DNA from: a virus
Taxonomy: Duplodnaviria > Caudoviricetes
DNA length: 52,717 nucleotides
Direction: 5' to 3' (one strand)
Virus record (IMG/VR): IMGVR_UViG_3300035701_000046
Span: 1 to 52,717 of that record
Shown here: in pieces, positions 1 to 52,717 of the stretch
How positions within the stretch are numbered: position 1 is the stretch's first letter
How the letters are laid out: each line of letters begins with the position of its first letter
Translations under genes and position numbers: made by a program
Notes under the pieces: model-generated
The model's input: the letters and a program-made list of their open reading frames with translations, nothing else
Told to the model about the DNA's origin: nothing
Database searches by the model: none

Positions 1-216
1 CGTCCCAACCCTTGTCAAACAGCCAGCGCATTCCTCCGTATGGCTCGTCGCTCTCCAACAACCCCTCAAACGCCTCATCCTTCCCTTTGGACACGTTTTC
101 GGGACGTGTACCCGCCTCGGACTTGTCATTCATCGTCCCGCCTCTCTCAAATGATCCTCTATGATCTCGGCCAACTTCTCCCTGATCTTTCTCTGACAGC
201 ATTTCAACTCCTGTCC

Positions 217-1578
217 TCAGACCGGTAATCCGTTATCGTTACTCGCCGATTCCTTCGCTTCCCGCGCCCAACAGTGGATTCGACCGATATCTCCACGGGG
301 ATAAAGAACCATCTGCTCATCCCCGGCTTCTCCGTCGCGATCCTTCGCGAATCCGAGGTTCAGCGTCTTGTCTTCGAAATCTTCCTCTGTCTGAGAGAGA
401 TAGAGAACGGCGGTACACCATTCGGTCGGCGCGCGTCCGTACTTGAAATCGTCCTGAGTGAGGTACTTGTCGAACTTCGTCTTTCCAGCGGCCTGCCCGA
501 ACGCGACGAGAGCGAGACCCTTCTCCTGTTTCCAACTTTTCGCCAGGAGCTGCATGCTCTCGGCGGCGAGCGCGATGTCTTTCCAGTCTAGGGTGGCAGC
601 GATGTCGGTCAACTGATCGATGATGACCAGGTCAGGATCGAATGGGAGCATCAGCAGCTCGGCTTCAATCGCGGCCATCGTGGGCTTTTTAGGGTATGAC
701 CGTACCTCGTATATCCTCTTTGCGTCTTTCCATTCCTCGGTGTCCTTCATGAAGTCTGTGAGCTGCTCCTGAGAGAGAAGCCACGGTTTTCTGAGAAGGA
801 CGTTTGTCGGGATCTCGGAGCGCCGGGCGTAGAAGCGAGCGATATCCTTCTCGGCCCGCATTTCGAGGCTGAATTTCACGACCTTGAAACCGGCAAGCGC
901 CGCCGCGTAGCCGATCTGCGTCCCGAACAGACTCTTGCCGCGTCCCGAGTATCCGAAGAGAAGGTAGTTCTCCCCTCGATACCAGCCCCCACCGAGCCTT
1001 TCGTCGAGCCAGGGGATTCCTGTCGTTATCGCGTTGGTCCCCGTGTCTCCTGCTTCAACCCGCGCGAGCAGAGTACGCAGATAGCTGTCCGCGTCTCGCG
1101 TAATCGGGTCCACACGAACCACCCGGTCACCTTCGGTCGCGAGCCGCTGCACGATCGTCATCATCGAGGTCGAGAACGCGGCGAAATTCTGCCTGTCGAG
1201 ATGTTCGAGACTCTCGCCGATGCCCTGGTGAGCAACGTGGACTTTGTGCTTGATCTTTAGCTGATCCCGGAGGAAGTCGAATCCCTCGGGTTCGGTGGTG
1301 CCGTAAATCTCATCGAGAAGGTTATCCAGTAGACCGATGTCCGTAAGGGCGAGCTTGGGATTGTCCGATTTGATCGATTGGATAAGGATCTCGCGGGAGG
1401 GCGGGATATCGTTGTACGTCTTGAGATAGGTGAAGATTGCTCTGCCGACAATCTTCGTGTAGGGATTCAGAAAGTAATCGAGCTTGAGGCCAGACTCGCG
1501 ACGGCGTAGACGCTCCCGCGTGTCGGGTTGGTGTATGAGACAGGCGAGTACCTTCGCCTCGATCGCCCGTGCATCCAT
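217..1578 (-). CDS. dnaB: DnaB-like replicative helicase
   Basis: 453 aa; 'ITTGIPWLDERLGGG', Walker A GYSGRGKS, FSLEM, Walker B 'LVIIDQL', 'AKDRDG' arginine finger. Confidence 0.92.
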   Translation of the reverse strand: MDARAIEAKVLACLIHQPDTRERLRRRESGLKLDYFLNPYTKIVGRAIFTYLKTYNDIPPSREILIQSIKSDNPKLALTDIGLLDNLLDEIYGTTEPEGFDFLRDQLKIKHKVHVAHQGIGESLEHLDRQNFAAFSTSMMTIVQRLATEGDRVVRVDPITRDADSYLRTLLARVEAGDTGTNAITTGIPWLDERLGGGWYRGENYLLFGYSGRGKSLFGTQIGYAAALAGFKVVKFSLEMRAEKDIARFYARRSEIPTNVLLRKPWLLSQEQLTDFMKDTEEWKDAKRIYEVRSYPKKPTMAAIEAELLMLPFDPDLVIIDQLTDIAATLDWKDIALAAESMQLLAKSWKQEKGLALVAFGQAAGKTKFDKYLTQDDFKYGRAPTEWCTAVLYLSQTEEDFEDKTLNLGFAKDRDGEAGDEQMVLYPRGDIGRIHCWAREAKESASNDNGLPV

Positions 1579-1758
1579 TGTTCAGCTATATGTAAACGGT
1601 TGCAGTGTTGTCGTTGAAAAGAGAGATTTGAGGGTACTACTTTCACGGCTTGATCTGCAAGAGAATCAGAGACCCGGCTCCGTTTTTCTGTGGAAAACAT
1701 GTGGCCCTGCGAGAAACGACGGAGCCACAATATCTTGAGCAAGTCTAGGCGATCGATA

Positions 1759-2673
1759 CTACTGGTTCGGTTTCTCCGAGACGGTCGCTCCGAGCGGTTT
1801 CCATTTGTTCATGAACCTCAGCTCGCATAGGTAAACCCGCGTGCTATACACGCACCGGGCACAAGGAAACAACGAGGTCTGACTGCCCCCGGTCTTTTCG
1901 AAAGGGAGCCGTTTCATACAGGGAGGCTCCCCGGTCAGAGTAGCCCTGTGGGCAATTACACGGTCAATATCGGCTTTATTCTCTCGGAAATCGGGAGATT
2001 CACGAGTGATCTTCATCGTGGAGAAAGCGAATGCCCTCGAAACGATTGACCATCCGGCTCTCTTGGAGAAGGCGGCATGCCCCATGTTCGTGTTCATCAC
2101 AACACATCGCTTCCGCCGTCCACCGGCAGTGACCCGATCGATCAGATCGAAAAGGTCCTCAGCGTCCCACCATTTCTTCTCGCCCTCAGAGGAGAGATTA
2201 TCGATGATCACCAGCCGGGCTGCGTTGAGCATCTCCAGAAGTTCCACGTAGAGAGCCGGGTTGTGCATGATGAATTTTTTCTTGTCCACCCACTCACGGA
2301 TCGACACACAGAGCGTTGGGATCTTGTGGACTTCAATCGCCTCGCTGGCAATCATGTAACTGAGAAAACTCTTCCCTCGCCCAGACTCACCGATGATCAG
2401 CAAACCGGTTCCCGCGTGGATGTGGAATCGAATCTGTCTCGCGAATTCCATCGCTTTTCTAAGAGGTTCCCGATTAGGGACCTGGTAATCCTCCCACTGG
2501 CTAAACAAGTAGTCGAACGGCACGCCGCTCTTGAAGGCCCGCTCGACAAAATGGAGCGCCTCCCTATCCACCGGCCCGCGCATGACCTGGGGGAAGCTCT
2601 CTTTGAGAATCTCCCGGAGCTGCGTTGGGTAGGACGAGCGCAGATCGAAATCGCGGAGGCTTCTGTCTTGCAT
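1759..2673 (-). CDS. DnaC/IstB-like AAA+ ATPase (helicase loader)
   Basis: 'GLLIIGESGRGKSFLS', Walker B 'LVIIDNL', 'MNTN', 'IVSR'; adjacent to dnaB; start moved to ATG 2673 after GAGGTG. Confidence 0.85.
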   Translation of the reverse strand: MQDRSLRDFDLRSSYPTQLREILKESFPQVMRGPVDREALHFVERAFKSGVPFDYLFSQWEDYQVPNREPLRKAMEFARQIRFHIHAGTGLLIIGESGRGKSFLSYMIASEAIEVHKIPTLCVSIREWVDKKKFIMHNPALYVELLEMLNAARLVIIDNLSSEGEKKWWDAEDLFDLIDRVTAGGRRKRCVVMNTNMGHAAFSKRAGWSIVSRAFAFSTMKITRESPDFRENKADIDRVIAHRATLTGEPPCMKRLPFEKTGGSQTSLFPCARCVYSTRVYLCELRFMNKWKPLGATVSEKPNQ

Positions 2674-2680
2674 GTTCACC

Positions 2681-2866
2681 TCATTCCGGCATCGGCGGAT
2701 CTGATTTGTTCCCGAGAATCCAATCGATTGCCGCGACAACGCCATCCTCGTATGTCCCCATTTCGGGACGTTCCCTTCCCGCTTCGCGGTCATCGATACT
2801 ATCCATCGCCTTCTGCGCCTGGTCGTCGATCTCCGCTTTGGTCCGTTCTGTTATTAAGTTCTCCAT
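2681..2866 (-). CDS. small hypothetical protein
   Basis: 61 aa, AGGA SD, 'TYEDGVVAAIDWILG'. Confidence 0.65.
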   Translation of the reverse strand: MENLITERTKAEIDDQAQKAMDSIDDREAGRERPEMGTYEDGVVAAIDWILGNKSDPPMPE

Positions 2867-2911
2867 TCTTTCCTCACATTCTGTTAGTGGGCCTTTCGAC
2901 GACGCCGGGCT

Positions 2912-3835
2912 TTACTCGTGCTCTGGCGGTTTTATGGCATATTCCTTCTCGACGAATCCGGGCAGACGGCCATGTACCATAGTGTGCCGTACCCAAATCC
3001 GTCGGCCATCCCAGAGCCGACGAATATGACCACGTCTGAAATGAGAACGGAATCCAGGACCAGTGCCTGTCGAAGTATGTGGTGAGTCCCAAACTTCTGA
3101 ATCAACGACTAAAACCTTGTACGAATATAGTGGAGTTCTATCTCTTCGTTTTCTCGCGCGTACCAGCTTTTCAGGGGGGGCTATATCCCTCGTTTTGACG
3201 TTATGAAGTGAGAGCATTACCATGAGGTTCAGTGCCGCGCCGAAATCGGTAAGGTACTCATTAACTACTTTCGCAGGATCCAATCCCCCTGCTCGTAGCT
3301 TTTCCTGCATGCTTGGAGAAAGCGCCGAAGTTGCTTGGAACCCTGGGCCGTGATCAGGAAGGAACATGACTGCCGCTGTCCCCTCTGTCATCCATCTCGG
3401 ATATTCAGACTTGAAATACGATGTACTAAAAACGTAGAAAGCGCGTCCTGGACCGTCTTCTTTGAAACGTTCTTCTACGAATCTTTTCCCGACAGCGCCT
3501 GCGTTTGAAAAGACAAGCGTGATTTTCCATCCTCGGCAGATGATCTTAAATTCTGATCCCGTCTCTGGCGTGTCTTCTCTCAGAAATTCTTCGGTGAGAA
3601 TAATCGTAGGCTCGGCTGGCAGCCTTATCGTTGCCTTCAAATCTTCTGTGATCACATTTGTCTCACCAAGAATCATGGCAGCATCGGGCAAGTAGAAACG
3701 TTGCCCGAATTTCAAACCTCTCGCCAATAACACGAGATTGGTAGCGACACTGGGATCTGAACTGCGATCATTGACACACCGTGTAGCCAATTCTCGGATA
3801 TCTTTCTCGGCTTGTGTGAACTTGGACCAGTGCAT
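2912..3835 (-). CDS. hypothetical phage protein with C-terminal H-x-RRGH-x-R motif
   Basis: 307 aa, GGAG SD, 'RSHFRRGHIRRLWDGRRIWVR'. Confidence 0.8.
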   Translation of the reverse strand: MHWSKFTQAEKDIRELATRCVNDRSSDPSVATNLVLLARGLKFGQRFYLPDAAMILGETNVITEDLKATIRLPAEPTIILTEEFLREDTPETGSEFKIICRGWKITLVFSNAGAVGKRFVEERFKEDGPGRAFYVFSTSYFKSEYPRWMTEGTAAVMFLPDHGPGFQATSALSPSMQEKLRAGGLDPAKVVNEYLTDFGAALNLMVMLSLHNVKTRDIAPPEKLVRARKRRDRTPLYSYKVLVVDSEVWDSPHTSTGTGPGFRSHFRRGHIRRLWDGRRIWVRHTMVHGRLPGFVEKEYAIKPPEHE

Positions 3836-3848
3836 ATTGCTCCATCAA

Positions 3849-3976
3849 TTCCCGCGTGTCGGTTGGTCTGGTGCTGTCAGGGAGAATTGCAAAGCCCTTT
3901 TGCCCATTTGCCGTTATTTCCGACTTTGCAGGGCGCGACCTCACCGCTACTAGCGTAACGTTCGCGGACGCGGGAA
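3849..3976 (-). ncRNA. candidate structured leader RNA, motif copy A
   Basis: 9-bp closing stem TTCCCGCGT/ACGCGGGAA; shares CCGC..GCGG-TGAGG layout with 12685-12782. Confidence 0.5.
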
Positions 3977-3989
3977 CTCGTTATGACCC

Positions 3990-4169
3990 CTAGACCCCGA
4001 GGTCCGGCGCTGCGCTTTTCTCGATGAGGTCTCGAACCCGTGCGATCTCGCCTTCGACTTGCTCCGCCATGACGGCGGCGTCTTTGGCTTCGGCGAGGAA
4101 CTTGTCCCGCCTCTTTTCGAGACGCTTGATCTCGCTCTCCAACGACTTCTTCGCTCTGGTACTCAGCAT
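3990..4169 (-). CDS. small coiled-coil protein (below ORF-track cutoff)
   Basis: 59 aa MLSTRAKKSLESEIKRLEKRRDK..., AAGGAG SD. Confidence 0.65.
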   Translation of the reverse strand: MLSTRAKKSLESEIKRLEKRRDKFLAEAKDAAVMAEQVEGEIARVRDLIEKSAAPDLGV

Positions 4170-4192
4170 CGTTGCTCCTTCCGTGGTTTTGG

Positions 4193-4381
4193 TTACTCTC
4201 CTCTGGTCAGGATCGCAATCTCTCCTGCCAACTCCTGATGATAGCGACGGCTGACCGGCGTCGAGGCCGGTTTCGCCTGGGATTTATGGTGATAGTAGAG
4301 CTTCAGCAGTAACGCTCGTTGTCGTTTCTCGATTTCTAACAGCCTGTTGAGCTGCGAAGCAAAGTCTTCAAGATTTTCCAT
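4193..4381 (-). CDS. hypothetical protein
   Basis: MENLEDFASQ..., GAGG SD, packed operon. Confidence 0.5.
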   Translation of the reverse strand: MENLEDFASQLNRLLEIEKRQRALLLKLYYHHKSQAKPASTPVSRRYHQELAGEIAILTRGE

Positions 4382-4904
4382 CGGGCCTCTCTCGTGAGCG
4401 ATCACCACAGAACTTCTCTTCCAGAAGGTCAATGCGCGCTCTCTCTATCTGGATGTCTCCTGGGTCGCATTCGTCCGCGCAGAGATCAACCCAACCTCTC
4501 CAGGCCCCATACGCCTCTTTGAGCGCGGTCTTCATCTCATCGAAAGTAGTAATGACCCACTCACCCGAACCGCCGGATCTCACATGGCGGAGTTCTATCT
4601 GTAGACGTTCTTCAAGTGAAAAAGCCATCTCCACCTCCCTCTGACCGATTGGACATAGGTCAAAGGGATGCTGTCGGCATCTGGCGCATTCGTCAAGATG
4701 CTTATGGAACTGGTCGGGATTCGCTGTCGGCACATCTCCGTCTGGCCTTGTGCCGTGCATACGGTCCGTGACATTCGGGAAGTACCTCTTGAGCATCTCG
4801 CCTGGCGTCATTCCCTTCTCCGGGAATCTCTGACTGAGGCTCTTACACTGCTCACACGTCTCTTCGGGTCCTTCCCAGTAGTTGCACCAGATGTGATGAC
4901 CCAT
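4368..4904 (-). CDS. hypothetical protein with Cys/His clusters
   Basis: 178 aa, GGAGG SD; HHIWC..CEQC and HLDECARC..C. Confidence 0.65.
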   Translation of the reverse strand: MGHHIWCNYWEGPEETCEQCKSLSQRFPEKGMTPGEMLKRYFPNVTDRMHGTRPDGDVPTANPDQFHKHLDECARCRQHPFDLCPIGQREVEMAFSLEERLQIELRHVRSGGSGEWVITTFDEMKTALKEAYGAWRGWVDLCADECDPGDIQIERARIDLLEEKFCGDRSRERPDGKS

Positions 4905-5065
4905 CTCTTCCCTCCGTTTACCCGCCGACGCTTCGAGCGACGAGAATCACGATCCCGACGAAAAGCCCTGCTAAGGCGGCGATTGTTGCGATTACGATGA
5001 CGATCGCCACTACGAGCACGAACAAATCTCGAATCGCCGAGAACAATTTCGTCCTTTCGGTTTCC

Positions 5066-5407
5066 TCACGGCTCTGCTTGATACTCGGCTGTCGTCCGCC
5101 AATCTCGCTTCGTCCATATCCGCGCTGCTCGCGCCTTCCTCTCCTCATGAGCGAGTTTCCATGCTTCCTCAGAGAGTTGACACCAGCAGGGGGACTGCGT
5201 TAGATGTCCGATTCGCTTCGCTATCTTTTTCAGGTCTTCAGAGCAGATTCGTCCGAACTGGATGAACCCGCTTTGGTGCCATTTCTCCGCGATCTCGAAA
5301 TCCTCGCGATTCATGTGGGCCGTCTTAACCCGTCCGGCGTCCACTACCTGTGTCTCCAGAAAGAGGAGAAGGCTTCTCTCCTCTTTCGTCATTTCTGCGA
5401 GCGTCAT
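5066..5407 (-). CDS. hypothetical phage protein
   Basis: MTLAEMTKEERSLLLFLET..HMNREDFEIAEKW; AGGAG SD. Confidence 0.7.
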   Translation of the reverse strand: MTLAEMTKEERSLLLFLETQVVDAGRVKTAHMNREDFEIAEKWHQSGFIQFGRICSEDLKKIAKRIGHLTQSPCWCQLSEEAWKLAHEERKARAARIWTKRDWRTTAEYQAEP

Positions 5408-5423
5408 GTCTACTCTCCTGGTG

Positions 5424-5741
5424 CTAAGCTGATGGCTTACGATAACGGGGTTCTCCGTGTAACGGACAGAACGCCGTTCCCTCTGTCGGGTTGCACTCAC
5501 AAGCGCGGTCTCCGATATTAGGCGGGGCATCGAAGGCGGCAATGGCGGCGCAAACTTCCGCGTCGGCAACGGTGTGCTCTTCAAGTGTTGACGCATCTAT
5601 TTTCTTTCTCGCCGCCTCGATGAGCGGCTTGACTCGCTCCGCGTGGGCGTCCCAACCGGCATCGAACGCCGTTGGTGTCATCGGTTGCAGCGGTGCGCTT
5701 GTTGTCCACCACTCCTCAAACGCCCTATCCTTGTCGGTCAT
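5424..5741 (-). CDS. hypothetical protein
   Basis: 105 aa; ATGA coupling with upstream gene. Confidence 0.6.
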   Translation of the reverse strand: MTDKDRAFEEWWTTSAPLQPMTPTAFDAGWDAHAERVKPLIEAARKKIDASTLEEHTVADAEVCAAIAAFDAPPNIGDRACECNPTEGTAFCPLHGEPRYRKPSA

Positions 5742-5938
5742 TCGGCCACCCCCTTGCTCTTCAAAATGATCTGCTCAAAGTGCTGGATGTAGTGGATCGA
5801 TCCACTCTCGTGCCGCACACGCCAACAATCGCCCGTCGCCTGGGGTACGTAGAGCACCAGGCAGTTGTGCATAGAGGCATCGTCGCCAAAGTAGATGTTT
5901 ACCAGATCGCCCTCTTGAATCTTGTCCTTGTCGATCAT
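5738..5938 (-). CDS. small beta-rich hypothetical protein
   Basis: 66 aa, GGAGG SD, ATGA coupling. Confidence 0.65.
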   Translation of the reverse strand: MIDKDKIQEGDLVNIYFGDDASMHNCLVLYVPQATGDCWRVRHESGSIHYIQHFEQIILKSKGVAE

Positions 5939-6123
5939 GGCTTGGCCTCCTCAATCTCGCATTTGCACGGCCACGACCCGCTACCCCACCCGCATATAGG
6001 ACATATCCATCGAGCGCCACACGCGCAATTACCCTCGCCGGTCCACGGCTCCGGCTTTGGTTGATTCCATTTGTACGGGCGTAGGTCTGGATGGTGGCAA
6101 ATATGCTGCTCTTTCCCACTCAT
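5935..6123 (-). CDS. small Zn-finger protein
   Basis: CxC/CxxC clusters, ATGA coupling at both ends. Confidence 0.55.
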   Translation of the reverse strand: MSGKEQHICHHPDLRPYKWNQPKPEPWTGEGNCACGARWICPICGWGSGSWPCKCEIEEAKP

Positions 6124-6329
6124 TTCCCCTCCCTTGCAATCCGTTGGCACACGCGGGAGGCGGCAATAGCGTCGGAAAGCGCCATCTGTTTGTCGGACAC
6201 CTCAAACTCCTCGCACGCCTCGTAGTCCACCGCCGCCCTCAACACCGGCTCCACGTCGGCGCGGTAGGTGGTGAAGTCGTCCGGCTGATCTCTTATCGGC
6301 TCACCAGGATCGCTGTATTTCTCGCTCAC
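6120..6329 (-). CDS. hypothetical protein
   Basis: 69 aa, GGAGG SD, GTG start. Confidence 0.55.
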   Translation of the reverse strand: MSEKYSDPGEPIRDQPDDFTTYRADVEPVLRAAVDYEACEEFEVSDKQMALSDAIAASRVCQRIAREGK

Positions 6330-6345
6330 TTCTTTCCTCCCTTGA

Positions 6346-6834
6346 CTACCCGGAAACAGGGGATCGTTTGGCCCATTTCTGGCAAAGCATCATGTGGCCT
6401 CGGGCCGCGTCCCACGCCTTGTTGTATCCAGTGAAATCAAGTTCTAGCCCCGATATTTGTGGAAGCCCGCAACCGCAGTCTTTCGATACACACGGATCTC
6501 CCGCCCTGAATACCATCGTCTCGTATTTGCGATCATAGCCGATGTACGCGAATCCAAACTCTTTCATGTAGGCGTGGTCAAAATCGTCGCCGCGAAGTTG
6601 CTGGTTAGCAACTAGCCAAGCTGGTTTGTAGACCTTCGCGTGTATTTCTCTGCTCCCGCGCTCCGGCCAGTACTCTCCGACCGTCGATATGAGCCACGGG
6701 CCAACCTTCGTGCAAAGATGAAAACGGCACCACTGGGCGCAGATGAAGTGCCCGGCGTGCCCGAACCACTTCCACCGCTGTTTTGGAATCGGCCTATCCC
6801 TCGTGACCCAGACCCTCATGGTTTTCTTCGGCAT
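6346..6834 (-). CDS. hypothetical phage protein
   Basis: 'WKWFGHAGHFICAQWCRFHLCT..STVGEY..YETMVF'; start uncertain. Confidence 0.7.
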   Translation of the reverse strand: MPKKTMRVWVTRDRPIPKQRWKWFGHAGHFICAQWCRFHLCTKVGPWLISTVGEYWPERGSREIHAKVYKPAWLVANQQLRGDDFDHAYMKEFGFAYIGYDRKYETMVFRAGDPCVSKDCGCGLPQISGLELDFTGYNKAWDAARGHMMLCQKWAKRSPVSG

Positions 6835-6853
6835 GGCTTCGTATATCGGATTC

Positions 6854-7405
6854 TTACTCAATCGGCAATGCCTGAACATCCCACTGGAGCAAACCGTCCA
6901 GGGGCCTTTCGTCTTTCACGGGCCGACGCACTCGGACAAACACGCCGCTACTCTGAGGATCCGGGTCTATGCGCTCAATCTCCATATCCGCAAACGCAAG
7001 TCGCATTATTTCTGCCGTGAAACGCCAGTGATCTCCGGGATAGTCGTGTCGTCCAAAACCAGGCCCGCGAGTCGTAAGCATCAACACTCCACCAGGCTTG
7101 AGCGTCTGTTTCATCGCCACCACAGCCTCTTTCCAACGCTCGGCGTGTTCCAGCATTTCTGTACTGACAACCAAGTCGAATTGTGATGGCATTTCCTTGC
7201 CGACGTCGCAAACGTCCATCACTTTATCCACCCCTAACCCGGCCTGTAGATCGATGCCCAAGTAGTAAAGCGGCTTGAAAGCCTTCAGCAACCCGCGCCA
7301 AGATCCATTCACGTCTAACGAACCCGCTTCCAGAACGGTCTTTCCCTTGACATCTTCTTCCTTGATGTTTTCCTGTCCCCACCGCAACACTGATTGATGA
7401 CACAT
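6854..7405 (-). CDS. class I SAM-dependent methyltransferase
   Basis: 'VLEAGSLDVNGS', 'FDLVVSTEMLEH', 'LKPGG', 'HDYPGDHWRF'. Confidence 0.88.
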   Translation of the reverse strand: MCHQSVLRWGQENIKEEDVKGKTVLEAGSLDVNGSWRGLLKAFKPLYYLGIDLQAGLGVDKVMDVCDVGKEMPSQFDLVVSTEMLEHAERWKEAVVAMKQTLKPGGVLMLTTRGPGFGRHDYPGDHWRFTAEIMRLAFADMEIERIDPDPQSSGVFVRVRRPVKDERPLDGLLQWDVQALPIE

Positions 7406-7410
7406 CGCCG

Positions 7411-7632
7411 CTAACTCTTTTCCAGCAGATCCGCTAGCTGTGCATCTGTGAGATCCAACAAAACCCGTAGCACGATTTCCTCATTCACCAAACCACCGCA
7501 GAGGACGTGGGGAATATCATGCCGCTCGTTTTCTTCTTCAAACGCCAGGTTCTTTACCGTAAGCGGAAGACCACAACTAGGACATTGCTCCACTGAGTTC
7601 GTCCTCTCGACCTTATACCTTTTTAGTTTCAC
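7411..7632 (-). CDS. small Zn-ribbon protein
   Basis: CPSCG..HVLC. Confidence 0.5.
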   Translation of the reverse strand: MKLKRYKVERTNSVEQCPSCGLPLTVKNLAFEEENERHDIPHVLCGGLVNEEIVLRVLLDLTDAQLADLLEKS

Positions 7633-7683
7633 GCCAAGTTCGTCTAGCCAGATTCGCTTCCCAAGGCAACATCTGCAGATTTG

Positions 7684-7983
7684 CTAGCCCTCCACCGGAT
7701 CGTATGTCGCCGCGAAGATGTCCGGCTTGCAGGGATAGAGTTCGCCCTTGACGCCGCGTATGATGTAGTCTCCCCACGACACAGATAACGTGCCCTCTTT
7801 TGTGCCAATCAACAGCCGATGGCGGGCTGTATCTGTTGGATCAATAAACAGCGCACCTTCTCCGATCGGCTCATTCCACGCGAGATTCAGCCAGTTCGGC
7901 CACTCGCTGTTGTCCGACCGCCTAGCCTCCGTCATTTGGAAAGCCTCAATCACAACCGGCTTTTTCCTGAACTTGTAGTTCAT
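7684..7983 (-). CDS. conserved phage protein (KKPVVIEA..GDYII..YPCKPDIF family)
   Basis: characteristic motif string; AAGGAG SD. Confidence 0.85.
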   Translation of the reverse strand: MNYKFRKKPVVIEAFQMTEARRSDNSEWPNWLNLAWNEPIGEGALFIDPTDTARHRLLIGTKEGTLSVSWGDYIIRGVKGELYPCKPDIFAATYDPVEG

Positions 7984-8012
7984 CTCGTCTCCTTCCGCCC
8001 GCCGTAGCGGGG

Positions 8013-8294
8013 TTACTTCCCCTCTTGTCCGAACACCTCGGCGCGGATCGCGGCCTTGTGACAGGAGAACGCGCACGGCGTTTCTTCGCATTCACAGAGG
8101 CTATCGTGAAATGCATCCGACAAAGCCAGAATCTCTCTCAACCTCTCTCGCAGCGTGGCGATCTCCTCCCGCTGTGCCGCGTCGTGGGAATCAATAAAAT
8201 CTTGCGCCGCGTTTCGTTCTGATGGAGTTGGGCTGTTTAGCGAGCGCATCTGATATTCAAATACTTCCCTCGTCAACGCCCTGCTATCGGTCAT
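8013..8294 (-). CDS. hypothetical protein
   Basis: ATGA coupling with upstream gene; coiled coil plus Cys cluster. Confidence 0.55.
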   Translation of the reverse strand: MTDSRALTREVFEYQMRSLNSPTPSERNAAQDFIDSHDAAQREEIATLRERLREILALSDAFHDSLCECEETPCAFSCHKAAIRAEVFGQEGK

Positions 8295-8647
8295 TCTCTC
8301 CCTCCTTTCCATTCTTCCCAGTCTTCACCATCGGATAACACAGCAAACTTCCATACCCAAGAAGACCCGTCTACGTAGAGCCTAGGAAAATCCCAAATGT
8401 TCTGCTCATCGGACGTATACCGAACACGCTCCAGGGGAAGTCCTGGCATCTGTATTTCGTGGCAACGCTGCCCGCGCCACACTAGGAACGCATACCGGCC
8501 CTCCCCGTAGTCCAGCCCCGGCACCCTCACCCATGACAGATCCAACTTGTCGCAATCAGTGACGAAGTGCTTGATGTTGTTTATGGCGTTCTCCTCGGTG
8601 GCTCCGTCAACCGGCCCCGCCCCGGGATTAATTATTACCATGCTCAT
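8291..8647 (-). CDS. hypothetical phage protein
   Basis: 118 aa, purine-rich SD, 'IQMPGLPLERVRY..FPRLYVDGSSW'. Confidence 0.7.
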   Translation of the reverse strand: MSMVIINPGAGPVDGATEENAINNIKHFVTDCDKLDLSWVRVPGLDYGEGRYAFLVWRGQRCHEIQMPGLPLERVRYTSDEQNIWDFPRLYVDGSSWVWKFAVLSDGEDWEEWKGGRE

Positions 8648-8759
8648 TTCCCTCTCCCTCCGTTAGTGGGGCGCTGGCCGCGTGGTCCCGAATTGGACAT
8701 TTGCGGAACTCCCACACAGTCACCAGCGCCCCGTATCTTGCCCCGCGTGTCGGTTGAAC

Positions 8760-9107
8760 CTAGACGGGGAGCTTCCCCTGTCGATCTTCCGGGGGGATCG
8801 AGGTCTCTCGCACGAGCGCGCCGTTATCCTTGCGGAACCACATTTTCTTGTCGTCGGTGAAGTTGAGAACGACCTTGCACGAGACATTCCTGTATTCCCG
8901 ACCGGTTGAGATCTTCATCGCCGCGATCGTCGCATCGGCTTTGGCAAGTGCGATCTGCGCTCCGATCTCTTTCGCGAGGGAAGCCTTTTGCTCTTCGAGC
9001 GTTTCGATTCTTTGGGTCCGTTCCGCGAGGATGGACCCGGCTTCCTTGATTTCTTCGGGCGTCAATTCGCAGGCGACGTACAAGGTTTCGGTGATATCCT
9101 CGGCCAT
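8760..9107 (-). CDS. hypothetical coiled-coil phage protein
   Basis: 115 aa, GGGAG SD. Confidence 0.75.
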   Translation of the reverse strand: MAEDITETLYVACELTPEEIKEAGSILAERTQRIETLEEQKASLAKEIGAQIALAKADATIAAMKISTGREYRNVSCKVVLNFTDDKKMWFRKDNGALVRETSIPPEDRQGKLPV

Positions 9108-9108
9108 A

Positions 9109-9393
9109 TTAGCTCCCTTCGCTTTTCTGTGAGTGGCCTTTTTCGTAACTCCCGTTCTTCAAGGCTTTCCAGTCTTCGTCTTTCATGCGGCGGTAACGAC
9201 CTTTGAGGATGCGGCGGCATTCGTAGCAAAGGCATCGCGGCACAAAATCCCAAATGCCATCTTCGAAGATCTTATACGGACCCCCCAAATCCCAGCTCGA
9301 TGAATCACAATATCCGCATCGGGCTTCTGGACTCCTGGCAGGGCCGTCATCCAATCCCTCTTCGCCGTTATCGTCACGTTCTCTTTGCCTCAT
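9109..9393 (-). CDS. CGYC..CxxC zinc-finger protein, paralogue 1
   Basis: ATGA coupling at 9390-9393; aligns with 9713-9925. Confidence 0.6.
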   Translation of the reverse strand: MRQRERDDNGEEGLDDGPARSPEARCGYCDSSSWDLGGPYKIFEDGIWDFVPRCLCYECRRILKGRYRRMKDEDWKALKNGSYEKGHSQKSEGS

Positions 9394-9728
9394 TCGAACT
9401 TCCACTTTTCCTTCATCCGGGCGATGAGATCCCGCTCCTCGCCTTTTTTGGACCGCTGCGATGCGTCCATCCACCGTTCCCAATAGCGAACCGCTTTCTT
9501 GAGATCCCGGCGCATCGCGTCCTTCTCGCGGATGAGTTCCTGAGTTTGCTCGAAGACGTTCTTATTCCTGAGTACCGCTATCTCAAAAGCCTGGGTGGTG
9601 ATCACCATCGAGCGGTTCAGCTCGCGGAGCGCACGCTTCCGGCGATCAGACTTCCTCTTGGTTTGTTCTAGCTGCTCCTGGAGATTTCCTACCAATTCTC
9701 CCGCCGCTCTTTCTATTTGGTCTGACAT
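9390..9728 (-). CDS. coiled-coil hypothetical protein
   Basis: MSDQIERAAG..., GAGGG SD. Confidence 0.65.
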   Translation of the reverse strand: MSDQIERAAGELVGNLQEQLEQTKRKSDRRKRALRELNRSMVITTQAFEIAVLRNKNVFEQTQELIREKDAMRRDLKKAVRYWERWMDASQRSKKGEERDLIARMKEKWKFE

Positions 9729-9925
9729 GTTTCCCTCACGTATCTGAAGTTCCCTCGGAAATACTTCCGGCACGTACCGCATAGTCTTCGTGCGACTGGG
9801 TCCCAACTGCCGTCTTCACATCGAAGCTGCGCGGGGCGACTTACGTCGTCGCTTGGGGAGCAGCAGTATCCGCACTTTTCCCTTGGGATCTCCCGAGTAT
9901 CTCTTTCGTCATCATCTCGTCGCAT
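9713..9925 (-). CDS. CGYC..CxxC zinc-finger protein, paralogue 2 (start uncertain)
   Basis: CGYC-S-S-D..EDG-WD-V-R-LC--CR shared with 9109-9393. Confidence 0.5.
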   Translation of the reverse strand: MRRDDDERDTREIPREKCGYCCSPSDDVSRPAQLRCEDGSWDPVARRLCGTCRKYFRGNFRYVRETCQTK

Positions 9926-10089
9926 TTTGAGCACCGATAGAGAATCGTTGTGACGCCAAACGACAAGCGTTCGAGCGTCTTCATTGTGCCGTCAGTGTCG
10001 TCGGAGGAACCTTCGCCGCTGACTTGTGCCGCAGCCGGAGAAGCGTAGAATCTCTCGACCTCTTTGTAGTCGTGTTCACATTCGCTCAT
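9841..10089 (-). CDS. small Zn-ribbon protein
   Basis: CEH..CSKC; GAGGTG SD; first gene after promoter at 10119-10148. Confidence 0.65.
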   Translation of the reverse strand: MSECEHDYKEVERFYASPAAAQVSGEGSSDDTDGTMKTLERLSFGVTTILYRCSKCDEMMTKEILGRSQGKSADTAAPQATT

Positions 10090-10118
10090 GTGACGCACCT
10101 CTCTTCACAGGAGGAACG

Positions 10119-10148
10119 ATCATCCCACAGAGGCGATGCCTTTGTCAA
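10119..10148 (-). promoter_or_regulatory. sigma70-like promoter of leftward early operon
   Basis: TTGACA-N18-GATGAT with TGTGG before -10; resembles 12634 and 37375. Confidence 0.65.
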
Positions 10149-10182
10149 GAATTATTGTAGTTTACAAGCAGGAGATCGACAG

Positions 10183-10704
10183 TCAATCGGGCCAGGAATC
10201 CGTGCAATCCGTCTCGGGCCGTAAAGGCTTGTCCCACGAGTCTGTCACCGGGGCCTCGGCTTCTCGCGCTCGGGCGAGCGCCTTACAATACTCCGAGGTC
10301 CAGTATTCACTCGCGAGGTCTCCGATGCTCAGGCGGGAAAAATGGTGGGCAAGAAGCCAATCGACGAAGCCGGTCCCGATCTGGATGCGCTCGCGGTAGA
10401 GTGGCCCCCACTCGGCTTCTCGGGAGAATGGCGGCAACTCCCGCCACCTCGCATTGTGCTCCGGGAACATTTCCTGGCGTAGGTGCGCCATCATCCGGTG
10501 GACACGCTCGAAGTATCGAGGGGAACTGATCTGTGGCGCTGAGACCCCGTTCGACTTCTTGAACGCTTTTCGGAAATGCTCTATGATCTCCTGGAGTGCC
10601 CGGCGATCAAGCGTGATCGGATCGAGGGGATTGTCGCCGCGCGGGCGCAGCGGGGGACCTACAACGAAGGAAAGCTCAGGCTCGTGGCAACGCTTTGTCG
10701 TCAT
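10183..10704 (-). CDS. hypothetical protein
   Basis: ~173 aa, AGG SD. Confidence 0.55.
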   Translation of the reverse strand: MTTKRCHEPELSFVVGPPLRPRGDNPLDPITLDRRALQEIIEHFRKAFKKSNGVSAPQISSPRYFERVHRMMAHLRQEMFPEHNARWRELPPFSREAEWGPLYRERIQIGTGFVDWLLAHHFSRLSIGDLASEYWTSEYCKALARAREAEAPVTDSWDKPLRPETDCTDSWPD

Positions 10705-10833
10705 CGTCGGACCTACCTTCAACGGAATGTGGAGCGGAAAGGCGAGACCAACGGATACGCTCCAATTCTACAGAGACCCTGCCTCATGGCAAGGCCGTTT
10801 TCCGCGAGCGGGGGACAAACCTGTGGGAAAAAG

Positions 10834-10842
10834 TTATCCACA
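10834..10842 (+). promoter_or_regulatory. DnaA-box consensus
   Basis: TTATCCACA in a divergent intergenic region. Confidence 0.5.
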
Positions 10843-10904
10843 TTTTTTTTCGAGCCAGGGCAAAAAAGACTTGCGGTATAAGCTAAGTCGGCGTTTATAG
10901 TCTT

Positions 10905-11253
10905 GACTCGTGTGATACCCTGCGACGGGGTGGGCGGGGAATAAGCATGTACAAGCATCTGTGGTAACCCGGTCGAAGACCGACTGCCGGAGTGGAACCT
11001 CTCCAAAACCATCTTTCTACACAAGTTCCAATCCGCCAGGAACCCCCCGAGAACGGTGTGGGGTAGCAGGAAACCCCTACAGCCTCCGCCTTCCGTTCAG
11101 GCACAAGGATCCCTGGCTTGGACAAAACGATACCGATGGCTTGGGAGGGTAAACAAAACGGTATCGCTGGCACCACCCAACCCCACCGAGCGGCTCGCGA
11201 GCCAGCTCGCTCGCGAATCCGAATAGCAGTCGGTCCCCCCGTCAAAGAGAGTC
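10905..11253 (+). ncRNA. candidate large structured ncRNA (~350 nt)
   Basis: nested long-range stems 10924-30/11237-43, 10978-87/11226-35, 11051-56/11093-98, 11128-35/11159-66; no credible ORF. Confidence 0.6.
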
Positions 11254-11299
11254 GCCCCCAAGAGGCCCGGATTCTGTGTCCAGTTGTAAGGAGGTTTCC

Positions 11300-11920
11300 A
11301 TGATAGAAATCATCTGTATTCTTGACCGAAGTGGGTCAATGACGAGGATAAAGAACGATGCGATCGGATCCTTCAACACGTTCCTGACCGAGCAGCAGAA
11401 GGTCCCCGGTGACGCGGTCGTGACGGTGGTGCTTTTCAACGACGAGTACCGGGCGCTCTATGAGCAGAAACCGCTCGCGGAGGTCCCGCTCTTGACCGAA
11501 GAGACGTATCAGACGACTGGGTCCACGGCGCTCCTCCACGCGATCTGCCGGACCCTCGAAGCTCCCGACAAGCCGGAGCGCGGTATCGTCGTGATCCTCA
11601 CGGATGGCGAGGAGAACGCTTCCCCGGTGGAGTACACCAAGGAACGCGCGGCGAAGGCCGTGAAGGCGCTGGAGGACAAGGGCTGGCAGGTCCACTATCT
11701 GGCGGCGAACCAGGATGCGTTCGCGGAAGGGGCGGCCCTCGGGATCACCCATACGTTGAACTATGCCGCGACGCCCGATGGAATCCGGCACGCTTATGCG
11801 GTGGCCGGTCAATCGACGATGTGCTATCGTACCGGATTCCCGCCGCATGTGACGTTGCCCGATGGGACGACGGCGGATCCGATCGCGTTCCAGAGCACGA
11901 CGACCGATGGAAAAGACTGA
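11300..11920 (+). CDS. von Willebrand factor A domain protein
   Basis: MIDAS 'ILDRSGSM', 'GSTAL', 'VILTDGEENAS', 'YLAANQDA'; AAGGAGG SD. Confidence 0.93.
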   Translation: MIEIICILDRSGSMTRIKNDAIGSFNTFLTEQQKVPGDAVVTVVLFNDEYRALYEQKPLAEVPLLTEETYQTTGSTALLHAICRTLEAPDKPERGIVVILTDGEENASPVEYTKERAAKAVKALEDKGWQVHYLAANQDAFAEGAALGITHTLNYAATPDGIRHAYAVAGQSTMCYRTGFPPHVTLPDGTTADPIAFQSTTTDGKD

Positions 11921-12626
11921 CCGGATTCTCACTGGGGATGCCCTGACCGTTCTCGGGACGCTTGATTCGGAGAGCGTCCAATGCTGTGTCACGTCGCCCC
12001 CGTATTGGGGGCTACGTGACTACGGCACGGCGACGTGGGAAGGTGGGGACGCGGCGTGCGACCACAGGGTAGGTGGGCAGGTGCCGGACAACAAAGCTCC
12101 GGGCGCAATAGTAACCGGCCAACGACCGGGCGTTGACGCGAGCGTGTGCCGCAAGTGCGGTGCTTGTCGAATCGACGACCAACTCGGCCTTGAATCCACG
12201 CCGGAGGAGTATGTCGCCCACATGGAGGCGATCAAGGAACCAATGGCCGAGGCGTCTGCGGCAAGGTATGAATACTCGTTCGGCGGGGAAAAGAACATCC
12301 GACTAAAGGCAACAGATAAGCCAACCGCTCTTGTCGGAAACAGAGATGTCACCGATGGCCGTAACCGCCGCTCGGTCTGGACGATCACGACGAAGCCTTA
12401 CAAAGAGGCCCACTTCGCCACGTTCCCCCCGGAAATCCCCAAGCTGTGCATCCTCGCGGCAACGAGGCCGGGCGATGTCGTCCTCGACCCCTTCTTGGGG
12501 AGCGGGACGACGGCTGCGGTTGCCCTGGAATTCGGCAGGCGCTACATCGGGATCGAGCTGAAGGCGGAGTACGTCGAACTCGCGAGGATGCGGTTGAAAC
12601 AGACTAACGTCGGTCTCGGGATTTGA
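11907..12626 (+). pseudogene. beta-class N4/N6 DNA methyltransferase with apparent in-frame internal deletion
   Basis: TSPPY, HFATFP, VLDPFLGSGTT, GIEL present; the core between 'PEEYVAHM' and 'EAIKEP' is missing. Confidence 0.7.
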
Positions 12627-12633
12627 ATAATTC

Positions 12634-12662
12634 TTGACAACCCCATCGGGACGTGAGAAGAT
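12634..12662 (+). promoter_or_regulatory. sigma70-like promoter
   Basis: TTGACA-N17-GAAGAT. Confidence 0.65.
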
Positions 12663-12684
12663 CGCCCGGCTAAGTTGTCGTTGT

Positions 12685-12782
12685 CCGAATTCCCCGTGTC
12701 CGCGAAAGCGGTGAGGAGCAAAGGCCCGGAACACTGTCTGTTCGCGGGCGATGGAATCCAAAGACAGCGCGGGGCAATTCGG
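12685..12782 (+). ncRNA. candidate structured leader RNA, motif copy B
   Basis: closing stem CCGAATT-CCCCGTG/CGCGGGG-CAATTCGG, CCGC-GAAA-GCGG hairpin, CTGTCT/AGACAG stem. Confidence 0.55.
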
Positions 12783-12806
12783 TATCTCAAGGAAGGAAGG
12801 TTGACG

Positions 12807-13328
12807 GTGAAACTCATCGAGGCGATGAAGCGGATCAAAGAGCTTCAGCAGAAGGCGGACGATATCAAGAAGAAGGTCGCGGATAACTGCGCCCTTCTCT
12901 CGATCGAGACGCCGGTGTACGGGAAGGATCAGATCACGCAGATCACCGGCTGGCTCCAGTCGTGTTCGGACATCAGGAAAGAGATTCTGAGACTCCGAGT
13001 CGCGATTCAGCGGACGAATCTGGAGACCAAGGTCGAGGTCGATTTCGGCGAGCCTACGGGCCGCGTGACGAAGACGCTTGCCGAATGGATCCACCGGCGG
13101 CGCGATCTGGCGAAAGCGGATGAGACTCTCTGGATGTCTCTCACTGACCGGAATCTGAAAGAGCAGAGGGTTTCCTCGGGTCCGGCCCAGCCGGGTACGG
13201 ATATCACGATCATTCGGTTCTTCAACCCGGTACAGCGGGATCAGATGATCGCGCTTTACCGGGCGGAGCCGGGGATCATCGACCGGACGCTTGAAGTGAC
13301 GAATGCGATCACCGATCTGATCGAGTAG
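12807..13328 (+). CDS. coiled-coil protein resembling the DIP1984/DUF6847 family
   Basis: GTG start after AGGAAGG; 'MKLIEAMKRIKELQ..IQRTNLET..TLAEWIHRR..LEVTNAITDL'; family assignment from memory. Confidence 0.65.
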   Translation: MKLIEAMKRIKELQQKADDIKKKVADNCALLSIETPVYGKDQITQITGWLQSCSDIRKEILRLRVAIQRTNLETKVEVDFGEPTGRVTKTLAEWIHRRRDLAKADETLWMSLTDRNLKEQRVSSGPAQPGTDITIIRFFNPVQRDQMIALYRAEPGIIDRTLEVTNAITDLIE

Positions 13329-13335
13329 GTTTTTG

Positions 13336-13659
13336 TCGCAGCTTACGTGAGGAGATAAAAACCGGCAGTAGTGTAGCGACTCGACTACAGTTGAAACCCG
13401 TAGTCACGCCTGAAAGGGCACAGGTTTATGGAACCTGCAATTAAAAACCTCGTCGGACTTGAAATCCGATGCGATCCTTCAAGGATGCAAGGTTCAAGAC
13501 CCAAGGCAGTAAGGCTCAAGTCGAGTAAGGCAGCAAGACGCAAGAGAGTAAGGATGGAACGCTGAGGCCGCAAGGCGAGTAGGCGAATGTCCTCGGACAA
13601 GTTATCGTACTACACTCCGGCCCGGATACTTCTGAGGCTTCCCTCCTGGGAAGCTGCGA
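13336..13659 (+). ncRNA. candidate structured ncRNA with a YAAG repeat tract
   Basis: terminal stem TCGCAGCTT/AAGCTGCGA, inner stem AGTGTAG/CTACACT, four local hairpins, ten YAAG units at 13480-13552. Confidence 0.75.
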
Positions 13660-13702
13660 TTTAAGACGATTGTTGACGTTGAACAAGAAAGGGGAACGGA
13701 TA

Positions 13703-13867
13703 ATGGCTTTCAATCAAAACGAACTCGCGAAGAGAATCGCGGCGAAAGGCGAGATAAAGGCGGTTCAGGCCAAGGAAGCGATCCGCGAGACTCTTTACGA
13801 GTTGGCGCGGCTGAGCGACAAAGACCTAGCGCGGGTTCTCAAGAAGTATCAGGCCATTAGTTTCTGA
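13703..13867 (+). CDS. short HU/IHF-like protein (N-terminal helices only)
   Basis: 'FNQNELAKRIAAKGEIKAVQAKEAIRETL' resembles HU helices 1-2; no beta-arm. Confidence 0.55.
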   Translation: MAFNQNELAKRIAAKGEIKAVQAKEAIRETLYELARLSDKDLARVLKKYQAISF

Positions 13868-14078
13868 TCGAGGGAGCGCGGGTGCGTTCGACGACGAAAC
13901 CACGAGCAGCGAGAGCGATTCTTTCTGATGGGCTGTGGCCTGATCATCCTCCGGCTCTCTTGTGGCGGATGTCGTGAGGTGGTTCAGAAGCGGATAACAA
14001 GTTGGTGCGCTGGGTAGCTGATCGGCTCTCCCAATATCCCTGCCAATCCGCGACGCGCCTTTTCTTAGATTGTTCGAA

Positions 14079-14402
14079 ATGGAAGACAACAAACGCTGGA
14101 ATCGCACCGATCTCCCCGATGTGATGTTCGATCACGTTGTCACGATCGAGATTAATCATCCTTTACAGAGATTTCGCATCTTCTTTTCTGAGCAGTTCAC
14201 GAAGGATTTGACCGATTTCTGGGAGGCGACGGGACTCGGCCCACAGAAGGTGGAACCCGTCCCAGATGGCCCGCTGATGTTCCGTGGCGAATATAAATTG
14301 ATAGAAGGGAAATCTCTTTTTGAGTCTGTCAACGAGACTCTTTGTCAGATGCAGAAGACAAAGGCGTATCCGATGACACCGTCGAAGAAGTCGGTTCAAT
14401 GA
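14079..14402 (+). CDS. hypothetical protein
   Basis: ~107 aa ORF. Confidence 0.5.
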   Translation: MEDNKRWNRTDLPDVMFDHVVTIEINHPLQRFRIFFSEQFTKDLTDFWEATGLGPQKVEPVPDGPLMFRGEYKLIEGKSLFESVNETLCQMQKTKAYPMTPSKKSVQ

Positions 14403-14420
14403 GGATCGCGCGGTAACAAG

Positions 14421-14696
14421 CTACGATACGCTCCTTTTCGTGTTGCAATTCTGCAAGGTCAGCGGAGCATCTGCGGGCGGTGGCCCTGATCGGAGCAGAT
14501 CGAGGGCAAGGGATAAGAGAGTTTGTGCATCTTCTGAAGCAACCGTTGCGCTCCACCATTCTTCCTCTATCTTGACCCAAAATCCGAATCGTATACCTAT
14601 CGCGGTATTGGCCCACCCCATTCGGAGTTCGCCATAGTCTGAAACGGGGTACCTGTTGAGAAGTTCTGAGATTTCTGTGTCGCATTTCATGAACAT
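14421..14696 (-). CDS. hypothetical protein
   Basis: 91 aa, GGAG SD. Confidence 0.55.
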   Translation of the reverse strand: MFMKCDTEISELLNRYPVSDYGELRMGWANTAIGIRFGFWVKIEEEWWSATVASEDAQTLLSLALDLLRSGPPPADAPLTLQNCNTKRSVS

Positions 14697-14717
14697 GACT
14701 CGTTCTCTCCAATCGCT

Positions 14718-14924
14718 TTATCCACGGTGAATTTGTAGGTCGTGCGCTTTCAGATAGTCGATGATCTTGTTGATCGCATCCCGGTTCTCGATCACGTACC
14801 GGATCATTTCTTGAGCCGGTTTCGTGGAAACTGGTTCGGGGTCAAGCGTGATATCGAGAATCTCAGGTAACGGTCGTGGGACCTCTGGATGGTCTTTCTC
14901 CTTGCTGGAATCCGTCTTTGTCAT
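14718..14924 (-). CDS. hypothetical protein
   Basis: 68 aa, ATGA coupling to SNF2 gene. Confidence 0.6.
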   Translation of the reverse strand: MTKTDSSKEKDHPEVPRPLPEILDITLDPEPVSTKPAQEMIRYVIENRDAINKIIDYLKAHDLQIHRG

Positions 14925-16774
14925 CCTCTGTACCTCCTGACGATATCGCGGATGCTCTCCCGTGTAACCGCTTTCCCTTCATCCCCGTCGTCCATGAAGT
15001 CGATCATGACCTGTCGTTTAGGTTCCAGGATGTTGTTGAAGATGTACTCCTCAACCGTGCGTTCCGTGAAAAGCGTGCAGATGATCACCTGGTCGAACTT
15101 GGACGTAAACCGGCGGACGCGCCCGGCTCGTTGCTGCATGTGTGCGGGATTCCACAAGAGATCGTAATTGACGAGCCATCGCGCGGCCTGAAGATCGCGG
15201 CCTTTCTGCCAGACATCACTCGTGACGAGAATCTTGACATCGGGGTTCTCCTGGAACTCGGTCTGGATCGCCTCGCGGTCAAGGTCCATCCCCCCGTGGA
15301 GACCGATCGTGCGCCAGTACCGATCGAGCTTGTCGATGAGTTTCTCAACGACCTTCTGGAAGTAGGCGAAGACGACGAATTTCGCCTCCGGCTCGGCGGA
15401 CTCGATCACTTCGAGGAGCAGGTCGAATTTCGGGTTTTCCGTGACGTTCGGATCGACGATCTCGGGGAAGCAGCAGACTTGCCGCTCTCGGTTCATCCTC
15501 CAGAGGCTATCCGTCGGGGCGATGAATCCCCGGTCGCGGATGACTTCCTCGCGTTTCTTCTCTTCCTCGTCCAGAACCTGCCGGTAGAGTGCCCGCTGAT
15601 TGGCCGTTAAAATAATTCTACGATCGATAAAGTGCATCTTTGGAAGGACATCCTCGGCTCCCTCAAGCTGGTCGATCCGGCGGCGAACCACGTAGGGTCG
15701 GGCTTTCCTCTTGACCTCCGGGATCCGGCGGTACTTCTCGACCTCGCTGTAGGCTTCCGCGTTGATGTAGCGGAGATCGAATCCGTAGAAGCTCCCGAAG
15801 ACCTCGGGCCGAACGACCCGGAAAACGCTGTGAAGTTCCTCCAGGCGGCCCTCGATGTACGTCGCTGACATGGCGTAGACGTGCTCAGCTTGGTTCGCGA
15901 GATGGCGAACCCCGATTGTCTGAAGCGAACTCGGGTGCTTGCAGTGCTGGACCTCGTCGATCACCATCGCGTATTTCCCGGCGGCTTGGCGGATAAGCAT
16001 GCAGTCTGCCTCGGCGGTGATGACGGCGGGCGGAGTTCGCTGACCGGGCAGCTTCGGGGGGCGCTTGATCCCAGATCGGAGCGTCGTGTACCCGATCACG
16101 AGGTAGCAAGGTCCGGGGTCGGCGGCGAAAGCCTCGTAGAGCTTCCTGCGGCGTTTCGGGTTGCCAGAGATCACGTAGGCGGGCCAGGGGACGAACTTCT
16201 GCACCTCGCCCGGCTTTTTGGCTGTCCCGCCCCATTTCTCCCGGAGATCCGTCTCGCAGATGATGATGACCTTGCCGTAGGTGTTCTTGAGGAACCCGAG
16301 CGCCGTCGCCGCCAGCGCCTCGACGCTCTTCCCAGAGCCGGTTGGGTCCCCGGAGAGTGCCCGACGGCTCCTGAAAAGGAAGTATGCGGCAACCTGCTGG
16401 AATCGGGGGAAGTTCTCGGCCTTGAAGTACCCGTCGAGACCGAGTCGATCCGGGATCGTCTCGGGGAGCTGCTGCTGGAGTCCCCGGCGGCGTGCGATGC
16501 TCCCGCGCCACAGGTCGATCAGTTGGCGCGCGGCGACCGTATAGCTGAGCGCGATCGGTTGCGGATACTTGGTCGAGAGCTGGGTGGCATCGTCGATCAA
16601 GTCATCCAGGCAGTTGAGCGGGATGAACCAGAGCTTGGTTTTATCGTCATACTTCCGGCTTGCGAGGTTGCGGACCAGGGAGAGCATACTGGCCCAGTCC
16701 GCAGACCCGTTACCGGATCGGCGAATCTGGACGGTCAGATTCTTACCATCTCGTGCGTCGTCGATGATGAACAT
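14921..16774 (-). CDS. SNF2-family (SF2) helicase/ATPase with HARP-like N-terminus
   Basis: 'DPTGSGKS', 'IDEVQHCK', SAT, 'YDLLWNPAHMQQRAGRVRR'; N-terminal 'RKYDDKTKLWFIP'. Confidence 0.92.
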   Translation of the reverse strand: MFIIDDARDGKNLTVQIRRSGNGSADWASMLSLVRNLASRKYDDKTKLWFIPLNCLDDLIDDATQLSTKYPQPIALSYTVAARQLIDLWRGSIARRRGLQQQLPETIPDRLGLDGYFKAENFPRFQQVAAYFLFRSRRALSGDPTGSGKSVEALAATALGFLKNTYGKVIIICETDLREKWGGTAKKPGEVQKFVPWPAYVISGNPKRRRKLYEAFAADPGPCYLVIGYTTLRSGIKRPPKLPGQRTPPAVITAEADCMLIRQAAGKYAMVIDEVQHCKHPSSLQTIGVRHLANQAEHVYAMSATYIEGRLEELHSVFRVVRPEVFGSFYGFDLRYINAEAYSEVEKYRRIPEVKRKARPYVVRRRIDQLEGAEDVLPKMHFIDRRIILTANQRALYRQVLDEEEKKREEVIRDRGFIAPTDSLWRMNRERQVCCFPEIVDPNVTENPKFDLLLEVIESAEPEAKFVVFAYFQKVVEKLIDKLDRYWRTIGLHGGMDLDREAIQTEFQENPDVKILVTSDVWQKGRDLQAARWLVNYDLLWNPAHMQQRAGRVRRFTSKFDQVIICTLFTERTVEEYIFNNILEPKRQVMIDFMDDGDEGKAVTRESIRDIVRRYRG

Positions 16775-16795
16775 CGATCGGGTCTTCCCCGGCGC

Positions 16796-17134
16796 TTACG
16801 TGTTGACGGGTGTCGATAGCCTGATCTGGATAGAGATCACGACGGGGGCGGATTTCGCGTTATCCCTCGACAGGATCTCGCGAGACTGAATCCACCCTTG
16901 ACAGCGGAGATCGTCGATGATCCTGACGATGACTTCATCCTCCCAGGTGGTGGTCGTCTTCAACGTCTCGATGAATTTCGAACGCTCGATCCAGAAGGTG
17001 CTCTCCTGGGATGTCTGCCCAGGCATCTCTTTGACCATCCGGTTGATCCGCTGGAGATGCCCGAGAACGCATTCCCACTCCTGCTTAGATGCTTCCTGTT
17101 CGAGCTTGTGAAGAAGGTCTTCGCCGATAGTCAT
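16796..17134 (-). CDS. hypothetical protein
   Basis: 112 aa, GAGGTG SD. Confidence 0.65.
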   Translation of the reverse strand: MTIGEDLLHKLEQEASKQEWECVLGHLQRINRMVKEMPGQTSQESTFWIERSKFIETLKTTTTWEDEVIVRIIDDLRCQGWIQSREILSRDNAKSAPVVISIQIRLSTPVNT

Positions 17135-17152
17135 CTTTGTTCACCTCGGGGT

Positions 17153-17320
17153 GCAATCACGTCCCGGTTTGCCCCCGCCGGGCTACCCTGCTCTTCATCG
17201 CGCTCAGCGCGCCGGAGGCCGCTCTCCCTTGTGGGGGTCATCGCAGCCGGTCTCCCCAGGTAAAGGCAGGGGGCGACCTATTGAGCATCTTCAGGACGCT
17301 GCCCGCGTCGCCGTGATTGC
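17153..17320 (-). ncRNA. candidate structured leader/sRNA (~170 nt)
   Basis: 9-bp terminal stem GCAATCACG/CGTGATTGC, multibranch interior; begins just after TATACT at 17336-17331. Confidence 0.55.
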
Positions 17321-17458
17321 GGTCACTCATAGTATACAAGAAAATAAGGATTTCAGGTCAAGGACGATTTTTAGGATACCGGAAAATCCTGTGGAAAAGG
17401 CAACTTTATCGCAAAACATCGTCTAAGATTTCTGTGGAAAACTCGTAAATTCCCCTCA

Positions 17459-17500
17459 AAAACCCGAATTGTAGGTTTATACCAGCCCATAGTATGGAGG
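17459..17500 (+). repeat. 42-bp exact repeat, copy 1 (promoter + RBS cassette)
   Basis: AAAACCCGAATTGTAGGTTTATACCAGCCCATAGTATGGAGG identical to 44341-44382. Confidence 0.9.
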
Positions 17501-17524
17501 TCGTGTATTCGACGAGGGGGCGTA

Positions 17525-18349
17525 ATGTCCGAACGTCCGAAGACCCCCGAGCTGTCCATTGTGGATGGCGGCAAGCCAGAGGGACAGGCGGGCCAATCCC
17601 GTCCCGAGGGTTTACCGGGGCAGAAATGCTTGGCGCGGCGTCGTGTTTGCGCATGCACTCACCGCTTCGTCAAGGATGAGCGGATCGTCGATCGTGATCT
17701 ATCTGTGCGTATGCGGCCAGATTACGACCGGCGAAAGCTAGGGGTTTGCCCTAGCTGTGGGCTGGTCCGCGAACTCTGCGGCCAGCCTGCGGTAGAAGGC
17801 CGTTATGTTTGCCGCTTCCACGGCGGTAAAGCAGGCCGGAAGCCGATGGTCCCTGTTATTCACGCTCTCAGGGACGAAGACCGCGATGCTGTCGTCGCTT
17901 CGATCGAAGCGAAGGACGAAAACCTCACCGTCGAATTCCACGTCGTCAAGCACATCCTCGATTCCGTCCTCACCCAGTACGACCCCGAACTCGCTGACCT
18001 AGATTTCGCTGAACGCGCTGTCGCGCTGCTCGATCGTGTTTCTTCGATCGGCGAGCGTCGGGCGCGTCTACGTCTGCTTGTCCCGCCAGACCTAGAGAAG
18101 CTCAAGCTCGACTTCGGGGATCCTCGTGTTTCGCTCGCCATCAAAGAAAAGATGCGAGACAACTACGAGAAGGCTATCCGGGGAACCGTTCAACTGATGA
18201 TCGAAGCGGTGAGGCGGGATCCCAAATTACTCGAAGGCGTTATCAAGCTCCTGCCTGAGCGGCTTCGGAACTACATCGAAGTCGTTTCGGCTCGACCCGC
18301 ACAATTCCAGATCACTCTACCAAATGCCCAAGAAACCCCGGAGCAGTAG
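17525..18349 (+). CDS. terS: putative terminase small subunit (HGG zinc-finger type)
   Basis: 'CGQPAVEGRYVCRFHGG'; directly upstream of and overlapping terL. Confidence 0.65.
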   Translation: MSERPKTPELSIVDGGKPEGQAGQSRPEGLPGQKCLARRRVCACTHRFVKDERIVDRDLSVRMRPDYDRRKLGVCPSCGLVRELCGQPAVEGRYVCRFHGGKAGRKPMVPVIHALRDEDRDAVVASIEAKDENLTVEFHVVKHILDSVLTQYDPELADLDFAERAVALLDRVSSIGERRARLRLLVPPDLEKLKLDFGDPRVSLAIKEKMRDNYEKAIRGTVQLMIEAVRRDPKLLEGVIKLLPERLRNYIEVVSARPAQFQITLPNAQETPEQ

Positions 18350-20450
18350 CCCCGGTAACGGCAAGCCCAAGAAGAATGCCGATATCGACTCGCTACTCGA
18401 CGAGATACAGAATAACGCCCTGCGCGAGCTGTCGTTGCAGCTCCCCGAGGTCCACCAGATCGCGGCCCGATCCGGCGTGGGAAGCCCGGTCTCTGACATC
18501 GCGTGGGTCGAACAACCCGTTACGTTTCACGAGTTTGTAAACGATCCGTGGCACATGGATCAGCCGCCTTTGGGAGATCGGCAGCGCCAGGATATCGAGA
18601 CCTTTCTCGGCGAAGAACCGACGCAGATTTTCTCCCGGCTGGCATCCCATCTCGAAGGGGCCTTCCGCGAGGCGGTGCTTGTGTGGGGAAAGGGGGGCGG
18701 AAAAGACTGGATCTGCACGATGGTTCAGTGCTATCTGGTCTACCTGCTCCTGTGCATCAAGGACCCCCGGCATGTTCTCGGTCTTGCCCCTCACGAAGCG
18801 GTAGACATTCTCAATGTCTCCTATTCGGCGAAACAGGCTAACGAGGTCTATTTCACGAAGTTCCTCCAGCGTATCCTGCACTGGCGCTGGCTCCGGCATA
18901 ACTATCCGATTGAGTTCCAGAGAAAAGTCATCAACCGGGAAGATCACCCTCATGCTCAGCTTCAGCCAGATGGGCAAAATTACGTTCATATTGGGGCTGA
19001 TCAGGTGCGCTTCCCCCACTTGATCCGCGCCATCAGCGAGCACAGTGAGAACGAGAGCTACGAAGGGTACAACATCCTTTTTTGGGTCATGGATGAAGCG
19101 GCAGCCTTCCGTAACGCCGGGAAAAAGGCGAACGCCCACAAGGTCTACTCTACCCTTCGGACCTCGGCGGTAAGCCGGTTCCCGCAGCTATGGCGGGGGA
19201 TGATGATCAGCTACCCCCGGAGTGCCGACGATTTCATCATGACCAAGTACGCCCAAGGCCAGGCGGACTCGGAGTGTTTCACCTCGCTCGCGTACACCTG
19301 GCAGGTAAATCCGACCAAACAAGAGTCCGATTTCGAGAAAGACCGGGAGAAGAACCCGGTCGAGTACGAGGCCAAGTACCGTTGTAATCCGCCCCCGCGT
19401 TTCGGGTCGGCATTCGACCCTCTAAACGTCGATGCCTGCGTGGATTACAGCCGGAAATCCTTGGTGAAGACAAAGCCCGCGATCATTTCCGCACGGGTAG
19501 AGGAACCCGGTACGGGAGTGGTATATCAGAGGCAGTTCGTTGGGAAATCGTTGACTGACGTGAACGTACACGATCTCGGAGAAAAGGCCCGCCCCCGTGT
19601 GTTTCACGTCGATGGCGGCCTGACGAACTGCCCTGCCGGGCTTGTCGTGGCTCATGGGGAACCAGTCATGGTTCAGGGTCAAGTCCTGAACAAAGTCGTG
19701 GTCGATGTCCTCTTGCAGTGGAAACCGCTGCCCTCGAAGCGGCTCCAGGTCTCGCTCAACAACATCGCGGCTTTCATCGAGACGCTTTCGCATCACATCA
19801 CGATCGTCCGGGGGAGTTACGATCAGTGGAACTCTCAGTCGGCTCTGGAAGCCCTTTTCTTGGCGAATATCCCGGTCGAGAAGCACGATATCACGGCGGA
19901 CGACTATGGATGCCTGGAGGGCCTCATTAACCTCGGCTGCATCGCTATTCCAGGGGATGACGAGACTGAGTGGGAGATCATTACCGCCGAGTTGAAGAAT
20001 CTCGTCCGGTACAATGTCGGTAGCAGGATCCGATACGACATCCCGCGCGAAGAGGGGGAGACCACACGGGACGATTGGGGAGGGCCTCGGTACACCAAGG
20101 ACATCGCGGACTGCCTCGCCGGGGTCTCGCGTCTCCTGAACGATCCCCTTATCCGGGCCGATGTCTCCGGGACTCGCGCGCCTGGCCTTATTGCTGGCCC
20201 GAGTATGAGTTCGCAGGGTCGGGGGCAGCCGATCAGCGCCCGGCGGGATCTCGCCAACCGGGGATACCTCCCCGAGAAACTTCCTGCCTCGACGTTCCCG
20301 ACGGAAGCCGGGTTCATGGGGGCGCAGATGAATCAATCGTCGCGAGCCGCGAATCAGCATGTGCTCCTCACGGAGATCGCGGGGAAGATGCGTCTACGTG
20401 GCATCAACGAGCCGACGACCCGTAGACCGCCGAAACCGATTATCAAGTAA
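18324..20450 (+). CDS. terL: terminase large subunit
   Basis: Walker A 'WGKGGGKD', Walker B 'WVMDEAA', 'ISYPR', nuclease 'FHVDGG', 'SYDQWNS', 'KDIADC'. Confidence 0.92.
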   Translation: MPKKPRSSSPGNGKPKKNADIDSLLDEIQNNALRELSLQLPEVHQIAARSGVGSPVSDIAWVEQPVTFHEFVNDPWHMDQPPLGDRQRQDIETFLGEEPTQIFSRLASHLEGAFREAVLVWGKGGGKDWICTMVQCYLVYLLLCIKDPRHVLGLAPHEAVDILNVSYSAKQANEVYFTKFLQRILHWRWLRHNYPIEFQRKVINREDHPHAQLQPDGQNYVHIGADQVRFPHLIRAISEHSENESYEGYNILFWVMDEAAAFRNAGKKANAHKVYSTLRTSAVSRFPQLWRGMMISYPRSADDFIMTKYAQGQADSECFTSLAYTWQVNPTKQESDFEKDREKNPVEYEAKYRCNPPPRFGSAFDPLNVDACVDYSRKSLVKTKPAIISARVEEPGTGVVYQRQFVGKSLTDVNVHDLGEKARPRVFHVDGGLTNCPAGLVVAHGEPVMVQGQVLNKVVVDVLLQWKPLPSKRLQVSLNNIAAFIETLSHHITIVRGSYDQWNSQSALEALFLANIPVEKHDITADDYGCLEGLINLGCIAIPGDDETEWEIITAELKNLVRYNVGSRIRYDIPREEGETTRDDWGGPRYTKDIADCLAGVSRLLNDPLIRADVSGTRAPGLIAGPSMSSQGRGQPISARRDLANRGYLPEKLPASTFPTEAGFMGAQMNQSSRAANQHVLLTEIAGKMRLRGINEPTTRRPPKPIIK

Positions 20451-20463
20451 AGAAAGGCTGTGG

Positions 20464-21069
20464 TTGTCGTTGAATTGCGAGAACATAGAGGTCTGGCGTG
20501 CCTCGACGATTGGTGAGTTCTTTGATCGTCTGCTGCGAAAAGAGCAGGTGCTGCGCGCGACCGGAGCTGATCACCGATACCATTTCCAACTGAACTCAGT
20601 CTTCGAGCGTCATCCCTCGGTTGCCGTCTTTCTCGAAGAGGGGGAAGGAATCACGTCTGTCGTCATTCTGCCGATCCGTGCGGTCTTCGAGGATGAGGAC
20701 CGGATGATCGATTGGGAGCATCGACGTTGGTTCTTCCCGATCTGGCGGCGGATGATCCACGACGGGAGTTTGGCGAAGGCGCTCGATCAGTTTTTCAACC
20801 GATGGGGAGCGGATTTCCAGGAGCTTCCCATCTTGCTTGCAGGGTACCGAAGGGAGCTGCTGAGAGTTACCGGGGGGCTGATGTCCGAGGCGGAGGGCCT
20901 TCATCTGTCCACCGGTGAATGGGAGCTAGAGAAGACCCAGGCCCGGATTCGCTCGATCACGGAAGGGGCTTCTCACCAGGCGACTAAGATGTTGTGGTGC
21001 AAGTTGTTCCATGTCATTCAGGGGTACATAGAGTATGAGCACGCCAAGAACGCTGACCACGGCGATTGA
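20464..21069 (+). CDS. hypothetical protein (start uncertain)
   Basis: open frame filling the gap after terL. Confidence 0.6.
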   Translation: MSLNCENIEVWRASTIGEFFDRLLRKEQVLRATGADHRYHFQLNSVFERHPSVAVFLEEGEGITSVVILPIRAVFEDEDRMIDWEHRRWFFPIWRRMIHDGSLAKALDQFFNRWGADFQELPILLAGYRRELLRVTGGLMSEAEGLHLSTGEWELEKTQARIRSITEGASHQATKMLWCKLFHVIQGYIEYEHAKNADHGD

Positions 21070-21289
21070 GAAGACCGACGTGGATCAGCACTTCAACGAG
21101 TTGAAACGACAGGTCTACAACATCATCGAGGCCAGTGTCCCACAGGGTCAGCAGAGGGCATCAATTCAGTTGGCGCGGACTGCGATCAACGACACGAGAA
21201 TCACGATGCTTCGGTGGCTCGGCCTTGAGGCGGAAGGAGAGTATCGACATGCTGCCAGACGAAATCGGGACCCGCGACCCACTGAGTGA
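21035..21289 (+). CDS. hypothetical helical protein
   Basis: 84 aa. Confidence 0.6.
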   Translation: MSTPRTLTTAIEKTDVDQHFNELKRQVYNIIEASVPQGQQRASIQLARTAINDTRITMLRWLGLEAEGEYRHAARRNRDPRPTE

Positions 21290-22349
21290 GAAACTGGGTG
21301 GATACGCGCCGAACGAGGAAACCCCAACCCATTTCTTGGGGCGAGAGGCGACGACCGGGGTGGCTCGGCAGCGCCTTGCCGCGAGGCTTCGGCACCGGGC
21401 GAAGGTGGCTGGCGTTCAGCCAGCCCCCCGTAAGAAAATGATCATCCGGGAGAAGGTTGCCCCTTTCGTGACGATCGCCTATGAGGTCGATAGCGAGAAC
21501 GTCAACCTGACGCAGACCGAGCGGCCCGACGATGGCCCCGAGTCCTCGATCAGCGACATTCGCACGACGAGTCAGGTGGATCCCAGCGCGCCGATGTCTC
21601 CGGGACAAAAAAGCATGGAGAAGGGCAATCTCCCCTCGGGGGGAGACCTCTCGTCTCCGACGACCAAGCTCCCGAAGGGCAGCCAGCCGAAGCAGGAAGA
21701 GGCCCAGGAGCATGCGATGAGCGGCGGGCCACAGACCAAGCAGATGCCCCCGACGGGCCGGGCGGGATACTCGTCTCGGAGGCAAGCGAACGGCGAGAGC
21801 GGAGAGACCAATACCGGCGCTCCGATGAGCCACAGGGAATACTCGGAGAAGGTGTTGGGCGAAACCCCACCCACGCCGTGCTCGGCCAACACGATGACCT
21901 TCGGCGGGCGGTGCCTGAACTGTGGTTACGACCCCGAGATTCACGGGCCGAAGCAGGCGTCTCGGAAGCGTGCGACGATCGGCGAGGACAAGGAAGACGA
22001 GAAGGAAGAGCAAATGCCGATTGACCCGGACGAGTCAGTTGCGATAGGAAAACTGGCAGCGGCGGGTCCGGGACGGATCGCCAGGGAGGTCCTCAACCAG
22101 ACCCCGATCAATTTCGAGGAACTTGCCTACGCGGTGGATCATGCCGGGGGTCTCGGCGTCATTGACTTCGAGATGTGGGGCGATCTGAATGACGCGGTCC
22201 AGGCGAAGGACGAGGAAGCGGCGCGAAAAGCCCTGGAAGCGATTTCCTCCGCATTCCCCGGAGATGAGAGCTACGAAGACATTTCGGAGAACAAGCAAAT
22301 GGGTTCTCTGAAACGCGGGAGCGAAGAAGATGGCTTCTATCGTGCGTGA
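21249..22349 (+). CDS. acidic, partly disordered protein (possible internal head protein)
   Basis: GAAGGAG SD; P/S/E-rich; small 'C..GGRCLNCG' module; basic linkers. Confidence 0.7.
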   Translation: MLPDEIGTRDPLSEKLGGYAPNEETPTHFLGREATTGVARQRLAARLRHRAKVAGVQPAPRKKMIIREKVAPFVTIAYEVDSENVNLTQTERPDDGPESSISDIRTTSQVDPSAPMSPGQKSMEKGNLPSGGDLSSPTTKLPKGSQPKQEEAQEHAMSGGPQTKQMPPTGRAGYSSRRQANGESGETNTGAPMSHREYSEKVLGETPPTPCSANTMTFGGRCLNCGYDPEIHGPKQASRKRATIGEDKEDEKEEQMPIDPDESVAIGKLAAAGPGRIAREVLNQTPINFEELAYAVDHAGGLGVIDFEMWGDLNDAVQAKDEEAARKALEAISSAFPGDESYEDISENKQMGSLKRGSEEDGFYRA

Positions 22350-22539
22350 TGGTCCGTCGAAACGGGCCGAAGAGTATCCATTCGATGAGTACCGGACGTG
22401 GATCGTTCGGGATAACGTTCTTTCTCGCCTCGAAGACGGCGAGGGTGAGGATGATTCGCCAGTCATCGAGCAAGTCCCGCGTCATCCGACAATCGAAGAG
22501 GCGATGCGACACGGACCGATGTACATGGTGATCATCTAG
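22330..22539 (+). CDS. hypothetical protein
   Basis: 69 aa. Confidence 0.45.
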   Translation: MASIVRDGPSKRAEEYPFDEYRTWIVRDNVLSRLEDGEGEDDSPVIEQVPRHPTIEEAMRHGPMYMVII

Positions 22540-22570
22540 GTTGTTCGTTGCCCAAAAGGAGTGTGATTTG

Positions 22571-22924
22571 ATGGCCGCAGCAGACCCGATTCGTCAGGAA
22601 ATCGACACTATCGTCGAGGAGGTCATGAAGATCGTCAAAGCGTGGAACGGGAAACCGGACCTCACGTTTATCTTCCAGATGGCGGGAAGCCTCCCGCTGA
22701 TCCTCTCGACCGGCGTCTACTTCCAGGCGGCTCCCGCGAAAGACAAGGCGACCTACATTGGGGAAGCGTTCGACGCCTTGACGGGAACCGATGAGCACTC
22801 GCTACTCAAGAACATCCCCTACCTGACCCCGCAGACGACCGAAGACCTCGCCGATTCGCTGAAGCTCGCGATCATCGAGGCGATCGAGAACCGTTACGGG
22901 CCTCCGCCCGTGACGCCTGCGTAG
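22571..22924 (+). CDS. hypothetical protein
   Basis: MAAADPIRQE..., AAGGAG SD. Confidence 0.7.
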   Translation: MAAADPIRQEIDTIVEEVMKIVKAWNGKPDLTFIFQMAGSLPLILSTGVYFQAAPAKDKATYIGEAFDALTGTDEHSLLKNIPYLTPQTTEDLADSLKLAIIEAIENRYGPPPVTPA

Positions 22925-22928
22925 CGTC

Positions 22929-23630
22929 ATGGAAGAGCGCGAAGTTCAAAGAGAGGGCGGGGCCGATTCGGCCCCGCTCCTCGATCTCGGTGCTACCTTC
23001 GGGACCGGTGAACAGATCGTTGATGAGCCGGAAAAGCCGGGGCAGGTGCAGAAGCGAAAACCCGGTGAGGAGCTTCCCCGGAAGGTAGTAGATACGCAGT
23101 CTGGAAAGGTCCTCGACCTGGATACGGGAGAAGTCTCAACGCCTGAGCTAATCGAAATCTCCGGTGTTCAGATCGATGCCTCTGAATTCGGGCCTGGGGG
23201 CATGTACTGGCTCCAGACGATGTACGAGCAGTGGCTTGCGGCTGTCCAGGAAGATCGAGAATCTACCTTCAGCATCGAAGATGAAGGAGGAGTCGATTCT
23301 TCGAGGATCATTGACAAACTCAAAATCCATTACCCGCGTCCTGAGTATCTGAAGCTCTTGAAGCACCGGCGCGTTCAGAACCCGAGTGCCAAGGGCACGA
23401 TGTCGCAGGCGTACATCATTTGGAACCGCCATACGACGTTGGAACAGTGGCTCGCATGGACTGCTGCCACTCTACGTTGGCGAATTGATTACGAGATCGA
23501 TCGTCGGCGGATTACCCTGGCGTTGAAAGAGTTGGATGTCTCGAACGCGAAGACGGCATGTGAGAACTGCCTGATCGCTGCCGAGAAATTCTTGTCGTTG
23601 AGTGAGCGAAGGAGATTGATATCGATATGA
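22929..23630 (+). CDS. hypothetical protein
   Basis: 233 aa, ATGA coupling to downstream GT. Confidence 0.65.
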   Translation: MEEREVQREGGADSAPLLDLGATFGTGEQIVDEPEKPGQVQKRKPGEELPRKVVDTQSGKVLDLDTGEVSTPELIEISGVQIDASEFGPGGMYWLQTMYEQWLAAVQEDRESTFSIEDEGGVDSSRIIDKLKIHYPRPEYLKLLKHRRVQNPSAKGTMSQAYIIWNRHTTLEQWLAWTAATLRWRIDYEIDRRRITLALKELDVSNAKTACENCLIAAEKFLSLSERRRLISI

Positions 23631-24439
23631 GCATGACATTCGTGATCCCGTCACGCTCGACACCGGAGTCTGAAGAAAAAGTCAAAGTCGCCATGTCATC
23701 GATCCGCAAAGTCCGTGGGGCCGATGATGAAATCGTCGTGGTCCGTGATTGCCCGTCTATGGCTTTCGCGTACAACGAGGGGACCCGCCGGGCGGCCAAT
23801 GAGCGGATCGTTTTCATGCACGATGATGTCGAGTTGCGACCGAGCGAATACTGGTCGGATGCAGTCCTCGATGCGATCTTCCAAAAATGGCCCGTGGGAT
23901 TCTTGGGGGTTGCCGGTTCGAAAGACATGTTCCCGGATGGCCGGTGGTATATCGACGGGAATAGAATGTGCGGGGCGTGCTTCCACGCGCAGATATTCGC
24001 CCCAAACCAAGCTGCCCCGGAGGGATCCACGAGACTCCCAGACGGTAGGCAATACCAAGAATGGTATACGGCCTACGGGGATTTCGGTCGGGTCGTTGTC
24101 CTCGATGGGGTGCTTCTCATCTCGACGAAAACTGTCCTTTCGAAGATCGGCGGCTTCGATGAGGAAACTTTCAAAGACACGTGGCATTACTACGATCTCG
24201 ATGTGACGCTCCGGGCGCATCTCGCCGGGTTCCATAACATAACGGTCCCGCTTTTTATCTGTCATCTTAGTCCCGGAAGTTACAACGATAAATGGGCGCA
24301 GACCAAGGATGCTTTCCTTCGAAAGTGGTTCCCCCAACTTCCCGTTCTTCTCGATTTCGAACATGACTACACCGTCCAAGCCCTTAGACACATTCAGCTC
24401 GGACAAGCTGGACCTCCAGGACCCGAAATGGCGGGATAA
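23627..24439 (+). CDS. GT-A fold (GT2-like) glycosyltransferase
   Basis: 'AYNEG', 'FMHDDV', 'VLDGVLL', 'GGFDE', 'HYYDLD'. Confidence 0.9.
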   Translation: MSMTFVIPSRSTPESEEKVKVAMSSIRKVRGADDEIVVVRDCPSMAFAYNEGTRRAANERIVFMHDDVELRPSEYWSDAVLDAIFQKWPVGFLGVAGSKDMFPDGRWYIDGNRMCGACFHAQIFAPNQAAPEGSTRLPDGRQYQEWYTAYGDFGRVVVLDGVLLISTKTVLSKIGGFDEETFKDTWHYYDLDVTLRAHLAGFHNITVPLFICHLSPGSYNDKWAQTKDAFLRKWFPQLPVLLDFEHDYTVQALRHIQLGQAGPPGPEMAG

Positions 24440-24713
24440 GGAGGGGACAGCGCCCGAGGCCCCCGATGATAAGGGGGATTCTTCCCCGGAAGAAATACCG
24501 GAAAACTCACCCAAGGTGGAGTTACAGGGAGGATTCCGCCCGCCGTCGATTGTGACGGAGACGAGGATTCGGAACGTGATCGACCGCCAGGCCCCTGCGG
24601 ACAGTTACACGGTTATCGTTGTCCAGGGGGACGATCCTTCGGTCGTCGCCAGCCAGATTGCCGCGTTGCGAAAGCTGTTATGCGAGGAGGAAACCAATGC
24701 CAAAACACAGTGA
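24363..24713 (+). CDS. hypothetical protein
   Basis: overlapping frame; start uncertain. Confidence 0.45.
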   Translation: MTTPSKPLDTFSSDKLDLQDPKWRDKEGTAPEAPDDKGDSSPEEIPENSPKVELQGGFRPPSIVTETRIRNVIDRQAPADSYTVIVVQGDDPSVVASQIAALRKLLCEEETNAKTQ

Positions 24714-25302
24714 CCAGGAGCAATTCATCCCGGCGAGCAAGATCGCGCGGACAGCCAATTACCGAAACGCGCAGGGGGAAAGAATCGGCATCCCACCTTC
24801 TCGCGTCCCGGAGACCGACGATCTTTTCGAGTTCTCGCTTGCCATCAGCGAGGGACTCCGCGAGGAAGGACCGCCCACCGGTTTCTACCGGTACGTGCTG
24901 GAACAACCGAACGGGCCACAGCAAGTGGCGAACCTCGGCCATGTAACGGCGCAGGCGGACGACTATTGGGAGCCGCCGATCGATGTCGCCCAGGAAGACC
25001 GCGAAGAGACCTCTGGGCGCGGTGCCGGGACGCCGGGCCGTGGGGTACCCGTGACGGATCGATACGGATACGAGAAGGAAGTAGGGGTAACGAGAGCGAA
25101 GCGGGCAGCTCTGATGCAATCGCAGCTTCGGTATCTGTGCAAGCAGGCCGAGGACTGTGTGAATCGTGCGCAGATCGCCGAGAATTCGGGGAAACAGGAG
25201 CTTGCTCGCCTCTTCGATGCGAAGGCCGAGAAGTTCCTCTCTTTGGCTGAGCAGAAGCGTCAGGAAATCGCTCTCCGCGAGGACTTCGAGACGAGAGGCT
25301 AA
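24697..25302 (+). CDS. hypothetical protein
   Basis: GGAGG SD, MPKHSDQ... Confidence 0.7.
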   Translation: MPKHSDQEQFIPASKIARTANYRNAQGERIGIPPSRVPETDDLFEFSLAISEGLREEGPPTGFYRYVLEQPNGPQQVANLGHVTAQADDYWEPPIDVAQEDREETSGRGAGTPGRGVPVTDRYGYEKEVGVTRAKRAALMQSQLRYLCKQAEDCVNRAQIAENSGKQELARLFDAKAEKFLSLAEQKRQEIALREDFETRG

Positions 25303-25305
25303 GCG

Positions 25306-25587
25306 ATGTCGTTCTATGCTCACGCAAAAAAGGTGGGATTCGTCCAGGTCTCTCTCGCCAACGGAAAGTGGGTTCCAGGTTTTCGGACCATTCAGAATAT
25401 GGGAGCCGCCCCCGTTTTCCTTGGACCGACCGGGGTGACTGTGAATACCGGTTGGCGTCTTTGCCCTGGCGAGGAGATCCAGTGGGATAATCTCAGCGTT
25501 GCCCCGGCAGATGAGGCGTTGTACGCCATCGCTGAACGGGGTCCTGTCTCGGGTGAACTCAGAATCCTAGATGCGAAAACTCCGTAG
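25306..25587 (+). CDS. small beta-rich paralogue 1 (likely virion protein)
   Basis: N-x-G-x3-(V/I)-x2-G-x2-GV(T/S)-x3-G-x2-L motif. Confidence 0.75.
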   Translation: MSFYAHAKKVGFVQVSLANGKWVPGFRTIQNMGAAPVFLGPTGVTVNTGWRLCPGEEIQWDNLSVAPADEALYAIAERGPVSGELRILDAKTP

Positions 25588-25593
25588 GCTGCT

Positions 25594-25947
25594 ATGACAC
25601 TCAAGATTTTCCAGAAAACGGTTCTTCCCCGTCGAACTTGTCTCTCCGGGGTCGGAGGGATCGGCCCGGCGACCCGCACAAGTTTCATGGTCGCGAATGT
25701 CGGTGCGGGATGTATCTGGTGTGGTGCGAGCGGCGTTAGCCCGCAGACTGGATACCGCTTACTCCCCGGAACCTATCTTGCGGTTCGGGAAGGGGACGGG
25801 AATTTCGTTCGCGACCCGTCCAGTTTTAGCTATGCGTATATCTATCGCTCGGGCGGATCCGGCGGTGGCGGCTTTCACAAGAATAATGTCTATGCAATCT
25901 GCTGTCCTGCGGTCACGGGGCAGATCGCGTTCCTTGAGTGTGATTAG
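25594..25947 (+). CDS. small beta-rich paralogue 2
   Basis: same motif plus Gly-rich insertion. Confidence 0.7.
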   Translation: MTLKIFQKTVLPRRTCLSGVGGIGPATRTSFMVANVGAGCIWCGASGVSPQTGYRLLPGTYLAVREGDGNFVRDPSSFSYAYIYRSGGSGGGGFHKNNVYAICCPAVTGQIAFLECD

Positions 25948-25965
25948 GCGAGGAGGTTTTACGCG

Positions 25966-26241
25966 ATGGCACTTTCGACGGCAAGAGTCTCGGTAACAAC
26001 GACACAAGCTCTGTTGCAAGCAGGAATCACGCATACGACGCGGACCTTTATCCAACTCACGAATCTTGGCCCGCATACCGCGTGGCTTGGCCCGACCGGA
26101 GTGACAACGGCCAATGGGTTCCCCCTCTATGTGGGGCGGACGATTCGCTCGAACAACCTTCAGGGCCTCCAGAACGAGCAAATTTATGCGATCTCTGGCC
26201 CCACGGAGACCGCGTCTATCTGCGTTTTGGAGGCGTCATAA
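25966..26241 (+). CDS. small beta-rich paralogue 3
   Basis: same motif; GGAGG SD. Confidence 0.75.
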   Translation: MALSTARVSVTTTQALLQAGITHTTRTFIQLTNLGPHTAWLGPTGVTTANGFPLYVGRTIRSNNLQGLQNEQIYAISGPTETASICVLEAS

Positions 26242-26519
26242 TGGCTTTCGTCTCAAAGAGATATTTCGTGAAGCCTACCGCGACCCCGAACATTTTAACG
26301 GGCTATGTCACGGTTTACGGGGCATGGGTTGCTAATGTCGGGGCAACCCCCGTCTACTGCGGAACAACCGGGGTAACGGACGCGATCGGGATCCGACTCG
26401 CTCCAAGGTCCGTAACGCATTTTGAGATTCTTGATAATGCCACCAACGATATCGTGCGATTCATCTCTCCTACGGCTGTGACCGGGGAGATACGGGTACT
26501 TCTCGCCGACTCCGGCTAA
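26241..26519 (+). CDS. small beta-rich paralogue 4
   Basis: same motif; TAATG coupling, GGAGG SD. Confidence 0.75.
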   Translation: MAFVSKRYFVKPTATPNILTGYVTVYGAWVANVGATPVYCGTTGVTDAIGIRLAPRSVTHFEILDNATNDIVRFISPTAVTGEIRVLLADSG

Positions 26520-26533
26520 CAGGAGGTATAAAA

Positions 26534-26908
26534 ATGTCAGATGCTCATGACAGTTACACGATTCCCGAAGGGGGAGTCTGTGGAGCGTTCAACACTCAGA
26601 CGATTGCCGAACGGGATCGGCCTATGGCGCGGAAAACAGCAGGCCACACGAAGCTGGCCGCAATCGACTGGCAGAAGGCCCCGGACGACCCGTGGCAGAA
26701 GGTTGCGGAGGTTGTTGAGAACATCAACGACAGCTCGTATGTCCCGACTCAGGTTCTGAGGGATACGCTGGAGAAGATCAAGCAGCGGCATCATGGGGAC
26801 GAGCCGACCGATGAGCAGAAAGCGAATGTCTCGCTCATCGAGAAGGAACTGAAGATGCGGGATACCGATCCTGACTATGCCGCTCGGCGCGAGGGCAGAA
26901 TCAAGTAG
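26534..26908 (+). CDS. hypothetical protein
   Basis: 124 aa, AGGAGG SD. Confidence 0.75.
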   Translation: MSDAHDSYTIPEGGVCGAFNTQTIAERDRPMARKTAGHTKLAAIDWQKAPDDPWQKVAEVVENINDSSYVPTQVLRDTLEKIKQRHHGDEPTDEQKANVSLIEKELKMRDTDPDYAARREGRIK

Positions 26909-26916
26909 GAGAAATC

Positions 26917-27543
26917 ATGGAATACATCGCAGCTACTCCCGAGAGCATAGACGACTGGGAAAACGAACTTATCGTCCGGGATGATGGTGAGGACGGTTTC
27001 GAGAAACGTAGTCCTGACGAGGTCTTGGGATCGGTTTTCGTGGAAGGACACGACGAGCTTTACCATCCTCCCGAGCGTTTCCGGCCCAGCCTATTCGATA
27101 TCCAGATCGGGTCCGTTGCCCTGGCGGCGAATGCCCTGTGGGAAGAGCTTCACACCGTCACCGGGGCGGTTCTCATCCGGCACATTCAGCTTGAACGTAT
27201 CGATGTCGCGAAGTATTCTGCCCTGGACCCGTCTGTTATCGAGGAAGGGACGATTACTTTTCGCTGTGAAGTCGAGGCGACCTACCCGCAGTATCGGCGG
27301 GCTTCGATTACGGTCCCTGTCAGGATCGTTGATGGAGCGGCTTCTCGCGGGCTTTTCTTCTTGGGAGCCGGGGAGAGAAAACGGGTTCTCTCAAAGGAAG
27401 GTCTGGAACAGTATATGACGGTGAAGCCGTGGTTCACGATCAGCCGCCCCCCGGATGTGGGCTTGGCGGAGATCGACCGAGTCGTTCATACCGACTATCC
27501 GTCGTACATGCGCTCTCGATATACGTGGGACATCGGTTTCTAA
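26917..27543 (+). CDS. hypothetical protein
   Basis: 208 aa, AGGAG SD. Confidence 0.75.
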   Translation: MEYIAATPESIDDWENELIVRDDGEDGFEKRSPDEVLGSVFVEGHDELYHPPERFRPSLFDIQIGSVALAANALWEELHTVTGAVLIRHIQLERIDVAKYSALDPSVIEEGTITFRCEVEATYPQYRRASITVPVRIVDGAASRGLFFLGAGERKRVLSKEGLEQYMTVKPWFTISRPPDVGLAEIDRVVHTDYPSYMRSRYTWDIGF

Positions 27544-27558
27544 CCACAGAGGGGCATC

Positions 27559-27753
27559 GTGGATCGGATCGTCCGAGGGCTTCCGTGGGACGGGTTTCGA
27601 GAGAACAGGCCGAAACCCGACAAATTCCTTGCCATGCGTAATTGGAAGACAGTATCCTGCCCTAAATGTAGATGGGAGTGGCGTGTGTTGAGTCGATGCC
27701 GGTTCTGTTGTTGCCCGAGATGCTCGCAGGATTTCATTTCTGAAGAGCGTTGA
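27559..27753 (+). CDS. small Zn-ribbon protein
   Basis: CPKC..CPRC. Confidence 0.5.
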   Translation: MDRIVRGLPWDGFRENRPKPDKFLAMRNWKTVSCPKCRWEWRVLSRCRFCCCPRCSQDFISEER

Positions 27754-28631
27754 TGTTGAAAATTCTGCTAACCAACAATCATCTCTATCGACGGGGCGGG
27801 TCGGAGACCTTCACTTACGCGCTGGCCGAGGAGTTTGCCCGGCGCGGTCATGCCGTCTCTATCTTCACAATCGAGCCAGGGGTTCTCTCTCTACAGATAC
27901 CGGCGACTGTTGTCGAAGAGCCAAAGGGAGATTACGATCTTATCCTTGTCTCTCACAATACCTGTCTCCCGCGAGTAAGCCGATGTGGAGGTCCGAAAGT
28001 CCTCACTTGCCACGGCATATTCCCGTCGCCGGAGCAGCCGACCAAGGGCGCTGATCACTACGTCGGTATCTCTGAGGAAGTTTGCACCCATCTCTCGCGA
28101 AAGGGATATCCGAGTACGCTCATCAGGAATGGGATCAACTGCCGGGAATTCGCTTCTCTCCATCCGATTCGGCAGAAGCTGAAATCTGTCCTCTGCCTGG
28201 CGCAGAGCGACAAAGCTCGTTCGAAAGTCTATCTCGCCTGTAAGAAGCTCGGTCTTGAACTCGCGATGGGCGACAACGAACCCAACGTGGTCCAGTGGAT
28301 GAATCGAGCCGATATCGTTGTTTCTCTGGGCCGAGGAGCCTACGAGGCGATGGCGTGTGGTCGGGCCGTGTTGATCTTCGATGAACGATGGTATATGCCG
28401 AATCCTGGCGTAGGCGACGGGCTTGTTACGCGGGACAACTGGAAGAAACTTGCTGAGTGTAATTTCTCGGGGCGGGCTACGGGGAAAGTCTTCGAAGTAG
28501 AGGACCTTGAGAAAGAGTTCTCCCGTTATGAACCCTCGATGGGAACGGTCAATCGGGAGATCGCGGTTGAGAATTTCAACGTCGAGGGTCAGGTAGACAA
28601 GTATCTGGCCCTTGTTGGTATTCGGGAATGA
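27753..28631 (+). CDS. GT-B fold (GT4-like) glycosyltransferase
   Basis: 'KILLTNNHLYRRGGSET', 'IRNGI', 'ADIVVSLGRGAYEAMACG'. Confidence 0.9.
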   Translation: MLKILLTNNHLYRRGGSETFTYALAEEFARRGHAVSIFTIEPGVLSLQIPATVVEEPKGDYDLILVSHNTCLPRVSRCGGPKVLTCHGIFPSPEQPTKGADHYVGISEEVCTHLSRKGYPSTLIRNGINCREFASLHPIRQKLKSVLCLAQSDKARSKVYLACKKLGLELAMGDNEPNVVQWMNRADIVVSLGRGAYEAMACGRAVLIFDERWYMPNPGVGDGLVTRDNWKKLAECNFSGRATGKVFEVEDLEKEFSRYEPSMGTVNREIAVENFNVEGQVDKYLALVGIRE

Positions 28632-28671
28632 GCTGACCAAGTTCGCGTTGTTGTTGACTGGGGGTGCCTCG

Positions 28672-29439
28672 ATGATTACGACAAAAGGGTCTCATGATAC
28701 GCTCGCCCGAATCGCCGAATTAATGCAATTAGGCCCGAGAATGTATTATCTCCGGCACGGCGGGGATTTCGCGATGATGATGGGCCACAACGATATGATG
28801 CACCACCACAGCCCCGCTTTAGCGAAAGAGATTCTGGAGTCTGTTCAAATAGATCATCCCGAGTGCATTCATTCTATTCCCATTTGCGCCCCTGACGAGC
28901 CGGGGATGGAGCGGATTGGGATTAGCGGTCAAAACCCTCCCAAAGGCCCCTACATTGGGATGATGAACAAAATCGAAGAGACGATGGTGCAGCGAGAATT
29001 TTATCAAGCGAACGCGATGACGTATCTCGCCGCTTGTGATCCGGCTTGTTTGCGCGCTTTCCTGGATCAGCATGTTGTCCGTGCCCCGAAAGTGTTCCTC
29101 GGGTCTCTCCAGCAGGAGCACATGGAGAAGCTGTTCGGGCCGATCAAGCACCACGTCTTGATCCCGCCCTGGGACGCTTACTATAGCATGGACGAATGGT
29201 GGCCGCTTTTCTCGGGAAAGTGTTTGGACCCGGAAGTCACGCTGATCCTAATCGCTGCGGGTTTAGCGGGTCGAGTCGTCGAGAAGAGACTCTGGTACGC
29301 CGGAGTGCATAAACACATCCTTGATATTGGGTCTTGGACGGACGCTTTTGTCGGGAATCAGACCCGTAGCTGGATTCGGACGGCCTACGCGAACAATGCC
29401 TTTCAGGCCGATAAGCTCCTTTATCAGCCGGTAGACTGA
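28672..29439 (+). CDS. putative GT-D fold (DUF1792-like) glycosyltransferase
   Basis: 'YLRHGGD' (cf. RxGDGE), 'ILIAAGLAGRV', 'LDIGS'. Confidence 0.55.
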   Translation: MITTKGSHDTLARIAELMQLGPRMYYLRHGGDFAMMMGHNDMMHHHSPALAKEILESVQIDHPECIHSIPICAPDEPGMERIGISGQNPPKGPYIGMMNKIEETMVQREFYQANAMTYLAACDPACLRAFLDQHVVRAPKVFLGSLQQEHMEKLFGPIKHHVLIPPWDAYYSMDEWWPLFSGKCLDPEVTLILIAAGLAGRVVEKRLWYAGVHKHILDIGSWTDAFVGNQTRSWIRTAYANNAFQADKLLYQPVD

Positions 29440-29440
29440 T

Positions 29441-30148
29441 ATGGCGTTGAAGACGGAAATCGTCATCGTGAAATACAACGTCCCGGACTACGAAGCGAGG
29501 ACGATTGAAGCCGTTGCACGGCATACTCCTGGCCGCTATACGTTGACGGCGTATCAGAATGAAAAGGGTGTCGGACTCGCGAAATGCTGGAATCGGTTGA
29601 TCGCTTGTTCAGACGCTGACTATATCTGTCTCCTGAACTCTGATACGGTCCCGGCGAAGAATTGGCTCGACTTGCTTCTCGAAACGTTCGATCTTCTCCC
29701 GAACGTCGGATGCGTATTCCCTTCGTCGAACAACTGCGCTGTGGGGATGATAAATGTCCCGTTCTCAATCGACGAGAAAAGTCTCGGGGCCATAAATGAT
29801 TTCGCGGTCGGGTTACGGGATCGAGATGGAACCCGGATATCGACCGTCGAGGTGGGTTCGGCGACATGCTTGCTTTTCCCGAGATGGGTGTGGGAAAAAG
29901 CTGGCCGATTCGATGAAGAGTTTTTCCTCTACGGAGAAGATAGTGAGTTCACGCACCGGGTGAGGACTAAACTTGGCTTGAGCCTTTGCTGGCGGCATGC
30001 GGCGTATGTCCATCATTACAAGGCGAAGTCTGTCGGAAAGGCCATAGAAGCATTCGAGTTCGACTACAAAGAAGTTCGCAAGGAGGCAACCAGGCTGTGG
30101 AGAATAAAGACCGGAAAGGACCCGGAGACAGGGCATCAAATCCTGTGA
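29441..30148 (+). CDS. GT2 glycosyltransferase
   Basis: 'IVIVKYN', 'ICLLNSDT', 'GRFDEEFFLYGEDSE'. Confidence 0.92.
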   Translation: MALKTEIVIVKYNVPDYEARTIEAVARHTPGRYTLTAYQNEKGVGLAKCWNRLIACSDADYICLLNSDTVPAKNWLDLLLETFDLLPNVGCVFPSSNNCAVGMINVPFSIDEKSLGAINDFAVGLRDRDGTRISTVEVGSATCLLFPRWVWEKAGRFDEEFFLYGEDSEFTHRVRTKLGLSLCWRHAAYVHHYKAKSVGKAIEAFEFDYKEVRKEATRLWRIKTGKDPETGHQIL

Positions 30149-30459
30149 TTCGACCAGAGCCATTTCGCGAAAGCGTTCAGGAGATTCGGAGAAGAAATAA
30201 AGAGCTTGGAGAATTGGTGGCGGCACTGATCGGGGAATGGAATCGTCTCAAGAGAGCGAACCGACCCCTCGAAGACCCGCTTGTGCTCCTGATCGAGCGT
30301 TCTGCGGCGCGGGATTTTCTCGATTATCAACGTCGCGTTGAGGAGATCGAAGACCGTGGGGGAGATGCTGCTACGTTAGTGTGCGATCGGGAACTCATGG
30401 ACATGATCCAGGAAGAGTTCCCTTGTCTTGAACATCGATCTGAAGGGCTTGTGCATTGA
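30145..30459 (+). CDS. hypothetical protein
   Basis: GTGA/TTGA coupling at both ends. Confidence 0.55.
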   Translation: MIRPEPFRESVQEIRRRNKELGELVAALIGEWNRLKRANRPLEDPLVLLIERSAARDFLDYQRRVEEIEDRGGDAATLVCDRELMDMIQEEFPCLEHRSEGLVH

Positions 30460-31256
30460 AGATTATCGGTATCACACGGGTCAGAAATGAGCAACCGATT
30501 ATTCGTGAAACGCTCGATCACGTTGCAAAGCTCGTTGACGGAATCGTTGTCTATGATGACTGTTCTACCGATCTAACGTCGGCAATCTGTGCTGGACATT
30601 GGGCTGTCAAGAGGGTGATCCGGGGGGAAAGATGGGAAAGCCAGCCGTGGGAGCGTGCGCAAGCAGAGGGAAAACTTCGTCAAATCCCGTATGAAGCTGC
30701 TGTCGAGCTGGGCGCGGATTGGGTCTACTACTTTGACGGGGACGAATTCCTAGAGCCAGCGTTCCCCGGATCTCTAAGTAATCTGATCGAGGAATATCCG
30801 AGCGCGAAGGCTTTTCGTTTCCGGCTCTTCGATTTCTACATTACTCAAGAGGATATCGGCCTTCCGTGGCACCAGCGGCGGTTTATTGGGCCAGAGTATC
30901 GGGATATCTTGATGCTGTTCCGCGTTCATCCCGCGATCATCTTTCTCAACCGAGAGCCAAGTTGCGTTCTTCCGCCTATTCAAGTCGGTGGGGATGTCCG
31001 TCATTATGGCAAAGCGATCTCCGTCTCTCATTGGGAAGAGACGTGCGACTATTACATCAATCACCGTGGCGGCGATCTGCTCCCTCAATTCTCGGTCAAA
31101 TGGAGAAACCGTCGTGGCCGGGCGGTTCATACAGAAAGCGATTTCGGTAATCCACTAATACGATGGGAGGAGCGGGCCGAGAAGGGTTTCCCGCTTCACG
31201 ACCCGCCCGAGCAGTATGCGAAAGAGGTGGCTCTTGAGCGTATCAGGCTGCTGTAA
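30456..31256 (+). CDS. GT2 glycosyltransferase
   Basis: 'TRVRNE', 'VYDDCSTD', 'YFDGDE', 'RHYG'. Confidence 0.9.
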   Translation: MKIIGITRVRNEQPIIRETLDHVAKLVDGIVVYDDCSTDLTSAICAGHWAVKRVIRGERWESQPWERAQAEGKLRQIPYEAAVELGADWVYYFDGDEFLEPAFPGSLSNLIEEYPSAKAFRFRLFDFYITQEDIGLPWHQRRFIGPEYRDILMLFRVHPAIIFLNREPSCVLPPIQVGGDVRHYGKAISVSHWEETCDYYINHRGGDLLPQFSVKWRNRRGRAVHTESDFGNPLIRWEERAEKGFPLHDPPEQYAKEVALERIRLL

Positions 31257-31585
31257 CGCAAGAATGATCGTACCGCACATCCGTTATGCCGGTAGCGAGA
31301 ACAGCATCGTTCACACACCGGTCAATTTCGCTGCTATCGGCGCAAACGATCTCAGAACGACGCGAGAGGTGACCGTGTGCGGGCCTCTCGTTGACAAGAG
31401 AGAGAACAAAGTGATCGCCTCGAAAGCGATCGTATTCGGCTCTGACTTCAAGATGACTCATGACGACCTCCTTTTCCGAAATTGTAGATGCAAGATGGGT
31501 ACCGTGTCGGGATAGGGAATCGTGAGGAACAACCGGGAATCATTGAGGACGTTGTCGTTGCAAAAAGAGGGATTGAGGAGGAAAT

Positions 31586-32899
31586 ATGCCAGTGTCGCCG
31601 TATGTTCTGGAGAGGCTTCAGACCTCGCTTTCGCAGGACCAGTTCGAGAAAGTCTTGGCGGCGACGAAGGTCAGTAAAACGCGGCCCAAGATCACGTTTA
31701 TGGTCAGCCCGCAGCTTAACGCCTGCGACTATTATCGGGGCTACATGATCGCTCGCGAGTTGGAGAAGCACGATCTCTTCGATCTCCAGTTTGTCCACGG
31801 AATCGGGCCGAACGAAGCCTATGACTCGAACCTAATGGTCGTGTACCGGCCCAAAGACCCGTCGCTCATGAACTATACGAACAACCCGGCGGCGCAGAAC
31901 GCATACCTCATGGCGGATTACGACGATGATGTTTTCAGCGTCCCTCGGGCGAATTTCCTGGCACCGAATTTCACGCCGCAAGAGAAGAACTTCTCGATGC
32001 AGATTACGTCCCGCGTCACCCAGTTGACCGTCTCCACGCGGCGGCTCCGTGATGTCCTGAAGTCGAATCAGCCACGGGTTTCCGTGATCCCGAACATGGT
32101 GGATTTCGATGCGTATTCGAAACTCTTGATGCACTTCCCGAAAACGCCGAATCCGCGTTTCCGCGTCGGATGGGCCGGGACCTACACGCACACCGAAGAT
32201 TTGATGGGTGGGGGGCAGGTGTTTCTCAGAGCACTCAGCGAGTTTATGCGAAAGCGTAGAGACGTTGAGATGGTGTTCTTCGGGTTCTGCCCGGAGAATT
32301 TCATGAATGAGCACTGGGGACGAGTCGCATCAATCGACCCGGTGCATCTTTACCAGTATATGTCTCGACTGGCGCAGTTGAATCTTGACCTGATGCTGTA
32401 TCCGCTGATGGATCATCAGTTCAACTACTCCAAGTCGAACATTCGCTGGCTAGAATCAAGCATGATCCATGTCCCGGTGATATCCAGCCCGATTCATAGT
32501 TACCGGGATATTGGCGAAGACCTTTGCATGACGGTGCCGTTGACCTATGAGGCTTGGTTCAATGCCCTGGAGCATGCCTATCTCAATCGTGATGATATGC
32601 GCGCTCGGGCAGAGAAATCACGAGAATGGGCGAGAGCACATTGGTCAATCCAGGCTGGATGGCCAGCCTGGGCGGCGGTCCTTGCGGCGGCAGCGACCGG
32701 CGAATTCGTCGCCCAAGATTTTACACCCCCGCCGTATCCTTCAAAGCAGAAGGGGGACAGTCATGCAACTCGATTGGACGTTTCTGATCAACATGGGAGT
32801 GGGCTTCGTCCTGAAGCACACGAAGATCGGGCCGAAAAAGATCACTTTCCCGAACTGGGCGATCCCCATAGCGAACCTCGTGGGGACGTTTGCGTTTGA
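31586..32899 (+). CDS. GT-B fold glycosyltransferase
   Basis: 'CDYYR', 'DYDDD', 'VIPN', 'VGWAG..HTEDL', 'FNYSKSNIRWLE'; GGAGG SD. Confidence 0.88.
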   Translation: MPVSPYVLERLQTSLSQDQFEKVLAATKVSKTRPKITFMVSPQLNACDYYRGYMIARELEKHDLFDLQFVHGIGPNEAYDSNLMVVYRPKDPSLMNYTNNPAAQNAYLMADYDDDVFSVPRANFLAPNFTPQEKNFSMQITSRVTQLTVSTRRLRDVLKSNQPRVSVIPNMVDFDAYSKLLMHFPKTPNPRFRVGWAGTYTHTEDLMGGGQVFLRALSEFMRKRRDVEMVFFGFCPENFMNEHWGRVASIDPVHLYQYMSRLAQLNLDLMLYPLMDHQFNYSKSNIRWLESSMIHVPVISSPIHSYRDIGEDLCMTVPLTYEAWFNALEHAYLNRDDMRARAEKSREWARAHWSIQAGWPAWAAVLAAAATGEFVAQDFTPPPYPSKQKGDSHATRLDVSDQHGSGLRPEAHEDRAEKDHFPELGDPHSEPRGDVCV

Positions 32900-33026
32900 G
32901 ATTCTTGTGAACGCACAGACCGTCGAAGCTGCAATCGCCAAGGCCCTGACGAACACCCTGGCAGCTACCGGTCTCCATTCCGCGATCAAGAACCCCGTCA
33001 AGGTCGCGACTGGCAAGAATATCTAG
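32763..33026 (+). CDS. putative holin
   Basis: 87 aa, hydrophobic segments, 'PNWAIP', 'AATGLHSAIKN'; GGGGG SD; overlaps GT tail. Confidence 0.7.
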   Translation: MQLDWTFLINMGVGFVLKHTKIGPKKITFPNWAIPIANLVGTFAFEILVNAQTVEAAIAKALTNTLAATGLHSAIKNPVKVATGKNI

Positions 33027-33081
33027 TCCAGATTCCCCGAACAGACTACCAGCGAGTGCTTTCCTCCGGTGAGGGAAGCGC

Positions 33082-35040
33082 ATGAGGACGATTGTCATGG
33101 CAAGTCGTTATGAGATCGTACCGGCGAGTTCTCTCCAAACGAACAAGCTGGACGAAGGTTTCCGCGAACTGACGCGGGGACGCCCGTTCAATCGTGTCAT
33201 CAAGACTTCGGCACAAGGCGGGCAGAGAAGCCTGATGCGGGTCCCAACACAGGGAATGTCGCAGGGGATGCCCCGGTCGTTGCAGAAGTATTCGGCGATG
33301 GCAGGCGGATCGTCGTGGCGGCATACGAGGACCGAGTTCCTGGAGCCGCAGGTCCGCGATCCCTTGCTCTCTGCCAGCAACTTCTATCTGCCGACGGATC
33401 GGGTGATGATGAATGCCTGGATCCGCTACTTCGATCGTTTCCACCCGATTGTCGGGAACGCGATCGACATGCACGCGACGGTGCCGTTCTCGAAGTTCCA
33501 GTTAAAGGACATCGACGACCCTGCCATCCGGCTGTTCTACGAGGACATGACGACCGAGGTCAACCTCTTCCGCCGTATCCTGGAGATCAGCCGCGAGTAC
33601 GAGCTGATCGGCGAAGTCTTCCCGTTTGCGTACTGGGACGACGAGATGAACGCTTTCAGCGAAATCGTCATCCTCAACCCCGATACCGTGGAAGTCATTG
33701 GTATCTACATCGCTGGTGAACGAACCTGGCGCTACGAGCTTGTGCCGGACCCGACCGTTGTGGCTTTCTTGCGGTCGGATAACCCCCTCGATTGGGAGAT
33801 CGTGCAGGAGATCGATCCGGCGATCATCCGGGCCGCACAGACGGATACGAATGCCCCCCTTGACCCGTTCAACCTCTCGCACCTCGCGCGTAAGCAAAGT
33901 CCTTACGATGATCGCGGGGTCAGCATCATCATGGGCTGTCTCAAGGACCTGCTCTACGAGGAGCAGCTTTTGGAAGCTCAGTATGCGATCACCGGGGGTA
34001 TCGTCCGCCCTCGTGAAATCTGGAAGCTCGGTATCCCCGGCGAGTACATGCCGACCGATGAGGACCTCATGGACCTCAGAAATTTGCTCGCCGCTTCCGA
34101 GTTCGACCCCAACTTCGCTCTGATCAGTCACCACGGCCTCACCGTGGAATTCGTCGGCGCAGACCGGCGGATCCTGCCGATCATCCCCGAACGGCAGCAG
34201 ATTGAGGACCGTCTTCTTACCCGCCTCTACACGAACAAGGCCATCACACACGGGGAAGGCCCAACCTACGCGAATGCCTCGGTGGCGATGCAATTTATCG
34301 CTGCGCGATACGCGACGAAACGTGACTACATCACCGAGTGGATTCGAGACAAGGTCTTCCTGCCGACCTCGTTGGCCAATGAGTTCTACCACCCGCTTGC
34401 CCCCCACATGACCTCCGGCCAAGGGCCGTGGATGAGGACCTCGGGGCAACGCGAGCTTGTCATCCCCGATTTCCAGTGGCTTTCCCTCGTCGATCTCACC
34501 GACAAGGGCCAGAAACTTCAGTACGCGATGCAGCTTGCAACGCAGGCGCGTCTGCCGATGAAGACGATCCTCGATCTTCTCCAGATCGATTCGAGCGAGG
34601 TCGAGTTCTGGCTTGAAGAAGAAGAAGGGACCCGACTCGACGCGATTTACCAGTCTACCCGGAAGATGGTCCAGGAAGCCCGAGCGCGGGTTGAGGAAAC
34701 GAAGAAACTCGCTCCCGGCGCTCCGGGTGCTGGTGGACAACAGCCTGGCGGAGCCGGTGGGGAAAAGAACACTCCCGAGGGGATCGCTGATGATCTCCGG
34801 CAGAAGTCTGAGAAGGACGAAAAGGCCCAGGAAAAAGTGCCCCCCCCGGTCAAACCGGCAGCGGAGCAGGCTCAACCGACGGAGCCAAAGACAGAGCCAG
34901 CGGTGCGCCAGGGCGCAGTGGTGTTCGGCCCTTTCGATCTGAAGCCAGGGGAGAACATCTTTGCCGGTGCGGAAACCCTGGAAGGCTCTCTCTTGGACAT
35001 ATTCCGCATGGGGCCGCCCGACAAACCGCCCAAGACCTAG
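33082..35040 (+). CDS. portal protein
   Basis: 652 aa; 'HPIVGNAID', 'IGEVF', 'ILNPD', 'PYDDRGVSI', 'TYANASVA'; disordered C-tail; followed by MuF. Confidence 0.85.
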   Translation: MRTIVMASRYEIVPASSLQTNKLDEGFRELTRGRPFNRVIKTSAQGGQRSLMRVPTQGMSQGMPRSLQKYSAMAGGSSWRHTRTEFLEPQVRDPLLSASNFYLPTDRVMMNAWIRYFDRFHPIVGNAIDMHATVPFSKFQLKDIDDPAIRLFYEDMTTEVNLFRRILEISREYELIGEVFPFAYWDDEMNAFSEIVILNPDTVEVIGIYIAGERTWRYELVPDPTVVAFLRSDNPLDWEIVQEIDPAIIRAAQTDTNAPLDPFNLSHLARKQSPYDDRGVSIIMGCLKDLLYEEQLLEAQYAITGGIVRPREIWKLGIPGEYMPTDEDLMDLRNLLAASEFDPNFALISHHGLTVEFVGADRRILPIIPERQQIEDRLLTRLYTNKAITHGEGPTYANASVAMQFIAARYATKRDYITEWIRDKVFLPTSLANEFYHPLAPHMTSGQGPWMRTSGQRELVIPDFQWLSLVDLTDKGQKLQYAMQLATQARLPMKTILDLLQIDSSEVEFWLEEEEGTRLDAIYQSTRKMVQEARARVEETKKLAPGAPGAGGQQPGGAGGEKNTPEGIADDLRQKSEKDEKAQEKVPPPVKPAAEQAQPTEPKTEPAVRQGAVVFGPFDLKPGENIFAGAETLEGSLLDIFRMGPPDKPPKT

Positions 35041-37355
35041 ATGCCATCTCCCGAGAGAGCTGGCAGAGGCGTCTTTGGTTCACGAACATCGGCAACTCGT
35101 CTCGGAAAGTCATCATCGACCTGGAAAATCGGTTCCTTGACCTCCACGCGGTCAAGGCAGAGGACTTCGTCTCGAACCTGGTGTCGGACTACGAGGCGCG
35201 GGGCAGAATCGATCCTGAAGCGATTTCCAGGGCACTCACCACGCACCTTGAGGGCCTATCCGTCTCCGGGTCCGATTTCCTTCAGAAAAGCCTAGAAAGT
35301 TTACATCATAATTCACTCATCGATGCCCTGAACCGGGCGGGATTCCGGCGCGAGGTCCGCCGGATGTCGAAGCAGGCCCAGACAGCGGGGGAACGCGATG
35401 AGCAGCTCCGGCGTTCGTTCGATATGGCCTTCCGCAGTGTCACGTCGCTGCCGGATGAAATCGTCGAGCGGATCCGGTCCAGGATTCTCAAGAATCTCGA
35501 AGAGGGCCGGGGTAGCACCGAGAAGGTACTCCGGGCGATTATCCAAGAGGAAATCGAGGGCCTCGGGGAGATGGACCCGGTCTCCCTGCGCAAGGCGATT
35601 CGGAAAATCTGGGACGAGACCAAACGAGACCTTCAGCGCGTAATCCGGTCCGAATCGATCAACGCCTACTCGCGGGTGCAACTCAAGGAATGGGCCGATC
35701 GCGGCATCAAGCGTGTCCGCCGGAAGAGCATCGACGATGATCGAACGTGTGCGATCTGCCGCGAGCTTTCTCGTCCGGGGACGAACATCTACGACATCGA
35801 GGCGCTCCTGCGTCTCGACTACCCTGTCAGTCAGGACCCCGACACCGGCGAGTGGATGACGCATCCGAACTGTTTCTTGCCAGGCACGTTAGTCAGAGGG
35901 GATTTTGTGGCTGGAAGCCGGGCCATCTATAATGGCCCTGCTCGGGAGATACGGACGGCGAGGGGTGAATGTCTTCGCGTCACGCCCAATCATCCGATAC
36001 TTACCAAGAAAGGATTCGTCCCCGCGAAGGATCTCGGGCCAGGCGATAATCTCGTTTGCTACAACGCTCCAGAGAACAGGCCCGCTTCCGTTGGCCTGAG
36101 TACAAACAATCAGCAAGAACCAACCCGAATCGAGGATGTATTCCATACGATCCGAGAGATGGCGAAGGCGGCCCATCGCCGCCTTGATATTACTGCCAAG
36201 GATTTCCACGGCGACGCGAGTTTCTTCGTGGGCGAAGTCGAGATTGTATCGCTCAATGGGGAGCTGAGAAACGAATCCCTTTCCTTTGAGCCAGTCACCG
36301 AGGAAGATTTCGTCTTGGGATCGGTTGCTCTGAAGTCGGAAGCGAGTGATCGCACGCTGCCGATAAACGTCGTCGGTGTGGCACCCAGCGATTTGACGTG
36401 CTCGAACTGTGGGCGTCATCTTCGACCACTTCAATCTCTCTGCATCGGACTGCCCACGGAGATCAACGCCTTGTTCCTGGAATCGGTGGGCCAGGGCAAA
36501 GCGTCCAATGCCCGTAATCTTCGAGAGGGTATTGAGAGATTCCCCGGCGTGGTAACGAGTGATCAGGTTGTCGAGATCCTGGATTTCAATTTTTCTGGTG
36601 ATGTTTATGACCTCCAATCTACGTCGGGTTACATTGTAGCACAGACTGTCGTTGCTGGAAATTGCCGCTGTTGGTTCGAACCCTTGATTGACGATGTCTG
36701 GTCGGAGCTTGAGGGGATGGAGGCGCAACTCCTCGCAGATATCACACGGGGTGAAGCTACTGCCCGAGATGTTCCGATCGATTCTCAGAGGACGGTGGAG
36801 AAGGCGCTTCGAGAACACAAGAAGGTTGAGATGGACGTGCGCTTCGTCCCGAGGATTGTTGACCTTCCCGAGTGGCAAGCTGTCCGGCGTGAAGAGTTGG
36901 CCAGCGATGTCGGATCGGAAAAGGCAAAGGTTCTCTTGCAGGGCGAGATTTTCGCAAACGAAGTCGTTGAGTGGACAGACTCCGATACGGGTACCCATTA
37001 TGTCGCTTCCCAGGCTCAAGAAATCGAGCACGTGAGTACGCCGATCGCGCGTGCCGCAGCCGAGAAGCTGTGGGATGGCGGGGTCGTGCCTCATGCTTGG
37101 GTCGCGACTCGATACCGCGAGAAAAAGGCATCTCTCAACGCGACTCTCGAAGTCGAGGGCTACAAAATCTACGGTGGGCAGCCTTTCCCGAACGAAATCG
37201 CTGCGCAGAGTGTCCGCGACTATTTCGTTGAAAGTTATAGTCTTTACGTCGTCCAACCTTATATCCTGGAGACCGCCGACCCCGAGATGTACGAATGGCT
37301 CCGCGTTGAGGTCTTTGGCGGGCGGGAGTTCATGCAAAGGGGTGGGATAAAGTAG
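35010..37355 (+). CDS. MuF/minor head protein with intein and degenerate zincin-like C-terminus; 5' end unresolved (first start codon 35181)
   Basis: 'RVIRSESINAY', 'DDDRTCAIC', 'HPN|intein|CRC'; frame looks protein-like from ~35010. Confidence 0.85.
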   Translation, partial: GAARQTAQDLDAISRESWQRRLWFTNIGNSSRKVIIDLENRFLDLHAVKAEDFVSNLVSDYEARGRIDPEAISRALTTHLEGLSVSGSDFLQKSLESLHHNSLIDALNRAGFRREVRRMSKQAQTAGERDEQLRRSFDMAFRSVTSLPDEIVERIRSRILKNLEEGRGSTEKVLRAIIQEEIEGLGEMDPVSLRKAIRKIWDETKRDLQRVIRSESINAYSRVQLKEWADRGIKRVRRKSIDDDRTCAICRELSRPGTNIYDIEALLRLDYPVSQDPDTGEWMTHPNCFLPGTLVRGDFVAGSRAIYNGPAREIRTARGECLRVTPNHPILTKKGFVPAKDLGPGDNLVCYNAPENRPASVGLSTNNQQEPTRIEDVFHTIREMAKAAHRRLDITAKDFHGDASFFVGEVEIVSLNGELRNESLSFEPVTEEDFVLGSVALKSEASDRTLPINVVGVAPSDLTCSNCGRHLRPLQSLCIGLPTEINALFLESVGQGKASNARNLREGIERFPGVVTSDQVVEILDFNFSGDVYDLQSTSGYIVAQTVVAGNCRCWFEPLIDDVWSELEGMEAQLLADITRGEATARDVPIDSQRTVEKALREHKKVEMDVRFVPRIVDLPEWQAVRREELASDVGSEKAKVLLQGEIFANEVVEWTDSDTGTHYVASQAQEIEHVSTPIARAAAEKLWDGGVVPHAWVATRYREKKASLNATLEVEGYKIYGGQPFPNEIAAQSVRDYFVESYSLYVVQPYILETADPEMYEWLRVEVFGGREFMQRGGIK
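35889..36602 (-). CDS. antisense HTH + Vsr/DUF559-like endonuclease nested in the intein (237 aa, ATC at expected start)
   Basis: HTH 'RYHAGESLNTLSKITGIGRFALAHRFQEQGVDLR'; 'SQDEIFLGDWL..SQLPIERYNLDFA..RVAVEILG..YILDSGWFLLIV'; GGAGG SD at 36615-36611. Confidence 0.8.
   Translation of the reverse strand: MTRKIEIQDLDNLITRYHAGESLNTLSKITGIGRFALAHRFQEQGVDLRGQSDAERLKWSKMTPTVRARQIAGCHTDDVYRQRAITRFRLQSNRSQDEIFLGDWLKGKGFVSQLPIERYNLDFAHEETRVAVEILGSNIKAAMGRLRHLSDRMEYILDSGWFLLIVCTQANGSGPVLWSVVANEIIAWPEILRGDESFLGKYRMIGRDAKTFTPRRPYLPSRAIIDGPASSHKIPSD
36633..36643 (-). promoter_or_regulatory. extended -10 promoter candidate for the antisense nuclease
   Basis: TGTGCTACAAT on the minus strand, ~17 nt upstream of the SD. 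Confidence 0.55.
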
Positions 37356-37374
37356 TCGGGAACTATAATAAATC

Positions 37375-37403
37375 TTGACAAATCCAGAGCAGTGTGGGAA
37401 AAT
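37375..37403 (+). promoter_or_regulatory. sigma70-like promoter
   Basis: TTGACA-N17-GAAAAT with TGTGG before -10. Confidence 0.65.
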
Positions 37404-37445
37404 CGTTCTCGTGTCGTATACCAGAGGCGGTAACGTAAGAGGCCA

Positions 37446-37697
37446 ATGATGGCGAAAGTCTCGAAGACGAATAGTCGGCTCCGTCGTGAACTTCAGCCTG
37501 TCTGCCGTGAGCTTGTTCGCGAGTGGGAACAGCAGGGATGGACGATTCGGGAGCTTTCGCGGGCCGCTGGAGTTAGCCACGTAACCCTTCACAACATCAA
37601 GCGAGGCGGGTTACCAACGCTGATTATACTGAGGCGTATCGCAATCGCCCTGGAAATCCACCCGAGCGTGTTCTTTCGAGAGGTGGAAACGAGATGA
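37446..37697 (+). CDS. XRE/Cro-like HTH regulator
   Basis: 'GWTIRELSRAAGVSHVTLHNIKRG..PTLIILRRIAIALE'. Confidence 0.9.
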   Translation: MMAKVSKTNSRLRRELQPVCRELVREWEQQGWTIRELSRAAGVSHVTLHNIKRGGLPTLIILRRIAIALEIHPSVFFREVETR

Positions 37698-38338
37698 CTC
37701 GCGGCTTGATGAACGCCATCCTGCTCTGCTCATTGAGTCTCGCCTTTCCGCAGAAGGTTTCTGGAGGCGAAAAGCACAAGCCTATCTATGTCGATCCTGC
37801 GGGATGGAGTATTACCCGCGCGAAGCGGGCGGATACCTACGTCGAGCCATACGTTAATGCGAAGATGGATGGTGGCCTGATCTGGAAGCTGTTCGATTCC
37901 GTTGACGGATTCGCAGTGATGGAGTACCTCTACTCGCATGACCCTTCACAGTACGTTCTCTTCGCCATCTCAATACCTGACGATATCGTCCTCGATTGGC
38001 AGGAGAATGCTGTGATCGAGATCGACGCTATTTGTAACGGGGACACCACGACCTTTCTTTCTACGCAATTCATCTTCGCGAATTCTAAGACTATTCTCGG
38101 CCCGACCGGGACGCTGAATCTCCCTGGCGATAAGGTCTGGCTGAGCCGGAAGCTCTATCCGAATGACGATGGGGAAGAAAAGCTAACGCAATTTGTGGGG
38201 AACAATCATGGCTACCTTGCCACCGAGAGTGGGGAAGTGATGATGTTTACCCGTTTCGAGTTTGGGAAATCTTACCCGAAGCGGATCGCGTCGTGCCGCG
38301 TGAGCGGCATTACCCCTATCAAAAGGAGGGTAGAATGA
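37694..38338 (+). CDS. putative exported protein
   Basis: N-terminal signal-like segment; ATGA coupling. Confidence 0.7.
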   Translation: MTRGLMNAILLCSLSLAFPQKVSGGEKHKPIYVDPAGWSITRAKRADTYVEPYVNAKMDGGLIWKLFDSVDGFAVMEYLYSHDPSQYVLFAISIPDDIVLDWQENAVIEIDAICNGDTTTFLSTQFIFANSKTILGPTGTLNLPGDKVWLSRKLYPNDDGEEKLTQFVGNNHGYLATESGEVMMFTRFEFGKSYPKRIASCRVSGITPIKRRVE

Positions 38339-38541
38339 GAAAATCCATTCTACTCGTCGTCCTGCTCGCCCTCGCGCTGTCTGTGACCGCGACGATCGCT
38401 GCGGGACCGACCGATGGCCCGAACTGCCGCGCGTGGCTCGCCAGTGGCGGATACGCTGTATGGGCGGCTCCTGGCTGCATGATGGAAATTTTCTTTTACT
38501 ACAGCGGATGGCCCGGAGACGGCGACGATCTCGGCGGATAG
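38335..38541 (+). CDS. small secreted peptide
   Basis: AAGGAGG SD; MRKSILLVVLLALALSVTATIAA signal then ~45 aa with two Cys. Confidence 0.75.
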   Translation: MRKSILLVVLLALALSVTATIAAGPTDGPNCRAWLASGGYAVWAAPGCMMEIFFYYSGWPGDGDDLGG

Positions 38542-38639
38542 ACGAGCAAATCGGCCCGATTGCGTGGGCAGAGGGCGTTGAGAAGGTCCCTCCTTATCAA
38601 CCCCCTGTAACGCGACACCCCTCTGCCCACATATTTATC

Positions 38640-38828
38640 ATGGCTGTAGTCTTGACGATCCTGTTCGCTTTTCTCTTGCTCCATCCGGTAGAGAATTGCG
38701 GGAATCAACGGGGGTGGCCAGATCACAAGAAAATGTGGGTGTGGATGAATTTGGTTTTTCTTCTCCTGGTGGTACCCAAATTCGTCTGCTTGCTGCTCGT
38801 ATCTCTGAAGTGGTGGGTCCCAAGATGA
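38640..38828 (+). CDS. small two-TM membrane protein (start uncertain)
   Basis: two hydrophobic stretches. Confidence 0.5.
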   Translation: MAVVLTILFAFLLLHPVENCGNQRGWPDHKKMWVWMNLVFLLLVVPKFVCLLLVSLKWWVPR

Positions 38829-39142
38829 ACGACGGGATGAACACGCAAGATGGATTCAGAATTGTCCACCTGATCGGTGGGCCGAGTAACGGGGAAGAAT
38901 ACGCGATCCCGGAGGATGTCATCGTCTTCGAAGTCCTTGAAGGGCAGCCGTCACCTGACCAGATTCAGGCGATGATGCGAGGGACTCCCGTTGAGTGGCG
39001 TCATAAAAACTCTCATTATGAAATCGTGCCTTCTCCGTTCTCCGGGGGGAAGTGTGTCGGTCTGTATACGGAGAGCGCAGAGGAGAAATTAGCCAAGCAA
39101 ATCGTGGAAGACGGGGCCGCTGGTAGCCGCGATGACTTGTGA
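38825..39142 (+). CDS. hypothetical GGP-motif protein
   Basis: 'HLIGGPSNGE'; ATGA coupling. Confidence 0.65.
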   Translation: MNDGMNTQDGFRIVHLIGGPSNGEEYAIPEDVIVFEVLEGQPSPDQIQAMMRGTPVEWRHKNSHYEIVPSPFSGGKCVGLYTESAEEKLAKQIVEDGAAGSRDDL

Positions 39143-39606
39143 GAGCAGAAGACACTCGATTGGTCATCTGGTGGCCCCGTTACTGCCCCGAGTATACCAT
39201 GACTTTCTACCTGATCGAAAACATAGATGACAAGGTTCTGGTCGGCGTCCTGATTGAGTCGAAAGAGGGCGTCGTCCATGCCCGGTTGGCCGGTGATGAG
39301 GGCACTGATGATTCCGCGAGGATTCTCCCGTCGTTGCTGAGACGGATGCCCAAGCATGGGTTTCCGGTCGAGAAAAAGAGGGGAACGGGTCGGGTCATTA
39401 GCTTCGTGAGGCCCGGCCAAACCGGGTTCGTCAATGCCTGGCTGTCGTTGCTGCGGCCCCCGCTTCGGCTGCAAGCATGGGGGACGGCTGGCACTACACC
39501 TCGGGGAGAGTCTTTGGGCGCACCTGATGCAATCACTGCGGATATCTGGCGTGCCTTCGGGAAAGGTAGCGAAATGCCCGAGCACAAACTGTTGCCCTTG
39601 TCGTGA
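39139..39606 (+). CDS. hypothetical protein
   Basis: coupled ORF. Confidence 0.55.
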   Translation: MRAEDTRLVIWWPRYCPEYTMTFYLIENIDDKVLVGVLIESKEGVVHARLAGDEGTDDSARILPSLLRRMPKHGFPVEKKRGTGRVISFVRPGQTGFVNAWLSLLRPPLRLQAWGTAGTTPRGESLGAPDAITADIWRAFGKGSEMPEHKLLPLS

Positions 39607-39617
39607 AAGGTGTATTC

Positions 39618-39902
39618 ATGGAAAAAAGAGAGGCTCGAACTGTGGACGAGGCGGTTGCACAGGAAAAGCTCGCTCAGGAGAAACGCGATCAAGAGATTTC
39701 CGATGTTTCCGATGAGATTTTTGAACACAGAGTAAGGAATCCTGATGGGCATCTTGACTATTACCGTGCGGAGATTCTTTGGGAATTGCGGGAGATACGT
39801 CATCTCCTGGTCGGAATGATTCGCGTGACTCGGGGGATTTTGGACGTTGCCGAGGACGTGGATCCGGGAAGCGAATTCACTGACGACGAACTGGGGATAT
39901 AG
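39618..39902 (+). CDS. hypothetical protein
   Basis: AAGGTG SD. Confidence 0.6.
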   Translation: MEKREARTVDEAVAQEKLAQEKRDQEISDVSDEIFEHRVRNPDGHLDYYRAEILWELREIRHLLVGMIRVTRGILDVAEDVDPGSEFTDDELGI

Positions 39903-40619
39903 ATGGAAGAACTCCCGAGTGGAGTGTTGATTGTTGGGCATCGCTACGCACGACTCGACGTTGTTCATGGCGTTCTCAAGGCGATCGGGTTGGAGGTTGG
40001 GCTGGGCCATCTCTTGATTGATGGAGGAGTCGGGTCGGATTACGCGATTGAGAGCAGTGAGACCAGGTCTCACGAGGAACACGGGAAGCCAATCGAGTTG
40101 TTCAAGTTCGTTGGGCATGCCGTCTCAGACCCACTTGCCGCACTCAATAGCATGTCCTTTAGTCCCTTGCCCGTTGATTCGCTTCAACGCAGAGCCAATC
40201 AATCTGAAATCATCCGTGAATATGCTGATGTGGTCTGCGACTCTGCCGAGATTTCCGCGATGGTATCCTGGTACGGATGGAACAAGAAGTGCGAAGCACG
40301 TCTGGCCCAGGTCGCGAAAAAGGGGATTCTTATCCGCCGGTTCCAGGTGGAGGAGCTGCTGTGGGCGCAAGAGGTCGCGCTCGTTCTCGGCCTTCCTTGG
40401 GATGCCCGAGTGCGGACCCGAGTGTTTCACGGCTTCAACGAGACGATGAAGAACGAGTCCCCCATTACGCGCGATCACGATTGGGAATATTTCTACAACT
40501 GTGCGAGGGAACTTGGTCAGGTCCGCATCTTCAGAAATGTCGTCGAGATGGCGCAGAATTACGGTTACACGGATTGCCCGATTTCGTTGGATCAGATCGC
40601 GAACCCGGACAAGGGATGA
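39903..40619 (+). CDS. hypothetical protein, weak SLOG/YspA-like N-terminus
   Basis: 'LIVGHRY', 'LIDGGVGSD'; resemblance only. Confidence 0.55.
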   Translation: MEELPSGVLIVGHRYARLDVVHGVLKAIGLEVGLGHLLIDGGVGSDYAIESSETRSHEEHGKPIELFKFVGHAVSDPLAALNSMSFSPLPVDSLQRRANQSEIIREYADVVCDSAEISAMVSWYGWNKKCEARLAQVAKKGILIRRFQVEELLWAQEVALVLGLPWDARVRTRVFHGFNETMKNESPITRDHDWEYFYNCARELGQVRIFRNVVEMAQNYGYTDCPISLDQIANPDKG

Positions 40620-40951
40620 AGACATCGAATCCGATCCTTTTTTACGCGGAGTATGGCGATATGCGAAAGATCGTCGCTAATCGCCTCGGGAATTATCGAG
40701 ATGACCCAGAACATCGCAAGCAGTATGAAAAGTGGGAAGACAGGATCCGGTTCGAAAGGCCCACTGTCTATCGCCACATGCTCCTCTTGTGGATCATGAA
40801 ACCGGGCGAATTCCCGACTCCGGTTTTTTCCCGTCATGTGGGTCTCGCGACCAAGGCTAAGATCGAAAAAATGCGGATGAGGGAAGAGCAACTGACCAGA
40901 TATCTTGGCTATAACTCTGCCCCTCTCCTGCGAGGACCCCGATGGAGATAG
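40616..40951 (+). CDS. hypothetical protein
   Basis: ATGA coupling. Confidence 0.55.
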   Translation: MKTSNPILFYAEYGDMRKIVANRLGNYRDDPEHRKQYEKWEDRIRFERPTVYRHMLLLWIMKPGEFPTPVFSRHVGLATKAKIEKMRMREEQLTRYLGYNSAPLLRGPRWR

Positions 40952-41280
40952 AGATGCCGATGGATTCTGTGATCATCTTCTACGCGACGTTCAAGGATGT
41001 CGCTGATCTCCTGCTGAAAACGTTTGTGGAGGATGGGCCGGATGAGAAGACCGCATGTGCTCGCCACCTGTCGTGGAAGGCTCTCGTGTATCGCGCCGGG
41101 GGGAAATCGGTCGCGATGCTCTCCGCGCCTTCCAGGGGAAAGATCCCGTGGTATCTGAGACCAGGAAGACTCCCTATGCCCTGCTCGTTTATCCCGGAGT
41201 CGATTCCGGTCATAACTTCGACTCAGAGCCGCGAATCTTTTGCTGGAGGTTTCCCGATACAGTGGGTACGGCACGGGTAG
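40942..41280 (+). CDS. hypothetical protein
   Basis: GAGG SD. Confidence 0.55.
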   Translation: MEIEMPMDSVIIFYATFKDVADLLLKTFVEDGPDEKTACARHLSWKALVYRAGGKSVAMLSAPSRGKIPWYLRPGRLPMPCSFIPESIPVITSTQSRESFAGGFPIQWVRHG

Positions 41281-41344
41281 CCCCCCCGGCTCCCCGAAGT
41301 GAGCTTGAGCTTCTCCCCCGATTGGACTCGGGTGCGTTTAGAAA

Positions 41345-41647
41345 ATGGATACCGTGGATACCCACCAGAGGAAATTGACGGACCCGGATAACCCCCTCCG
41401 AATGAAACTGGTCGGGGGGCCATGTAGCGGGTGGATGATCTCTCTCGTGACTGATGTCAGCCGGGGGGAAACGATCTTCGTCCGATCGTCCACCGCGTGT
41501 TCGGAATACCGTGTTTCCCCGCTTGCCTCGTGCAGCGAGAGTGAAGTCGTGCGTGTTGCGGTGTGGGTTCGCGACCTCGAACCCGGCGAACTAGAGATGC
41601 TCGTGCAGGAACAGAGGGCGGAAGATGCGGGGCAGAGGATCGAATAA
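41345..41647 (+). CDS. hypothetical GGP-motif protein
   Basis: 'KLVGGPCSG'. Confidence 0.5.
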   Translation: MDTVDTHQRKLTDPDNPLRMKLVGGPCSGWMISLVTDVSRGETIFVRSSTACSEYRVSPLASCSESEVVRVAVWVRDLEPGELEMLVQEQRAEDAGQRIE

Positions 41648-42113
41648 TGGGGTTTCAAGATGTCCTGGATATAGCGCGCGCCAACCGTGCCGCGACGACG
41701 ATCCCGAGCCGTGCATTCTCGGAACGGTGTCGCATTACGATGGCGTTCTGTTATACCTGTGAAGAGATGCTCTTCTATGCCGAGGATGTTGGCTGGCATC
41801 ATCGTCGTCATCCTGATCACGAGATACGAAACACCTTCAACGGGGCCTTGATCCTTCGGTAGTTATGCTCGATAAAGGAATCAGAATTGTCGTCTCCAGG
41901 GACGGGGGTCACAATACGCGGATCACCGATATCGCGACCGGAGAAGAGATCAAATGGGTCCATTCTTATGAACTCAAAGAAAATGCTGGGGGGATATCCT
42001 GCCAAGTTAGTCCTTGTCTTTGTCCCACCGCAGATAATTGCTGAAGTACCACCGGATGTCGTGCGGACAATTATCGCGGGAGTACAGTCACCGACACCAG
42101 AGGAGGATCAGTC

Positions 42114-42272
42114 ATGATGTTCGGAGCAATCAGTGCGAGCGGAGGTTTCGTGTACGGCGCGATTTTCGGGGCCGTCTTGGGCTTCATCGGGACGTATTTC
42201 TGGATGAAGACCAAGGTGGAAGCTGCCGCCGATAAGTCTGCTGCGGCGAAATCGACCAAGGGTACGAAGTAG
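42114..42272 (+). CDS. small single-TM protein (below ORF-track cutoff)
   Basis: GAGGAGG SD; MMFGAISASGGFVYGAIFGAVLGFIGTYFW + basic tail. Confidence 0.65.
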   Translation: MMFGAISASGGFVYGAIFGAVLGFIGTYFWMKTKVEAAADKSAAAKSTKGTK

Positions 42273-42281
42273 CAAGGAATC

Positions 42282-42356
42282 GCCCGCGCCGGGCCAAGCC
42301 TCAGCCCCCTGACGCATGTACCCAAAGGGCTGTCCTATCCGGCGCGGGCTACTTTT
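42282..42356 (+). terminator. long hairpin followed by T-tract (terminator or small RNA)
   Basis: GCCCGCGCCGG/CCGGCGCGGGC 11 bp, inner CAGCCC/GGGCTG, then TACTTTT. Confidence 0.5.
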
Positions 42357-42360
42357 CGGC

Positions 42361-42927
42361 ATGGAGTCCCTGTTCAATTACCTGTTGGTCTTTTGCCTGT
42401 TTGGGATTGCAGTCGGCTTTTCCGTGCTCACGATATGGGAGCGCCACAAACGGTTCAGGCTGAACGATATCGATATACCGAATGTGGAGAAATGGACGCA
42501 TTACACCACGACGCAGTCCGAGGGCGCGATCGGGATGCCGAATCCCGATGAGTTGACCGGGATCCGGCAAGGGGAATTCGATTGGGCTTTACCTTTGAAC
42601 TCACCCCGCATAACGATCAGCACCGAAGAGATTATCGAAGCGCAGTCTCTAAGGCACCAACTAAGGGGAGAGATGGCGCAGGTTAGGGACCGTATAGGGA
42701 TGATGCAGGAACGAATCCGGCTGTTGACGGATTCCCCGCCCCCGCCCCTCTCTTTTCCCTCATTCAAAACGAGAACGGTTCTCTGCTTTGGCTCGACGTG
42801 CCCTCGCTGCGGATCGATTGCATGGATGCAGGGGCTTGAGCAAGGCCAGTCCGGGACGGTATGCACCCCCTGGACATGCCTTTCTTGTGGTGGCTTCTAT
42901 CCTGAGCCGGGGAAACGTGTTCAGTAA
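42361..42927 (+). CDS. membrane-anchored protein with C-terminal Zn ribbon
   Basis: N-terminal TM, CPRC..CLSC. Confidence 0.6.
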   Translation: MESLFNYLLVFCLFGIAVGFSVLTIWERHKRFRLNDIDIPNVEKWTHYTTTQSEGAIGMPNPDELTGIRQGEFDWALPLNSPRITISTEEIIEAQSLRHQLRGEMAQVRDRIGMMQERIRLLTDSPPPPLSFPSFKTRTVLCFGSTCPRCGSIAWMQGLEQGQSGTVCTPWTCLSCGGFYPEPGKRVQ

Positions 42928-43351
42928 CCTTCCGTGGGATGCGTTTCCCGCGCGGTACCTTACGCAAGAGGTCGATGCTTTTCTGACAACGTTGCCACAT
43001 CCTGCGGTGACGATCATCGCTCACGGTCGGAGATGCCCTTCCTGCTCGGGAGAAATCTGGATTGGCGATGAATACTGCAAGCCTCGGAATTATCAGGTTT
43101 GGCGGATGAAATGGGTATGCGCTTACTGTCAGAATCCCCATCCCGATTATCAGATTGAAGCCTGGTCACAGAATCACGATCAGTGCGTGATTGCTGCGAT
43201 CAGCACCAAAGGAAAGGTCATTGGAGAGATCTCTGGCTCGTTTCTCAACGACTTCATCCACTATTGGGCCGCGCGAAGCCAGGCGCTTCGCTCGTATCCT
43301 TTCCCGACAAGATCCTCTACAGCGAATACGTCCTACTTCACTTTGGAGTAA
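42917..43351 (+). CDS. Zn-ribbon protein
   Basis: CPSC..CAYC. Confidence 0.55.
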   Translation: MFSNLPWDAFPARYLTQEVDAFLTTLPHPAVTIIAHGRRCPSCSGEIWIGDEYCKPRNYQVWRMKWVCAYCQNPHPDYQIEAWSQNHDQCVIAAISTKGKVIGEISGSFLNDFIHYWAARSQALRSYPFPTRSSTANTSYFTLE

Positions 43352-43371
43352 AACAATAGGAGGTGGTTGCG

Positions 43372-44292
43372 ATGGCTGCTTCTGCCACGCAAAAGCTCAT
43401 CGCTATCCTGGCAGCCGCTGGTGTTCCTACTATTCTGATCGCCGCGCTGCTCGGAGGGTTTCTGACCGAACAATGCCCGCCCTCGGGGCCGATGACTTCC
43501 GCAGATTCGGTTCTGAGTCAGATGGTAACCCATTTCGAGGCGGATACCGCTTTCTCCATGAAGGCGTTCCCGGATGGTCAGGGTGTGTGGACTGCGATCC
43601 GCGCCTTCGATAAGGACGGATTCATGAGTGATCCCTCCGAGGCACAGTACGTCTTCAAAACTTCCTACCGGCTCTTTTTCGCCTCGGACTCGGATAGCCT
43701 ACTCTGGTGGTGGCCTTTCTTCGAAGGTGGCGGGACAACGCTGAAGGACATTAAAAGAGGTGTCCTCGGCACGATGGTCGGAGGCCCATTATGGACCAGC
43801 AGGAACGCGCCCAATGAATTCGCCATGATGTTCGATGGCGTGAACGACAAGATCGCTTTGCCGCCGATCGATGCGGAAGGCACGAAACTCAGGATCGAGC
43901 TGTGGGTCTGGCCCGACACCGCGCCGGACGGGGGTAGTGCATATCTCATCTTCAAGGGGACCGGGACCACGAGCCAATCGCAAATCATCTGGTGTCTGTC
44001 GCAGTCCAACAATACCTCGCTCAAGTGGCGGCTCAAGACCGGGACGACTACCGGCGAGGTCCTGGCCAACAATGTGCTTACCCTCCGTACTTGGCAGCAC
44101 GTGGTGGCGACCTATGACGGCAAGAAAATGCGCCTCTTCGTCAACGGGATCCTCAAAGGCTCGACTTTCAAGAATGGGAATGTCGTGATCGACAGGGCGG
44201 TTGCCGTGACCATCGGCGATGCGACAACTGGCGGTAAACGCTTCAAGGGGAAGCTGGACGACGTGAAAATTGGGAGAAAGCTCACGCCGTAA
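43372..44292 (+). CDS. LamG/concanavalin A-like domain protein with hydrophobic N-terminus
   Basis: 'FDGVND', 'IELWV', 'WQHVVATYDG..LFVNG', 'FKGKLDDVKI'; AGGAGG SD. Confidence 0.9.
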   Translation: MAASATQKLIAILAAAGVPTILIAALLGGFLTEQCPPSGPMTSADSVLSQMVTHFEADTAFSMKAFPDGQGVWTAIRAFDKDGFMSDPSEAQYVFKTSYRLFFASDSDSLLWWWPFFEGGGTTLKDIKRGVLGTMVGGPLWTSRNAPNEFAMMFDGVNDKIALPPIDAEGTKLRIELWVWPDTAPDGGSAYLIFKGTGTTSQSQIIWCLSQSNNTSLKWRLKTGTTTGEVLANNVLTLRTWQHVVATYDGKKMRLFVNGILKGSTFKNGNVVIDRAVAVTIGDATTGGKRFKGKLDDVKIGRKLTP

Positions 44293-44309
44293 GATAAAAT
44301 TCAATCGAG

Positions 44310-44318
44310 TTATCCACA
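44310..44318 (+). promoter_or_regulatory. DnaA-box consensus
   Basis: TTATCCACA 22 bp upstream of the 42-bp repeat. Confidence 0.5.
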
Positions 44319-44340
44319 GCTTTTTTCGAGAAATGGGCTG

Positions 44341-44382
44341 AAAACCCGAATTGTAGGTTTATACCAGCCCATAGTATGGAGG
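44341..44382 (+). repeat. 42-bp exact repeat, copy 2
   Basis: identical to 17459-17500. Confidence 0.9.
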
Positions 44383-44383
44383 C

Positions 44384-45028
44384 GTGACCTTCATACCGCA
44401 TCTTGTGCCTTCAGCAAGCGCCCCCCCCCCTAACTCCTTGAAAGATTACGAGATGAATCCAGAACAAGTCGAGGAACGCCGTCGCCAGGGGCAAGAACGC
44501 TGGGTCGATGAGTGGGTCGCTCCTCGGCTCTTTTCGGGGGCCAAGGTGCTCGATATCGGGTGCGGCGGCGGATGGACTCTCAGGAAGCTGCGTGAAATCT
44601 CCGATCAACGCCAATTATGCCTGGGCCTTGAGGGAATCGACTCCGATTTCGCGTCTCTCAATTCCAAGGCGGGCGGGCAGAATATCATGATCGGCGACAT
44701 GCACGACTTGCCTCTCACGTGGGAAGATACGTGGGATTTCATCGTCATTTCGCACACCCTGGAACATTCCCACATGCCCAACGTCGCCGTAGGAGAATGG
44801 CGGAGGGTGACCCGGCCCGGTGCCCTCGCGCTTGTCGTCCTTCCGTACCCGGATGTCTATCGGAACAACCCTCAGCACGTGGGGCGTTTTATCATCGGGA
44901 CATCCGTCGAGGATGAGGGACGAACGGTAGAAAAATTCTTCGAGTTCGCTGGATGGGAAGTCCTCAACAAACGCTTCGACGACTTCCGCGAGCCTGAAAT
45001 CTGGCTGGAGATGAAAAAGGCGATCTGA
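44384..45028 (+). CDS. class I SAM-dependent methyltransferase (start uncertain)
   Basis: 'VLDIGCGGG', 'GDMHDLP', 'SHTLEH', 'RVTRPG'. Confidence 0.88.
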   Translation: MTFIPHLVPSASAPPPNSLKDYEMNPEQVEERRRQGQERWVDEWVAPRLFSGAKVLDIGCGGGWTLRKLREISDQRQLCLGLEGIDSDFASLNSKAGGQNIMIGDMHDLPLTWEDTWDFIVISHTLEHSHMPNVAVGEWRRVTRPGALALVVLPYPDVYRNNPQHVGRFIIGTSVEDEGRTVEKFFEFAGWEVLNKRFDDFREPEIWLEMKKAI

Positions 45029-45072
45029 GCCAGACACACTTGATCCCCCTGCACGCATAGTCGGAGGCCCCG

Positions 45073-45888
45073 ATGCCCTGGACGCCGAATCCCGAGAATG
45101 CCCGGCGCAATCGCCAGCGGTGGTTAGCGAAGCACTATCCCCGAGCGGCGGAAGCTCACCCCGTCCAATCTAGGGGCGGGATCGATGACTTCCTCCCCGC
45201 GCGCCAGGCGAGTTGGTATGCGAACGAACTCCTCCCCCTCCTCCAGGATCTCAAAGAGGAAGGCTATACGCTTGAATCCCGCGCCGATGTCGCGGAGCTA
45301 CTTGACCAACGTGCTGAGTACACGGCGGCGAGCTATGTCCGTGACCAGATCAAGGATCAGGAGTGGAGCGAGTTCCTCGACATGACCAGCCTTGCGGCTC
45401 GGGTCCCCACGACCCCGGTCCGGGAGATCGCCGAACGCGCCGAAGCCTTCGGCCTCAATGTCGCGAACCTATGGGATTCTGAGGACCGGCAAGGGGGCAA
45501 AGTCGAGTTCAACAACGATGTCGCCAAGGTGAACGAGTTCGTAGGTGTCCTCCGGCGAGAGTATCCAGGGCGCGTCTTCTCGGTCACCACTAGCCGATAC
45601 AACGTCCCGATCCTGTGGGTGTCGAATCAGGGGATGACAGCAACCGCAGCCAACGCCGACTGGCAGATGCAGACCGTCAAAGAGATGATGGATGCCAACG
45701 GCGCGAGCGACCTAGACCCCCGGCATGTGATGGCCTATGTGAACGTTGGCCTTGAGAACCGTCAGGATGGCCTGTTGCTCTCGGATATGAGCACCTCCCA
45801 GATCGAGGCCGAAGTCCTTGTGTCGATCGAGGCCGTCCGAGAAGACCCGGCGCAAGCCGAGAAGGTTGCGCAGAGTTATGGGTTGTGA
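45073..45888 (+). CDS. modular acidic hypothetical protein
   Basis: 271 aa, GGAGG SD. Confidence 0.75.
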   Translation: MPWTPNPENARRNRQRWLAKHYPRAAEAHPVQSRGGIDDFLPARQASWYANELLPLLQDLKEEGYTLESRADVAELLDQRAEYTAASYVRDQIKDQEWSEFLDMTSLAARVPTTPVREIAERAEAFGLNVANLWDSEDRQGGKVEFNNDVAKVNEFVGVLRREYPGRVFSVTTSRYNVPILWVSNQGMTATAANADWQMQTVKEMMDANGASDLDPRHVMAYVNVGLENRQDGLLLSDMSTSQIEAEVLVSIEAVREDPAQAEKVAQSYGL

Positions 45889-45892
45889 TCCG

Positions 45893-46255
45893 ATGAAACC
45901 GTTGACTGGTGAGGAGATACAGAGCTTCCGTGACCGTTGGAAAGCGGTTCACCGGTTGCGGACCCGTGAACCGGAGGAATATCGCGCGCTCCAGGTCGAG
46001 GCGCTTACCCGCACCGCCGATGAAGAGGGCGAGTGGTACCCTTTTTTCGCCGCGAAGCTCTTGAACTGTAGCCCGGAAGTGATTGGCAATATGATACATG
46101 CCTACTATCCGTCGAAAGTGAAATTCTGCGTAAAGCGCGCTCACCGGTATGCGCCAGACATCGACCGCTTCGGCGTCGCCGCCGGGAAACAAGTCAAGTT
46201 ACTACACCCCGAGACGCTCGATCTCCGGGAGACCAAAAAGGGAGGGCCGAGATGA
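45893..46255 (+). CDS. hypothetical protein
   Basis: ATGA coupling to downstream gene. Confidence 0.6.
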   Translation: MKPLTGEEIQSFRDRWKAVHRLRTREPEEYRALQVEALTRTADEEGEWYPFFAAKLLNCSPEVIGNMIHAYYPSKVKFCVKRAHRYAPDIDRFGVAAGKQVKLLHPETLDLRETKKGGPR

Positions 46256-46983
46256 CCGACGAACTCAGTCTCAACATGACGCGAAAATTCAAACCCATCC
46301 ACCTGCCGGTGGATAGCCTCGTGACCGGTACCCCCAAACAGTACCGCGTGCCGATCTTCCACGATCACGACAACACCACGACCAGTGGCGGACAATTCGT
46401 CCAGGCGATCTGCGACCGGGACCCTGCGGGTACCCTCGTGAGCGGCAAGGGCACCTTCATGTTCAACCTGCCCAACGCGATCTCCGGCTGGACCCGTATC
46501 CAGAAGCTCCAGATGTGCCTCTACACCAACCAGTTCTACACCAACACGGGCAGGACGCTCAGTGGCGAGCCATTCAGGATGCGCTATCACAAACGCCTTT
46601 CGACGCCCAAGTACAACCACCCCGTCACTGGCACCCCCGTCATCACCGGGTACACGCGGACTTGGATTCAGGATGTCGTCAGCCTCTCCCCGGAAGGCGA
46701 GGGCATCGGCGGGTTCGTCAACACCGGATGGCATCGGCTCTCCACGTACAACCGGGGCGTGCTCAACAGTTGCCTCTCCGGCGCGGTGGCAGGAAAGCGG
46801 AACATCTCCGTCAAGATGGGCGTCCCCAACCAGGCCCAAACCCACGTCATGTGGTGGAACGTCCGCTCGATGGAGTTCAAGAAAGACAGAGACACCGGCG
46901 GCGGGAAGAAACCCCACATGATGGCCGCCACGATGGATGCCGGGTGGGGCGCGTATCTCGTCCTTACCGCCGTCACCGGCTAA
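46252..46983 (+). CDS. beta-rich paralogue A (likely virion protein)
   Basis: MTDEL..PIFHDH..EFKKD..YLVLTAVTG shared with next gene. Confidence 0.8.
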   Translation: MTDELSLNMTRKFKPIHLPVDSLVTGTPKQYRVPIFHDHDNTTTSGGQFVQAICDRDPAGTLVSGKGTFMFNLPNAISGWTRIQKLQMCLYTNQFYTNTGRTLSGEPFRMRYHKRLSTPKYNHPVTGTPVITGYTRTWIQDVVSLSPEGEGIGGFVNTGWHRLSTYNRGVLNSCLSGAVAGKRNISVKMGVPNQAQTHVMWWNVRSMEFKKDRDTGGGKKPHMMAATMDAGWGAYLVLTAVTG

Positions 46984-47017
46984 CCCCTATGTGCTCGTCA
47001 TTCACGGAGGAACAGAA

Positions 47018-47719
47018 ATGACCGATGAACTCAACGAAATGGTCAAGAAACGGATCAAACCCGTCAACTACCCGCCGGATGCGACGGATGTCGCCACCTC
47101 GCACCAGATTCGCATCCCGATCTTCCACGACCATACGCGCTACCAGGCCGGGACCCCCAACTACGCAAGCGGCGATATGTTCATGGAGTCCATCTACGCA
47201 AAGGACCTCGGCGGAAACGTCACCAGCGGCAGAGCGACCATGATCTACAAGCTGCCGAACAACTGCTCCGCCTGGGTCCAGATCACCAGGTTCCAGTGCT
47301 TCTGGTTCACCCAGTCCCTCAAGGACGATGGCGGTATGGGCCTCATCGCCCCTGCTATCTACGTCAACTACATGAAACGGACGCCCCCGGCCACGTTCAA
47401 TCCCTTCACCTCCCAAATACCGCCCGAGGGCGAAGGCGTCCCCGGCCTCGCCGTGATGGGATGGCACAACGGCTATACCACCGCCAAGACCATCACCAAC
47501 AACTTCATCACCGGTGCCGCCGCAGGCCACCGATACATCTCGGTCAAGCTCACAGGCATCTACCGGGTCGCCAACGGCCAAGAGTGCAAATGGGTCCAGC
47601 GTACCCAGGAGTTCAAAAAGGACTCCGACATCATCGGGAAAAGACCCCACCAGATGGCCGCTTCCCCGATGGATAGCGGTATGGCCCCCTACCTCGTCCT
47701 GACCGCTGTCACCGGATAA
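47018..47719 (+). CDS. beta-rich paralogue B
   Basis: GGAGG SD; same motifs. Confidence 0.8.
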   Translation: MTDELNEMVKKRIKPVNYPPDATDVATSHQIRIPIFHDHTRYQAGTPNYASGDMFMESIYAKDLGGNVTSGRATMIYKLPNNCSAWVQITRFQCFWFTQSLKDDGGMGLIAPAIYVNYMKRTPPATFNPFTSQIPPEGEGVPGLAVMGWHNGYTTAKTITNNFITGAAAGHRYISVKLTGIYRVANGQECKWVQRTQEFKKDSDIIGKRPHQMAASPMDSGMAPYLVLTAVTG

Positions 47720-47826
47720 CCTAAAGCCACCTCAGTAAGTCGCGGCGATGGGCCAGCTCGATACCCCTGGCCCATCCCGCGCCGTGGCTCGCCCCTCTTG
47801 GGTTCGTTTCTCCCGGAGTATCTCCC

Positions 47827-50800
47827 ATGCCAAAACGAGACCCGTTCGATCGCCTTCATGCTGGAGCCGATGACTTCCTCGATCAAAACGATATCGATCG
47901 AGAAGTCACCGCTATCCGCCGCTCCCACATCGCCAAACGCTACATCTTCCAGGAGTGGGTCGGCGACAAGATCATGGGCGGCTACGACCCCACCAAAGTC
48001 AAAGACGGCGATGTCGTCGAGACCGTCCCCCACACCCAGCTCGGCCCATCCGTCCCCCGGCCCCCCAAGCACCTCACCTACATCAAGAATTCAGAAACAG
48101 GGGAACTTATCGGACTTATCTCATACGATTCCCTCAAAGAGGCCCGCAAACAATCACACGTCCTGCAACCGAGGAAAACAATCAGGGCCGGTTTGACCCG
48201 CACCGCCCAGGACTACCAGGGCCTCGAAAACCCGGCCCCCCAACTCATCCCCACCGATATCTGGAACAGCGTCGGCCCCCTCGTCGCCCGCATCGGCGAA
48301 CAGAACCGCTGGCTCCGTATCCACGCCAACTCCCTCGAAAAATTCGAGATCATTAACCACGAGATGATGACCTACGCGGCCATGACCACCGCCATGAAGT
48401 TCATCGAGCGCCTGGCTGCCGTCCACATCGAGGTCACCGGCGAGCAGGCCGACGAGGCCGAGCAGCGCCTGCGGAATGCGGGCCTGGCGGTCACCCGGTC
48501 GGCGGTCGGCGGCGAGACCGAGTACGAGCGGTTCGAGGTGGACACGATGGGCCTCGGGTCCGGCGCGGTCGGGAATGCGCTTCGCGGGATCCCGTGGGGG
48601 ATCGTCCGGCAGGCGGCGAGCGACGATTTCCAGACGCTCTACAACGAGTACAACAACAAGGCGTCGGGCATTGTCGGGCCGTATTGGGAAGGTTGGCCGG
48701 AAGACAATAAGATACCGAAGGTTATCGATCTCGCGATGGGGATTTGCGAGGCGGCAGGCGCGGATGAGATGGCGGACCTTCTACGGCAGGATGCGACAGG
48801 AGACGAAGCGGCTCGACAGCAAGGGCACGCGGCTGGCTGGGGACTCGATCCAGCGAAGGGCGCACTTCTCGCGTTTTGCGTGCTGCAAGACGTGAACGCG
48901 CACGAGGTTGCGAAGCCGCTCTTCGATTGGGCGCGAGCGCAGTTCGGGGTTACGGGGGCGAAGCAGGCCCGGCTCCTCCGTCTCGCGCAGGCCGACTACG
49001 ACGAAGTCTACAAGCGTATCGGTCATCTCTACAGCCAGATCGCGACGAAGCACGAGTGGGTAATCGACGAACTGATTTGGGTCGCGATTGGCATGGTCGA
49101 GCAGGCGGGAGTCACCGCACTCGGCAGCCATTTGCGTAATGCGATGCCGGTGATCGATGAGTCTGAGCCGTTCATCGAGGAAGGCAAGAAATACGCGAAG
49201 GGCCGGGAGCCTGTCGAGGCCGTGATGCTTGCATTCGAGACGCTTCAGGACGCGAACGCGCATACTGAGGCGGCTCCCCTGTACGAATGGCTTTTCGAGG
49301 AGGGTGGGTTGACGCGACCGGAGCCGATTCCGCCGATGGAGAGCGCGAAGCGGGTCCGGGGGCAAGATGACGACTTCCAGGACGCGGACAACCGCCCGTG
49401 CGAACACTGCGGCGGGCCGATGCAGTACATGGGTACGCTCGGGAACCGCATGCACTTCCGCTGCCGTGACTGCGGGATGGATGCCAGCGAAGGGATCCCG
49501 GCGGGTGACCGGAGTGCCGAGGGGTTCGAGCCGGAAGCGCGGCGGAAGGTCGCGATGAACGACGTGAACGGCGAGCCGGTGCGCGCGGGTGACCAGGTGC
49601 GGATCGTGAGCGACCAGCGAGGCCAGGAGTCGAGTGAGGGACCGCAATCCGTATCGGGCCAAGGCAAAGAGGGCCGGGTGGTCCGGGTGGACCAGGGCGA
49701 TTCGGGCGGCGTGCCCTTCGCCGTCGTGGACATCGGCACTTACGAAAGCATCAAGGCGACGAAGGTCGAGAAGATCGGCGGCGTCACGAAGGTTGCTCGG
49801 GAAGGCCAGTGCGCACAGTGCGGTTACCAGGGCGAGCCGATGGAGGACGGGACGTGTCCGGGGTGTGGCGCGAGCGATTGGGAATGGGGCGAGCAGCCGG
49901 AGTTCGCGCCGGAGAAGGATTGGGCCGGGCAAGAGGTAGGCCCGCAGTTCGAGTGGCACGGCAAGGACCGCATGCTCATGAACCCGAAGCGCGCGAGCAA
50001 GTATGAGGGCGTCCAGAATCCGAAGCCCGACTTTATCCCCGACGCGGCGTGGGGGCAAGTGGCGGACATCGCGGTGCGGGTTGCCGAGGAGTCCGGGATC
50101 ATGACTTACGACCCGGCGACTGGCGAGTGGCAGATCACCGACCAGGGCGCGTGGGAGTATGCCGCGATGCAGACCGCGCTCAAGTTCATGGAGGGCTTGC
50201 AGAAAGGCAAGAAGACGGCGCAGGACGATGACCCGCTGGCCCGGTTCGAGGCGGAGTTCCGCCCGGCGGCGGAGCAGTGGGCTTTGCAGTTTGGCGTGGG
50301 CGTCCAGGACATCGTCTTCGGGCACGGCGGAGCGAACGTTGTCCTCACGGGGACGATCGACGATCAGGCCGGTGCCCGCGATGCGGCGCGGCAGGCGTTC
50401 TCCGCGTTTGACTGGATGGCGGTCGAATTCCTTGGGCCGCTGAATGGGGCCGACCAATTCGATACGCTTGTTCTCAACTCGACGAACATCGCGCGCCGGA
50501 AGATGGCCAGCGGTGTATCGGGCCGCGAAGATGCCGTGATCCGTTGGCTTTGGAAGCAGGGTTTCGAAATCGACTACCCTGGCTTGCAGCCGGACGGGAA
50601 TGTGATGCTTTTCTCGCCTTACCATATCGGTACGGGCGATCCCGCAACGTCTGAAGAGTTACAGGACCTCGCGGGCCGGATCGAGTCTGAGGTTCCGGGT
50701 GTCCATGACATGTTCAGCGATTCCGTGCAAGGCACACTTTCTGTCGATATCTCGGACCCGAAAGAAGCCCGGAAGCTCGCGAGCAGGCGCAAGCGCGCGG

Positions 50801-52717
50801 CGGAGGAATCGGAAGAGTATCTGGAAGGCCAGGACGCCGCAAAGCGTTACTACGAGAAGGGATACTTCCCGGCGGACGGCACCTACGAGAGCCTTCAGGC
50901 GCTCATCAACCAGGGCGGCGACTGGGCACGCGGCTTCCAGGACTTCGATCCCGAGACGCACATGGGGGCGAAGACAGCGGCTCCGTATGTGCCCGAGTAC
51001 GACGCCGAGGGGAACGAGATCAAGAAGCTGCCATACTGGAGTCACGTGACGTACCAGGGCGAAGAAGACGATATCCCGACGATCATGCTCGGTGACGATC
51101 CCCAAGAGGCGGTTCGAAACTGGTTCGAGCAGAGGCGCATGGAAGAGGAGTTCAATCGGCAGCGCGGGACCACGTCGAAGCGGGCCGCGTTTTCTGACGA
51201 CTTCCAGGCAGGCTTCCAGTACGGGAGTGCGCCGGACGCCAGGGAGCTGAGCGCGCGGGAGATCGCCGGGAAGTTCCCCGAGGTGGAGGACACGGATGCC
51301 TTCACGCAGGGGATGCTGGACGGCCTGCTAGGCGACACGACCCGGTTCGACCAGATGATGGGCCAGGGGGACCTTTTCGCGGCGAAGACCGCGCGGGAAA
51401 ACGAGCCGGAGACGATCCCCTACTCGCCGGATTTGCAGATCACGAACCTCGATCAACTACCGGCGGGGACCGGGGCACGTTACTTGGAAGTCATGGACTC
51501 GCACGTGCCGGGAGAGTATATCGCGGTCCAGTGGCGCAGGAAGCCCGAGGCCGAGGCGGGCCACAAGATCATCGCGTTTTCGCGCCAGAAGTGGGCGGCG
51601 GGACTTTGGCCGGATGTCGAGGAGAAGTTCGTCTCATACCTGAAGGGGATTGGTGGCTCGGCTTCGTGGGATGAGATCAAGGGCTGGCAGAAGCGGGAGG
51701 GCGTGGATTGGGACCGGCTCAAGGAAACGATGGCTGACCTACGCAACCGGGGCGAGCTGGATGAGGACAACCATGAGATTCGATTACTGGCTCGCCGCGT
51801 GACGGCGGGCGTGAATCCGTCGGAAGAGAAGAGTCTATGGGAGCTTGCCGAGGAGACGGGCCAGCCTTACGAGGACCTGCAAGCGGACTACGAGGAGGCG
51901 ATCAGCCAGTCTCGGGCGATGGATGTCCCGATGAGTTGGGACGACTTCGCCCGGTCCGTGAAGCGTGGCGCGAAGTCGCAGGACTGGGAAGTTTCTGGGC
52001 CGGGCAATTCGAGCTATCGCCCGAAGAAGGCCCCGGACCCGTCGAAAGAGATGACGCAGGCCGAGGTCCCTTCAGGAGTGCCCATTCCTGACGCAGAGAA
52101 GCCCCAGGCTGAGGGCGAGGAGGACGACCTGACCGAAGAGGCGGGGGTAGGGGGAAGCTCGCCTTCCGGGGGCAATTGGACGCAGAAGACGCGGCTGTGG
52201 AGCTGCCGTCGGCAGGCGTGGGCGAAGGGTGGCGACCCGGAGGTGGGCGACGAGGTCGAGTATTTCCAGGGCATGTCGAGGAGCAAGGAGAAAGGCCGGG
52301 TCACGGCGATTGACTCCGAGAACGACCAGTACACGCTGGAGAACGGCGAGACCGTTCCGGGCCAGAACATCGTTCGGGTGAGCGCGAAGCGTGTTCGGAC
52401 GCTGCGCGACATGTTCGCCGAGTTCAACGAGGGGGATCATCCCCGAGGGGAGGGCGGGCAGTTTTCGAGCGGCGGCGAGGGCGGCGGCGGGAAGGCCGAA
52501 GAAGGGGAGCCGGAGTCCGGGTGGACGAATCCCGCGCTCGAAGAGAAGGCGAAAGAGAAACGCGGTCCGGGCTACACGGCTCCGTACACAGATAACGAGG
52601 GGGTGTATCACCCCGCCGTTGGAGAGCTTCCGCCGATGAATGAGGACAAAGATTTCAAGCGGAATCCCGAGAGTGACGACCCGATGGAGTGGCCGGTTGA
52701 GAAGCGCGTGGAGATCG
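47827..52717 (+). CDS. giant acidic multi-module protein, 3'-truncated (>1630 aa; absent from ORF track)
   Basis: ATG 47827 after GGAG; no stop seen in this frame to window end; duplicated modules, Zn ribbons, HPRxxGGQF motif. Confidence 0.88.
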   Translation, partial: MPKRDPFDRLHAGADDFLDQNDIDREVTAIRRSHIAKRYIFQEWVGDKIMGGYDPTKVKDGDVVETVPHTQLGPSVPRPPKHLTYIKNSETGELIGLISYDSLKEARKQSHVLQPRKTIRAGLTRTAQDYQGLENPAPQLIPTDIWNSVGPLVARIGEQNRWLRIHANSLEKFEIINHEMMTYAAMTTAMKFIERLAAVHIEVTGEQADEAEQRLRNAGLAVTRSAVGGETEYERFEVDTMGLGSGAVGNALRGIPWGIVRQAASDDFQTLYNEYNNKASGIVGPYWEGWPEDNKIPKVIDLAMGICEAAGADEMADLLRQDATGDEAARQQGHAAGWGLDPAKGALLAFCVLQDVNAHEVAKPLFDWARAQFGVTGAKQARLLRLAQADYDEVYKRIGHLYSQIATKHEWVIDELIWVAIGMVEQAGVTALGSHLRNAMPVIDESEPFIEEGKKYAKGREPVEAVMLAFETLQDANAHTEAAPLYEWLFEEGGLTRPEPIPPMESAKRVRGQDDDFQDADNRPCEHCGGPMQYMGTLGNRMHFRCRDCGMDASEGIPAGDRSAEGFEPEARRKVAMNDVNGEPVRAGDQVRIVSDQRGQESSEGPQSVSGQGKEGRVVRVDQGDSGGVPFAVVDIGTYESIKATKVEKIGGVTKVAREGQCAQCGYQGEPMEDGTCPGCGASDWEWGEQPEFAPEKDWAGQEVGPQFEWHGKDRMLMNPKRASKYEGVQNPKPDFIPDAAWGQVADIAVRVAEESGIMTYDPATGEWQITDQGAWEYAAMQTALKFMEGLQKGKKTAQDDDPLARFEAEFRPAAEQWALQFGVGVQDIVFGHGGANVVLTGTIDDQAGARDAARQAFSAFDWMAVEFLGPLNGADQFDTLVLNSTNIARRKMASGVSGREDAVIRWLWKQGFEIDYPGLQPDGNVMLFSPYHIGTGDPATSEELQDLAGRIESEVPGVHDMFSDSVQGTLSVDISDPKEARKLASRRKRAAEESEEYLEGQDAAKRYYEKGYFPADGTYESLQALINQGGDWARGFQDFDPETHMGAKTAAPYVPEYDAEGNEIKKLPYWSHVTYQGEEDDIPTIMLGDDPQEAVRNWFEQRRMEEEFNRQRGTTSKRAAFSDDFQAGFQYGSAPDARELSAREIAGKFPEVEDTDAFTQGMLDGLLGDTTRFDQMMGQGDLFAAKTARENEPETIPYSPDLQITNLDQLPAGTGARYLEVMDSHVPGEYIAVQWRRKPEAEAGHKIIAFSRQKWAAGLWPDVEEKFVSYLKGIGGSASWDEIKGWQKREGVDWDRLKETMADLRNRGELDEDNHEIRLLARRVTAGVNPSEEKSLWELAEETGQPYEDLQADYEEAISQSRAMDVPMSWDDFARSVKRGAKSQDWEVSGPGNSSYRPKKAPDPSKEMTQAEVPSGVPIPDAEKPQAEGEEDDLTEEAGVGGSSPSGGNWTQKTRLWSCRRQAWAKGGDPEVGDEVEYFQGMSRSKEKGRVTAIDSENDQYTLENGETVPGQNIVRVSAKRVRTLRDMFAEFNEGDHPRGEGGQFSSGGEGGGGKAEEGEPESGWTNPALEEKAKEKRGPGYTAPYTDNEGVYHPAVGELPPMNEDKDFKRNPESDDPMEWPVEKRVEI

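Follow-up and report, generated by a model that had tools for sequence, protein, structure and literature searches.

An intergenic repeat of low copy number with a possible leader-helix function in a sediment phage

Introduction

Two intergenic stretches on opposite strands of a sediment phage sequence (IMG/VR record IMGVR_UViG_3300035701_000046) share a series of short blocks and are each followed by a gene. The whole stretch of DNA analysed, 52,717 nt in length, is referred to here as the window. An initial annotation had read the two stretches as diverged copies of one leader RNA with conserved topology and changed sequence, and had proposed a cis-regulatory RNA or ribozyme with a pseudoknot. 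The question raised by this locus is whether the two stretches are related at all and, if so, whether they act as RNA, as DNA or as both. Sequence comparison, structure prediction, searches for homologues and natural variants were used to approach it.

Results

Copies of the element

The letters on which the initial annotation was based are present in both copies, designated A (minus strand, 3978-3847) and B (plus strand, 12685-12782), and the shared string TTCCC(C)GYGT-CCGC-loop-GCGG-TGAGG ... GCCC ... GGGC ... GACA(G)CGCGGG can be read in each of them. The described difference in the loop was confirmed as well: B has GAAA, whereas the loop of A is 16 nt long. Additionally, a truncated copy (C) was found. 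The parts of the copies are as follows:

3847-3978, minus strand: copy A, 132 nt
3978-3968 with 3857-3847, minus strand: closing helix P1 of A, 11 bp
3967-3964 and 3947-3944, minus strand: P2 arms of A, with the 16-nt loop at 3963-3948
3943-3939, minus strand: UGAGG of A
3934-3931 and 3905-3902, minus strand: GCCC and GGGC of A
3866-3857, minus strand: CCAACC-GACA of A
12685-12782, plus strand: copy B, 98 nt
12685-12699 with 12767-12782, plus strand: P1 of B, C12775 bulged
12700-12703 with 12708-12711, plus strand: P2 of B, loop GAAA
12712-12716, plus strand: UGAGG of B
12724-12749, plus strand: P3 of B
12750-12766, plus strand: joining strand of B containing CCAAAGACA
8735-8775, minus strand: copy C, truncated stub with P1-like 5' arm, 17-nt loop and 3' block
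8664-8734, minus strand: irregular hairpin (~26 bp) distinct from the element, immediately following C within the ORF 8291-8647 leader

In copy A, GCGGTGAGG is located at 3947-3939. The ends of each copy form an imperfect inverted repeat with the conserved letters UUCCC(C)GYGU ... RCGC(G)GGG..AA. Copy C contains neither P2 nor P3, and its P1-like 5' arm falls within the final codons of ORF 8760-9107; its minus-strand positions 8756-8742 are identical to A 3865-3851 in 15/15 bases and agree with the corresponding block of B in 14/15. All three copies are intergenic and in sense orientation relative to the next gene, and the placement of A and B in mRNA leaders agrees with the earlier reading. 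Both end just before a Shine-Dalgarno sequence, A 4 nt before GGAG and B 8 nt before a GGAAGGAAGG run, followed by the start codons ATG at 3835 and GTG at 12807, respectively. In sum, the element was found as two full copies and a stub, and a natural variant carries at least one copy at a different place.

Relatedness of the copies

In local chain alignment the pair A-B scored 41.6, as compared to 20.0 ± 3.8 in dinucleotide shuffles, none of which (0/4000) reached this value. Among the 349 pairs from 27 short intergenic regions A-B took rank 2 after a pair of promoters, and the best pair equalled or exceeded the A-B score in 10 of 300 shuffled sets of these regions. When the whole window was scored in the same way A-B was found at rank 83 among 20849 seeded pairs, and the score of the ends only (41) was below that of the best chance pairs (43-46). 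With a covariance model from B only, a search of the window did not list A at E<=10; the same model scored A with 2.7 bits when the search space was 388 bases, and a B-derived model gave 5.0 bits on C, aligning two arms only. Exact repeats of at least 15 nt occur 8 times in the window, about 4 being expected; the 15-nt repeat of A and C is intergenic at both sites, on the same strand, and coincides with the joint of the variant contig described below. Helices of at least 9 bp within 160 nt number 278 on the plus strand and 251 on the minus strand of the window. On this comparison of letters, A and B are probably related, as had been claimed, with modest statistical support beyond chance for the pair alone.

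Predicted fold

The predicted fold of B has a minimum free energy (MFE) of -47.5 kcal/mol (z -4.40; 0/200 shuffles as stable) with probabilities of at least 0.92 for P1, P2 and P3; its antisense strand reaches z -3.45. The fold of A has a z of -1.48 and is hence not unusually stable, and a B-like fold of A lies 4.0 kcal/mol above its MFE. The proposed shared topology was recovered in part: the long-range closing helix P1 (probability about 1 in A) is present in both copies, and in A the probability of P2 is 0.00 and that of P3 is 0.48. The mini-hairpin of C (-13.8 kcal/mol) has z -2.08, and the adjoining hairpin 8664-8734 has an MFE of -39.2 kcal/mol and z -4.17 (0/200 shuffles as stable). In both A and B the closing helix leaves the ribosome-binding site uncovered.

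Changed sequence within a conserved topology was not what the paired blocks revealed: P1, P2 and the base of P3 carry the same letters in A and B save for single G-U/A-U changes, and therefore no covariation exists between the two. The sole candidate for a compensatory pair, found by eye, is a 3-bp helix, GGU:ACC in A versus GGA:UCC in B. For the hairpins required for the pseudoknot, probabilities of 0.06 (UGCAAAG/CUUUGCA, copy A) and 0.00 (CUGUCU/AGACAG, copy B) were obtained. The two hairpins are not equivalent, since in B the shared GACAG block provides the 3' arm, whereas in A this block is unpaired and located 32 nt further on. Furthermore, GCCC and the hairpin abut directly in A with zero nucleotides between them, and GCCC/GGGC in B is an ordinary nested helix. 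An H-type pseudoknot of the loop GGGC with the upstream GCCC was rejected on the hairpin probabilities, no equivalent hairpin being present in both copies.

Neighbouring genes and promoter

The genes following the copies and the promoter-like site before B are:

2912-3835, minus strand: gene after A, 307 aa, AcrVA2-like, foreign codon usage
8291-8647, minus strand: gene after C, 118 aa, no family
12807-13328, plus strand: gene after B, 173 aa, DUF6847 / DIP1984 family
12626-12662, plus strand: early promoter-like site, AATAATTCTTGACAA, 17-nt spacer, TG-n-GAAGAT

The 307-aa protein has a precomputed match to Pfam PF26125, and its comparison with AcrVA2-like clusters (Atlas) gave a feature score of 0.97 and a TM of 0.73. 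H265, R267 and H270 of its C-terminal H-x-R-x-x-H are invariant in 13 sequences and correspond to H286, R288 and H291 of AcrVA2, residues which have been shown to matter (bioRxiv 10.1101/2022.11.29.518452). A direct Pfam search of the protein gave no match, and profile searches of the PDB gave no AcrVA2 chain. By PF26125 and the conserved residues the protein belongs to the AcrVA2-like family, and its activity is a predicted one. The GC3 of its gene is 0.46, versus 0.63-0.78 in the seven other genes measured, and the gene was skipped by a codon-usage gene caller. The 173-aa protein matched Pfam DUF6847 (E 6e-4) and NCBIfam DIP1984_fam (E 1.4e-7), both below cut-off, and has nine homologues with 44-59% identity which share the MKLI start.

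The promoter 15-mer was found, with up to 3 mismatches, at 4 places (0.66 expected). Good matches are located at 10156-10142 (minus), 12626-12640 (plus) and 37367-37381 (plus), and only the one at 12626 is then followed by the element; due to the promoter spacing, a transcript from this site would begin about 15 nt before B. The nearest recognised promoter to A (10156) is about 6.2 kb away. Terminator calling gave no site at any of the three copies, and no convincing terminators were seen downstream. No HTH was present in the small ORFs scanned in the vicinity of the copies, the only one found (HTH_3) being located at 37449-37697.

Natural variants

A variant contig of 536 nt runs from A directly into the leader of ORF 8291-8647, so that this ORF is preceded by a full-length copy; 15 letters at the joint (4270-to-8641) fit both sides, 100 nt lie beyond it, and the joint is represented by one contig of one run with a depth of 3.46. 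The contig carries 7 extra letters in A, all of them within the P2 loop. In a second variant the methyltransferase gene is replaced up to 8 nt before the promoter of B, and B itself is retained with 2 differences in 783 nt.

Searches for homologues

With gathering thresholds, the Rfam scan (Rfam 15) recommended earlier matched nothing across the whole window. In the regions 3700-4100 and 12600-12900 no family was listed on the elements themselves at E<=10; eight weak rows (E 0.63-7.8), 7/8 on the element's own strand, were outside A and B or overlapped them only partly. Pattern scans of IMG/VR stretches were likewise negative (0/38 and 0/22), and no copy was present among the 120 metagenome stretches or the 120 genome stretches listed. 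Moreover, the element is absent upstream of 9/9 homologues of the 173-aa gene (12807-13328) and of 25/25 homologues of the 307-aa gene (2912-3835). A lack of further homologues had been named at the outset as speaking against the motif; none was found in other phages, and a stub and a variant copy exist within the lineage, so that half of this applies.

No hammerhead model was listed at E<=10 on either region, and inspection by eye using the hammerhead core numbering gave a wrong base at positions 3 and 14 in A and B and at position 9 in A, with extra nucleotides (3-6 and 13-48) beside the second stem; a type III hammerhead was rejected. A generic riboswitch was also set aside, with no copy in 60 viral stretches or in the 120 metagenome and 120 genome stretches listed and no covariation between A and B.

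A separate leader RNA before AcrVA2-like operons

At 18 of 28 loci from other phages in IMG/VR, the AcrVA2-like operon is headed by an unrelated leader RNA, about 145-165 nt in length (model R2). Covariation was observed for 15 of its 27 pairs, and no Rfam match was obtained in the loci scanned. Model R2 finds nothing in the window of the present phage at E<=1. This leader resembles A and B in being long and structured, and A precedes a gene of the same family; it has no similarity to them in sequence or model, and it covaries whereas A and B do not. These loci suggest that RNA-level control of the AcrVA2-like gene family is common. The R2 leader is a more solid result than the cassette proposed below and deserves a study of its own.

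Discussion

The reading favoured here, with a probability of roughly 0.4, is that of an intergenic cassette, low in copy number and confined to this sediment-phage lineage, with a leader-helix function and recombining ends. Once a copy is transcribed within an mRNA leader, its ends would form a closing helix, GC-rich and 11-15 bp long, around an interior in which large insertions and deletions are tolerated. The closing helix, the CCGC/GCGG hairpin stacked directly on it and the joining strands UGAGG and GACA may together form a sequence-specific recognition or processing site on the leader RNA. Established directly are the repeats with their places and orientation, the stability of B and one variant joint at the shared block. 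We infer an RNA-level function of the cassette and a factor recognising it, candidates being a phage regulator and a double-strand-specific nuclease; the bound site would set the expression of the following accessory gene, AcrVA2-like in the case of A and the early-promoter-driven DUF6847 gene in the case of B. At the DNA level, the conserved ends may serve as short homology patches for the exchange of gene cassettes.

This explanation is proposed because A-B exceeds all of 4000 pair shuffles and ranks 2 of 349, because C matches in 15/15 bases, and because all copies are intergenic and sense to the next gene. It is further based on the stability of B and its helix probabilities, on P1 in A, on variant insertions confined to the P2 loop of A, on the joint at the shared block and on the retention of B. 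A is followed by an accessory gene of the AcrVA2-like kind, foreign in its codon usage, and elsewhere this gene family follows another, strongly covarying leader RNA; both 5' UTR motifs bound by Aca regulators (PMC13551039) and T4-type cassette recombination (PMC2839356) have been described. Against it stand the missing A/B covariation, the z of A, its P2 and the 4.0 kcal/mol to a B-like fold, the B model missing A, rank 83 of 20849 in the whole window, and the lack of a copy in the IMG/VR scans, in the metagenome and genome stretches listed and upstream of homologues. Furthermore, no HTH gene adjoins A or B, the helix is off the ribosome-binding site, and the variant joint is a single contig with a depth of 3.5.

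Some of these points would also fit a repeat that works at the DNA level only, i.e. recombination or duplication scars or linkers between gene cassettes whose blocks decay by indels and whose stems are a by-product of the inverted repeat, an explanation which is possible although unlikely. A resembles a decayed B with two large insertions, C is a stub, the antisense strand of B folds nearly as well as the sense strand, one variant joint is at the shared block and the second 8 nt before the promoter of B, and conservation was not found outside the lineage; against it stand the three copies in sense directly before genes, the retention of precisely those blocks which pair or lie at the junction, stems spared by the insertions of the variant, and a stability of B that is extreme for 98 nt (0/200 shuffles). 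It is improbable that A and B are a chance likeness of two GC-rich intergenic stretches, each with a long-range helix by accident. The whole-window rank, the higher ends-only scores of chance pairs, the 278 and 251 long helices, the 4 exact 15-mers expected anyway and the failure of the B-derived model to find A are compatible with chance, but only 10/300 shuffled sets match the A-B score among intergenic regions, the same block is matched at a third site, the recombination joint falls exactly on it, and A and B are oriented alike relative to their genes.

Riboswitch and ribozyme classes are normally widespread. A ligand-sensing riboswitch or self-cleaving ribozyme with a GCCC:GGGC pseudoknot, as initially envisaged, is very improbable with no homologue in any other phage searched and no Rfam family on the elements; its layout, a three-way junction in which the joining strands (UGAGG, GACA) are conserved and the peripheral loops vary, and the one possible compensatory pair are offset by pseudoknot hairpins of low probability and without homology between the copies, the nested helix in B and the wrong hammerhead core positions. 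Insertion of a MITE-like miniature inverted-repeat transposable element upstream of genes is least credible. Terminal inverted repeats (11 bp in A, 15 bp with one bulge in B), a size of 92-132 bp, the lack of coding sequence and the variable interior agree with it, but the flanks (A AGTT/AATT; B AATT/AATT, part of a palindrome; C AGCT/CAAG) contain no consistent direct target-site duplication, and the element has 2-3 copies only, a single orientation relative to genes and no copies among the 240 genome and metagenome stretches listed or the 60 viral stretches.

A more ambitious version, to be regarded as a long shot, is that a small counter-defence regulon uses A, B and the variant's full copy before ORF 8291-8647 as its operator RNAs. 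The conserved closing helix would then offer a stretch of double-stranded RNA for recognition by a phage regulator, possibly the 82-aa HTH protein made from the third early promoter; expression of the AcrVA2-like gene would be coupled to that of the DUF6847 gene, and recombination at these ends would allow the leader to move from one accessory gene to another. If true, the anti-defence leader RNAs would gain a new type, one built on a three-way junction.

The lineage-private cassette, if functional, would be a case of a phage placing one leader before different accessory genes, probably of counter-defence, and of a leader helping to shuffle them, much as in the PeSL idea for T4 but in a sediment phage unrelated to it. 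It does not look like a widespread regulatory RNA or ribozyme but like a repeat private to its lineage, and due to this and to an RNA function that is weakly supported it is of little general importance.

Comparison with known systems

In the early mRNA of phage T7, intercistronic RNase III processing hairpins are single irregular hairpins. In both cases a phage has several long helices, related to each other in sequence, between its early cistrons; here, the stack of P1 and P2 in B (19 paired positions) and the ~26-bp hairpin 8734-8664 would be the putative cleavage sites, and the helix differs in ending in a three-way junction.

The putL and putR RNAs of HK022 (PMC9378689) are a related pair of structured RNAs, each roughly 70-130 nt long, from opposite strands in early transcription units, one of them just downstream of an early promoter, with two hairpins side by side and without a closing helix. 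Compared by layout, B fits the promoter-proximal position and A does not; Rfam contains no put model.

In anti-CRISPR operons, structured 5' UTR motifs are bound by Aca regulators, and in these (PMC13551039) a conserved helix derived from an inverted repeat is located in the leader of a counter-defence-type gene and the same motif can precede neighbouring operons, both of which resemble the present case. Here, however, no aca-type HTH gene is adjacent, the helix strands are 75-110 nt apart instead of forming a compact hairpin, and the ribosome-binding site is uncovered. An Aca-regulated acr leader was rejected, as none of the small ORFs scanned near the copies has an HTH and the only HTH_3 is at 37449-37697.

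In T4-type phages recombination between repeated regulatory cassettes (PeSL) is known (PMC2839356), and PeSLs consist of a sigma-70 promoter and a terminator stem-loop. In the present phage the promoter is separate and before B only, no U-run follows any copy, the stem closes a 17-110-nt interior and there are three copies only; a PeSL-type unit of promoter and terminator was rejected, with an element at 1/3 promoter sites and no terminator. The likeness is one of short repeated intergenic cassettes with a stem-loop among small accessory genes, between which recombination reshuffles genes and can yield circle or duplication-type joints. The variant joint of the upstream side of A to the downstream side of C, seen in one contig, is of this circle/duplication type.

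Copies of the leader repeat and their promoter context

A repeat with conserved inverted ends that is private to this phage lineage was identified in the window in two full copies (A and B) and one stub copy (C). The motif letters reported for the two full copies by the initial annotation, made from sequence alone, were recovered in both stretches as written. The copies are located as follows.

3978-3847, minus strand: copy A, between a 59-aa ORF (3990-4169) and a 307-aa ORF (2912-3835)
12685-12782, plus strand: copy B, about 15 nt 3′ of the transcription start inferred for a promoter-like site, and ahead of a 173-aa ORF
8775-8735, minus strand: copy C, the stub

The start of the 173-aa ORF is fixed by nine homologues, all beginning MKLI. 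The blocks common to A and B fit a single nested scheme closed by helix P1, on which the CCGC/GCGG hairpin P2 stacks directly, with a loop of 16 nt in A and of GAAA in B. P2 is followed by UGAGG, by helix P3 (GCCC...GGGC), whose distal part is unrelated between the copies, by a joining strand ending in CCAA..GACA and then by the 3′ strand of P1. Readings of the motif as a small ORF or as a promoter inside the element were dropped.

The promoter-like site before B contains a 15-mer, AATAATTCTTGACAA, that is also present at 10156 (minus) and at 37367 (plus); with up to three mismatches it was found at four places versus 0.66 expected. The layout of this early promoter-like site, which resembles a sigma-70 promoter, comprises an AT-rich stretch, TTGACA, a spacer of 17-18 nt and TG-n-GAWRAT, and three copies of it are present.

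10142-10156, minus strand: early promoter-like site
12626-12640, plus strand: early promoter-like site before B
37367-37381, plus strand: early promoter-like site, third copy

The third copy drives the sole HTH_3 protein, of 82 aa, encoded 3′ of it at 37449-37697; no HTH gene adjoins A, B or C.

Relatedness of the copies and variant joints

In a local chain alignment the intergenic pair A-B scored 41.6, a value that none of 4000 dinucleotide shuffles reached (20.0 ± 3.8), and it ranked second behind the promoter pair among 349 pairs from 27 short intergenic regions; the A-B score was reached in 10 of 300 shuffled sets. Scoring of the same kind over the whole window placed A-B 83rd of 20849 seeded pairs, the A-B score from the two ends only (41) was below the best chance pairs (43-46), and helices of at least 9 bp within 160 nt are frequent in the window (278 on the plus strand, 251 on the minus strand). 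A covariance model built from B alone (R1) did not list A when the window was searched at E ≤ 10, and gave A just 2.7 bits in a 388-base search. Because shuffles, ranks, ends-only scores, helix counts and the R1 model gave mixed results, the relatedness of A and B taken alone is borderline.

Logan contigs from four sediment runs were compared with 2900-13400. One 536-nt contig of run X5 follows the minus strand from 4270 to 3851 and resumes at 8741, 15 letters at the joint being compatible with either side, and 8756-8742 is identical to 3865-3851 over these 15 letters, both on the minus strand. At 8756-8742 the block immediately follows the stop codon of ORF 8760-9107 and precedes ORF 8291-8647; besides this block, copy C has a 17-nt loop and a 5′ arm resembling that of P1, with neither P2 nor P3. 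While eight exact repeats of at least 15 nt were observed in the window versus about four expected, the one joining A and C is intergenic at both sites, lies on the same strand, overlaps the block common with B (14/15) and is the apparent recombination joint in one natural contig (depth 3.5). Because this intergenic, same-strand repeat matches the B block and a joint falls at that very block, the A/B/C repeat family is taken as real with high confidence.

The X5 contig carries seven added letters, every one within the P2 loop of A, and run X5 has zero cover over 2900-3601. In run X2, the methylase gene from 11805 to 12618 is swapped for 83 other letters, so that the DNA methylase is a variable cassette in the phage population; the joint lies 8 nt before the promoter of B, and B together with its gene differs at 2 of 783 nt.

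Separately, a very stable irregular hairpin of about 26 bp (MFE -39.2 kcal/mol, z -4.17) is predicted at 8664-8734 (minus strand) in the leader of ORF 8291-8647, a candidate site of double-strand-specific processing. This hairpin (8734-8664) shows long leader helices to be a theme of the early operon.

Predicted folding and covariation

Folding predictions for copies B and A.
MFE, sense strand: B -47.5 kcal/mol; A -44.4 kcal/mol
z-score, sense strand: B -4.40 (0 of 200 shuffles as stable); A -1.48
z-score, antisense strand: B -3.45; A -1.01
P1 probability: B 0.92 or more; A about 1
P2 probability: B 0.92 or more; A 0.00
P3 probability: B 0.92 or more; A 0.48

Constraining A to fold like B carries a penalty of 4.0 kcal/mol. 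The initial annotation had seen changed sequence with a kept fold, but the paired blocks are letter-identical in A and B except for A-U/G-U changes, and A-B covariation is therefore zero. The only pairing that might covary is a helix of 3 bp formed by the joining strands, which reads GGU:ACC in A and GGA:UCC in B; it was found by eye in two sequences, too few to establish it. The pseudoknot that had also been proposed was not supported, its required hairpins having probabilities of 0.06 (A) and 0.00 (B) and not being equivalent between the copies. Its candidate 3′ arm in B is the common GACAG block; the same block in A is unpaired and lies 32 nt 3′ of the hairpin.

Known RNA families and homologues elsewhere

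Scanned at gathering thresholds, the window has no match in Rfam 15; at E ≤ 10 the A and B regions gave eight weak rows, none covering the elements. A hammerhead-like reading, checked by eye against the hammerhead core numbering, has positions 3 and 14 wrong in both copies and position 9 wrong in A, and was dropped. With no Rfam family on the elements, the low hairpin probabilities and a failing hammerhead core, the idea of a ribozyme with a pseudoknot is not supported. A tRNA reading was likewise rejected (0 tRNAs found), and no terminator-like site was called at A, B or C.

The homologues in phage contigs to which the initial annotation had looked were not found: of two pattern scans over viral contigs, one yielded 38 stretches, judged by eye, and the other 22, judged by computation (closing strand in 0/22), with the remainder of the motif in none. 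In metagenome contigs, TTCCC was upstream in none of the matches listed (at least 120 stretches). The 9-bp closing helix occurred in two of the matches listed for genome contigs (at least 120 stretches), and the other motif blocks in 0 of the 12 stretches inspected among them. Homologues of the 173-aa gene (n = 9) had no motif upstream and no synteny. Among relatives of the 307-aa gene, the motif was upstream in none of the 25 loci compared out of 28, the other three being partial matches.

Near-identical DNA was found in sediment metagenome runs only. No close IMG/VR relative was detected among viral contigs queried with the portal, DnaB and the 307-aa protein, and no relative in genome contigs by protein alignment search; GenBank phages gave zero DNA matches to the A or B region and a single weak protein match.

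Genes following A and B and a different leader RNA

The gene following A encodes an AcrVA2-like protein of 307 aa. PF26125 is assigned to it in precomputed data, it compares with AcrVA2-like clusters at a feature score of 0.97 and a TM of 0.73 (Atlas), and the invariant residues H265, R267 and H270 correspond to the H-x-R-x-x-H residues of AcrVA2. A separate Pfam search gave no match, and PDB profile searches gave no AcrVA2 chain. In the AcrVA2 study these residues were shown to be important in AcrVA2, which causes Cas12a mRNA to be lost in a translation-dependent manner; AcrVA2 homologues are widespread on mobile elements, in most cases with Cas12a lacking (bioRxiv 10.1101/2022.11.29.518452). 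The 307-aa gene has a GC3 of 0.46 versus 0.63-0.78 in the seven other genes measured and was passed over by a codon-usage gene caller; its acquisition appears recent. By two matches, both under the curated cut-offs, the 173-aa protein encoded after B is placed in DUF6847 / DIP1984.

A conserved non-coding leader is also present at 13440-13702 (plus), with CAAG/AAGG-rich repeats and the block ACTTCTGAGGCTTCC, and recurs in three other phage loci (L006, L007 and L008, around 2780-3003). Within it CCUCGGA pairs with UCUGAGG by eye; L008 is changed on both sides, L006 on one side, and L007 does not fit. In the L006-L008 phages this leader stands before the DUF6847 gene, and here after the DUF6847 gene and before a 54-aa ORF.

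In other IMG/VR phages a different leader RNA of about 145-165 nt heads the AcrVA2-like gene or operon, at the following loci and 14 more.

L205, 2740-2883: AcrVA2-operon leader RNA
L215, 2820-2960: AcrVA2-operon leader RNA
L211, 2643-2808: AcrVA2-operon leader RNA
L196, 1176-1334: AcrVA2-operon leader RNA

A model of this leader built from five sequences (R2) recovers 18 of the 28 loci (E < 1e-12 for 17) and gives no hit in the window at E ≤ 1. An alignment of 12 distinct rows, fitted to the model, which favours structure, has 97.2% of its cells paired and changes on both sides in 15 of 27 pairs; the covariation score was reached by 0 of 500 shuffles, and slid controls fall to 25-50% paired. 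Eight loci scanned gave no Rfam match. A lies outside this family and shows no covariation of this kind; the findings on the AcrVA2-operon leader make leader-RNA control of the gene family plausible in general.

Further features of the phage genome

The window (52.7 kb) is the entire IMG/VR virus record, with a completeness estimate of 41% (CheckV). It belongs to a tailed phage and encodes a large terminase, a portal and a head protein; a DnaB-like helicase, a DnaC-like loader, a DNA methylase and a SNF2 helicase are also encoded. At least four glycosyltransferase-family genes cluster at 23627-31256; these and an extra one lie between the terminase and the portal.

23627-24439: glycosyltransferase-family gene
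27753-28631: glycosyltransferase-family gene
29468-30148: glycosyltransferase-family gene
30456-31256: glycosyltransferase-family gene
31586-32899: extra glycosyltransferase-family gene

Two neighbouring genes (46241-46985 and 47006-47721) are paralogous, with about 60-65% nucleotide identity over pieces of roughly 300 nt and no Pfam family in either. Between divergent transcription units lies a possible control or origin region, 595 nt without a called gene (10705-11299) that hold GC-rich palindromes and T-runs; one suspected repeat unit there had no exact copies on search. An exact direct repeat of 42 nt (47 nt at 98%) with GGAGG at its end occurs at 17459-17505 and 44341-44386, each copy just 5′ of a gene: the first before 17525-18349, which precedes the terminase, the second before the methyltransferase gene 44384-45028. 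The repeat is probably a common late promoter with a ribosome-binding leader.

Proposed working and comparison with known systems

The preferred reading, to which a probability of about 0.4 is given, is a functional leader cassette. The repeat stands in sense orientation ahead of three different genes when counted across variants, one very stable copy (B) directly follows an early promoter, variant changes are confined to a loop, and one apparent recombination joint falls at the common block. An RNA-motif reading of the repeat is possible. In the transcript, base pairing between the cassette ends would form a sequence-conserved helix serving as the recognition site of a protein; since sequence is conserved within the helix, the binder would be sequence-specific, either a regulator or a nuclease needing particular base pairs.

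A linker or scar of recombination acting at the DNA level only, to which the joint at the common block also speaks, is somewhat unlikely beside the sense orientation and the stability of B. A chance resemblance of A and B would agree with the whole-window rank and the ends-only score; set against the A/C repeat and its joint, it is improbable. The low hairpin probabilities and the Rfam results leave a riboswitch or ribozyme very unlikely, and a MITE, for all the conserved inverted ends, is scarcely credible for a repeat standing in sense orientation ahead of genes.

Among the closest precedents for the functional leader cassette are the intercistronic RNase III sites of T7. At the DNA level a close precedent is given by PeSL cassettes, in which recombination reshuffles genes and yields mini-circles (PMC2839356). 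Antitermination of the put type would suit the position of B but not that of A (PMC9378689). A further close precedent is offered by Aca regulators, which bind helices in acr leaders (PMC13551039).

Follow-up and report, generated by a model that had tools for sequence, protein, structure and literature searches.

The window, i.e., the whole 52,717-nt stretch of Caudoviricetes DNA analysed here (IMG/VR record IMGVR_UViG_3300035701_000046), contains two non-coding elements, copies A and B, each in the same sense as the gene downstream of it. Copy A (3978-3847, minus strand) begins 11 nt behind the stop codon of a 59-aa ORF (3990-4169, minus); the sibling contig L097 retains this ORF along with A. 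Directly downstream of A lies a 307-aa AcrVA2/FinQ-like gene (2912-3835, minus; precomputed PF26125 label). Its product matched nothing in the Pfam copy searched, in NCBIfam or among PDB sequences; in the ESM Atlas its neighbours resemble AcrVA2 (feature score 0.97, 27/30 matches; structure TM 0.73). In all 5 relatives aligned, residues H265, R267, and H270 are unchanged, and they show the same spacing as H286/R288/H291, which are reported as functional (bioRxiv 10.1101/2022.11.29.518452). Copy B (12685-12782, plus strand) precedes a 173-aa DIP1984/DUF6847-like gene (12807-13328, plus), whose product matches Pfam DUF6847 with E 6e-4, under the family cut-off, and NCBIfam DIP1984_fam with E 1.4e-7 and 31.7 bits (cut-off 70). 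The nine relatives aligned show 44-60% identity and all begin with MKLIEAMK, which corresponds to the GTG at 12807, downstream of B.

The short strings that the sequence-only reading had picked out in both elements are all present where it had placed them. In copy A, the 5' block AGUUCCCGCGU (3978-3968) and the 3' block CGCGGGAAUU (3856-3847) mark the two sides of a potential closing helix, P1, in which 3978-3968 pair with 3857-3847 (11 bp, one G-U). Inside it, CCGC/GCGG (3967-3964 with 3947-3944) forms the base of a second hairpin, P2, and encloses a 16-nt tip; UGAGG (3943-3939), GCCC (3934-3931), and GACA (3860-3857) follow. The SD, GGAG, is found at 3843-3840 and the ATG at 3835. In copy B, the 5' block CCGAAUUCCCCGUGU (12685-12699) can pair with the 3' block GCGCGGGG-C-AAUUCGG (12767-12782), giving a P1 of 15 bp with one bulge and two G-U pairs. 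P2 is CCGC-GAAA-GCGG (12700-12711; 12700-12703 with 12708-12711), so that the claimed contrast of a GAAA loop in B and a 16-nt loop in A is correct. UGAGG (12712-12716), GCCC (12724-12727), a predicted hairpin P3 (12724-12749), and GACA (12763-12766) complete the element, and the SD, AGGAAGGAAGG, lies at 12790-12800. As had been claimed, both elements stand shortly before an SD, ending 3-7 nt ahead of it. Upstream of B, a promoter-like site, putative in function, reads TTGACA-17-nt spacer-GAAGAT (12634-12662, plus). Its AATAAnTCTTGACAA box recurs at about 10148 (minus) and 37375 (plus), as shown by a repeat search (family D12), by a blastn-short comparison of intergenic regions and, for the 10148 site, by a consensus scan.

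A reduced third copy, C (8741-8774, minus), was recognized by its sequence, by blastn-short among the intergenic regions, and by the covariance model R3 introduced below. Its CCCCGU (8769-8764), listed as overlapping a stop codon (8762-8760), could form a P1 with GCGGGG (8746-8741), and this P1 is weak in the predicted fold of C alone. In blastn-short, 8756-8742 and the 3' end of A (3865-3851) agree in 15/15 nt, and GACACGCGGGGCAA (8751-8738), which extends 3 nt beyond 8741, matches the 3' end of B in 14/15 nt. A separate hairpin with a 10-bp closing stem, GGGGCGCUGG/CCAGCGCCCC, occupies 8668-8732 (minus) between C and the next SD.

The likeness of A and B is narrow, comprising about 35-40 nt: the GC-rich P1, the CCGC/GCGG of P2 with UGAGG, and GACA before the 3' strand of P1. 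When B was compared with the whole window by the Smith-Waterman method, A was the top match (36.5 vs 30 for the runner-up). The A-B score was equalled by dinucleotide shuffles in 1/60 cases, and in 2/40 and 0/40 at other gap costs, so that plain sequence similarity is only marginally above that of shuffles. MAFFT did not recover a block alignment of the two. A covariance model of B alone did not list A in the window at E<=10, and on 294 nt holding both elements it gave A 1.8 bits and misaligned it. Model R3, built from A and its sibling allele, was run on both strands of the whole window (105 kb). A itself scored 170 bits; the next best match was C (16.1 bits, E 0.065), followed by B (9.6 bits, E 1.9), scores that individually are not significant. 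Both were aligned through P1 and the 3' junction alone, with exact P1 boundaries. When the P1 halves by themselves were searched for loosely, the window held 9 pairs and 200 shuffles averaged 7.4.

These figures bear on whether A and B are simply unrelated GC-rich intergenic hairpins with no common function, sharing CGCG-rich strings of 9-10 nt by chance. Such a coincidence would fit a significance of about 0.02-0.05 from sequence alone and the failure of the B model to find A. The strict 5' pattern, which had 0 matches in viral contigs, occurred 36 times in metagenome contigs; only the match in L097, a 97% identical sibling, is the element, and the other 35 are apparently due to chance. Hairpins of the type TTCCCCGYG-loop-CGCGGGG are also common as single sites in many genomes (at least 120 stretches). 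We nevertheless consider coincidence unlikely: independent searches return A as the best match for B, and C and B as the best two for A; the matches are collinear, running from the 5' block through P2, UGAGG, and GACA to the 3' block; and A and B both fall within the non-coding part of the window, which makes up a few per cent of it. Moreover, a structural descriptor gave 4 background matches in 1.36 Mb, each strand being searched, or about 0.16 expected per window. The proposal that A and B represent a single type of element is supported: they are mutual best or near-best matches in the window, non-coding, in sense orientation, and kept in sibling phages.

The further claim of a conserved topology with changed sequence is not supported. 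P1, P2, UGAGG, and GACA are kept as sequence, and the interiors are unlike in both length and predicted fold. Neither the near-identical siblings nor the hand-aligned A and B show compensatory changes in P1, in the base of P2 or in GCCC/GGGC. A hairpin after GCCC with GGGC in its loop can be drawn in both copies (stem UGCAAAG/CUUUGCA in A, CUGUCU/AGACAG in B), as had been described, but the minimum-energy fold of B forms a nested GCCCGGAAC/GUUCGCGGGC hairpin in place of the drawn stem. Moreover, the GACAG of B lies within that drawn stem, so that the two descriptions given of B conflict. The predicted folds also differ in stability. Copy B folds at -48.1 kcal/mol (z -3.86; 0/200 shuffles fold as well) and its opposite strand at -41.2 kcal/mol (z -2.91), a difference of about 7 kcal/mol that is expected from the two G-U pairs in P1. 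In copy A, P1 is present in the minimum-energy and centroid folds; the element folds no better than shuffles (z -1.36; 17/200 fold as well), and its sense strand no better than the opposite one. Taken together, the similarity, model, and fold results indicate that A and B are related copies in their ends and P2, a relationship that they do not extend to the interior fold. The family signature is, as far as sequence goes, a predicted closing helix (U)UCCC(C)GYGU/RCGCGGG(G) whose 3' strand is immediately preceded by GACA. The spacing of its halves is 17 nt in C, 67 nt in B, and 110 nt in A, and in A and B it encloses the CCGC/GCGG hairpin, UGAGG, and then a variable domain.

The elements had also been suggested to be cis-regulatory RNAs or ribozymes with a pseudoknot. 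A self-cleaving ribozyme or ligand-sensing riboswitch would suit the predicted outline of B, a three-way junction with a GNRA-capped P2, and GCCC and GGGC could form a pseudoknot in one drawing. We regard this identity as extremely improbable, and nothing further speaks for the pseudoknot. A scan of the whole window with Rfam 15 gave 0 matches at gathering thresholds; at E<=10, no match overlapping A, B or C came within 25 bits of its family threshold, and none belonged to a ribozyme, riboswitch, leader or CRISPR-DR family. The junction strands, judged by eye, are unlike the hammerhead core, the interior differs wholly between A and B, and neither predicted fold sequesters the SD. In the collections scanned, the element also has no homologue beyond one phage lineage, a result that further weakens the ribozyme suggestion. 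These collections included viral and metagenome contigs, and nothing was found outside a set of near-identical relatives: model R1 had 0 matches at E<=1 in 58 loci and, in 9 wider loci, only matches at E>=0.77, none convincing, and model R3 had 0 matches at E<=1 in 28 AcrVA2-like loci. By the sequence-only reading's own measure, the lack of homologues outside the lineage argues against a widespread functional RNA class. Judged from the letters, A, B, and C appear to be a small family limited to one phage lineage, belonging to no known RNA class and of unproven function. Intrinsic terminators were rejected as an identity for the three: their 3' flanks are GAUGGAG (A), UAUCUCAAGG (B), and CAAGAUACGG (C), and a consensus scan for a G+C-rich stem with a U run listed none at these sites.

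A separate RNA motif is present in the window at 13571-13668 (43.6 bits with model R2). Its covariation is strong, and it lies beside DIP1984-like genes in 44 of the 57 loci from related phages; it is a well-supported, apparently undescribed structured RNA, with far better evidence than A, B, and C have. The leader position belongs to B in the window, and in 11 related phages this RNA stands there instead. B likewise adjoins a DIP1984/DUF6847-like gene, but B is found in none of those DIP1984 loci, and its candidacy for the R2 family was rejected at a best score of 2.2 bits (294 nt of A and B).

Comparison with sibling phages revealed how the elements are retained and where they recombine. Copy A shows 4 differences over 532 nt in a contig of run X2 and 3 over 650 nt in one of run X4; copy B is identical over 12629-13169 in a contig of run X5 and has 2 differences over 12618-13800 in one of X2. 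In L097, whose flanks are 97% identical, 442 nt hold 13 differences, 11 of them in the P2 tip of A (3949-3961). A new hairpin of 6-7 bp replaces the tip of the window there, with the CCGC/GCGG base and the rest of A unchanged. In L097 and a contig of X5, the sequence from 3851 onwards continues like that from 8741 downward, 15 letters being common at the joint. Everything 3' of A's closing helix is thereby swapped and the AcrVA2-like gene is absent; in L097, the closing stem of the 8668-8732 hairpin follows directly after A with another interior. In run X2, the methylase gene beside B's promoter is replaced, with the joint at 12618. The rebuilt P2 tip and the swapped sequence 3' of A place the elements at cargo-exchange joints.

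Any function could reside in the DNA, the shared blocks being leftover linkers at module boundaries at which related phages recombine, or binding sites for a protein, with RNA folds incidental to GC-rich palindromes. The conserved parts are indeed kept as sequence and not as pairs, a natural recombinant fuses the 3' end of A to the C region over the 15 common letters, and the X2 joint replaces the gene beside B's promoter. The gene after A has a foreign-looking GC3 (0.46 vs 0.6-0.7 in neighbouring genes), A folds equally well on both strands, and changes cluster in the P2 tip in the way typical of template switching in DNA quasi-palindromes. Palindromic intergenic repeats of the REP/MITE type and short conserved linkers at phage mosaic joints are known kinds of element, and ours resemble them in being intergenic, in their inverted-repeat-like ends (P1), and in having several copies with differing interiors; as with phage linkers, one natural recombination joint falls exactly at an element end. 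Unlike REP/MITE repeats, there are three copies only, all in sense, and we noticed no transposase of a matching kind and, by eye, no target-site duplication or other flanking direct repeat. The sense orientation of all three copies relative to the flanking genes, the clearly greater stability of B on the sense strand, and a spacing of the P1 halves from 17 to about 110 nt, ill-suited to a dimeric DNA-binding site, make a purely DNA-level function somewhat unlikely in our judgement.

The proximity of A to an anti-CRISPR-family gene raises another reading, which we hold to be very improbable, i.e., that P1 and its 5' flank mimic a host CRISPR repeat hairpin, the elements being loop-expanded solitary-repeat decoys or Cas6-type cut sites. 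P1 with its 5' flank may resemble type I-E CRISPR repeats; the 3' flanks, however, we take to be unlike the type I-E handle, and A persists in L097 without the AcrVA2-like gene. Camara-Wilpert et al. 2023 (PMC10651486) describe RNA anti-CRISPRs as solitary repeat units that are often found next to acr genes and that Cas6f cuts at the 3' base of the stem. Like the RNA anti-CRISPRs described there, ours are short non-coding elements between the genes of a phage and have a G-C-rich hairpin stem. In contrast to them, the "loop" here measures 17 to about 110 nt, so that the elements are not contiguous units of repeat length, and no Rfam CRISPR-DR family matches at E<=10. A scan of species-representative genomes for TTCCCCGYGN{2,8}CGCGGGGNAA, i.e., a short loop and the B/C-type 3' flank only, found at least 120 stretches; the 80 loci listed had 1-2 sites each, none array-like.

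The intergenic stem-loops at which early phage mRNAs are processed or stabilized, such as the RNase III sites of T7, offer a further parallel. An RNase III-type site would be marked by about two turns of double-stranded RNA and by cutting in vivo. Like the T7 sites, the elements described here occur as several diverged copies in one phage, behind a stop codon and ahead of the following SD and in sense, and appear from sequence to share short blocks around a long helix. P1 is predicted to span 11-15 bp, or 15-19 with P2 stacked, and in the predicted fold of B the two helices together make up an unbroken run of 19 paired bases on the 5' strand. Unlike the T7 sites, the helix closes a multi-branch interior instead of one irregular hairpin, and the elements have no known sequence similarity to any described site.

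We therefore favour, with a probability of roughly 0.4, the reading that A, B, and C are lineage-specific boundary or leader stem-loops of mRNAs. They would be transcribed in sense orientation within mRNAs and, if folded in vivo, would place a stable structure 3-7 nt 5' of a free SD. Such a structure may define or protect the 5' part of the downstream message, with effects on its processing or stability, and may insulate downstream translation from what lies upstream. Given that P1 and P2 are kept as sequence, one factor may also bind or cut the element. At the DNA level, the shared ends serve as joints for exchange of downstream cargo between related phages, the downstream genes being accessory, AcrVA2/FinQ-like after A and DIP1984-like after B. 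A more elaborate version is a long shot: A, B, and C would be mRNA recognition sites for a single RNA-binding or RNA-cutting factor of phage or host, forming a small post-transcriptional regulon that times accessory counter-defence genes and marks cargo-swap slots. That factor could be a Cas6-type nuclease drawn by the repeat-like stem, or an Aca-like regulator.

The finding is a modest one, of lineage-specific intergenic stem-loops with a putative functional role. Its value is practical: the elements show precisely where an anti-CRISPR-family gene and other accessory genes have been inserted or replaced among sibling phages, and thereby help in reading the cargo slots of uncultured phage genomes. 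If one factor does recognize the conserved stem, they would provide an example of post-transcriptional control of counter-defence genes.

The minus-strand genes of the virus run leftwards from ~11 kb and end in those for a DnaC-like loader (1759-2793, minus strand) and a DnaB-like helicase (217-1578, minus strand), and the plus-strand genes start from ~11.3 kb, the first encoding a VWA protein and an N6/N4 DNA methylase. The 52,717 bases represent the complete IMG/VR virus record, for which CheckV estimates a completeness of 41%. Two of the three intergenic stem-loop copies, A and B, had been described by the sequence-only reading; all the sequence strings that it named are present, and we refined the limits to 3978-3847 (minus strand) for A and 12685-12782 (plus strand) for B. 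Copy A lies between a 59-aa ORF (3990-4169) and a 307-aa gene (2912-3835, minus strand). Copy B is flanked by a TTGACA promoter box at 12634 and by a 173-aa gene at 12807-13328, here called gene B, which is DIP1984/DUF6847-like with scores below the curated cut-offs. The box AATAAnTCTTGACAA occurs at 10148 (minus), 12634 (plus) and 37375 (plus) with similar downstream spacing, and the three copies are likely the phage's early promoters. In addition, an exact 42-nt direct repeat (17459-17500 and 44341-44382, plus strand) terminating in TATGGAGG is found directly 5' of two different genes starting near 17525 and 44384, and is probably a common promoter or ribosome-binding region.

A long-range helix, P1, closes both A and B; it has 11 bp in copy A, and 15 bp interrupted by a single bulge in copy B. 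The CCGC/GCGG hairpin P2 follows directly after the 5' strand of P1; in A its tip spans 16 nt, and in B its loop is GAAA. In both copies, P2 is followed by UGAGG and then by a GCCC able to pair with a later GGGC, and GACA abuts the 3' strand of P1 on its 5' side. The Shine-Dalgarno sequence, located 3 nt past A and 7 nt past B, remains outside both folds. Copy B is non-coding because all nine homologues of the downstream protein start with MKLIEAMK, the peptide that begins at GTG 12807. Each element also contains a short ATG-started ORF, of 20 codons in A (3907-3845, minus; 44 codons in a sibling contig) and 17 codons in B (12751-12804, plus). Both stop at most 10 nt from the main gene start and their peptides are unrelated; short ORFs of this kind are to be expected where sequence is GC-rich.

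The fold of B reaches -48.1 kcal/mol (z -3.86), a value that none of 200 shuffles equalled, and the sense strand is 7 kcal/mol more stable than the opposite strand, a predicted difference that fits the G-U pairs in P1 and a sense-strand RNA. The fold of A (z -1.36) is indistinguishable both from shuffles and from its own opposite strand. Because MAFFT missed the block alignment, a three-row alignment was built by scripted anchors and fitted by hand; on this alignment RNAalifold recovered P1, the base of P2 and the GCCC/GGGC pairing. B can be drawn in two mutually exclusive ways, of which the pseudoknot proposed earlier is one, and nothing speaks in its favor.

To what extent the copies are related was addressed at several levels. 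In a Smith-Waterman comparison of B with the window, A was the best match (36.5 vs. 30 for the next), a score matched by 1 of 60 dinucleotide shuffles and, with other gap costs, by 2 of 40 and 0 of 40; judged by sequence alone, the likeness would be only just beyond chance. MAFFT never recovered the block alignment of A and B, with or without the sibling allele. A covariance model built from B alone (R1) did not report A in the window at E<=10 and, when searched against the two elements only, misaligned A with 1.8 bits. More telling was the reverse search with R3, a model made from A and the sibling allele and run on both strands of the window with filters off. Behind A itself, it placed C, a stripped-down third copy at 8774-8740 (minus strand), with 16.1 bits (E 0.065), and next B at 12689-12775 with 9.6 bits (E 1.9); the alignment of both runs through P1 and the GACA junction and skips the interior. 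The 3' end of C shares 15 identical bases with that of A and 14 of 15 with that of B, and the upstream CCCCGU of C is able to pair with GCGGGG. A structural descriptor found A and its counterpart in the sibling phage contig L097, and made four background matches in 1.36 Mb with each strand searched (one of them, L010, inside an ORF), which predicts ~0.16 per window; it misses B because the 3' strand of B begins one base later. A regular expression for P1 only was at background level, with nine pairs in the window and an average of 7.4 per shuffle over 200 shuffles. Our conclusion is that ~35-40 nt in P1, P2, and the junctions link A, B, and C as relatives, rather than an interior fold demonstrably common to all. 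That the elements have no common function is, in our estimation, unlikely.

Rfam 15 returned no match at gathering thresholds anywhere in the window and nothing relevant around A, B, and C at E<=10, including no ribozyme, riboswitch or CRISPR direct-repeat model. A hammerhead-like junction (UGAGGA ... GACA) was ruled out by eye and by the missing match to an Rfam hammerhead model. Apart from the drawing, nothing speaks for a ribozyme or riboswitch, which we consider hardly credible. Positions 2900-4200 had no blastn match among 50,697 phage records, locus scans of viral contigs that used either the 307-aa protein or the DnaC-like loader alone revealed no relatives, and the pattern GACACGCGGGGCAAGATAC was likewise not matched in viral contigs. 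A strict pattern over P1, P2, and UGAGG had no match in 2.9 million viral contigs and 36 in a metagenome collection; one of these is L097 (1,926 nt), and the other 35 are GC-rich sequences lacking the rest of the element, among them a tRNA gene read backwards. R1 gave no match at E<=1 in the 58 loci scanned, none of the 57 loci of the gene-B family in viral contigs being matched, and nothing convincing in nine wide loci. Inspection by eye of the sequence upstream of the gene, first in 9 and later in 57 gene-B loci, revealed no B-like leader; L013 and L035 showed partial likeness to B and were rejected, having no R1 score. Similarly, R3 had no match at E<=1 in 28 loci of the 307-aa gene family. 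The elements therefore belong to the phage lineage and to neither gene family.

Gene-B homologues are accompanied by a different RNA. R2, a model derived from 11 of their leaders, has matches with E<=0.01 in 44 of the 57 loci, 11 upstream and 33 downstream of the gene, and scored 43.6 bits in the window (13571-13668, plus). The motif, found at 13470-13668 (plus) and among loci L013-L068, consists of 8-10 (C/U)AAGG repeats (13470-13570 in the window), a long hairpin CCNNGG..AAGUU...AACUUCCNNGG and a final CUUCC; in some loci a tRNA gene precedes it. Pairing in the hairpin amounts to 96.4% across the 44 aligned matches, and both partners have changed in 6 of its 11 pairs; its covariation score, obtained on an alignment fitted to the model, was reached by none of 500 shuffles. 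The motif has no Rfam match and is a well-supported, apparently undescribed structured RNA adjoining DIP1984/DUF6847-like genes. Its repeats may resemble GGA sponge RNAs of the CsrA/RsmA type.

The 307-aa gene that follows A is labeled PF26125 (AcrVA2-like) in a precomputed annotation, and its ESM Atlas neighbors are AcrVA2-like (feature score 0.97, 27 of 30 matches; structure TM 0.73); the protein had no match in NCBIfam, PDB sequences or a Pfam copy seemingly without PF26125. H265, R267, and H270 (H-x-R-x-x-H) are invariant in five relatives and have the spacing of H286/R288/H291 of AcrVA2, which one preprint reports as necessary for activity, along with a family, FinQ included, that is widespread on mobile elements (bioRxiv 10.1101/2022.11.29.518452). 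The GC3 of the gene is 0.46 compared to 0.6-0.7 in its neighbors, and the gene is absent from the 97% identical sibling contig. This AcrVA2/FinQ-like gene therefore looks like exchangeable counter-defense cargo. In many of the 28 viral loci, within L226-L250, the AcrVA2-like gene lies directly 3' of an ORF with a conserved terminal ...VWN...GPLC..C....C.HN... motif, and the two look like a conserved gene pair.

P1 and its 5' flank seem to resemble type I-E CRISPR repeats, and an AcrVA2-like gene adjoins A, as would suit a loop-expanded CRISPR-repeat mimic. Solitary repeat units are known RNA anti-CRISPRs that often adjoin acr genes (PMC10651486); the elements, in contrast, are not contiguous repeat-length units. 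Moreover, no array with a matching short-loop repeat was found in the 80 loci listed of at least 120, and A is kept where the AcrVA2-like gene is missing, which makes a mimic very improbable.

The sibling contigs reveal how the elements are positioned relative to exchanged genes. L097 matches the window at 4292-3851 (97.1%) and 2821-1881 (96.7%). Eleven of the 13 differences in the first stretch fall in the P2 tip (3949-3961) and two in the upstream ORF. The altered tip makes a new hairpin of 6-7 bp above the unaltered CCGC/GCGG base while the remainder of A is identical, and the tip is therefore dispensable or free to vary. L097 leaves the window right after ...GACACGCGGG. Its next stretch is 80% identical to 8756-8644, which covers the 3' part of C and the hairpin after it; other small genes come next, and the contig rejoins the window at the loader gene. 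Six public DNA sequencing runs, X2-X7, contain 34-71% of the words of the region, and contigs from such runs agree: in X5 the allele is that of the sibling, and 15 letters are shared at a joint 8741->3851, and the window's allele of A is present in X2 and X4. Copy B is unchanged over 541 nt in X5 and has two differences over 1,183 nt in X2. In the X2 contigs, the DNA methylase gene (window 11805-12618) is swapped for 83 other letters with a joint at 12618; this position is another cargo slot, ending just 5' of the promoter of B.

Of the initial observation of two diverged copies of one leader motif, it holds that the elements are real, related, and kept in the lineage; in kind they are ordinary. 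With sibling joints at A/C and 5' of B, the elements thus lie at the edges of exchangeable cargo. For sequences so placed, a role at the DNA level only, as linker or binding sequence, is conceivable if somewhat unlikely. We tentatively favor, with a probability of about 0.4, that the elements are a lineage-specific mRNA boundary or leader stem-loop. A stable structure directly 5' of a free Shine-Dalgarno sequence would define or protect the downstream message or, alternatively, the element may be recognized via the conserved P1/P2 sequence, and its DNA may double as a recombination joint.

Follow-up and report, generated by a model that had tools for sequence, protein, structure and literature searches.

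Nested inverted repeats clustered in the one large non-coding gap of an uncultivated sediment phage, and their possible reading as a structured leader RNA

GOLLD and ROOL (both known from phages or prophages), OLE, raiA and HEARO, which we take to be included in Rfam, are multi-branched RNAs of hundreds of nucleotides with obscure functions. Large ornate or orphan RNA families such as GOLLD and ROOL are reported to have been defined by covariation over many genomes (10.1101/2024.12.08.627333; PMC2864571). The element described here resembles these RNAs in size, branching, phage setting and obscurity of function; however, it is smaller, has no relatives and has no match in Rfam 15. A second comparison is offered by structured cis-regulatory 5' leaders, be they of the riboswitch type, protein-binding or Rho-dependent attenuators. 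Like them, the element lies downstream of a likely promoter and ahead of an operon's first gene and forms a self-contained domain with a long closing stem, A-rich unpaired linkers and competing alternative pairings within one arm. In contrast to them, it matches no riboswitch or leader family of Rfam, carries no recognisable expression platform (terminator, antiterminator or sequestration of the Shine-Dalgarno sequence, SD) and, at ~320 nt, exceeds most aptamer domains, and it is a single sequence, not a family. With tmRNA it has in common the overall size and a closing stem that unites the 5' and 3' ends, but no T-arm, CCA end or tag reading frame is visible. Primer transcripts of the ColE1 RNA II type and the non-coding origins of Lactococcus Ceduovirus (c2-type) phages are a further comparison. 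Ceduovirus origins are described as an ORF-free intergenic region between divergent modules that supports plasmid replication (PMC7150918). The likeness consists of a several-hundred-bp ORF-free divergence region, adjoining promoters and extensive dyad symmetry (PMC7150918), whereas in our phage a DnaA-box-like motif is dispersed over four sites and there is no similarity to GenBank phage records.

The window, by which we mean the whole stretch of DNA that was analysed, is an IMG/VR virus record that is linear, 52,717 nt long and estimated to be 41% complete; judged by family matches (Table 1), its source is a tailed phage. Up to position 10707 the family-matched long ORFs all lie on the minus strand, the DnaB-like and DnaC-like genes included; the ATG of the first leftward gene was placed at 10707 by reading the sequence, with GAAGG ahead of it. 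The rightward operon begins with a gene for a 206-aa protein that has VWA-type domains only, besides a weak sub-threshold match to Toprim_3. In the DNA between these operons, no frame over 10760-11300 came out positive in a codon log-likelihood scan for which ten of the phage's long ORFs (most of them family-matched) served as the training set. In hundredths of a bit per codon, the scores were +11 to +26 for the left gene and +46 to +63 for the vWA gene. One ORF of 116 aa runs through the region on the minus strand (10895-11245), but we rejected a coding reading of it: the translation is junk-like and rich in R, G, P and W, the codon score is negative, and there are zero Pfam or PHROG matches. 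The structured element occupies the sole large non-coding gap of this sediment phage. Elsewhere in the window an ORF of at least 1630 aa (47827-52716, plus strand) runs off the 3' end of the record. As a clue to the host the DnaB-like protein gave nothing, its relatives being viral clusters only.

Table 1. Features of the gap, of the element within it and of genes used for orientation (positions in the window)
Feature	Position	Strand	Remarks
DnaB-like gene	217-1578	-	PHROG/Pfam family matches
DnaC-like gene	1759-2793	-	PHROG/Pfam family matches
First gene of leftward operon	10707 to 10183	-	
Non-coding gap between leftward operon and rightward vWA gene	10708-11299		592 nt; ORF map and codon scan
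Sigma-70-like promoter TTGCCA-16-TAGAAT, aimed at leftward operon	10765-10792	-	consensus match alone
DnaA-box-like pair (inverted), left copy TTTCCCACA	10821-10829	-	
DnaA-box-like pair (inverted), right copy TTATCCACA	10834-10842	+	perfect; followed by T8
37-column module	10832-10867	+	30/37 columns identical to 44308-44344
Putative rightward promoter TTGCGG-19 nt-TATAGT	10871-10901	+	sequence reading
P1, 5' arm GACGGGG	10924-10930		pairs with CCCCGTC 11237-11243; mean pair probability 0.99 on both strands
Weakly structured 46-nt arm	10931-10976		one-sided insert between P1 and P2; helix probabilities 0.46-0.90
P2, 5' arm GACCGACTGC	10978-10987		perfect 10 bp with GCAGTCGGTC 11226-11235
Arm Hd	10989-11034		minus strand: hairpin of 3+8+1+5 bp; plus strand: GGAG/CUCC alone
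Arm Hc	11035-11117		outer helix GCCAGG 11035-11040 / CCTGGC 11112-11117 with CCAA/TTGG on the flanks; inner helix GAACGG 11051-11056 / CCGTTC 11093-11098; apical hairpin
Arm Hb	11128-11190		8-bp hairpin CGATACCG 11128-11135 / CGGTATCG 11159-11166
Arm Ha	11191-11221		GC-rich palindrome cluster
P2, 3' arm	11226-11235		
P1, 3' arm	11237-11243		
Shine-Dalgarno GGAGG	11290-11294	+	5 nt ahead of vWA ATG; unsequestered by element
vWA-domain gene	11300-11920	+	206 aa; phrog_7371; VWA and VWA_CoxE (Pfam/PHROG)
DNA methylase, next gene after vWA	11862-12626	+	
Terminase large subunit	18324-20450		family matches
Portal	33082-35040		family matches
Head protein	35181-37355		family matches

All helices that the original prediction had named are present in the sequence, exactly where it placed them or at most 1 nt away, and so is the TATAGT at 10896-10901. 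The fold is self-contained, P1 and P2 joining its two ends, and it lies between the likely promoter module and the SD. Plus-strand pair probabilities are 0.90-0.99 in P1 and P2, in the helices GCCAGG/CCUGGC and GAACGG/CCGUUC, and in the Ha hairpin; on the minus strand the basal helix of Hc is lengthened to 12 bp through three G-U pairs. The A-rich linkers are seen in the sequence as two copies of ACAAAACG and one of CCAAAACC. The 8-bp hairpin CGATACCG/CGGTATCG of Hb is contained in neither strand's MFE fold, and its two arms likewise make up a direct repeat of 19 nt, whose copies lie 31 nt from each other and are each near-palindromic. In the same arm TTGGG (11141-11145) can pair with CCCAA (11176-11180), in competition with the 8-bp hairpin. 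This pairing had been put forward as one of two pseudoknots, a proposal that found no support; the two are complementarities of only 3 bp and 5 bp. At Ha, GCTCGCGA occurs three times within 24 nt, which accounts for three of its nine copies in the window. Reading the sequence by eye, we saw no GNRA loop, T-loop or receptor motif.

To the left of the element the sequence contains modules that recur in the phage. The alignment of the 37-column module with its sister at 44308-44344 scores 37, compared with 14.2 +/- 2.0 in shuffles, and 0 of 500 shuffles reach 37; the sister sits just upstream of an ORF starting at 44384. A DnaA-box-like motif, TTWTCCACAG, is found at six sites, 1689 (-), 10821 (-), 10834 (+), 17390 (-), 17433 (-) and 44310 (+). 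These fall between long ORFs, ahead of the left operon, the DnaB-like gene and the ORFs at 17525 and 44384, and the motif is probably the site of a shared regulator. Allowing up to one mismatch, TTATCCACA has 11 matches against 5.8 expected, a number attained in 2 of 100 shuffles. A direct repeat of 42 nt, exact and with GGAGG at its end, is present at 17459-17500 and 44341-44382. At 44.3 kb it follows directly after the module and ends at 44382, the listed GTG start being at 44384, and at 17.4 kb it ends ~25 nt ahead of the ATG at 17525. This repeat is likely to be a shared promoter or leader of the 17525 and 44384 ORFs. At the element locus, compared with 44.3 kb, ~390 nt separate the module from the start codon, and most of this is the structured element. 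A sigma-70 scan found zero plus-strand promoters across the gap, hence none between the element and the vWA gene; it made no call at TTGCGG/TATAGT because the 19-nt spacing there exceeds its range of 16-18.

Such an arrangement might also be that of a DNA-level element, namely a replication origin and/or operator at the divergence of the operons, with the repeats as protein-binding sites and a transcript that serves replication and not as a folded RNA. We regard this as a serious rival, although on balance an improbable one. The perfect DnaA box, its inverted near-copy and the T8 tract at 10821-10851 fit an origin, as do a cumulative GC-skew minimum at ~10-12 kb, the DnaB- and DnaC-like genes of the leftward operon, the near-palindromic 19-nt copies of Hb with their spacing of 31 bp (~3 helical turns) and the three clustered copies of GCTCGCGA among the nine of the window. 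In addition, the gap is similar to the origin of Lactococcus Ceduovirus phages, which lacks ORFs and separates divergent modules (PMC7150918). The DnaA-box-like motif, however, is found at three other places in the window, which is more like a transcription-factor site; the iteron-like copies number two only, with none further in the gap; and the GC skew also tracks the direction of transcription and is hence ambiguous. All in all, the DnaA-origin features of the gap are one perfect box, one near-box, T8, an A-run and two iteron-like repeats, and no long AT-rich unwinding region is present. Protein sites also leave the nested pairings over distances of 238-313 nt unexplained. A possible operator motif, AAAACGRTAYCG, was dismissed, being unrepeated in the gap; the only other exact match to its 12-nt core lies inside the long ORF 47827-52716.

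The same inverted repeats might bound a DNA segment that moves or flips, i.e. an inverton switch or a MITE-like insertion between promoter and gene. Inverted repeats of 10+7 bp indeed bracket 238-313 bp directly upstream of a gene and, relative to the sister module at 44308, the element looks as if it had been inserted between promoter module and start codon. However, the subset of ORFs compared with Pfam and PHROGs includes no member of a transposase, integrase or invertase family, the window holds no second copy, and no target-site duplication was seen on reading the flanks. A low-depth contig from run X5 (10903-11298) covers the two arms of the repeat, oriented as in the reference, and no strand-change joint was reported. 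We consider a mobile or invertible segment very improbable.

As to the strength of the fold, the plus strand has an MFE of -129.3 kcal/mol (z -2.43), with 2 of 100 dinucleotide shuffles as stable, and the minus strand one of -156 kcal/mol (z -3.83), with none of 100 as stable. Repeating the calculation on 10920-11247 gave z values of -2.71 (2 of 120 shuffles) and -3.65 (0 of 120), respectively, and ensemble diversity was lower in only 13 (plus) and 6 (minus) of the 120 shuffles. Dinucleotide shuffles had been named in the original prediction as the comparison that could overturn it, and the fold beats them on both strands. When 263 windows of 350 nt, taken across the genome and folded as either strand, serve as background and composition is regressed out, the candidate scores -1.94 (plus) and -2.72 (minus); this is the third most extreme value and does not make it an outlier. 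The two stronger windows, at 32206 and 17606, are both within long ORFs, one of them glycosyltransferase-like. After the same regression 32206-32555 (+) and 17606-17955 (+) have z values of -3.42 and -3.33. The signal at the element is local: shifted by 100 nt, the windows starting at 10806 and 11006 give only -0.26/-0.38 and -0.56/-1.5. Counting perfect inverted repeats that reach 10 bp or more and span up to 420 nt, the window has 23 against 22.1 expected from 40 Markov simulations, and the 10-bp P2 helix alone is at chance level. A 10-bp helix with a coaxial 7-bp extension occurs a single time in the window, and simulations yield 0.375 per genome. This is more than chance, though moderately so; the nested inverted-repeat cluster in the non-coding gap is real and locally unusual.

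The eight sediment-metagenome runs listed as containing the stretch are all of DNA, with no RNA run among them, and one of the eight may be where the window itself came from. They offer a view of its variation, for which we used low-depth DNA contigs from four of them. One contig from run X6, at depth 3, has five listed changes in the region. Two of these, 11107 G>A and 11111 C>T, are both in Hc: on the minus strand they keep pairing (G-C to G-U and G-U to A-U), and on the plus strand one weak pair is broken and one pair gained. A 3-nt change at 11140-11142 disrupts the TTGGG/CCCAA or the CUUGG/CCGAG helix in every model. These variants are too few and too shallow to carry much weight.

A sceptical reading would hold that no fold has been selected at all, the gap being promoter and spacer DNA and the nested repeats the chance tail of a sequence of 59% G+C, picked out by a helix-seeking reader. 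The count of 10-bp repeats close to expectation agrees with this, as does the expected 0.375 coaxial 10+7 helices per genome-sized random sequence, the more unusual folding of two windows within long ORFs, the 3-5 bp of the pseudoknots, the failure of every search made to find conservation and the X6 change that disrupts a helix of Hb in all models. What this reading does not account for is that shuffles are beaten on both strands (2/100 and 0/100; 2/120 and 0/120), that the signal fades in the windows at 10806 and 11006, and that ~390 non-coding nt between promoter module and gene call for an explanation, while at the sister module the 42-nt repeat ends just before GTG 44384. We hold it to be unlikely, but it deserves more weight than the origin.

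If there is a functional RNA, it might also be read from the other strand, as a stand-alone or antisense leftward RNA from ~11250 to 10920 with a five-way junction and a 24-bp closing stem. The minus-strand fold is the more exceptional one (z -3.83/-3.65; background z -2.72 vs -1.94 for the plus strand), with G-U pairs that lengthen helices where the plus strand has A-C mismatches; it comprises 92 Watson-Crick and 18 G-U pairs, with Hc lengthened from 6 bp to 12. Both X6 changes at 11107 and 11111 keep Hc pairing, and 11141 stays paired. Yet shuffles rich in G+U already gain G-U pairs, the difference in z is ~1 SD, and the variant support comes from one contig at depth 3 in which the change at 11142 breaks a minus-strand pair. 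Nor does the composition help: with U at 34% of the unpaired bases and A at only 15% of the RNA, it would be atypical. The minus strand has no promoter-like site or DnaA-box module right of the element, and the hairpins before T-runs at 10862-10868 are weak (z ~0). A leftward RNA thus appears rather improbable.

Comparison with known families gave no identity for the element. Rfam 15 (4227 models, which include riboswitches, ribozymes, RNase P, group I introns and large ornate RNAs) has zero matches at gathering scores in the whole window of 52,717 nt, and at E<=10 the region 10600-11500 yields SNORD109A alone, inside the vWA gene and at 17.4 bits compared with a gathering score of 35. ARAGORN found zero tRNAs and zero tmRNAs in the whole window on both strands. 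The description of the element as unclassified therefore stands, since there is neither an Rfam family match nor an ARAGORN tRNA or tmRNA; the likeness to tmRNA that had been pointed out finds no support, as neither program reports a tmRNA match. A module of Y RNA and Rsr (Ro60) is not indicated either: the neighbouring 206-aa protein has no TROVE family, and there is no Rfam Y-RNA match.

Relatives were sought by sequence and by structure. We gathered 123 loci that encode vWA relatives (5 viral, 80 metagenomic and 38 genomic), and positions 10723-11300 have no similarity to any of them (nhmmer E<=1, blastn E<=0.1). A covariance model, R1, was built from the minus-strand MFE between 11236 and 10977 (260 nt, 92 pairs). 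In the window and the 123 loci it matched only itself, and nothing credible came from 15 pattern-matched loci or from 5 genomes plus 4x151 genomes of the phyla of four vWA-bearing MAGs. Two of its matches were judged to be chance: one of 15.9 bits (L126) with most of the model deleted, and one of 23 bits to a 49-nt hairpin inside a 219-aa ORF (G503/L140), whose E-value of 0.001 per genome is one result in ~600 genomes searched. In distant mode blastn gave no match in 50,697 GenBank phage records or 72,556 PLSDB plasmid records. Four DNA pattern scans returned zero or unrelated loci; the nine matches of an 18-mer pattern were set aside as an SD-plus-spacer region in AT-rich phages with dissimilar flanks. 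The pattern of the promoter module and that of the 42-nt repeat each hit 0 stretches in viral_contigs, and for the left gene, the portal and the SNF2 helicase no relatives were detected in IMG/VR viral contigs. A homologue, which the original prediction had proposed to look for, was thus found neither in the loci nor in the phages, plasmids or ~600 sampled genomes, and by the searches made the element is an orphan.

The element had also been described as lying upstream of a vWA gene. Its position is indeed there, but the link is unconserved, as none of the 123 vWA loci is alike in sequence or fold. In L007, whose vWA protein is the closest relative (73% aa identity), ORFs are packed tightly right up to the gene and leave no gap. 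By tblastx this locus, 5.5 kb of a 52.8-kb metagenome contig, shares with the window the vWA gene only (its positions 2501-3070 vs 11300-11920), which suggests that the gene moves between unrelated phages as a mobile cassette to which the element is not tied. An RNA family linked to vWA genes was also considered and rejected: the upstream gaps of L003 (z +0.59) and L005 (z -0.25) fold no better than shuffles. The gap of L006 is weakly better than shuffles (z -1.97). In L005 we noted a motif of ~27 nt, AACCCGGCACCCGCTTTCCGATTGGGT, that occurs twice (~2540-2570 and ~2820-2850) and brackets a stretch about as long as a short ORF, ahead of that phage's vWA gene. Many of the 38 vWA relatives on genome contigs (L087-L124) are in MAGs of Planctomycetota (Planctomycetaceae, Pirellulaceae and Kuenenia), and this says nothing firm about the host of our phage. 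A further outcome is that the link of the element to vWA genes is not conserved across these loci.

Considering all this, it is plausible that the element is a structured RNA. In favour of calling it a structured phage RNA, as was done originally, is that it beats shuffles; the designation is weakened by its third place among 263 genome windows, the failure to find a homologue and the ambiguity of the strand. Our preferred, though tentative, interpretation is that of a structured 5' leader, transcribed rightward as part of the vWA-methylase operon. A rightward RNA is favoured over a leftward one by a small margin, because the promoter-associated module lies just left of the element and because 46% of the unpaired plus-strand bases are A, with 10% G. 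Unpaired positions that are A-rich and G-poor are the usual make-up of natural structured RNAs; the plus strand of the element as a whole is U-poor (A 25%, U 15%). Against a leader speak the better fold of the minus strand (z -3.83, -3.65), the chance level of the 10-bp helix taken alone, the 19-nt spacer of the putative promoter that the scan did not call, the breaking of plus-strand pairs by three of the five changes in the low-depth X6 contig, and the lack of any terminator, antiterminator or SD-sequestering structure that would tie the domain to expression.

As a rightward leader, the element would be a self-contained multi-helix RNA domain (~10924-11243) within an untranslated leader of ~390 nt, whose transcription may start at a promoter inside the DnaA-box-like module (~10832-10901). 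P1 and P2 would together form an interrupted closing stem of 17 bp that unites the ends of the domain and encloses three or four arms with A-rich linkers between them. The folded leader might then act in cis on its own operon. This could be done, for example, by binding a factor or by switching between the competing pairings of Hb, or alternatively by keeping Rho or RNases off an untranslated leader that is long and C-rich. It would not act through hiding the ribosome-binding site. Candidate intrinsic terminators, i.e. the hairpins before T8 (plus strand, 10822-10851) and before the minus-strand T-run (10889-10862), are weak (z ~0), and at either end of the element there is no terminator-like hairpin of any strength. 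Sequestration of the SD by the element was likewise rejected: in the ensemble the SD does not pair with the element but is partly paired with nucleotides close by (11279-11281 and 11308-11317). Given that there is neither a terminator hairpin nor SD-element pairing, translational occlusion and classic attenuation are not indicated.

It is even conceivable, though we think it improbable, that the element would be the founding member of a new class of large phage RNAs (~320 nt) that fold autonomously around a multi-way junction. In a deep-branching lineage of sediment phages without sequenced relatives, it would then control the early vWA-methylase operon, for instance as a ribozyme or as a leader that senses a ligand or a protein. 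With one sequence and a moderate thermodynamic signal, its main value at present is that R1 can serve as a seed model for larger metagenome collections. Should the fold prove functional, the element would add a new structured leader RNA from a phage lineage that has no relatives detectable by these searches, and orphans of this sort may be a hiding place for new riboswitch or ribozyme classes.

Follow-up and report, generated by a model that had tools for sequence, protein, structure and literature searches.

A family of structured phage RNAs encoded beside DIP1984/DUF6847-like genes

An uncatalogued family of phage RNAs

We analyzed a stretch of viral DNA of 52,717 nucleotides (hereafter the window), which corresponds to positions 1-52,717 of IMGVR_UViG_3300035701_000046, a virus record 41% complete. 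Comparative sequence analysis identified the segment 13336-13659 on the + strand as belonging to a large family of phage RNAs, ~270-400 nt in length. This family, of which >100 metagenomic copies were found, is apparently a new and previously uncatalogued family of structured non-coding RNAs in uncultivated tailed phages. On balance, we favor the view that the RNA constitutes, with the DIP1984/DUF6847-like gene beside it, a co-oriented two-part module, in which a pseudoknot core accompanies the display of a variable slot and a periodic YAAG tract, and in which the protein would bind the RNA. The features of the window are as follows.

12807-13328, + strand: gene of a 173-aa helical protein, remotely DIP1984/DUF6847-like; ORF with a GTG start and a TAG stop at 13326-13328
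13336-13659, + strand: whole non-coding RNA, 324 nt long, with P1 as its closing helix; homologues found in 72 locus rows
13336-13352, + strand: P1, 5' strand, with outer TCGCAGCTT and inner GAGG; pairing in the window read from the sequence
13353-13361, + strand: junction AGAUAAAAA linking P1 to P2a, conserved and unpaired; columns invariant or nearly so
13362-13365, + strand: P2a, 5' strand, CCGG
13370-13376, + strand: P2b, 5' strand, AGUGUAG
13383-13405, + strand: P4 hairpin, read from the sequence; its loop in the window is unlike the CGAUA-containing loop of several relatives
13408-13469, + strand: variable central slot, occupied in the window by three simple hairpins with a GAAA cap, a loop of 5 nt and a loop of 7 nt, respectively
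13480-13553, + strand: periodic YAAG tract of ten units, two arms flanking a short variable hairpin
13557-13584, + strand: variable hairpin before P3, including GCC-GCAA-GGC at 13567-13576; read from the sequence
13585-13603, + strand: P3, 5' strand, GAAUGUCCUCGG..AAGUU
13610-13616, + strand: P2b, 3' strand, CUACACU, within the P3 loop
13622-13625, + strand: P2a, 3' strand, CCGG, within the P3 loop
13626-13641, + strand: P3, 3' strand, A.ACUU CUGAGG C UUC, abutting P1
13642-13659, + strand: P1, 3' strand, CCTC ... AAGCTGCGA

Homologues were collected and aligned with nhmmer profiles and MAFFT, together with a custom duplex test, and the counts on the structure and the tract refer to 39 aligned non-redundant members. 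The Rfam search that the first-pass annotation of this DNA had suggested was run with Rfam 15 and gave no match across the whole window: no family reached its gathering threshold, and just four rows at the chance level (E ≥0.52) appeared in 13200-13800 at E up to 10. In the loci of 12 relatives, Rfam recognized tRNA (RF00005) alone, in four loci. All of the members were derived from metagenomes. Neither the protein nor the RNA matched the cultured phages in INPHARED, and the protein, the sole query used for PLSDB, found no match among the plasmids. A single DNA pattern searched against 185,579 species genomes gave 17 pattern matches and no family member, those inspected being unrelated heptamer arrays. 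Among the sequencing runs listed as matches, there were 11 DNA runs (sediment metagenome) and no RNA run. No description of the RNA family was found in our literature search; the available part of PMC10690425 presents a catalogue of 8,495 IMG/VR candidate RNAs, which may contain the present family.

Covarying helices and the pseudoknot core

The first-pass annotation had described stems, hairpins and AAG triplets in the window, and the coordinates of all of these were correct to the base. The segment 13336-13344 (TCGCAGCTT) matches the reverse complement of 13651-13659 (AAGCTGCGA) at every base, and AGTGTAG (13370-76) is exactly complementary to CTACACT (13610-16); these two stems turned out to be the family helices P1, which closes the RNA, and P2b, respectively. 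The four hairpins at 13383-13405, 13408-13419 (GAAA loop), 13421-13437 and 13453-13469 can be read in the sequence and are present in the MFE fold as well. The pseudoknot and the tRNA link of the relatives were absent from that annotation.

Four helices covary in the family, namely the closing P1, the long-range P2a and P2b, and the hairpin P3. The 11 pairs of P1 were paired in 96.5% of the cells and 10 of them changed on both sides, while P2a (four pairs, 94.7% paired) changed on both sides in all four pairs and P3 (15 pairs, 95.7% paired) in five; for P2b, the corresponding count was seven of eight pairs. Over the four helices in the 39 members, 91.6% of the cells were paired versus 75.4% in shuffles, and compensatory (both-side) changes were found in 26 of the 38 pairs. 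The covariation value was 0.520 versus 0.196 in shuffles, none of the 500 shuffles attaining the former, and the value was at most 0.152 when the partners were slid. Covariation of the closing stems, proposed earlier as a check, was thus found for P1, P2a/b and P3 alike. On the evidence of these alignments, the RNA is a genuine closed and structured molecule.

The register of P2a was taken from the family alignment, because the window has a second CCGG at 13617-20. In the duplex test of P2, the cognate segments gave -12.1 kcal/mol versus -6.6 kcal/mol for non-cognate ones, and none of 5000 permutations was as low. As the 3' strand of P2 sits in the loop of P3, P2 and P3 together form a pseudoknot. 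The junction between P1 and P2a (13353-13361) had a mean predicted unpaired probability of 0.75. For the variable hairpin at 13557-13584, a separate alignment (A3) of 15 members shows four positions, each paired in 11-13 of the sequences and represented by 2-4 pair types. The CGAUA-containing loop of P4 was seen by eye, uncounted, in several relatives.

The strand claimed for the RNA agrees with the tolerance of G-U pairs, which was observed on the + strand only: G-U and A-C cells in the helices amounted to 107:44, and to 36:4 in P1 alone. The strand was judged by these counts because the single-sequence folds of the two strands had similar z-scores (-2.38 and -2.45).

The gene adjoining the RNA

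When loci were anchored on the RNA, 59 of the 72 locus rows held a DIP1984-like gene, on the same strand as the RNA in all 59, and the remaining 13 rows extend at most 830 nt upstream of the 3' domain of the RNA. When they were anchored on the protein, the RNA was found beside the gene on the same strand in all of the 80 viral loci, 76 by HMM (57 strong matches downstream of the gene, 11 strong matches upstream and eight weak ones) and four by eye. Of the last four, two are AT-rich and divergent, a third is a divergent copy upstream of the gene, and the fourth is a mini-RNA of ~110 nt. The orientation of the gene relative to the RNA was therefore constant in both sets (59/59 RNA-anchored and 76/76 protein-anchored loci). 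The RNA had been expected downstream of homologous genes; it adjoins the gene in 80 of 80 loci, though upstream in some, so that both gene orders exist, and HNH-like or other ORFs lie between the two in some loci. In the window, P1 starts 7 nt past the stop of the gene. No conservation was seen among the flanking genes, as no flanking protein family was common to more than two of 20 loci. From these comparisons, the RNA is obligately associated with the DIP1984-like gene. The RNA covaries, adjoins the gene in every protein-anchored locus and lies amid unconserved neighbors, and for these reasons we regard the gene-plus-RNA module as well supported.

The mini-RNA belongs to the locus L211, which resides on the same contig as L006 and encodes a protein 44% identical together with a pseudoknot core of ~110 nt. 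It retains P1, the junction, P2a and P3, and has neither the slot nor the YAAG tract. This single case among the 80 could be a decaying locus.

The N-terminus of the protein, MKLIEAMK, was matched in 14 homologues. The likeness to DIP1984/DUF6847 noted in the first pass stands as a sub-threshold similarity, while both curated cut-offs were missed: the protein scored 20.2 bits against Pfam DUF6847 (PF20935; cut-off 27, E 6e-4) and 31.7 bits against NCBIfam DIP1984_fam (NF038048; cut-off 70, E 1.4e-7). Being below both cut-offs, the protein is at best a remote DIP1984/DUF6847 relative by sequence. The AF2 model (pLDDT 87.8) comprises four long helices and a small sheet, and the best PDB match of this model in Foldseek was 3kdq_A (prob 0.96, E 0.042, TM 0.34-0.39, rmsd 17 Å), a solved protein of C. 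diphtheriae with no function assigned. A wide search of the fold with VIA-align retrieved generic helical bundles (best Z 7.2), and no RNA-binding precedent was found among the fold matches from Foldseek and VIA-align. By sequence, the single protein had no match in the PDB and a profile gave a chance UvrB row (E 1.1). The ESM Atlas contained just viral 'hypothetical protein' clusters, with one neighbor cluster bearing PF20935 in 20% of its members. A homodimer was predicted with an ipSAE of 0.77 versus 0.00 for the best control; this mark was reached by 20 of 30 solved pairs and one of 23 single chains, and the homodimer runs agreed in at least 98% of the contacts, with a partner pLDDT of at least 91. 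The relatives of the protein are near neutral (median pI 7.8). No paper containing 'DIP1984' or 'DUF6847' was retrieved in our literature search.

The periodic YAAG tract

The ten AAG triplets of the tract start, as claimed earlier, at 13481, 489, 496, 503, 511, 518, 527, 535, 542 and 550, each after C or T, with successive spacings of 8, 7, 7, 8, 7, 9, 8, 7 and 8 nt. YAAG occurs 294 times on the + strand of the window, equivalent to 0.42 expected per 75 nt. Chance does not account for the tract: the RNA sequence was shuffled 5000 times at the mononucleotide level without once reaching ten YAAG, and outside the tract the densest 75-nt stretch of the window, both strands considered, has four.

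In the alignment of the 39 members, the tract is conserved in register, with five of the ten units of the window found in 37-39 members. AAG occupied the same columns at 13489 (39/39), 13503 (38/39), 13511 (39/39), 13527 (37/39) and 13550 (38/39), as well as at 13496 (29/39), 13542 (27/39), 13535 (18/39) and 13518 (7/39) in fewer members. The unit at 13481 had AAG in the same columns in 8/39, and one column earlier in most. The length of the tract is 84-88 nt in 36/39 members. The AT-rich members keep UAAG at a period of 7-8 and lose the G following AAG, which weakens a Shine-Dalgarno-like reading. Degenerate units had also been proposed to continue to ~13583, and these were weaker: beyond the ten units, AAG recurs just once (13572), as part of the GCAA loop of a local hairpin, and the corresponding columns hold AAG in 3/39 relatives.

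The thermodynamic prediction gave an unpaired probability of ~0.43-0.45 for the tract. No tandem units of ~34-36 nt were found, TRF reporting just a 24-nt period with 2.2 copies. The non-coding nature claimed for the tract was borne out by the relatives, no more than 18/39 of which share a frame open throughout. A coding reading of the tract was rejected, as there is no conserved frame among the 39 relatives.

The central slot and tRNAs

In the relatives, the slot is occupied by a real tRNA, by a circularly permuted, capped tRNA mimic or, as in the window, by plain hairpins. ARAGORN detected a tRNA in the slot of 9/39 non-redundant members, and the T arm precedes the D arm in 5/39 (L005, L018, L137, L143 and L144); the acceptor stems of these mimics, as read from the sequence, are capped and bear no CCA end. 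Forty-eight of the 80 protein-anchored loci carry tRNAs; of the total of 90, 37 occupy the slot and 88 share the orientation of the gene. In L189, arrays of ~20 tRNAs follow. The embedded tRNA lies 4-59 nt from the start of the 3'-domain match in five loci compared by hand (L145, L150, L158, L164 and L195). There are no tRNA genes in the window, and its slot is not tRNA-like; thus, the tRNA link is a trait of the family and not a property of the window copy. ARAGORN found no tmRNA in the window or in the 39 members.

Comparison with known systems

TRAP rings bind regularly spaced NAG triplets, one per subunit. The sites of TRAP comprise 9-11 (G/U)AG triplets 2-3 nt apart and those of HutP comprise UAG triplets with 4-nt spacers; the targets of both are purine triplets ending in AG, arranged in two clusters in unstructured RNA. 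The present tract likewise consists of periodic AG-ending purine triplets in two clusters, but the triplet is a Y-preceded AAG instead of (G/U)AG, the period is 7-9 instead of 5-6, and the tract resides within a closed pseudoknotted RNA instead of an mRNA leader. For HutP taken individually, the period (7-8) is similar and the triplet differs. In the window, which comes from a record 41% complete, there was no match to TrpBP (PF02081), for which the B. subtilis genome was positive as a control, or to HutP (PF09021).

The core motif of CsrA is GGA. The CsrB/RsmZ sponges, like the present RNA, carry many short purine motifs per molecule, whereas GGA is present in 2/10 units here, the motifs are not in hairpin loops, and there is no Rfam match; no CsrA gene was found in the window. 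Type III toxin-antitoxin systems of the ToxIN type have tandem RNA repeats of ~34-36 nt beside an endoribonuclease toxin, in contrast to units of 7-9 nt, no nuclease family and no PADLOC match here. The stable RNAs C and D of phage T4 are small, lie in the tRNA gene cluster and are co-transcribed with tRNAs, and to our knowledge they have no partner protein; by this description alone, they resemble the present RNAs as small RNAs tied to phage tRNAs. Together with SmpB, tmRNA shares a tRNA-like part, a single-stranded tract, pseudoknots and a small partner protein with the present module, but ARAGORN called no tmRNA here, the mimics are capped without CCA, and the tract has no conserved frame.

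Ro60 (Rsr) and YrlA likewise represent a protein gene with an adjacent non-coding RNA in bacteria and phages, and YrlA likewise has a stem closing its 5' and 3' ends plus a separate effector module. According to the available part of PMC4201824, the YrlA module is a tRNA mimic ordered as T arm, capped acceptor stem-loop and D arm, an order shared by 5/39 members here and not by the window. The present system differs in the helical DIP1984-like partner, the pseudoknot core in place of a Ro-binding stem, and the additional YAAG tract. The Rfam models for Y RNA/YrlA had no match in the window or the loci of 12 relatives, and TROVE/Ro60 (PF05731) had none in the window, where the gene adjoining the RNA is the DIP1984-like one.

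GOLLD and ROOL are also structured RNAs of phages and prophages, often near tRNA islands. In the part of the preprint consulted (10.1101/2024.12.08.627333, preprint of a 2025 Nature paper), GOLLD is described as sometimes having tRNAs in a variable linker, many GOLLD RNAs exceeding 800 nt, and ROOL as having no protein partner identified. The present family resembles GOLLD in that 37/90 tRNAs lie inside the RNA, but its members are ~270-400 nt (324 nt in the window) and matched no Rfam model in the window or the loci of 12 relatives, and it has an obligate partner gene unlike ROOL. The tRNA-island location was observed in the 48/80 relatives' loci with tRNAs, and the window has none.

Possible functions of the module

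In the module that we favor, P1 closes the RNA, P2a/P2b pair the 5' region with the P3 loop to give the core pseudoknot, and the large loop carries two display elements, the variable slot and the register-conserved YAAG tract. The protein, a predicted homodimer, would bind the RNA, and the invariant pseudoknot core is its most likely binding site, because the core is retained wherever the protein is. The slot for the tRNA and the tract may then be effector modules offered to a multi-site binder, either the protein itself in more copies or a host factor from the tRNA/translation machinery, and the particle may be part of a phage tRNA-island programme for tRNA supply, processing or protection. 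In the tRNA-bearing members, RNase P and 3' processing would free the tRNA and leave a two-piece RNA joined by P1 and P2. The co-occurrence by itself would fit a physical complex, co-function or co-regulation alike, and the modeled fold with no RNA-binding precedent and the near-neutral pI (median 7.8) appear to count against protein-RNA binding.

Large, strongly covarying RNAs without known function are rare, and earlier cases (riboswitches, OLE, GOLLD, ROOL and Y RNAs) opened new biology. The notable traits here are the covariation-backed pseudoknot core, the slot capturing normal or permuted tRNAs and the periodic motif kept across shifts in G+C. DIP1984/DUF6847, a family with no assigned function, is now linked to an RNA, and with its obligate partner gene the RNA lends itself to direct tests through co-expression, pull-down and cryo-EM. 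Ornate RNAs are associated with phage tRNA islands for reasons yet unexplained, and the present family is a third and far smaller RNA class showing this association. As a tentative and in our opinion doubtful extension, the module may represent a new class of phage RNP, in which a dimeric DIP1984-like protein clamps the pseudoknot core while the RNA displays a tRNA or capped mimic beside the YAAG platform and tethers the protein, in a Y-RNA-like manner, to the host tRNA/translation machinery or a tRNA-targeting defence nuclease, thereby protecting or re-routing the tRNA pool in infection. If true, RNA binding would be the first function for the large DUF6847/DIP1984 family.

The first-pass annotation had instead tied protein to RNA through the tract, proposing that an oligomer of the DIP1984-like protein binds it; in this model, the oligomer would wrap the single-stranded tract in the manner of TRAP or HutP, one subunit per YAAG. 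This model finds support in the five units in register in 37-39/39 members, the persistence of UAAG in AT-rich members, the nearly constant tract length (84-88 nt in 36/39), the predicted self-association of the protein (at least a dimer) and the resemblance of NAG triplets at a period of ~7 to HutP sites. We nevertheless regard it as unlikely. The sole oligomer run predicts a homodimer, the fold is a helical bundle and not a beta-rich ring, and the proteins are near neutral. L211 keeps the protein and the RNA core without the tract. Furthermore, AAG is present in at least 37/39 members for just five of the ten units (7/39 for the unit at 13518), so the number of units is not fixed, unlike what a ring of fixed size needs.

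It is quite unlikely, in our judgment, that the RNA is a cis-acting cassette bound by no protein, its flanks serving as leader and trailer of a phage tRNA unit (processing, stability or termination) with the protein as the first gene. Such a cassette would accord with the 37/90 tRNAs within the RNA, the tRNA arrays often 3' of it, the tract just 3' of the embedded tRNA in five loci and the tight apposition of RNA and gene in either order. On the other hand, about half of the members, the window included, have no tRNA yet retain the pseudoknot, the junction and the tract. The invariant unpaired nucleotides and the in-register tract exceed the needs of processing stems, and a cassette of this kind does not explain why a single protein family strictly accompanies the RNA while its other neighbors are unconserved.

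A sponge or decoy, which can coexist with the favored module, seems very unlikely as the function of the RNA. The YAAG tract would titrate a multimeric host RNA-binding protein, pair with CUU(A) RNA (the anticodon loop of tRNA-Lys or the 3' end of 16S rRNA) or decoy a tRNA-targeting nuclease, the protein stabilizing or helping the RNA. Periodic multi-site motifs are typical of CsrB and RsmZ, and the family is located in tRNA islands; phage tRNAs have also been reported to counter tRNA-targeting defences in the available parts of PMC10264068, PMC11464382 and PMC11555353. Against this stand the GGA found in just 2/10 units of the window and the absence of CsrA, TrpBP, HutP and Ro60 genes from it.

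DNA-level repeats (iterons or sites of origin/partition proteins) or a type III toxin-antitoxin pair are already disfavored and scarcely credible: short direct repeats do occur near replication genes, DnaB-/DnaC-like genes lying at 217-2793, but the helices show covariation in which G-U pairs are tolerated only on the + strand, the spacing varies (7-9) under an orientation to the gene fixed in 59/59 and 76/76 loci, and neither 34-36-nt tandem units nor a nuclease family or PADLOC match was found, nothing pointing to the antitoxin role once suggested for the RNA.

Transcription signals

The gene and the RNA are most likely co-transcribed. The promoter proposed at 12634 was not recovered, as a consensus scan called no site in 11000-15000 and, by direct reading, the second hexamer GAAGAT matches TATAAT at 3/6 positions.

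A terminator-like hairpin lies at 13306-13323 within the 3' end of the protein ORF, and by eye it is missing from L004, the sole relative checked. In L052 and L223, loci in which the RNA comes first, promoter-like hexamers are seen by eye just 5' of P1.

Searches and members of the RNA family

The IMG/VR virus record is of a tailed phage with an estimated completeness of 41%, and the gene and the RNA under study are located as follows.

Features of the window
217-2793: DnaB- and DnaC-like genes
11276-12626: vWA gene and N6/N4 DNA methylase, on one side of the gene-RNA pair
12807-13328 (+): gene of the 173-aa protein
13336-13659 (+): RNA, 324 nt
13408-13469 (+): variable central region of the RNA ("slot")
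13480-13553 (+): periodic YAAG tract of the RNA
14921-16774 (-): SNF2 helicase, on the other side of the pair
18324-20450: large terminase
33082-35040: portal
35181-37355: head protein

Relatives of the upstream protein were found at nine loci in viral contigs, and the closest five visibly carried a similar downstream region. A degenerate DNA pattern made from the tract served as a search that does not depend on the protein. This pattern returned 24 stretches in viral contigs (11 true members and 13 unrelated), 93 stretches in metagenome contigs (51 members) and, in one genome per species from 185,579 species, 17 stretches with no member among them. A profile of the 3' domain added the RNAs of three loci, lying upstream of the gene in L005 and L007 and 1 kb downstream in L008. 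After clustering at 92% identity, 38 full-length RNAs (271-398 nt) remained, which together with L009 make up a 39-row alignment (A6). Rfam 15 yielded nothing in the window at gathering scores, and nothing at E up to 10 beyond chance-level rows; at 12 relatives' loci, it matched tRNAs only.

The species-genome matches inspected were simple heptamer arrays. Such tandem arrays (GGTTCAA, CAAGGCT etc.) match the tract pattern without the RNA core and are unrelated to the family. They were seen between genes in various bacterial genomes and metagenomes. Some have an inverted copy as a partner, and the L092 array consists of repeated units of ~250 nt, each with AGTAAGGATGGTAAC at its end.

Heptamer arrays (locus:positions)
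L035:7440-7480
L036:2340-2380
L043:1200-1300 and 6660-6790
L044:2019-2080
L049:2900-2980
L083:400-440
L092:990-1490

Linkage between the gene and the RNA

The co-occurrence of the gene and the RNA, which was observed in both search directions, is the strongest result of this study: the gene is an obligate, co-oriented partner that can stand on either side of the RNA. Starting from the RNA, the gene was present in 59 of the 72 RNA-bearing locus rows, always in the same orientation (gene first in 57, RNA first in two), and the remaining 13 rows all have at most 830 nt upstream of the 3' domain of the RNA. In L052, an ORF beginning with MKI lies at the contig end directly after the RNA. Starting from the protein, 80 of the 117 viral relatives obtained with a profile search were kept; the RNA was downstream in 57 of these loci and upstream in 11 (4-116 nt ahead of the start codon), eight had a weak full-length match, and four had no match. 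By eye, two of the last four (L160 and L161) contain divergent AT-rich copies with two tRNAs, and L223 has a divergent upstream copy behind a promoter-like TTGACA/TATAGT pair. The fourth, L211, which is on the same contig as L006, possesses a mini-RNA of ~110 nt (L211:3365-3490) immediately 5' of the protein gene. The mini-RNA retains the closing helix P1, the junction AGAUAAAAAC, P2a, and a P3 of 5 bp whose loop contains the P2a strand; a single small hairpin replaces both the slot and the YAAG tract.

The gene and the RNA are separated by insertions (HNH-like or other ORFs) in L031, L066, L008, and L090. When 20 loci with long flanks were compared, none of the neighbouring protein families was common to more than two of them. 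Thus, we regard the pair as conserved as a unit amid unrelated neighbourhoods.

The insertions in L031:2620-3125 and L066:1-222 are ORFs with HNH-like Cys/His motifs as judged by eye, and those at the same place in L008 and L090 measure ~1 kb and ~2 kb. Sigma-70-like hexamers occur directly 5' of P1 in the RNA-first loci L052 (TTGCGT..TATAAT, ~40 nt upstream of the RNA, minus strand) and L223 (TTGACA..TATAGT, 3205-3240), suggesting that transcription starts at the 5' end of the RNA in these loci. Among the sequencing runs searched, none of RNA type contained the window sequence.

A pseudoknotted core

The RNA represents a real plus-strand family with a pseudoknotted core of four helices, derived on the 39-row alignment. 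The first-pass annotation correctly placed a 9-bp closing helix (13336-13344 with 13651-13659), the pairing of AGTGTAG with CTACACT, and four hairpins (13383-13405, 13408-13419, 13421-13437, and 13453-13469) in the window sequence. The first two correspond to P1 and P2b of the family; P3, P2a, and the pseudoknot were not seen by it.

Helices of the core in the 39 members (number of pairs; share of cells paired; pairs changed on both sides)
P1 (5' and 3' ends): 11; 96.5%; 10
P2a (CYGG/CCRG): 4; 94.7%; 4
P2b: 8; 74.4%; 7
P3 (GAAYGNCC....AAGUU with AACUU....GGCUUC): 15; 95.7%; 5

Over all four helices, 91.6% of the cells are paired versus 75.4% in shuffles. The covariation score was 0.520 versus 0.196 in shuffles (none of 500 scored as high) and fell to 0.152 or less when the partners were slid by 1-3 columns. 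The paired fraction of P2b is lowered because MAFFT partly misaligns this helix, and P2 was therefore tested without any helix alignment: the duplex of each 5' segment with the P3-loop segment of the same RNA averaged -12.1 kcal/mol versus -6.6 kcal/mol with 38 foreign partners, a cognate energy equalled in none of 5000 permutations. The loop enclosed by the P3 strands contains the 3' strands of both P2a and P2b; P2 therefore crosses P3, making the core a pseudoknot. P1 directly adjoins P3, and the P1-P2a junction is a near-invariant unpaired AGAUAAAAA. G-U cells exceed A-C cells (107 versus 44 overall; 36 versus 4 in P1), which places the RNA on the same strand as the protein gene.

The central slot and its tRNAs

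The family is variable from the P4 hairpin (13383-13405) to the tract, and this slot captures tRNAs. ARAGORN detected a tRNA in nine of the 39 non-redundant RNAs (Leu-taa, His-atg, Val-aac, two Gln-ttg, Arg-tct, and three with odd anticodon loops). In five members, the T arm comes ahead of the D arm; these are circularly permuted tRNA mimics.

Permuted tRNA mimics
L005:2745-2830
L018:3930-4000
L144: within 857-1172 (minus strand)
L137
L143

The mimics run from the 3' strand of the anticodon stem through the variable loop and the T arm to an acceptor stem of 6-7 bp capped by a short loop, the D arm, and the 5' strand of the anticodon stem; by this order, the mimic joins the rest of the RNA via the anticodon stem. 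The tRNA-like domain of the Y RNA YrlA has the same topology, as described in PMC4201824. Rfam gave no match for the mimics. The window contains no tRNA, and its slot comprises three plain hairpins without a tRNA signal.

Altogether, 90 tRNAs were found in 48 of the 80 protein-anchored loci, 88 of them on the strand of the gene: 37 are in the slot, 22 within 600 nt, 20 farther away, and 11 in three loci without a profile match. Many specificities are represented among the embedded tRNAs, which thus look like cargo rather than a fixed functional part. In L189, a run of ~20 tRNAs follows the RNA.

Long co-oriented tRNA arrays (up to ~20 genes) begin inside or directly after the RNA (L189:4094-6126, L160:4244-5186, and L220:3233-6561); in several lineages, therefore, the protein-RNA pair heads the phage's tRNA island.

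The YAAG tract

The ten AAG triplets noted earlier in the window, at spacings of 7-9 nt and always following C or T, are indeed there. The ten YAAG fall in 75 nt, where 0.42 would be expected from the window's own frequency; other 75-nt stretches on either strand of the window hold four at most, and none of 5000 shuffles of the RNA attained ten. The tract is nearly fixed in length (84-88 nt in 36 of the 39 members), the other three members having a hairpin insertion of 30-40 nt in mid-tract, and its units are conserved in register.

Members (of 39) with AAG in the same alignment columns as the window unit
13481: 8 (one column earlier in most members)
13489: 39
13496: 29
13503: 38
13511: 39
13518: 7
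13527: 37
13535: 18
13542: 27
13550: 38

Five units are thus held in the same columns, a sixth (13481) is apparently shifted by one column, and three are half-conserved; the window, with its ten-fold period, shows the family pattern at its most regular. The units form two arms flanking a short variable hairpin. AT-rich members retain UAAG at a period of 7-8 and lose the following G, so that the unit is YAAG and not a Shine-Dalgarno-like AAGG. No open reading frame crosses the tract in more than 18 of the 39 members.

The partner protein

The 173-aa protein had been described as DIP1984/DUF6847-like; it is a remote relative of this family that scores below both curated cut-offs. In its AlphaFold model (pLDDT 87.8), four long helices are accompanied by a small sheet. 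The best Foldseek match was 3kdq_A, a structural-genomics protein of C. diphtheriae (prob 0.96, E 0.042), and the remaining matches were generic bundles. The protein is predicted to be a homodimer, with an ipSAE of 0.77 versus 0.00 for the best of three controls. Of 30 solved pairs, 20 attained this mark, as did 1 of 23 single chains. At least 98% of contacts agreed between the runs, with a partner pLDDT of at least 91. Fifteen aligned relatives are near neutral (median pI 7.8).

Proposed function and alternatives

The gene product and the RNA would form a ribonucleoprotein, since protein and ncRNA genes in strict linkage generally encode such complexes (Ro60 with Y RNA, Cas9 with tracrRNA, and RT with msr/msd). 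The protein may recognise the pseudoknot core, because the core persists in one lineage that lost the remainder, and the slot and the tract could be display modules with a target in the sphere of tRNA or translation. Taken whole, we consider this best explanation probable on balance.

The tract recalls the targets of TRAP or HutP by motif but fails the defining features of both, and the oligomeric protein ring on the tract proposed by the first-pass annotation is unlikely, set beside the predicted homodimer and the tract-less mini-RNA. Slightly less likely is a processing cassette that works without protein binding, with tRNAs inside the RNA on one side and the strict linkage to the gene on the other. 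A host-factor sponge as the primary role seems quite improbable. DNA-level or toxin-antitoxin readings are hardly credible beside a fold that reads on one strand.

Comparison with known systems

By architecture, the ribonucleoprotein proposed here is closest to Ro60 with YrlA, sharing the adjacent gene, the closing stem, the modular tRNA mimic, and the occurrence in phages; unlike that system, there is no TROVE gene in the window, no match to a Y RNA model, and no Ro-binding stem. By context, GOLLD and ROOL, which lie at phage tRNA islands, are the closest, but the family RNA is related to them neither in sequence nor in fold, and it comes with a partner gene. According to 10.1101/2024.12.08.627333, GOLLD sometimes has tRNAs in a linker and many members exceed 800 nt, the present RNA being far smaller. 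Our literature search found no paper mentioning DIP1984 or DUF6847 and no description of this RNA. A 2023 catalogue of 8,495 structured RNA candidates drawn from IMG/VR (PMC10690425) could hold the RNA uncommented. We therefore consider the gene and the RNA to be a phage RNA-protein module of a new kind, the reality of which is well supported.

Additional observations at the locus

A 180-nt untranslated gap (12627-12806) extends from the methylase stop to the GTG start of the protein gene. It contains imperfect inverted repeats (12687-12696 with 12770-12780) with CTGTCT/AGACAG within them, and a GGAAGGAAGG run precedes the GTG codon. A terminator-like hairpin with a T-run (13306-13323, +) overlaps the final codons of the protein gene directly before the RNA; by eye, it is missing from L004, the sole relative checked. 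Directly after the RNA, a 54-aa ORF (13703-13867, +) begins with MAFNQNELAKRIAAKGE..., resembles by eye the N-terminal helices of HU/IHF-type proteins, and has no match in Pfam, NCBIfam, PHROG or PADLOC. In every relative, a different gene occupies this position.

Follow-up and report, generated by a model that had tools for sequence, protein, structure and literature searches.

A MuF-like minor capsid gene in the phage sequence analysed here (52,717 nucleotides, hereafter the window) is interrupted by an intein whose opposite strand encodes a second, conserved protein. The analysis confirmed that this intein is a further case of a published architecture and that the two-strand arrangement is genuine and widespread. 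Very probably, it is a class-1-type intein in which an inverted endonuclease gene of the free-standing type, predicted to encode a helix-turn-helix (HTH) module and a Vsr/DUF559-like nuclease, fills the stretch from splicing block B to block F. The coordinates of the elements are given in Table 1.

Table 1. Features of the MuF intein locus in the window
Feature	Position	Strand	Remark
MuF-like head morphogenesis/minor capsid gene, precursor with intein	35181..37355	+	724 codons counted from the first GTG
Intein, 264 residues	35871..36662	+	splits HPN from CRC in the conserved MuF HPxCR motif
Block A, CFLPGTLV	35871..35894	+	Leu codon TTA (35889-35891) is opposite the antisense stop TAA
Block B, RVTPNHPILT	35976..36005	+	T38 and H41 invariant across 14 sense sequences
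Blocks F and G, DVYDLQSTSGYIVAQTVVAGN	36600..36662	+	followed by the +1 Cys, 36663-36665
Putative homing endonuclease gene, codon-aligned, 237 codons	35889..36602	-	from the family start position (ATC here) to TAA
Predicted helix-turn-helix DNA-binding module	36474..36575	-	three AF2 helices, residues 15-48 counting from TTG
Vsr/DUF559/MTES_1575-like PD-(D/E)xK nuclease domain	35925..36329	-	profile, Pfam and fold matches
Conserved acidic codons	E103 36311-36309, D127 36239-36237, E138 36206-36204	-	alignment A1
GGAGG, SD-like element	36611..36615	-	8 nt upstream of the start position; GAGG-type in relatives
Sigma-70-like promoter match, TTTCCA-17-TACAAT, with TG before the -10	36633..36661	-	opposite the final residues of the intein

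The MuF intein

The portal gene (33082-35040) adjoins the MuF gene directly upstream. The MuF precursor matches Pfam Phage_Mu_F at E 0.036, and its N-extein matches PHROG minor head protein families, at best with 7.9e-10. An initial annotation, made from the sequence alone, had set the limits of the intein at C1 and a terminal Asn and had listed splicing blocks A, B, F and G; translation bears out both limits, and all four blocks are present. C1 is encoded by TGT (35871-35873) and the last residue, Asn, by AAT (36660-36662), with Cys following; the core of block B reads TPNHP, block F VYDL and block G VVAGN|C. N264 is invariant, and the +1 Cys is found in 29 of 29 loci. The usual penultimate residue of inteins is His; the window has Gly at this position, and its relatives have Ser or His.

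Taken alone, the window intein matches Pfam Intein_splicing at E 1.2e-6 and 28.9 bits, below the gathering cut-off of 35.8. Among 14 sense-strand members of the family, twelve match Intein_splicing at E<=0.01 and one matches Hint, with nothing else in Pfam. The profile of these sequences (A2) matches solved inteins with E-values from 5.3e-8 (best) to 3e-3, and its 20 matches at E<=0.0031 are all intein or Hint chains. By its splicing motifs, the MuF intein appears to be of class-1 type.

The related loci first fetched numbered 28 (12 from GenBank and 16 from IMG/VR), and the same MuF insertion site is occupied in all of them. A tblastn search of phages with the end of the N-extein gave no matches at 1e-5 and 22 weak records at E<=1. 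The intein-less motif, taken from two of these 22 records, both distant homologues, is uninterrupted: AHPLCRVSW in Brevibacillus phage Emery and LHPFCRTVP in prophage Lj965. The joint in the window reads THPN|CRC.

The antisense frame and its nuclease family

The codon-aligned antisense ORF that the initial annotation had drawn inside the intein is indeed there, beginning opposite block F and ending opposite block A, and its stop TAA is the complement of the Leu codon in GTLV, as claimed. The antisense frame is free of stops from 37592 down to this TAA (35891-35889). Given the codon usage of the window, 237 codons without an antisense stop have a P of ~0.17, so that the open frame by itself is not beyond chance. 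The window holds eight other antisense ORFs (263-614 aa), for which a Pfam search returned no matches. In the intein middle, GC by codon position (0.61/0.44/0.61) shows a symmetry that decides nothing. The significance of the antisense gene comes from homology, fold and comparative data, not from the open frame alone.

On the sense strand, the middle of the intein matches no known domain by sequence. Pfam and PDB sequence searches with the window sequence alone detected neither LAGLIDADG nor HNH nor any other nuclease family in it, in line with what had been noticed for the first two, and the 14-sequence A2 profile, run against Pfam and PDB, found neither a nuclease nor any other domain for the middle.

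A word-indexed protein search with the antisense product gave no match, and its relatives were found by a full HMMER scan alone: phmmer against 1.84 billion representatives returned 1187 proteins at E<=1e-3, of which 556 reached E<=1e-10. Many of these matches are 230-245 aa long, with their residue 2 facing residue 7 of the query, and the nearest relative is 40% identical. Scanning IMG/VR with the intein of the window and with its antisense product brought up no relative, PHROGs had no family for the product, and NCBIfam gave DUF559 only (E 0.13). The proposal that the product is an HTH protein with a Vsr/DUF559-type nuclease is weak for the single sequence, which matches Pfam DUF559 at E 0.0015 and 18.8 bits (cut-off 20.6), but clear for the family and the fold.

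The family alignment (A1) comprises 76 rows, the window's antisense product and 75 relatives. Its members match Pfam MTES_1575 (49/76, best 1.2e-11), DUF559 (29/76), HTH_58 (33/76) and HTH_7 (25/76), and the A1 profile aligns with almost the whole chain of the DUF559 structure 3hrl (E 1.9e-6). Y22, R54 and D127 are invariant, and E103, Q118, Y124, N125, E138 and R157 are kept in at least 90% of the rows. The three acidic residues E103 (73/76), D127 (76/76) and E138 (75/76) are the putative catalytic residues; in the alignment with 3hrl, D127 falls on the D of VDF and E138 on the E of VEADG.

The AF2 model of the antisense product had a pLDDT of 37.6 when predicted alone, and a pLDDT of 91.7 and pTM of 0.78 when predicted with A1; the helices of the HTH module (residues 15-23, 28-35 and 39-48) are modelled with pLDDT ~97. 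VIA-align of the model gave Z 10.1 with Vsr 1cw0 (116 residues aligned, rmsd 3.0), Z 10.0 with DUF559 3hrl (88/94, rmsd 2.0), Z 9.4 with 1vsr and Z 8.9 with I-Bth0305I 3r3p (95/97, rmsd 2.9). Three mitoribosome chains followed at Z 7.5-8.3, and the remaining structures reached at most 5.6. Foldseek alone returned nothing for the model at E<=0.001, with Vsr ranked first. Together, the family and fold data show that what the antisense frame encodes is a real and conserved family of proteins.

Putative expression signals within the splicing blocks

The annotation had placed all expression signals of the antisense gene inside the intein, and the stop, the SD-like element, the start position and the promoter-like element do all lie there, opposite blocks A, F and G. 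As it had described, the sense codons GAC CTC CAA (DLQ) in block F are complementary to GGAGG (36615..36611), and the -10 element TGTGCTACAAT (36643..36633) is, as a sequence match, the complement of sense YIVAQ. The Leu codon of DLQ is CTC in 17 of 20 loci, and the promoter match of the window scores in the top 0.8% among the segments of its own locus.

The relatives conserve the GAGG-type element and, in part, sigma-70-like candidate promoters, with TTGACA-18-TATAAT at the matching place. Twelve of 25 loci have no promoter-like match at a score of at least 9; these include all actinophage loci and other loci with GC >=0.62, plus five of lower GC (L005, L006, L010, L017 and L028). An antisense transcript uncoupled from late MuF expression had been suggested in the annotation; judged by the motif matches, such a transcript may exist.

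The start codon and the state of the window copy

The start had been placed opposite the sense codon preceding VYDL. The position agrees with the family, in which 19 of 25 loci have ATG there, but the codon in the window (36602-36600) is ATC, not ATG, GTG or TTG. No ATG or GTG occurs in the window from the promoter-like element to residue 67; an in-frame TTG lies five codons upstream of the ATC (36617-36615). The ATC makes free expression of this copy doubtful, and the yield of the window endonuclease is probably low or nil. Of the free antisense nuclease first suggested, the dual-coding element, the separate antisense gene and the absence of an in-frame domain stand, whereas its free expression from this copy is in doubt.

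The endonuclease gene of the window might be a relic that is past expression. The intein would then persist by vertical descent because MuF needs it spliced out, and the antisense frame would stay open because a GC-rich phage rarely uses TTA, CTA and TCA, as the P from codon usage alone allows. We consider this a serious contender, though somewhat short of an even chance. The ATC, with no ATG or GTG nearby, is accompanied by A79C, a Cys at a conserved Ala, and by a deletion of ~8 residues where the family has a conserved Gly. The ATC recurs in two further runs, in the contigs X2 record 6 and X3 record 12, so it is no assembly error. In contigs of four other DNA runs, which cover the locus patchily, the window sequence is unchanged except for T>C at 36560, and the exteins were never seen joined without the intein, as a relic would have it; on the cutting of intein-less alleles and on homing, this absence is no evidence either way. 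Against decay, the window keeps 16 of 19 conserved A1 columns, E103, D127 and E138 among them, the fold model with A1 is confident throughout, and the GGAGG and the high-scoring promoter-like element are retained. A second lineage without ATG, L032 (AAA, then ATC), likewise has GGAGG, an intact frame and a promoter-like element (TTGACA-16-TATATA or TTGACA-18-TATAGT), and two losses that affect the start codon only would be odd for random decay. The window copy may represent either a first step of decay or a gene that starts from a non-AUG codon.

Both frames are kept open, and purifying selection falls mainly on the antisense frame

The antisense ORF is intact in 28 of 28 related loci. Codons were counted in 25 non-redundant loci with GC of 0.38-0.69. 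TTA, CTA and TCA, the complements of stop codons, are absent from the overlap in either frame (0/6715 codons) vs 164/6660 in the extein codons; in the ten loci with GC <0.46 the counts are 0/2801 in the overlap and 97/2276 in the exteins. Stops are kept out of both frames at every locus examined.

In the exteins, variability peaks at sense position 3 in each of 12 close pairs of loci. Inside the intein, sense position 1 is more variable than position 3 in 10 of the 12 pairs, with one tie and one reverse, and in the endonuclease-aligned overlap antisense position 3 is more variable than antisense position 1 in all 12. Amino-acid identity is higher for the antisense than for the sense frame in 277 of 300 pairs; the loci share kinship, and nominal probabilities from such counts thus overstate their independence. 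The inversion of codon-position variability inside the intein shows, at the level of sequence comparison, that purifying selection in the overlap of the compared loci falls mainly on the antisense frame.

Vsr-like endonuclease genes are described between split-intein halves in phage genes in PMC2677866, and MuF could similarly be made as two polypeptides with split-intein halves, the sense strand across the endonuclease gene remaining untranslated. We regard this as highly improbable: the sense frame is open across the overlap in 25 of 25 non-redundant loci, the avoidance of TTA, CTA and TCA there implies that it must be read through, and the window has no sense stop, start or ribosome site parting the halves. 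That the sense linker is instead the real domain, with an antisense frame that only appears conserved through codon alignment, is hardly credible: codon-aligned antisense translations of homologous genes do match one another by tblastn and the sense motifs FHGD and HLxPL are invariant, but these invariants mirror putative catalytic motifs of the antisense frame (FHGD is opposite VAVE, and the P of HLxPL, CCA, mirrors W64, TGG), sense third positions are constrained and first positions free, the antisense profile has matches among real families and to a solved structure of DUF559, the antisense product folds to a Vsr-like core, and the middle of the sense profile matches no domain.

The relatives come from phages of Salmonella (62 records with a sense-strand match), Pseudomonas, Klebsiella, Escherichia, Cronobacter and others, with Gordonia and Mycobacterium phages among them. 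A coverage of 58% of the antisense product in Jerseyvirus was considered as a truncation and rejected, the antisense frames being intact. Gene callers and annotators overlook these antisense endonuclease genes: among the 12 GenBank loci, only one has an annotated antisense-strand ORF, and that ORF is partial.

A model for the two-strand element

In the class-1-type intein with an inverted endonuclease gene that we favor, the sense strand would be translated through as a passenger linker of ~190 residues, which would leave with the intein by protein splicing and so restore the MuF HPN-CRC motif. The endonuclease would be made apart; its promoter would lie opposite blocks G and F, and block F would also face its ribosome site, of GAGG type. 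In co-infection, it would cut close to the HPN|CRC codons in MuF alleles that lack the intein, and repair after the cut would copy the intein together with the endonuclease gene.

A wider reading combines four propositions and, as a whole, seems to us rather unlikely to hold. The complete cassette, a sigma-70-type promoter, GAGG, ATG and stop, would be embedded in blocks A, F and G by the choice among synonymous codons; this three-layer code would be conserved in phages whose hosts are Proteobacteria, Actinobacteria and uncultured organisms; the MuF intein family would be far commoner than implied by the actinophage survey discussed below; and copies without ATG, the window (ATC) and L032, might be translated weakly from a non-AUG codon.

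In this phage locus, two long protein-coding frames run antiparallel and overlap completely, a case that is both clean and statistically strong: one strand need only stay open before its product is spliced away, and the other encodes an enzyme. Relatives in Salmonella (Jerseyvirus), Pseudomonas and Klebsiella phages are tractable systems for the study of antisense expression, homing and splicing; Salmonella Jerseyvirus phages such as LPSE1 and Pseudomonas phage vB_Pae_BR313c are among the cultivable ones.

Comparison with known systems

The initial annotation had pointed to no earlier description of this architecture, but one exists: in their preprint, Gosselin, Arsenault and Gogarten (bioRxiv 10.1101/2025.01.02.630785) found inteins with anti-sense VSR-like homing endonucleases (HEN) in actinobacteriophages. 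The minor capsid protein is one of the four host protein types of non-canonical inteins listed there, and Gorbalenya 1998 and Gogarten 2002 are cited there for antisense LAGLIDADG inteins. In the window too, the antisense ORF lies within a contiguous intein whose sense frame is open. The two descriptions share the contiguous intein, the antisense Vsr-like endonuclease ORF and a sense HEN region without recognisable structure, which in the window was judged by sequence. Members of the published group have an HHpred match to 3R3P at 4.6e-5, and their model gave Z 10.6 with 1CW0, as compared with Z 10.1 for ours. Unlike those actinophage inteins, the window derives from a sediment-metagenome phage with GC of 0.57, and its relatives reach beyond actinophages into Salmonella, Pseudomonas, Klebsiella, Escherichia and Cronobacter phages. 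The terms 'promoter', 'ribosome binding', 'start codon' and 'expression' are absent from the main text of the preprint. What is added here is the breadth outside actinophages and the signals embedded in the splicing blocks, the latter being a concrete, testable extension of the published description.

The fractured phage genes of Dassa et al. 2009 (PMC2677866, main text) resemble the window in that an intein in a phage gene goes together with a Vsr-like endonuclease that has a gene and control elements of its own. They differ in that the host gene is split into two ORFs, whereas the window intein is contiguous and its endonuclease gene inverted; the words 'antisense', 'opposite strand', 'complementary strand', 'reverse strand' and 'opposite orientation' are absent from that main text. 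Assignment of the window to the fractured genes or split inteins was ruled out by the single open sense frame in the window and 25 loci.

I-Bth0305I (Taylor et al. 2011, PMC3239194; 3r3p) has, like the window's product, an N-terminal HTH-type region and a C-terminal Vsr-like nuclease, but is encoded on the sense strand in a group I intron, whereas the window endonuclease is antisense in an intein. Of the EDxHD motif, the E and D are conserved in A1, and no His or second Asp column reaches 90%; by sequence, the family appears closer to DUF559 and MTES_1575 than to the EDxHD enzyme I-Bth0305I.

In the cyanobacterial dnaX intein with an out-of-frame or antisense LAGLIDADG endonuclease (Gorbalenya 1998; Gogarten 2002), as presented by Phillips et al. 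(bioRxiv 10.64898/2026.09.14.751524), the endonuclease frame likewise differs from the intein frame, although the nuclease family, host gene and organisms all differ from those of the window. In both, the endonuclease probably came from a secondary invasion of a mini-intein, and the window supports the view that inteins gain mobility via the capture of free-standing endonuclease genes.

The intein and its host gene

The 52.7-kb IMG/VR phage contig encodes a DnaB-like helicase, an SNF2-type helicase, a large terminase and a portal protein, and its MuF-like gene contains an intein. The splicing blocks comprise C1 in CFLPGTLV, TPNHP (block B), VYDL (block F) and the end VVAGN followed by Cys. The Pfam splicing-domain model matches below its threshold, and a 14-sequence sense profile of the intein family matches solved inteins (best 5.3e-8). 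The insertion splits a conserved MuF motif (THPN/CRC) that is unbroken in two intein-less MuF genes (AHPLCRVSW and LHPFCRTVP). An inverted repeat, TGGATGACGCATCCG, lies within the WMTHP codons, 4–18 nt upstream of the insertion point; it may belong to a pseudo-palindromic endonuclease target or have arisen by chance. Elsewhere in the window, the large terminase candidate gave no match in a Pfam search and may hold an insertion.

Features of the MuF intein, its antisense frame and other elements of the window
Feature	Coordinates	Strand	Remarks
MuF-like gene	35181-37355	+	directly 3' of portal gene
Intein	35871-36662	+	residues 231-494 of the MuF-like gene; splicing-block hallmarks
Open codon-aligned frame	37592-35889	-	ends at TAA (35891-35889)
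Predicted endonuclease gene	36602-35889	-	
Promoter-like match	36661-36633	-	TTTCCA-17-TACAAT with TG; motif score in top 0.8% of its locus
Second promoter-like match	36270-36243	-	TTCTCA-16-TACAAT; inside endonuclease gene
Inverted repeat	35853-35867	+	six pairs
Large terminase candidate	18324-20450	+	708 aa; 567 residues align to 366 positions of phrog_2
Antisense ORF inside terminase candidate	19422-20360		312 aa; matches nothing

The antisense frame encodes a predicted Vsr-like endonuclease

Openness of the antisense frame alone says little, because TTA, CTA and TCA are seldom used in the window's exteins and a stop-free overlap would arise by chance with P ~0.17. Eight further antisense ORFs in the window (263–614 aa) had no match in a Pfam search. 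What distinguishes the endonuclease frame is homology. A full HMMER scan with the antisense product returned 1187 proteins at E<=1e-3, of which 556 reach E<=1e-10. When the product was aligned with 75 homologues, Y22, R54 and D127 were invariant and sixteen more columns were conserved at 90% or above; the profile of this alignment matches the DUF559 structure 3hrl at 1.9e-6, and its 76 members match the Pfam families MTES_1575 (49), HTH_58 (33) and DUF559 (29). Use of the alignment raised the pLDDT of the predicted fold from 37.6 (single sequence) to 91.7 (pTM 0.78). Structural alignment of the model core gives Z 10.1 with Vsr, 10.0 with 3hrl and 8.9 with I-Bth0305I, a homing endonuclease with HTH and Vsr-like parts that Taylor et al. 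2011 (PMC3239194) characterised.

The hits of the sense profile, by comparison, are confined to intein N-terminal regions in the PDB and to Intein_splicing or Hint in Pfam. Sense-frame invariants mirror antisense motifs: FHGD faces VAVE, and W64 faces the Pro of HLxPL. The initial annotation, whose coordinates all proved correct when the sequence was re-checked, had described an HTH followed by a Vsr/DUF559-type product on the antisense strand, which the family matches and the predicted fold bear out, and had seen no LAGLIDADG or HNH motif in the sense middle, with which the sense profile agrees.

The window's endonuclease has one HTH module. In many relatives (proteins P0008 and P0016; loci L005-L015, L025 and L028) the module occurs in tandem, in two to four copies, and their inteins are correspondingly longer (317–329 residues versus 264–275).

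Distribution and selection on both frames

Among GenBank phages, 123 records gave a tblastn match to the intein and 100 to the antisense product, the sense matches including Salmonella (62 records), Gordonia (15), Pseudomonas (14), Klebsiella (8) and Escherichia (6). For the matches listed, the overlying genes are annotated as MuF, head morphogenesis, minor capsid or 'hypothetical protein'; the exceptions are two rows with a different annotation and one unannotated record. In all 28 loci fetched for comparison (12 GenBank and 16 IMG/VR), the intein occupies the same site and the antisense ORF is intact. Eleven of the 12 GenBank records annotate the MuF gene only; that of Salmonella phage vB_StyS-sam has a partial (402 nt) antisense-strand ORF and a short same-strand ORF annotated inside the intein. 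MuF-like genes with a 245-codon antisense Vsr-like ORF (GPYNLDFCAHGR(I/V)AVEVH) are also present in Gordonia phage Sedona (L026, gene 16) and APunk (L027, gene 17); Sedona and Keitabear are placed in an 'endonuclease VII-like' cluster in the text of a 2025 preprint (Gosselin et al., bioRxiv 10.1101/2025.01.02.630785), which may refer there to a different intein.

Leaving out the near-duplicates L008, L016, L018 and L029, we compared 25 loci (GC 0.38–0.69). TTA, CTA and TCA are absent from both strands of the overlap (0/6715 codons), as against 164/6660 in the flanking exteins, so both frames are held open by selection; the nominal log10 P of about -81 for stop avoidance is overstated because the loci are related. 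Codon-position variability in 12 close pairs bears on which of the two frames carries the protein constraint. In the exteins of these pairs, sense position 3 is always the most variable. In the intein, sense position 1, which is the antisense wobble position, varies more than position 3 in 10 pairs; the two are equal in one pair and reversed in another. In the four pairs from Guernseyvirinae (phages of Salmonella and Pantoea), variability at sense position 3 falls from ~0.58–0.60 in the exteins to 0.14–0.22 in the intein. Where the endonucleases align, the antisense frame varies more at position 3 than at position 1 in 12/12 pairs, and identity is higher in the antisense than in the sense frame in 277 of 300 pairs.

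Putative expression signals inside the intein

In the window, the antisense TAA falls opposite block A; in relatives the stop is 2–18 codons inside the intein, and in one locus (L017) three codons outside it. The family start mirrors the sense His codon directly before (V/I)Y(N/D)L. This codon is CAT (antisense ATG) in 19/25 loci, compared with 37/84 extein His codons; the start is shifted by one codon in two loci and placed otherwise in three, and a locus added later (L033) has CAC, that is, GTG. In block F, CTC encodes Leu in 17/20 loci, versus 89/527 extein Leu codons, and so places GAG(G) on the antisense strand 8 nt before the start. Within 75 nt upstream, sigma-70-like matches score at least 10 of 13 in 10/25 loci, a score reached by 1.4% of background windows. 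TTGACA-18-TATAAT with TG occurs in L013 and L014, and the loci with a GC of at least 0.62, actinophage loci among them, have weak matches or none. These promoter-like elements are motif matches and are treated here as putative promoters. In the second match of the window, TACAAT corresponds to the codons of near-invariant Y124 and N125, so the family YN motif tends to create a -10-like hexamer. The proposal that expression signals are written into the splicing motifs stands for the stop, GGAGG, the promoter-like element and the start position, but the window's codon at that position is ATC.

A copy without the family start codon

The upstream region reads TTGGAGGTCATAAAC-ATC in the window versus TTGGAGGTTATAAAC-ATG in relatives, the start codon differing by a single base, and the same ATC is found in contigs of two other runs. 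Of the standard starts, TTG alone occurs nearby, five codons upstream; it mirrors a sense Gln CAA and precedes GGAGG. The window's copy keeps 16 of 19 conserved columns; the Met is absent, one Ala is replaced by Cys and one Gly falls within a ~8-residue deletion. One run (X2) carries a T-to-C change at 36560 that leaves the sense Ser codon synonymous (AGT to AGC) and turns endonuclease T20 into A.

The protein nearest to the window's product is P0003 (40%), which as a query found a single IMG/VR locus, L032 (43% to P0003). L032 (1896-2045) has AAA, then ATC, with no ATG or GTG at the family start. TTGACA, a -10 element (TATATA/TATAGT) and GGAGG are still present, and the frame is intact over 254 codons. 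Together with the window's, this makes two independent copies that lack the start. The absence of ATG in the window may reflect decay or non-AUG initiation; that its endonuclease copy is silent is a possibility falling somewhat short of probable.

Comparison with described inteins

Vsr-like endonuclease genes between split-intein halves were reported by Dassa et al. 2009 (PMC2677866), who stated that inteins were not known to contain Vsr-like domains and whose main text uses none of the terms 'antisense', 'opposite strand', 'complementary strand', 'reverse strand' and 'opposite orientation'. The text of a 2026 preprint (Phillips et al., bioRxiv 10.64898/2026.09.14.751524) describes an out-of-frame endonuclease of the cyanobacterial dnaX intein, and antisense LAGLIDADG inteins from 1998-2002 are cited in the text of Gosselin et al. 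In the main texts of the related papers we did not find that the family extends beyond actinophages, nor evidence from stop avoidance and codon positions for the antisense endonuclease family, nor a placement of promoter-like, ribosome-site, start and stop signals within the splicing blocks.

Overall, the observation is confirmed and the interpretation in the initial annotation is partly supported. Its claim that the architecture was undescribed fails, since the text of Gosselin, Arsenault and Gogarten (version of 20 Oct 2025) already reports anti-sense VSR-like HENs in full inteins of actinobacteriophages, with minor capsid proteins among the hosts of non-canonical inteins, a 1CW0 match (Z 10.6) and a sense HEN region without recognisable structure. 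As described there, the actinophage inteins have exactly the same architecture as the window's intein, which belongs to a known, recently described kind.
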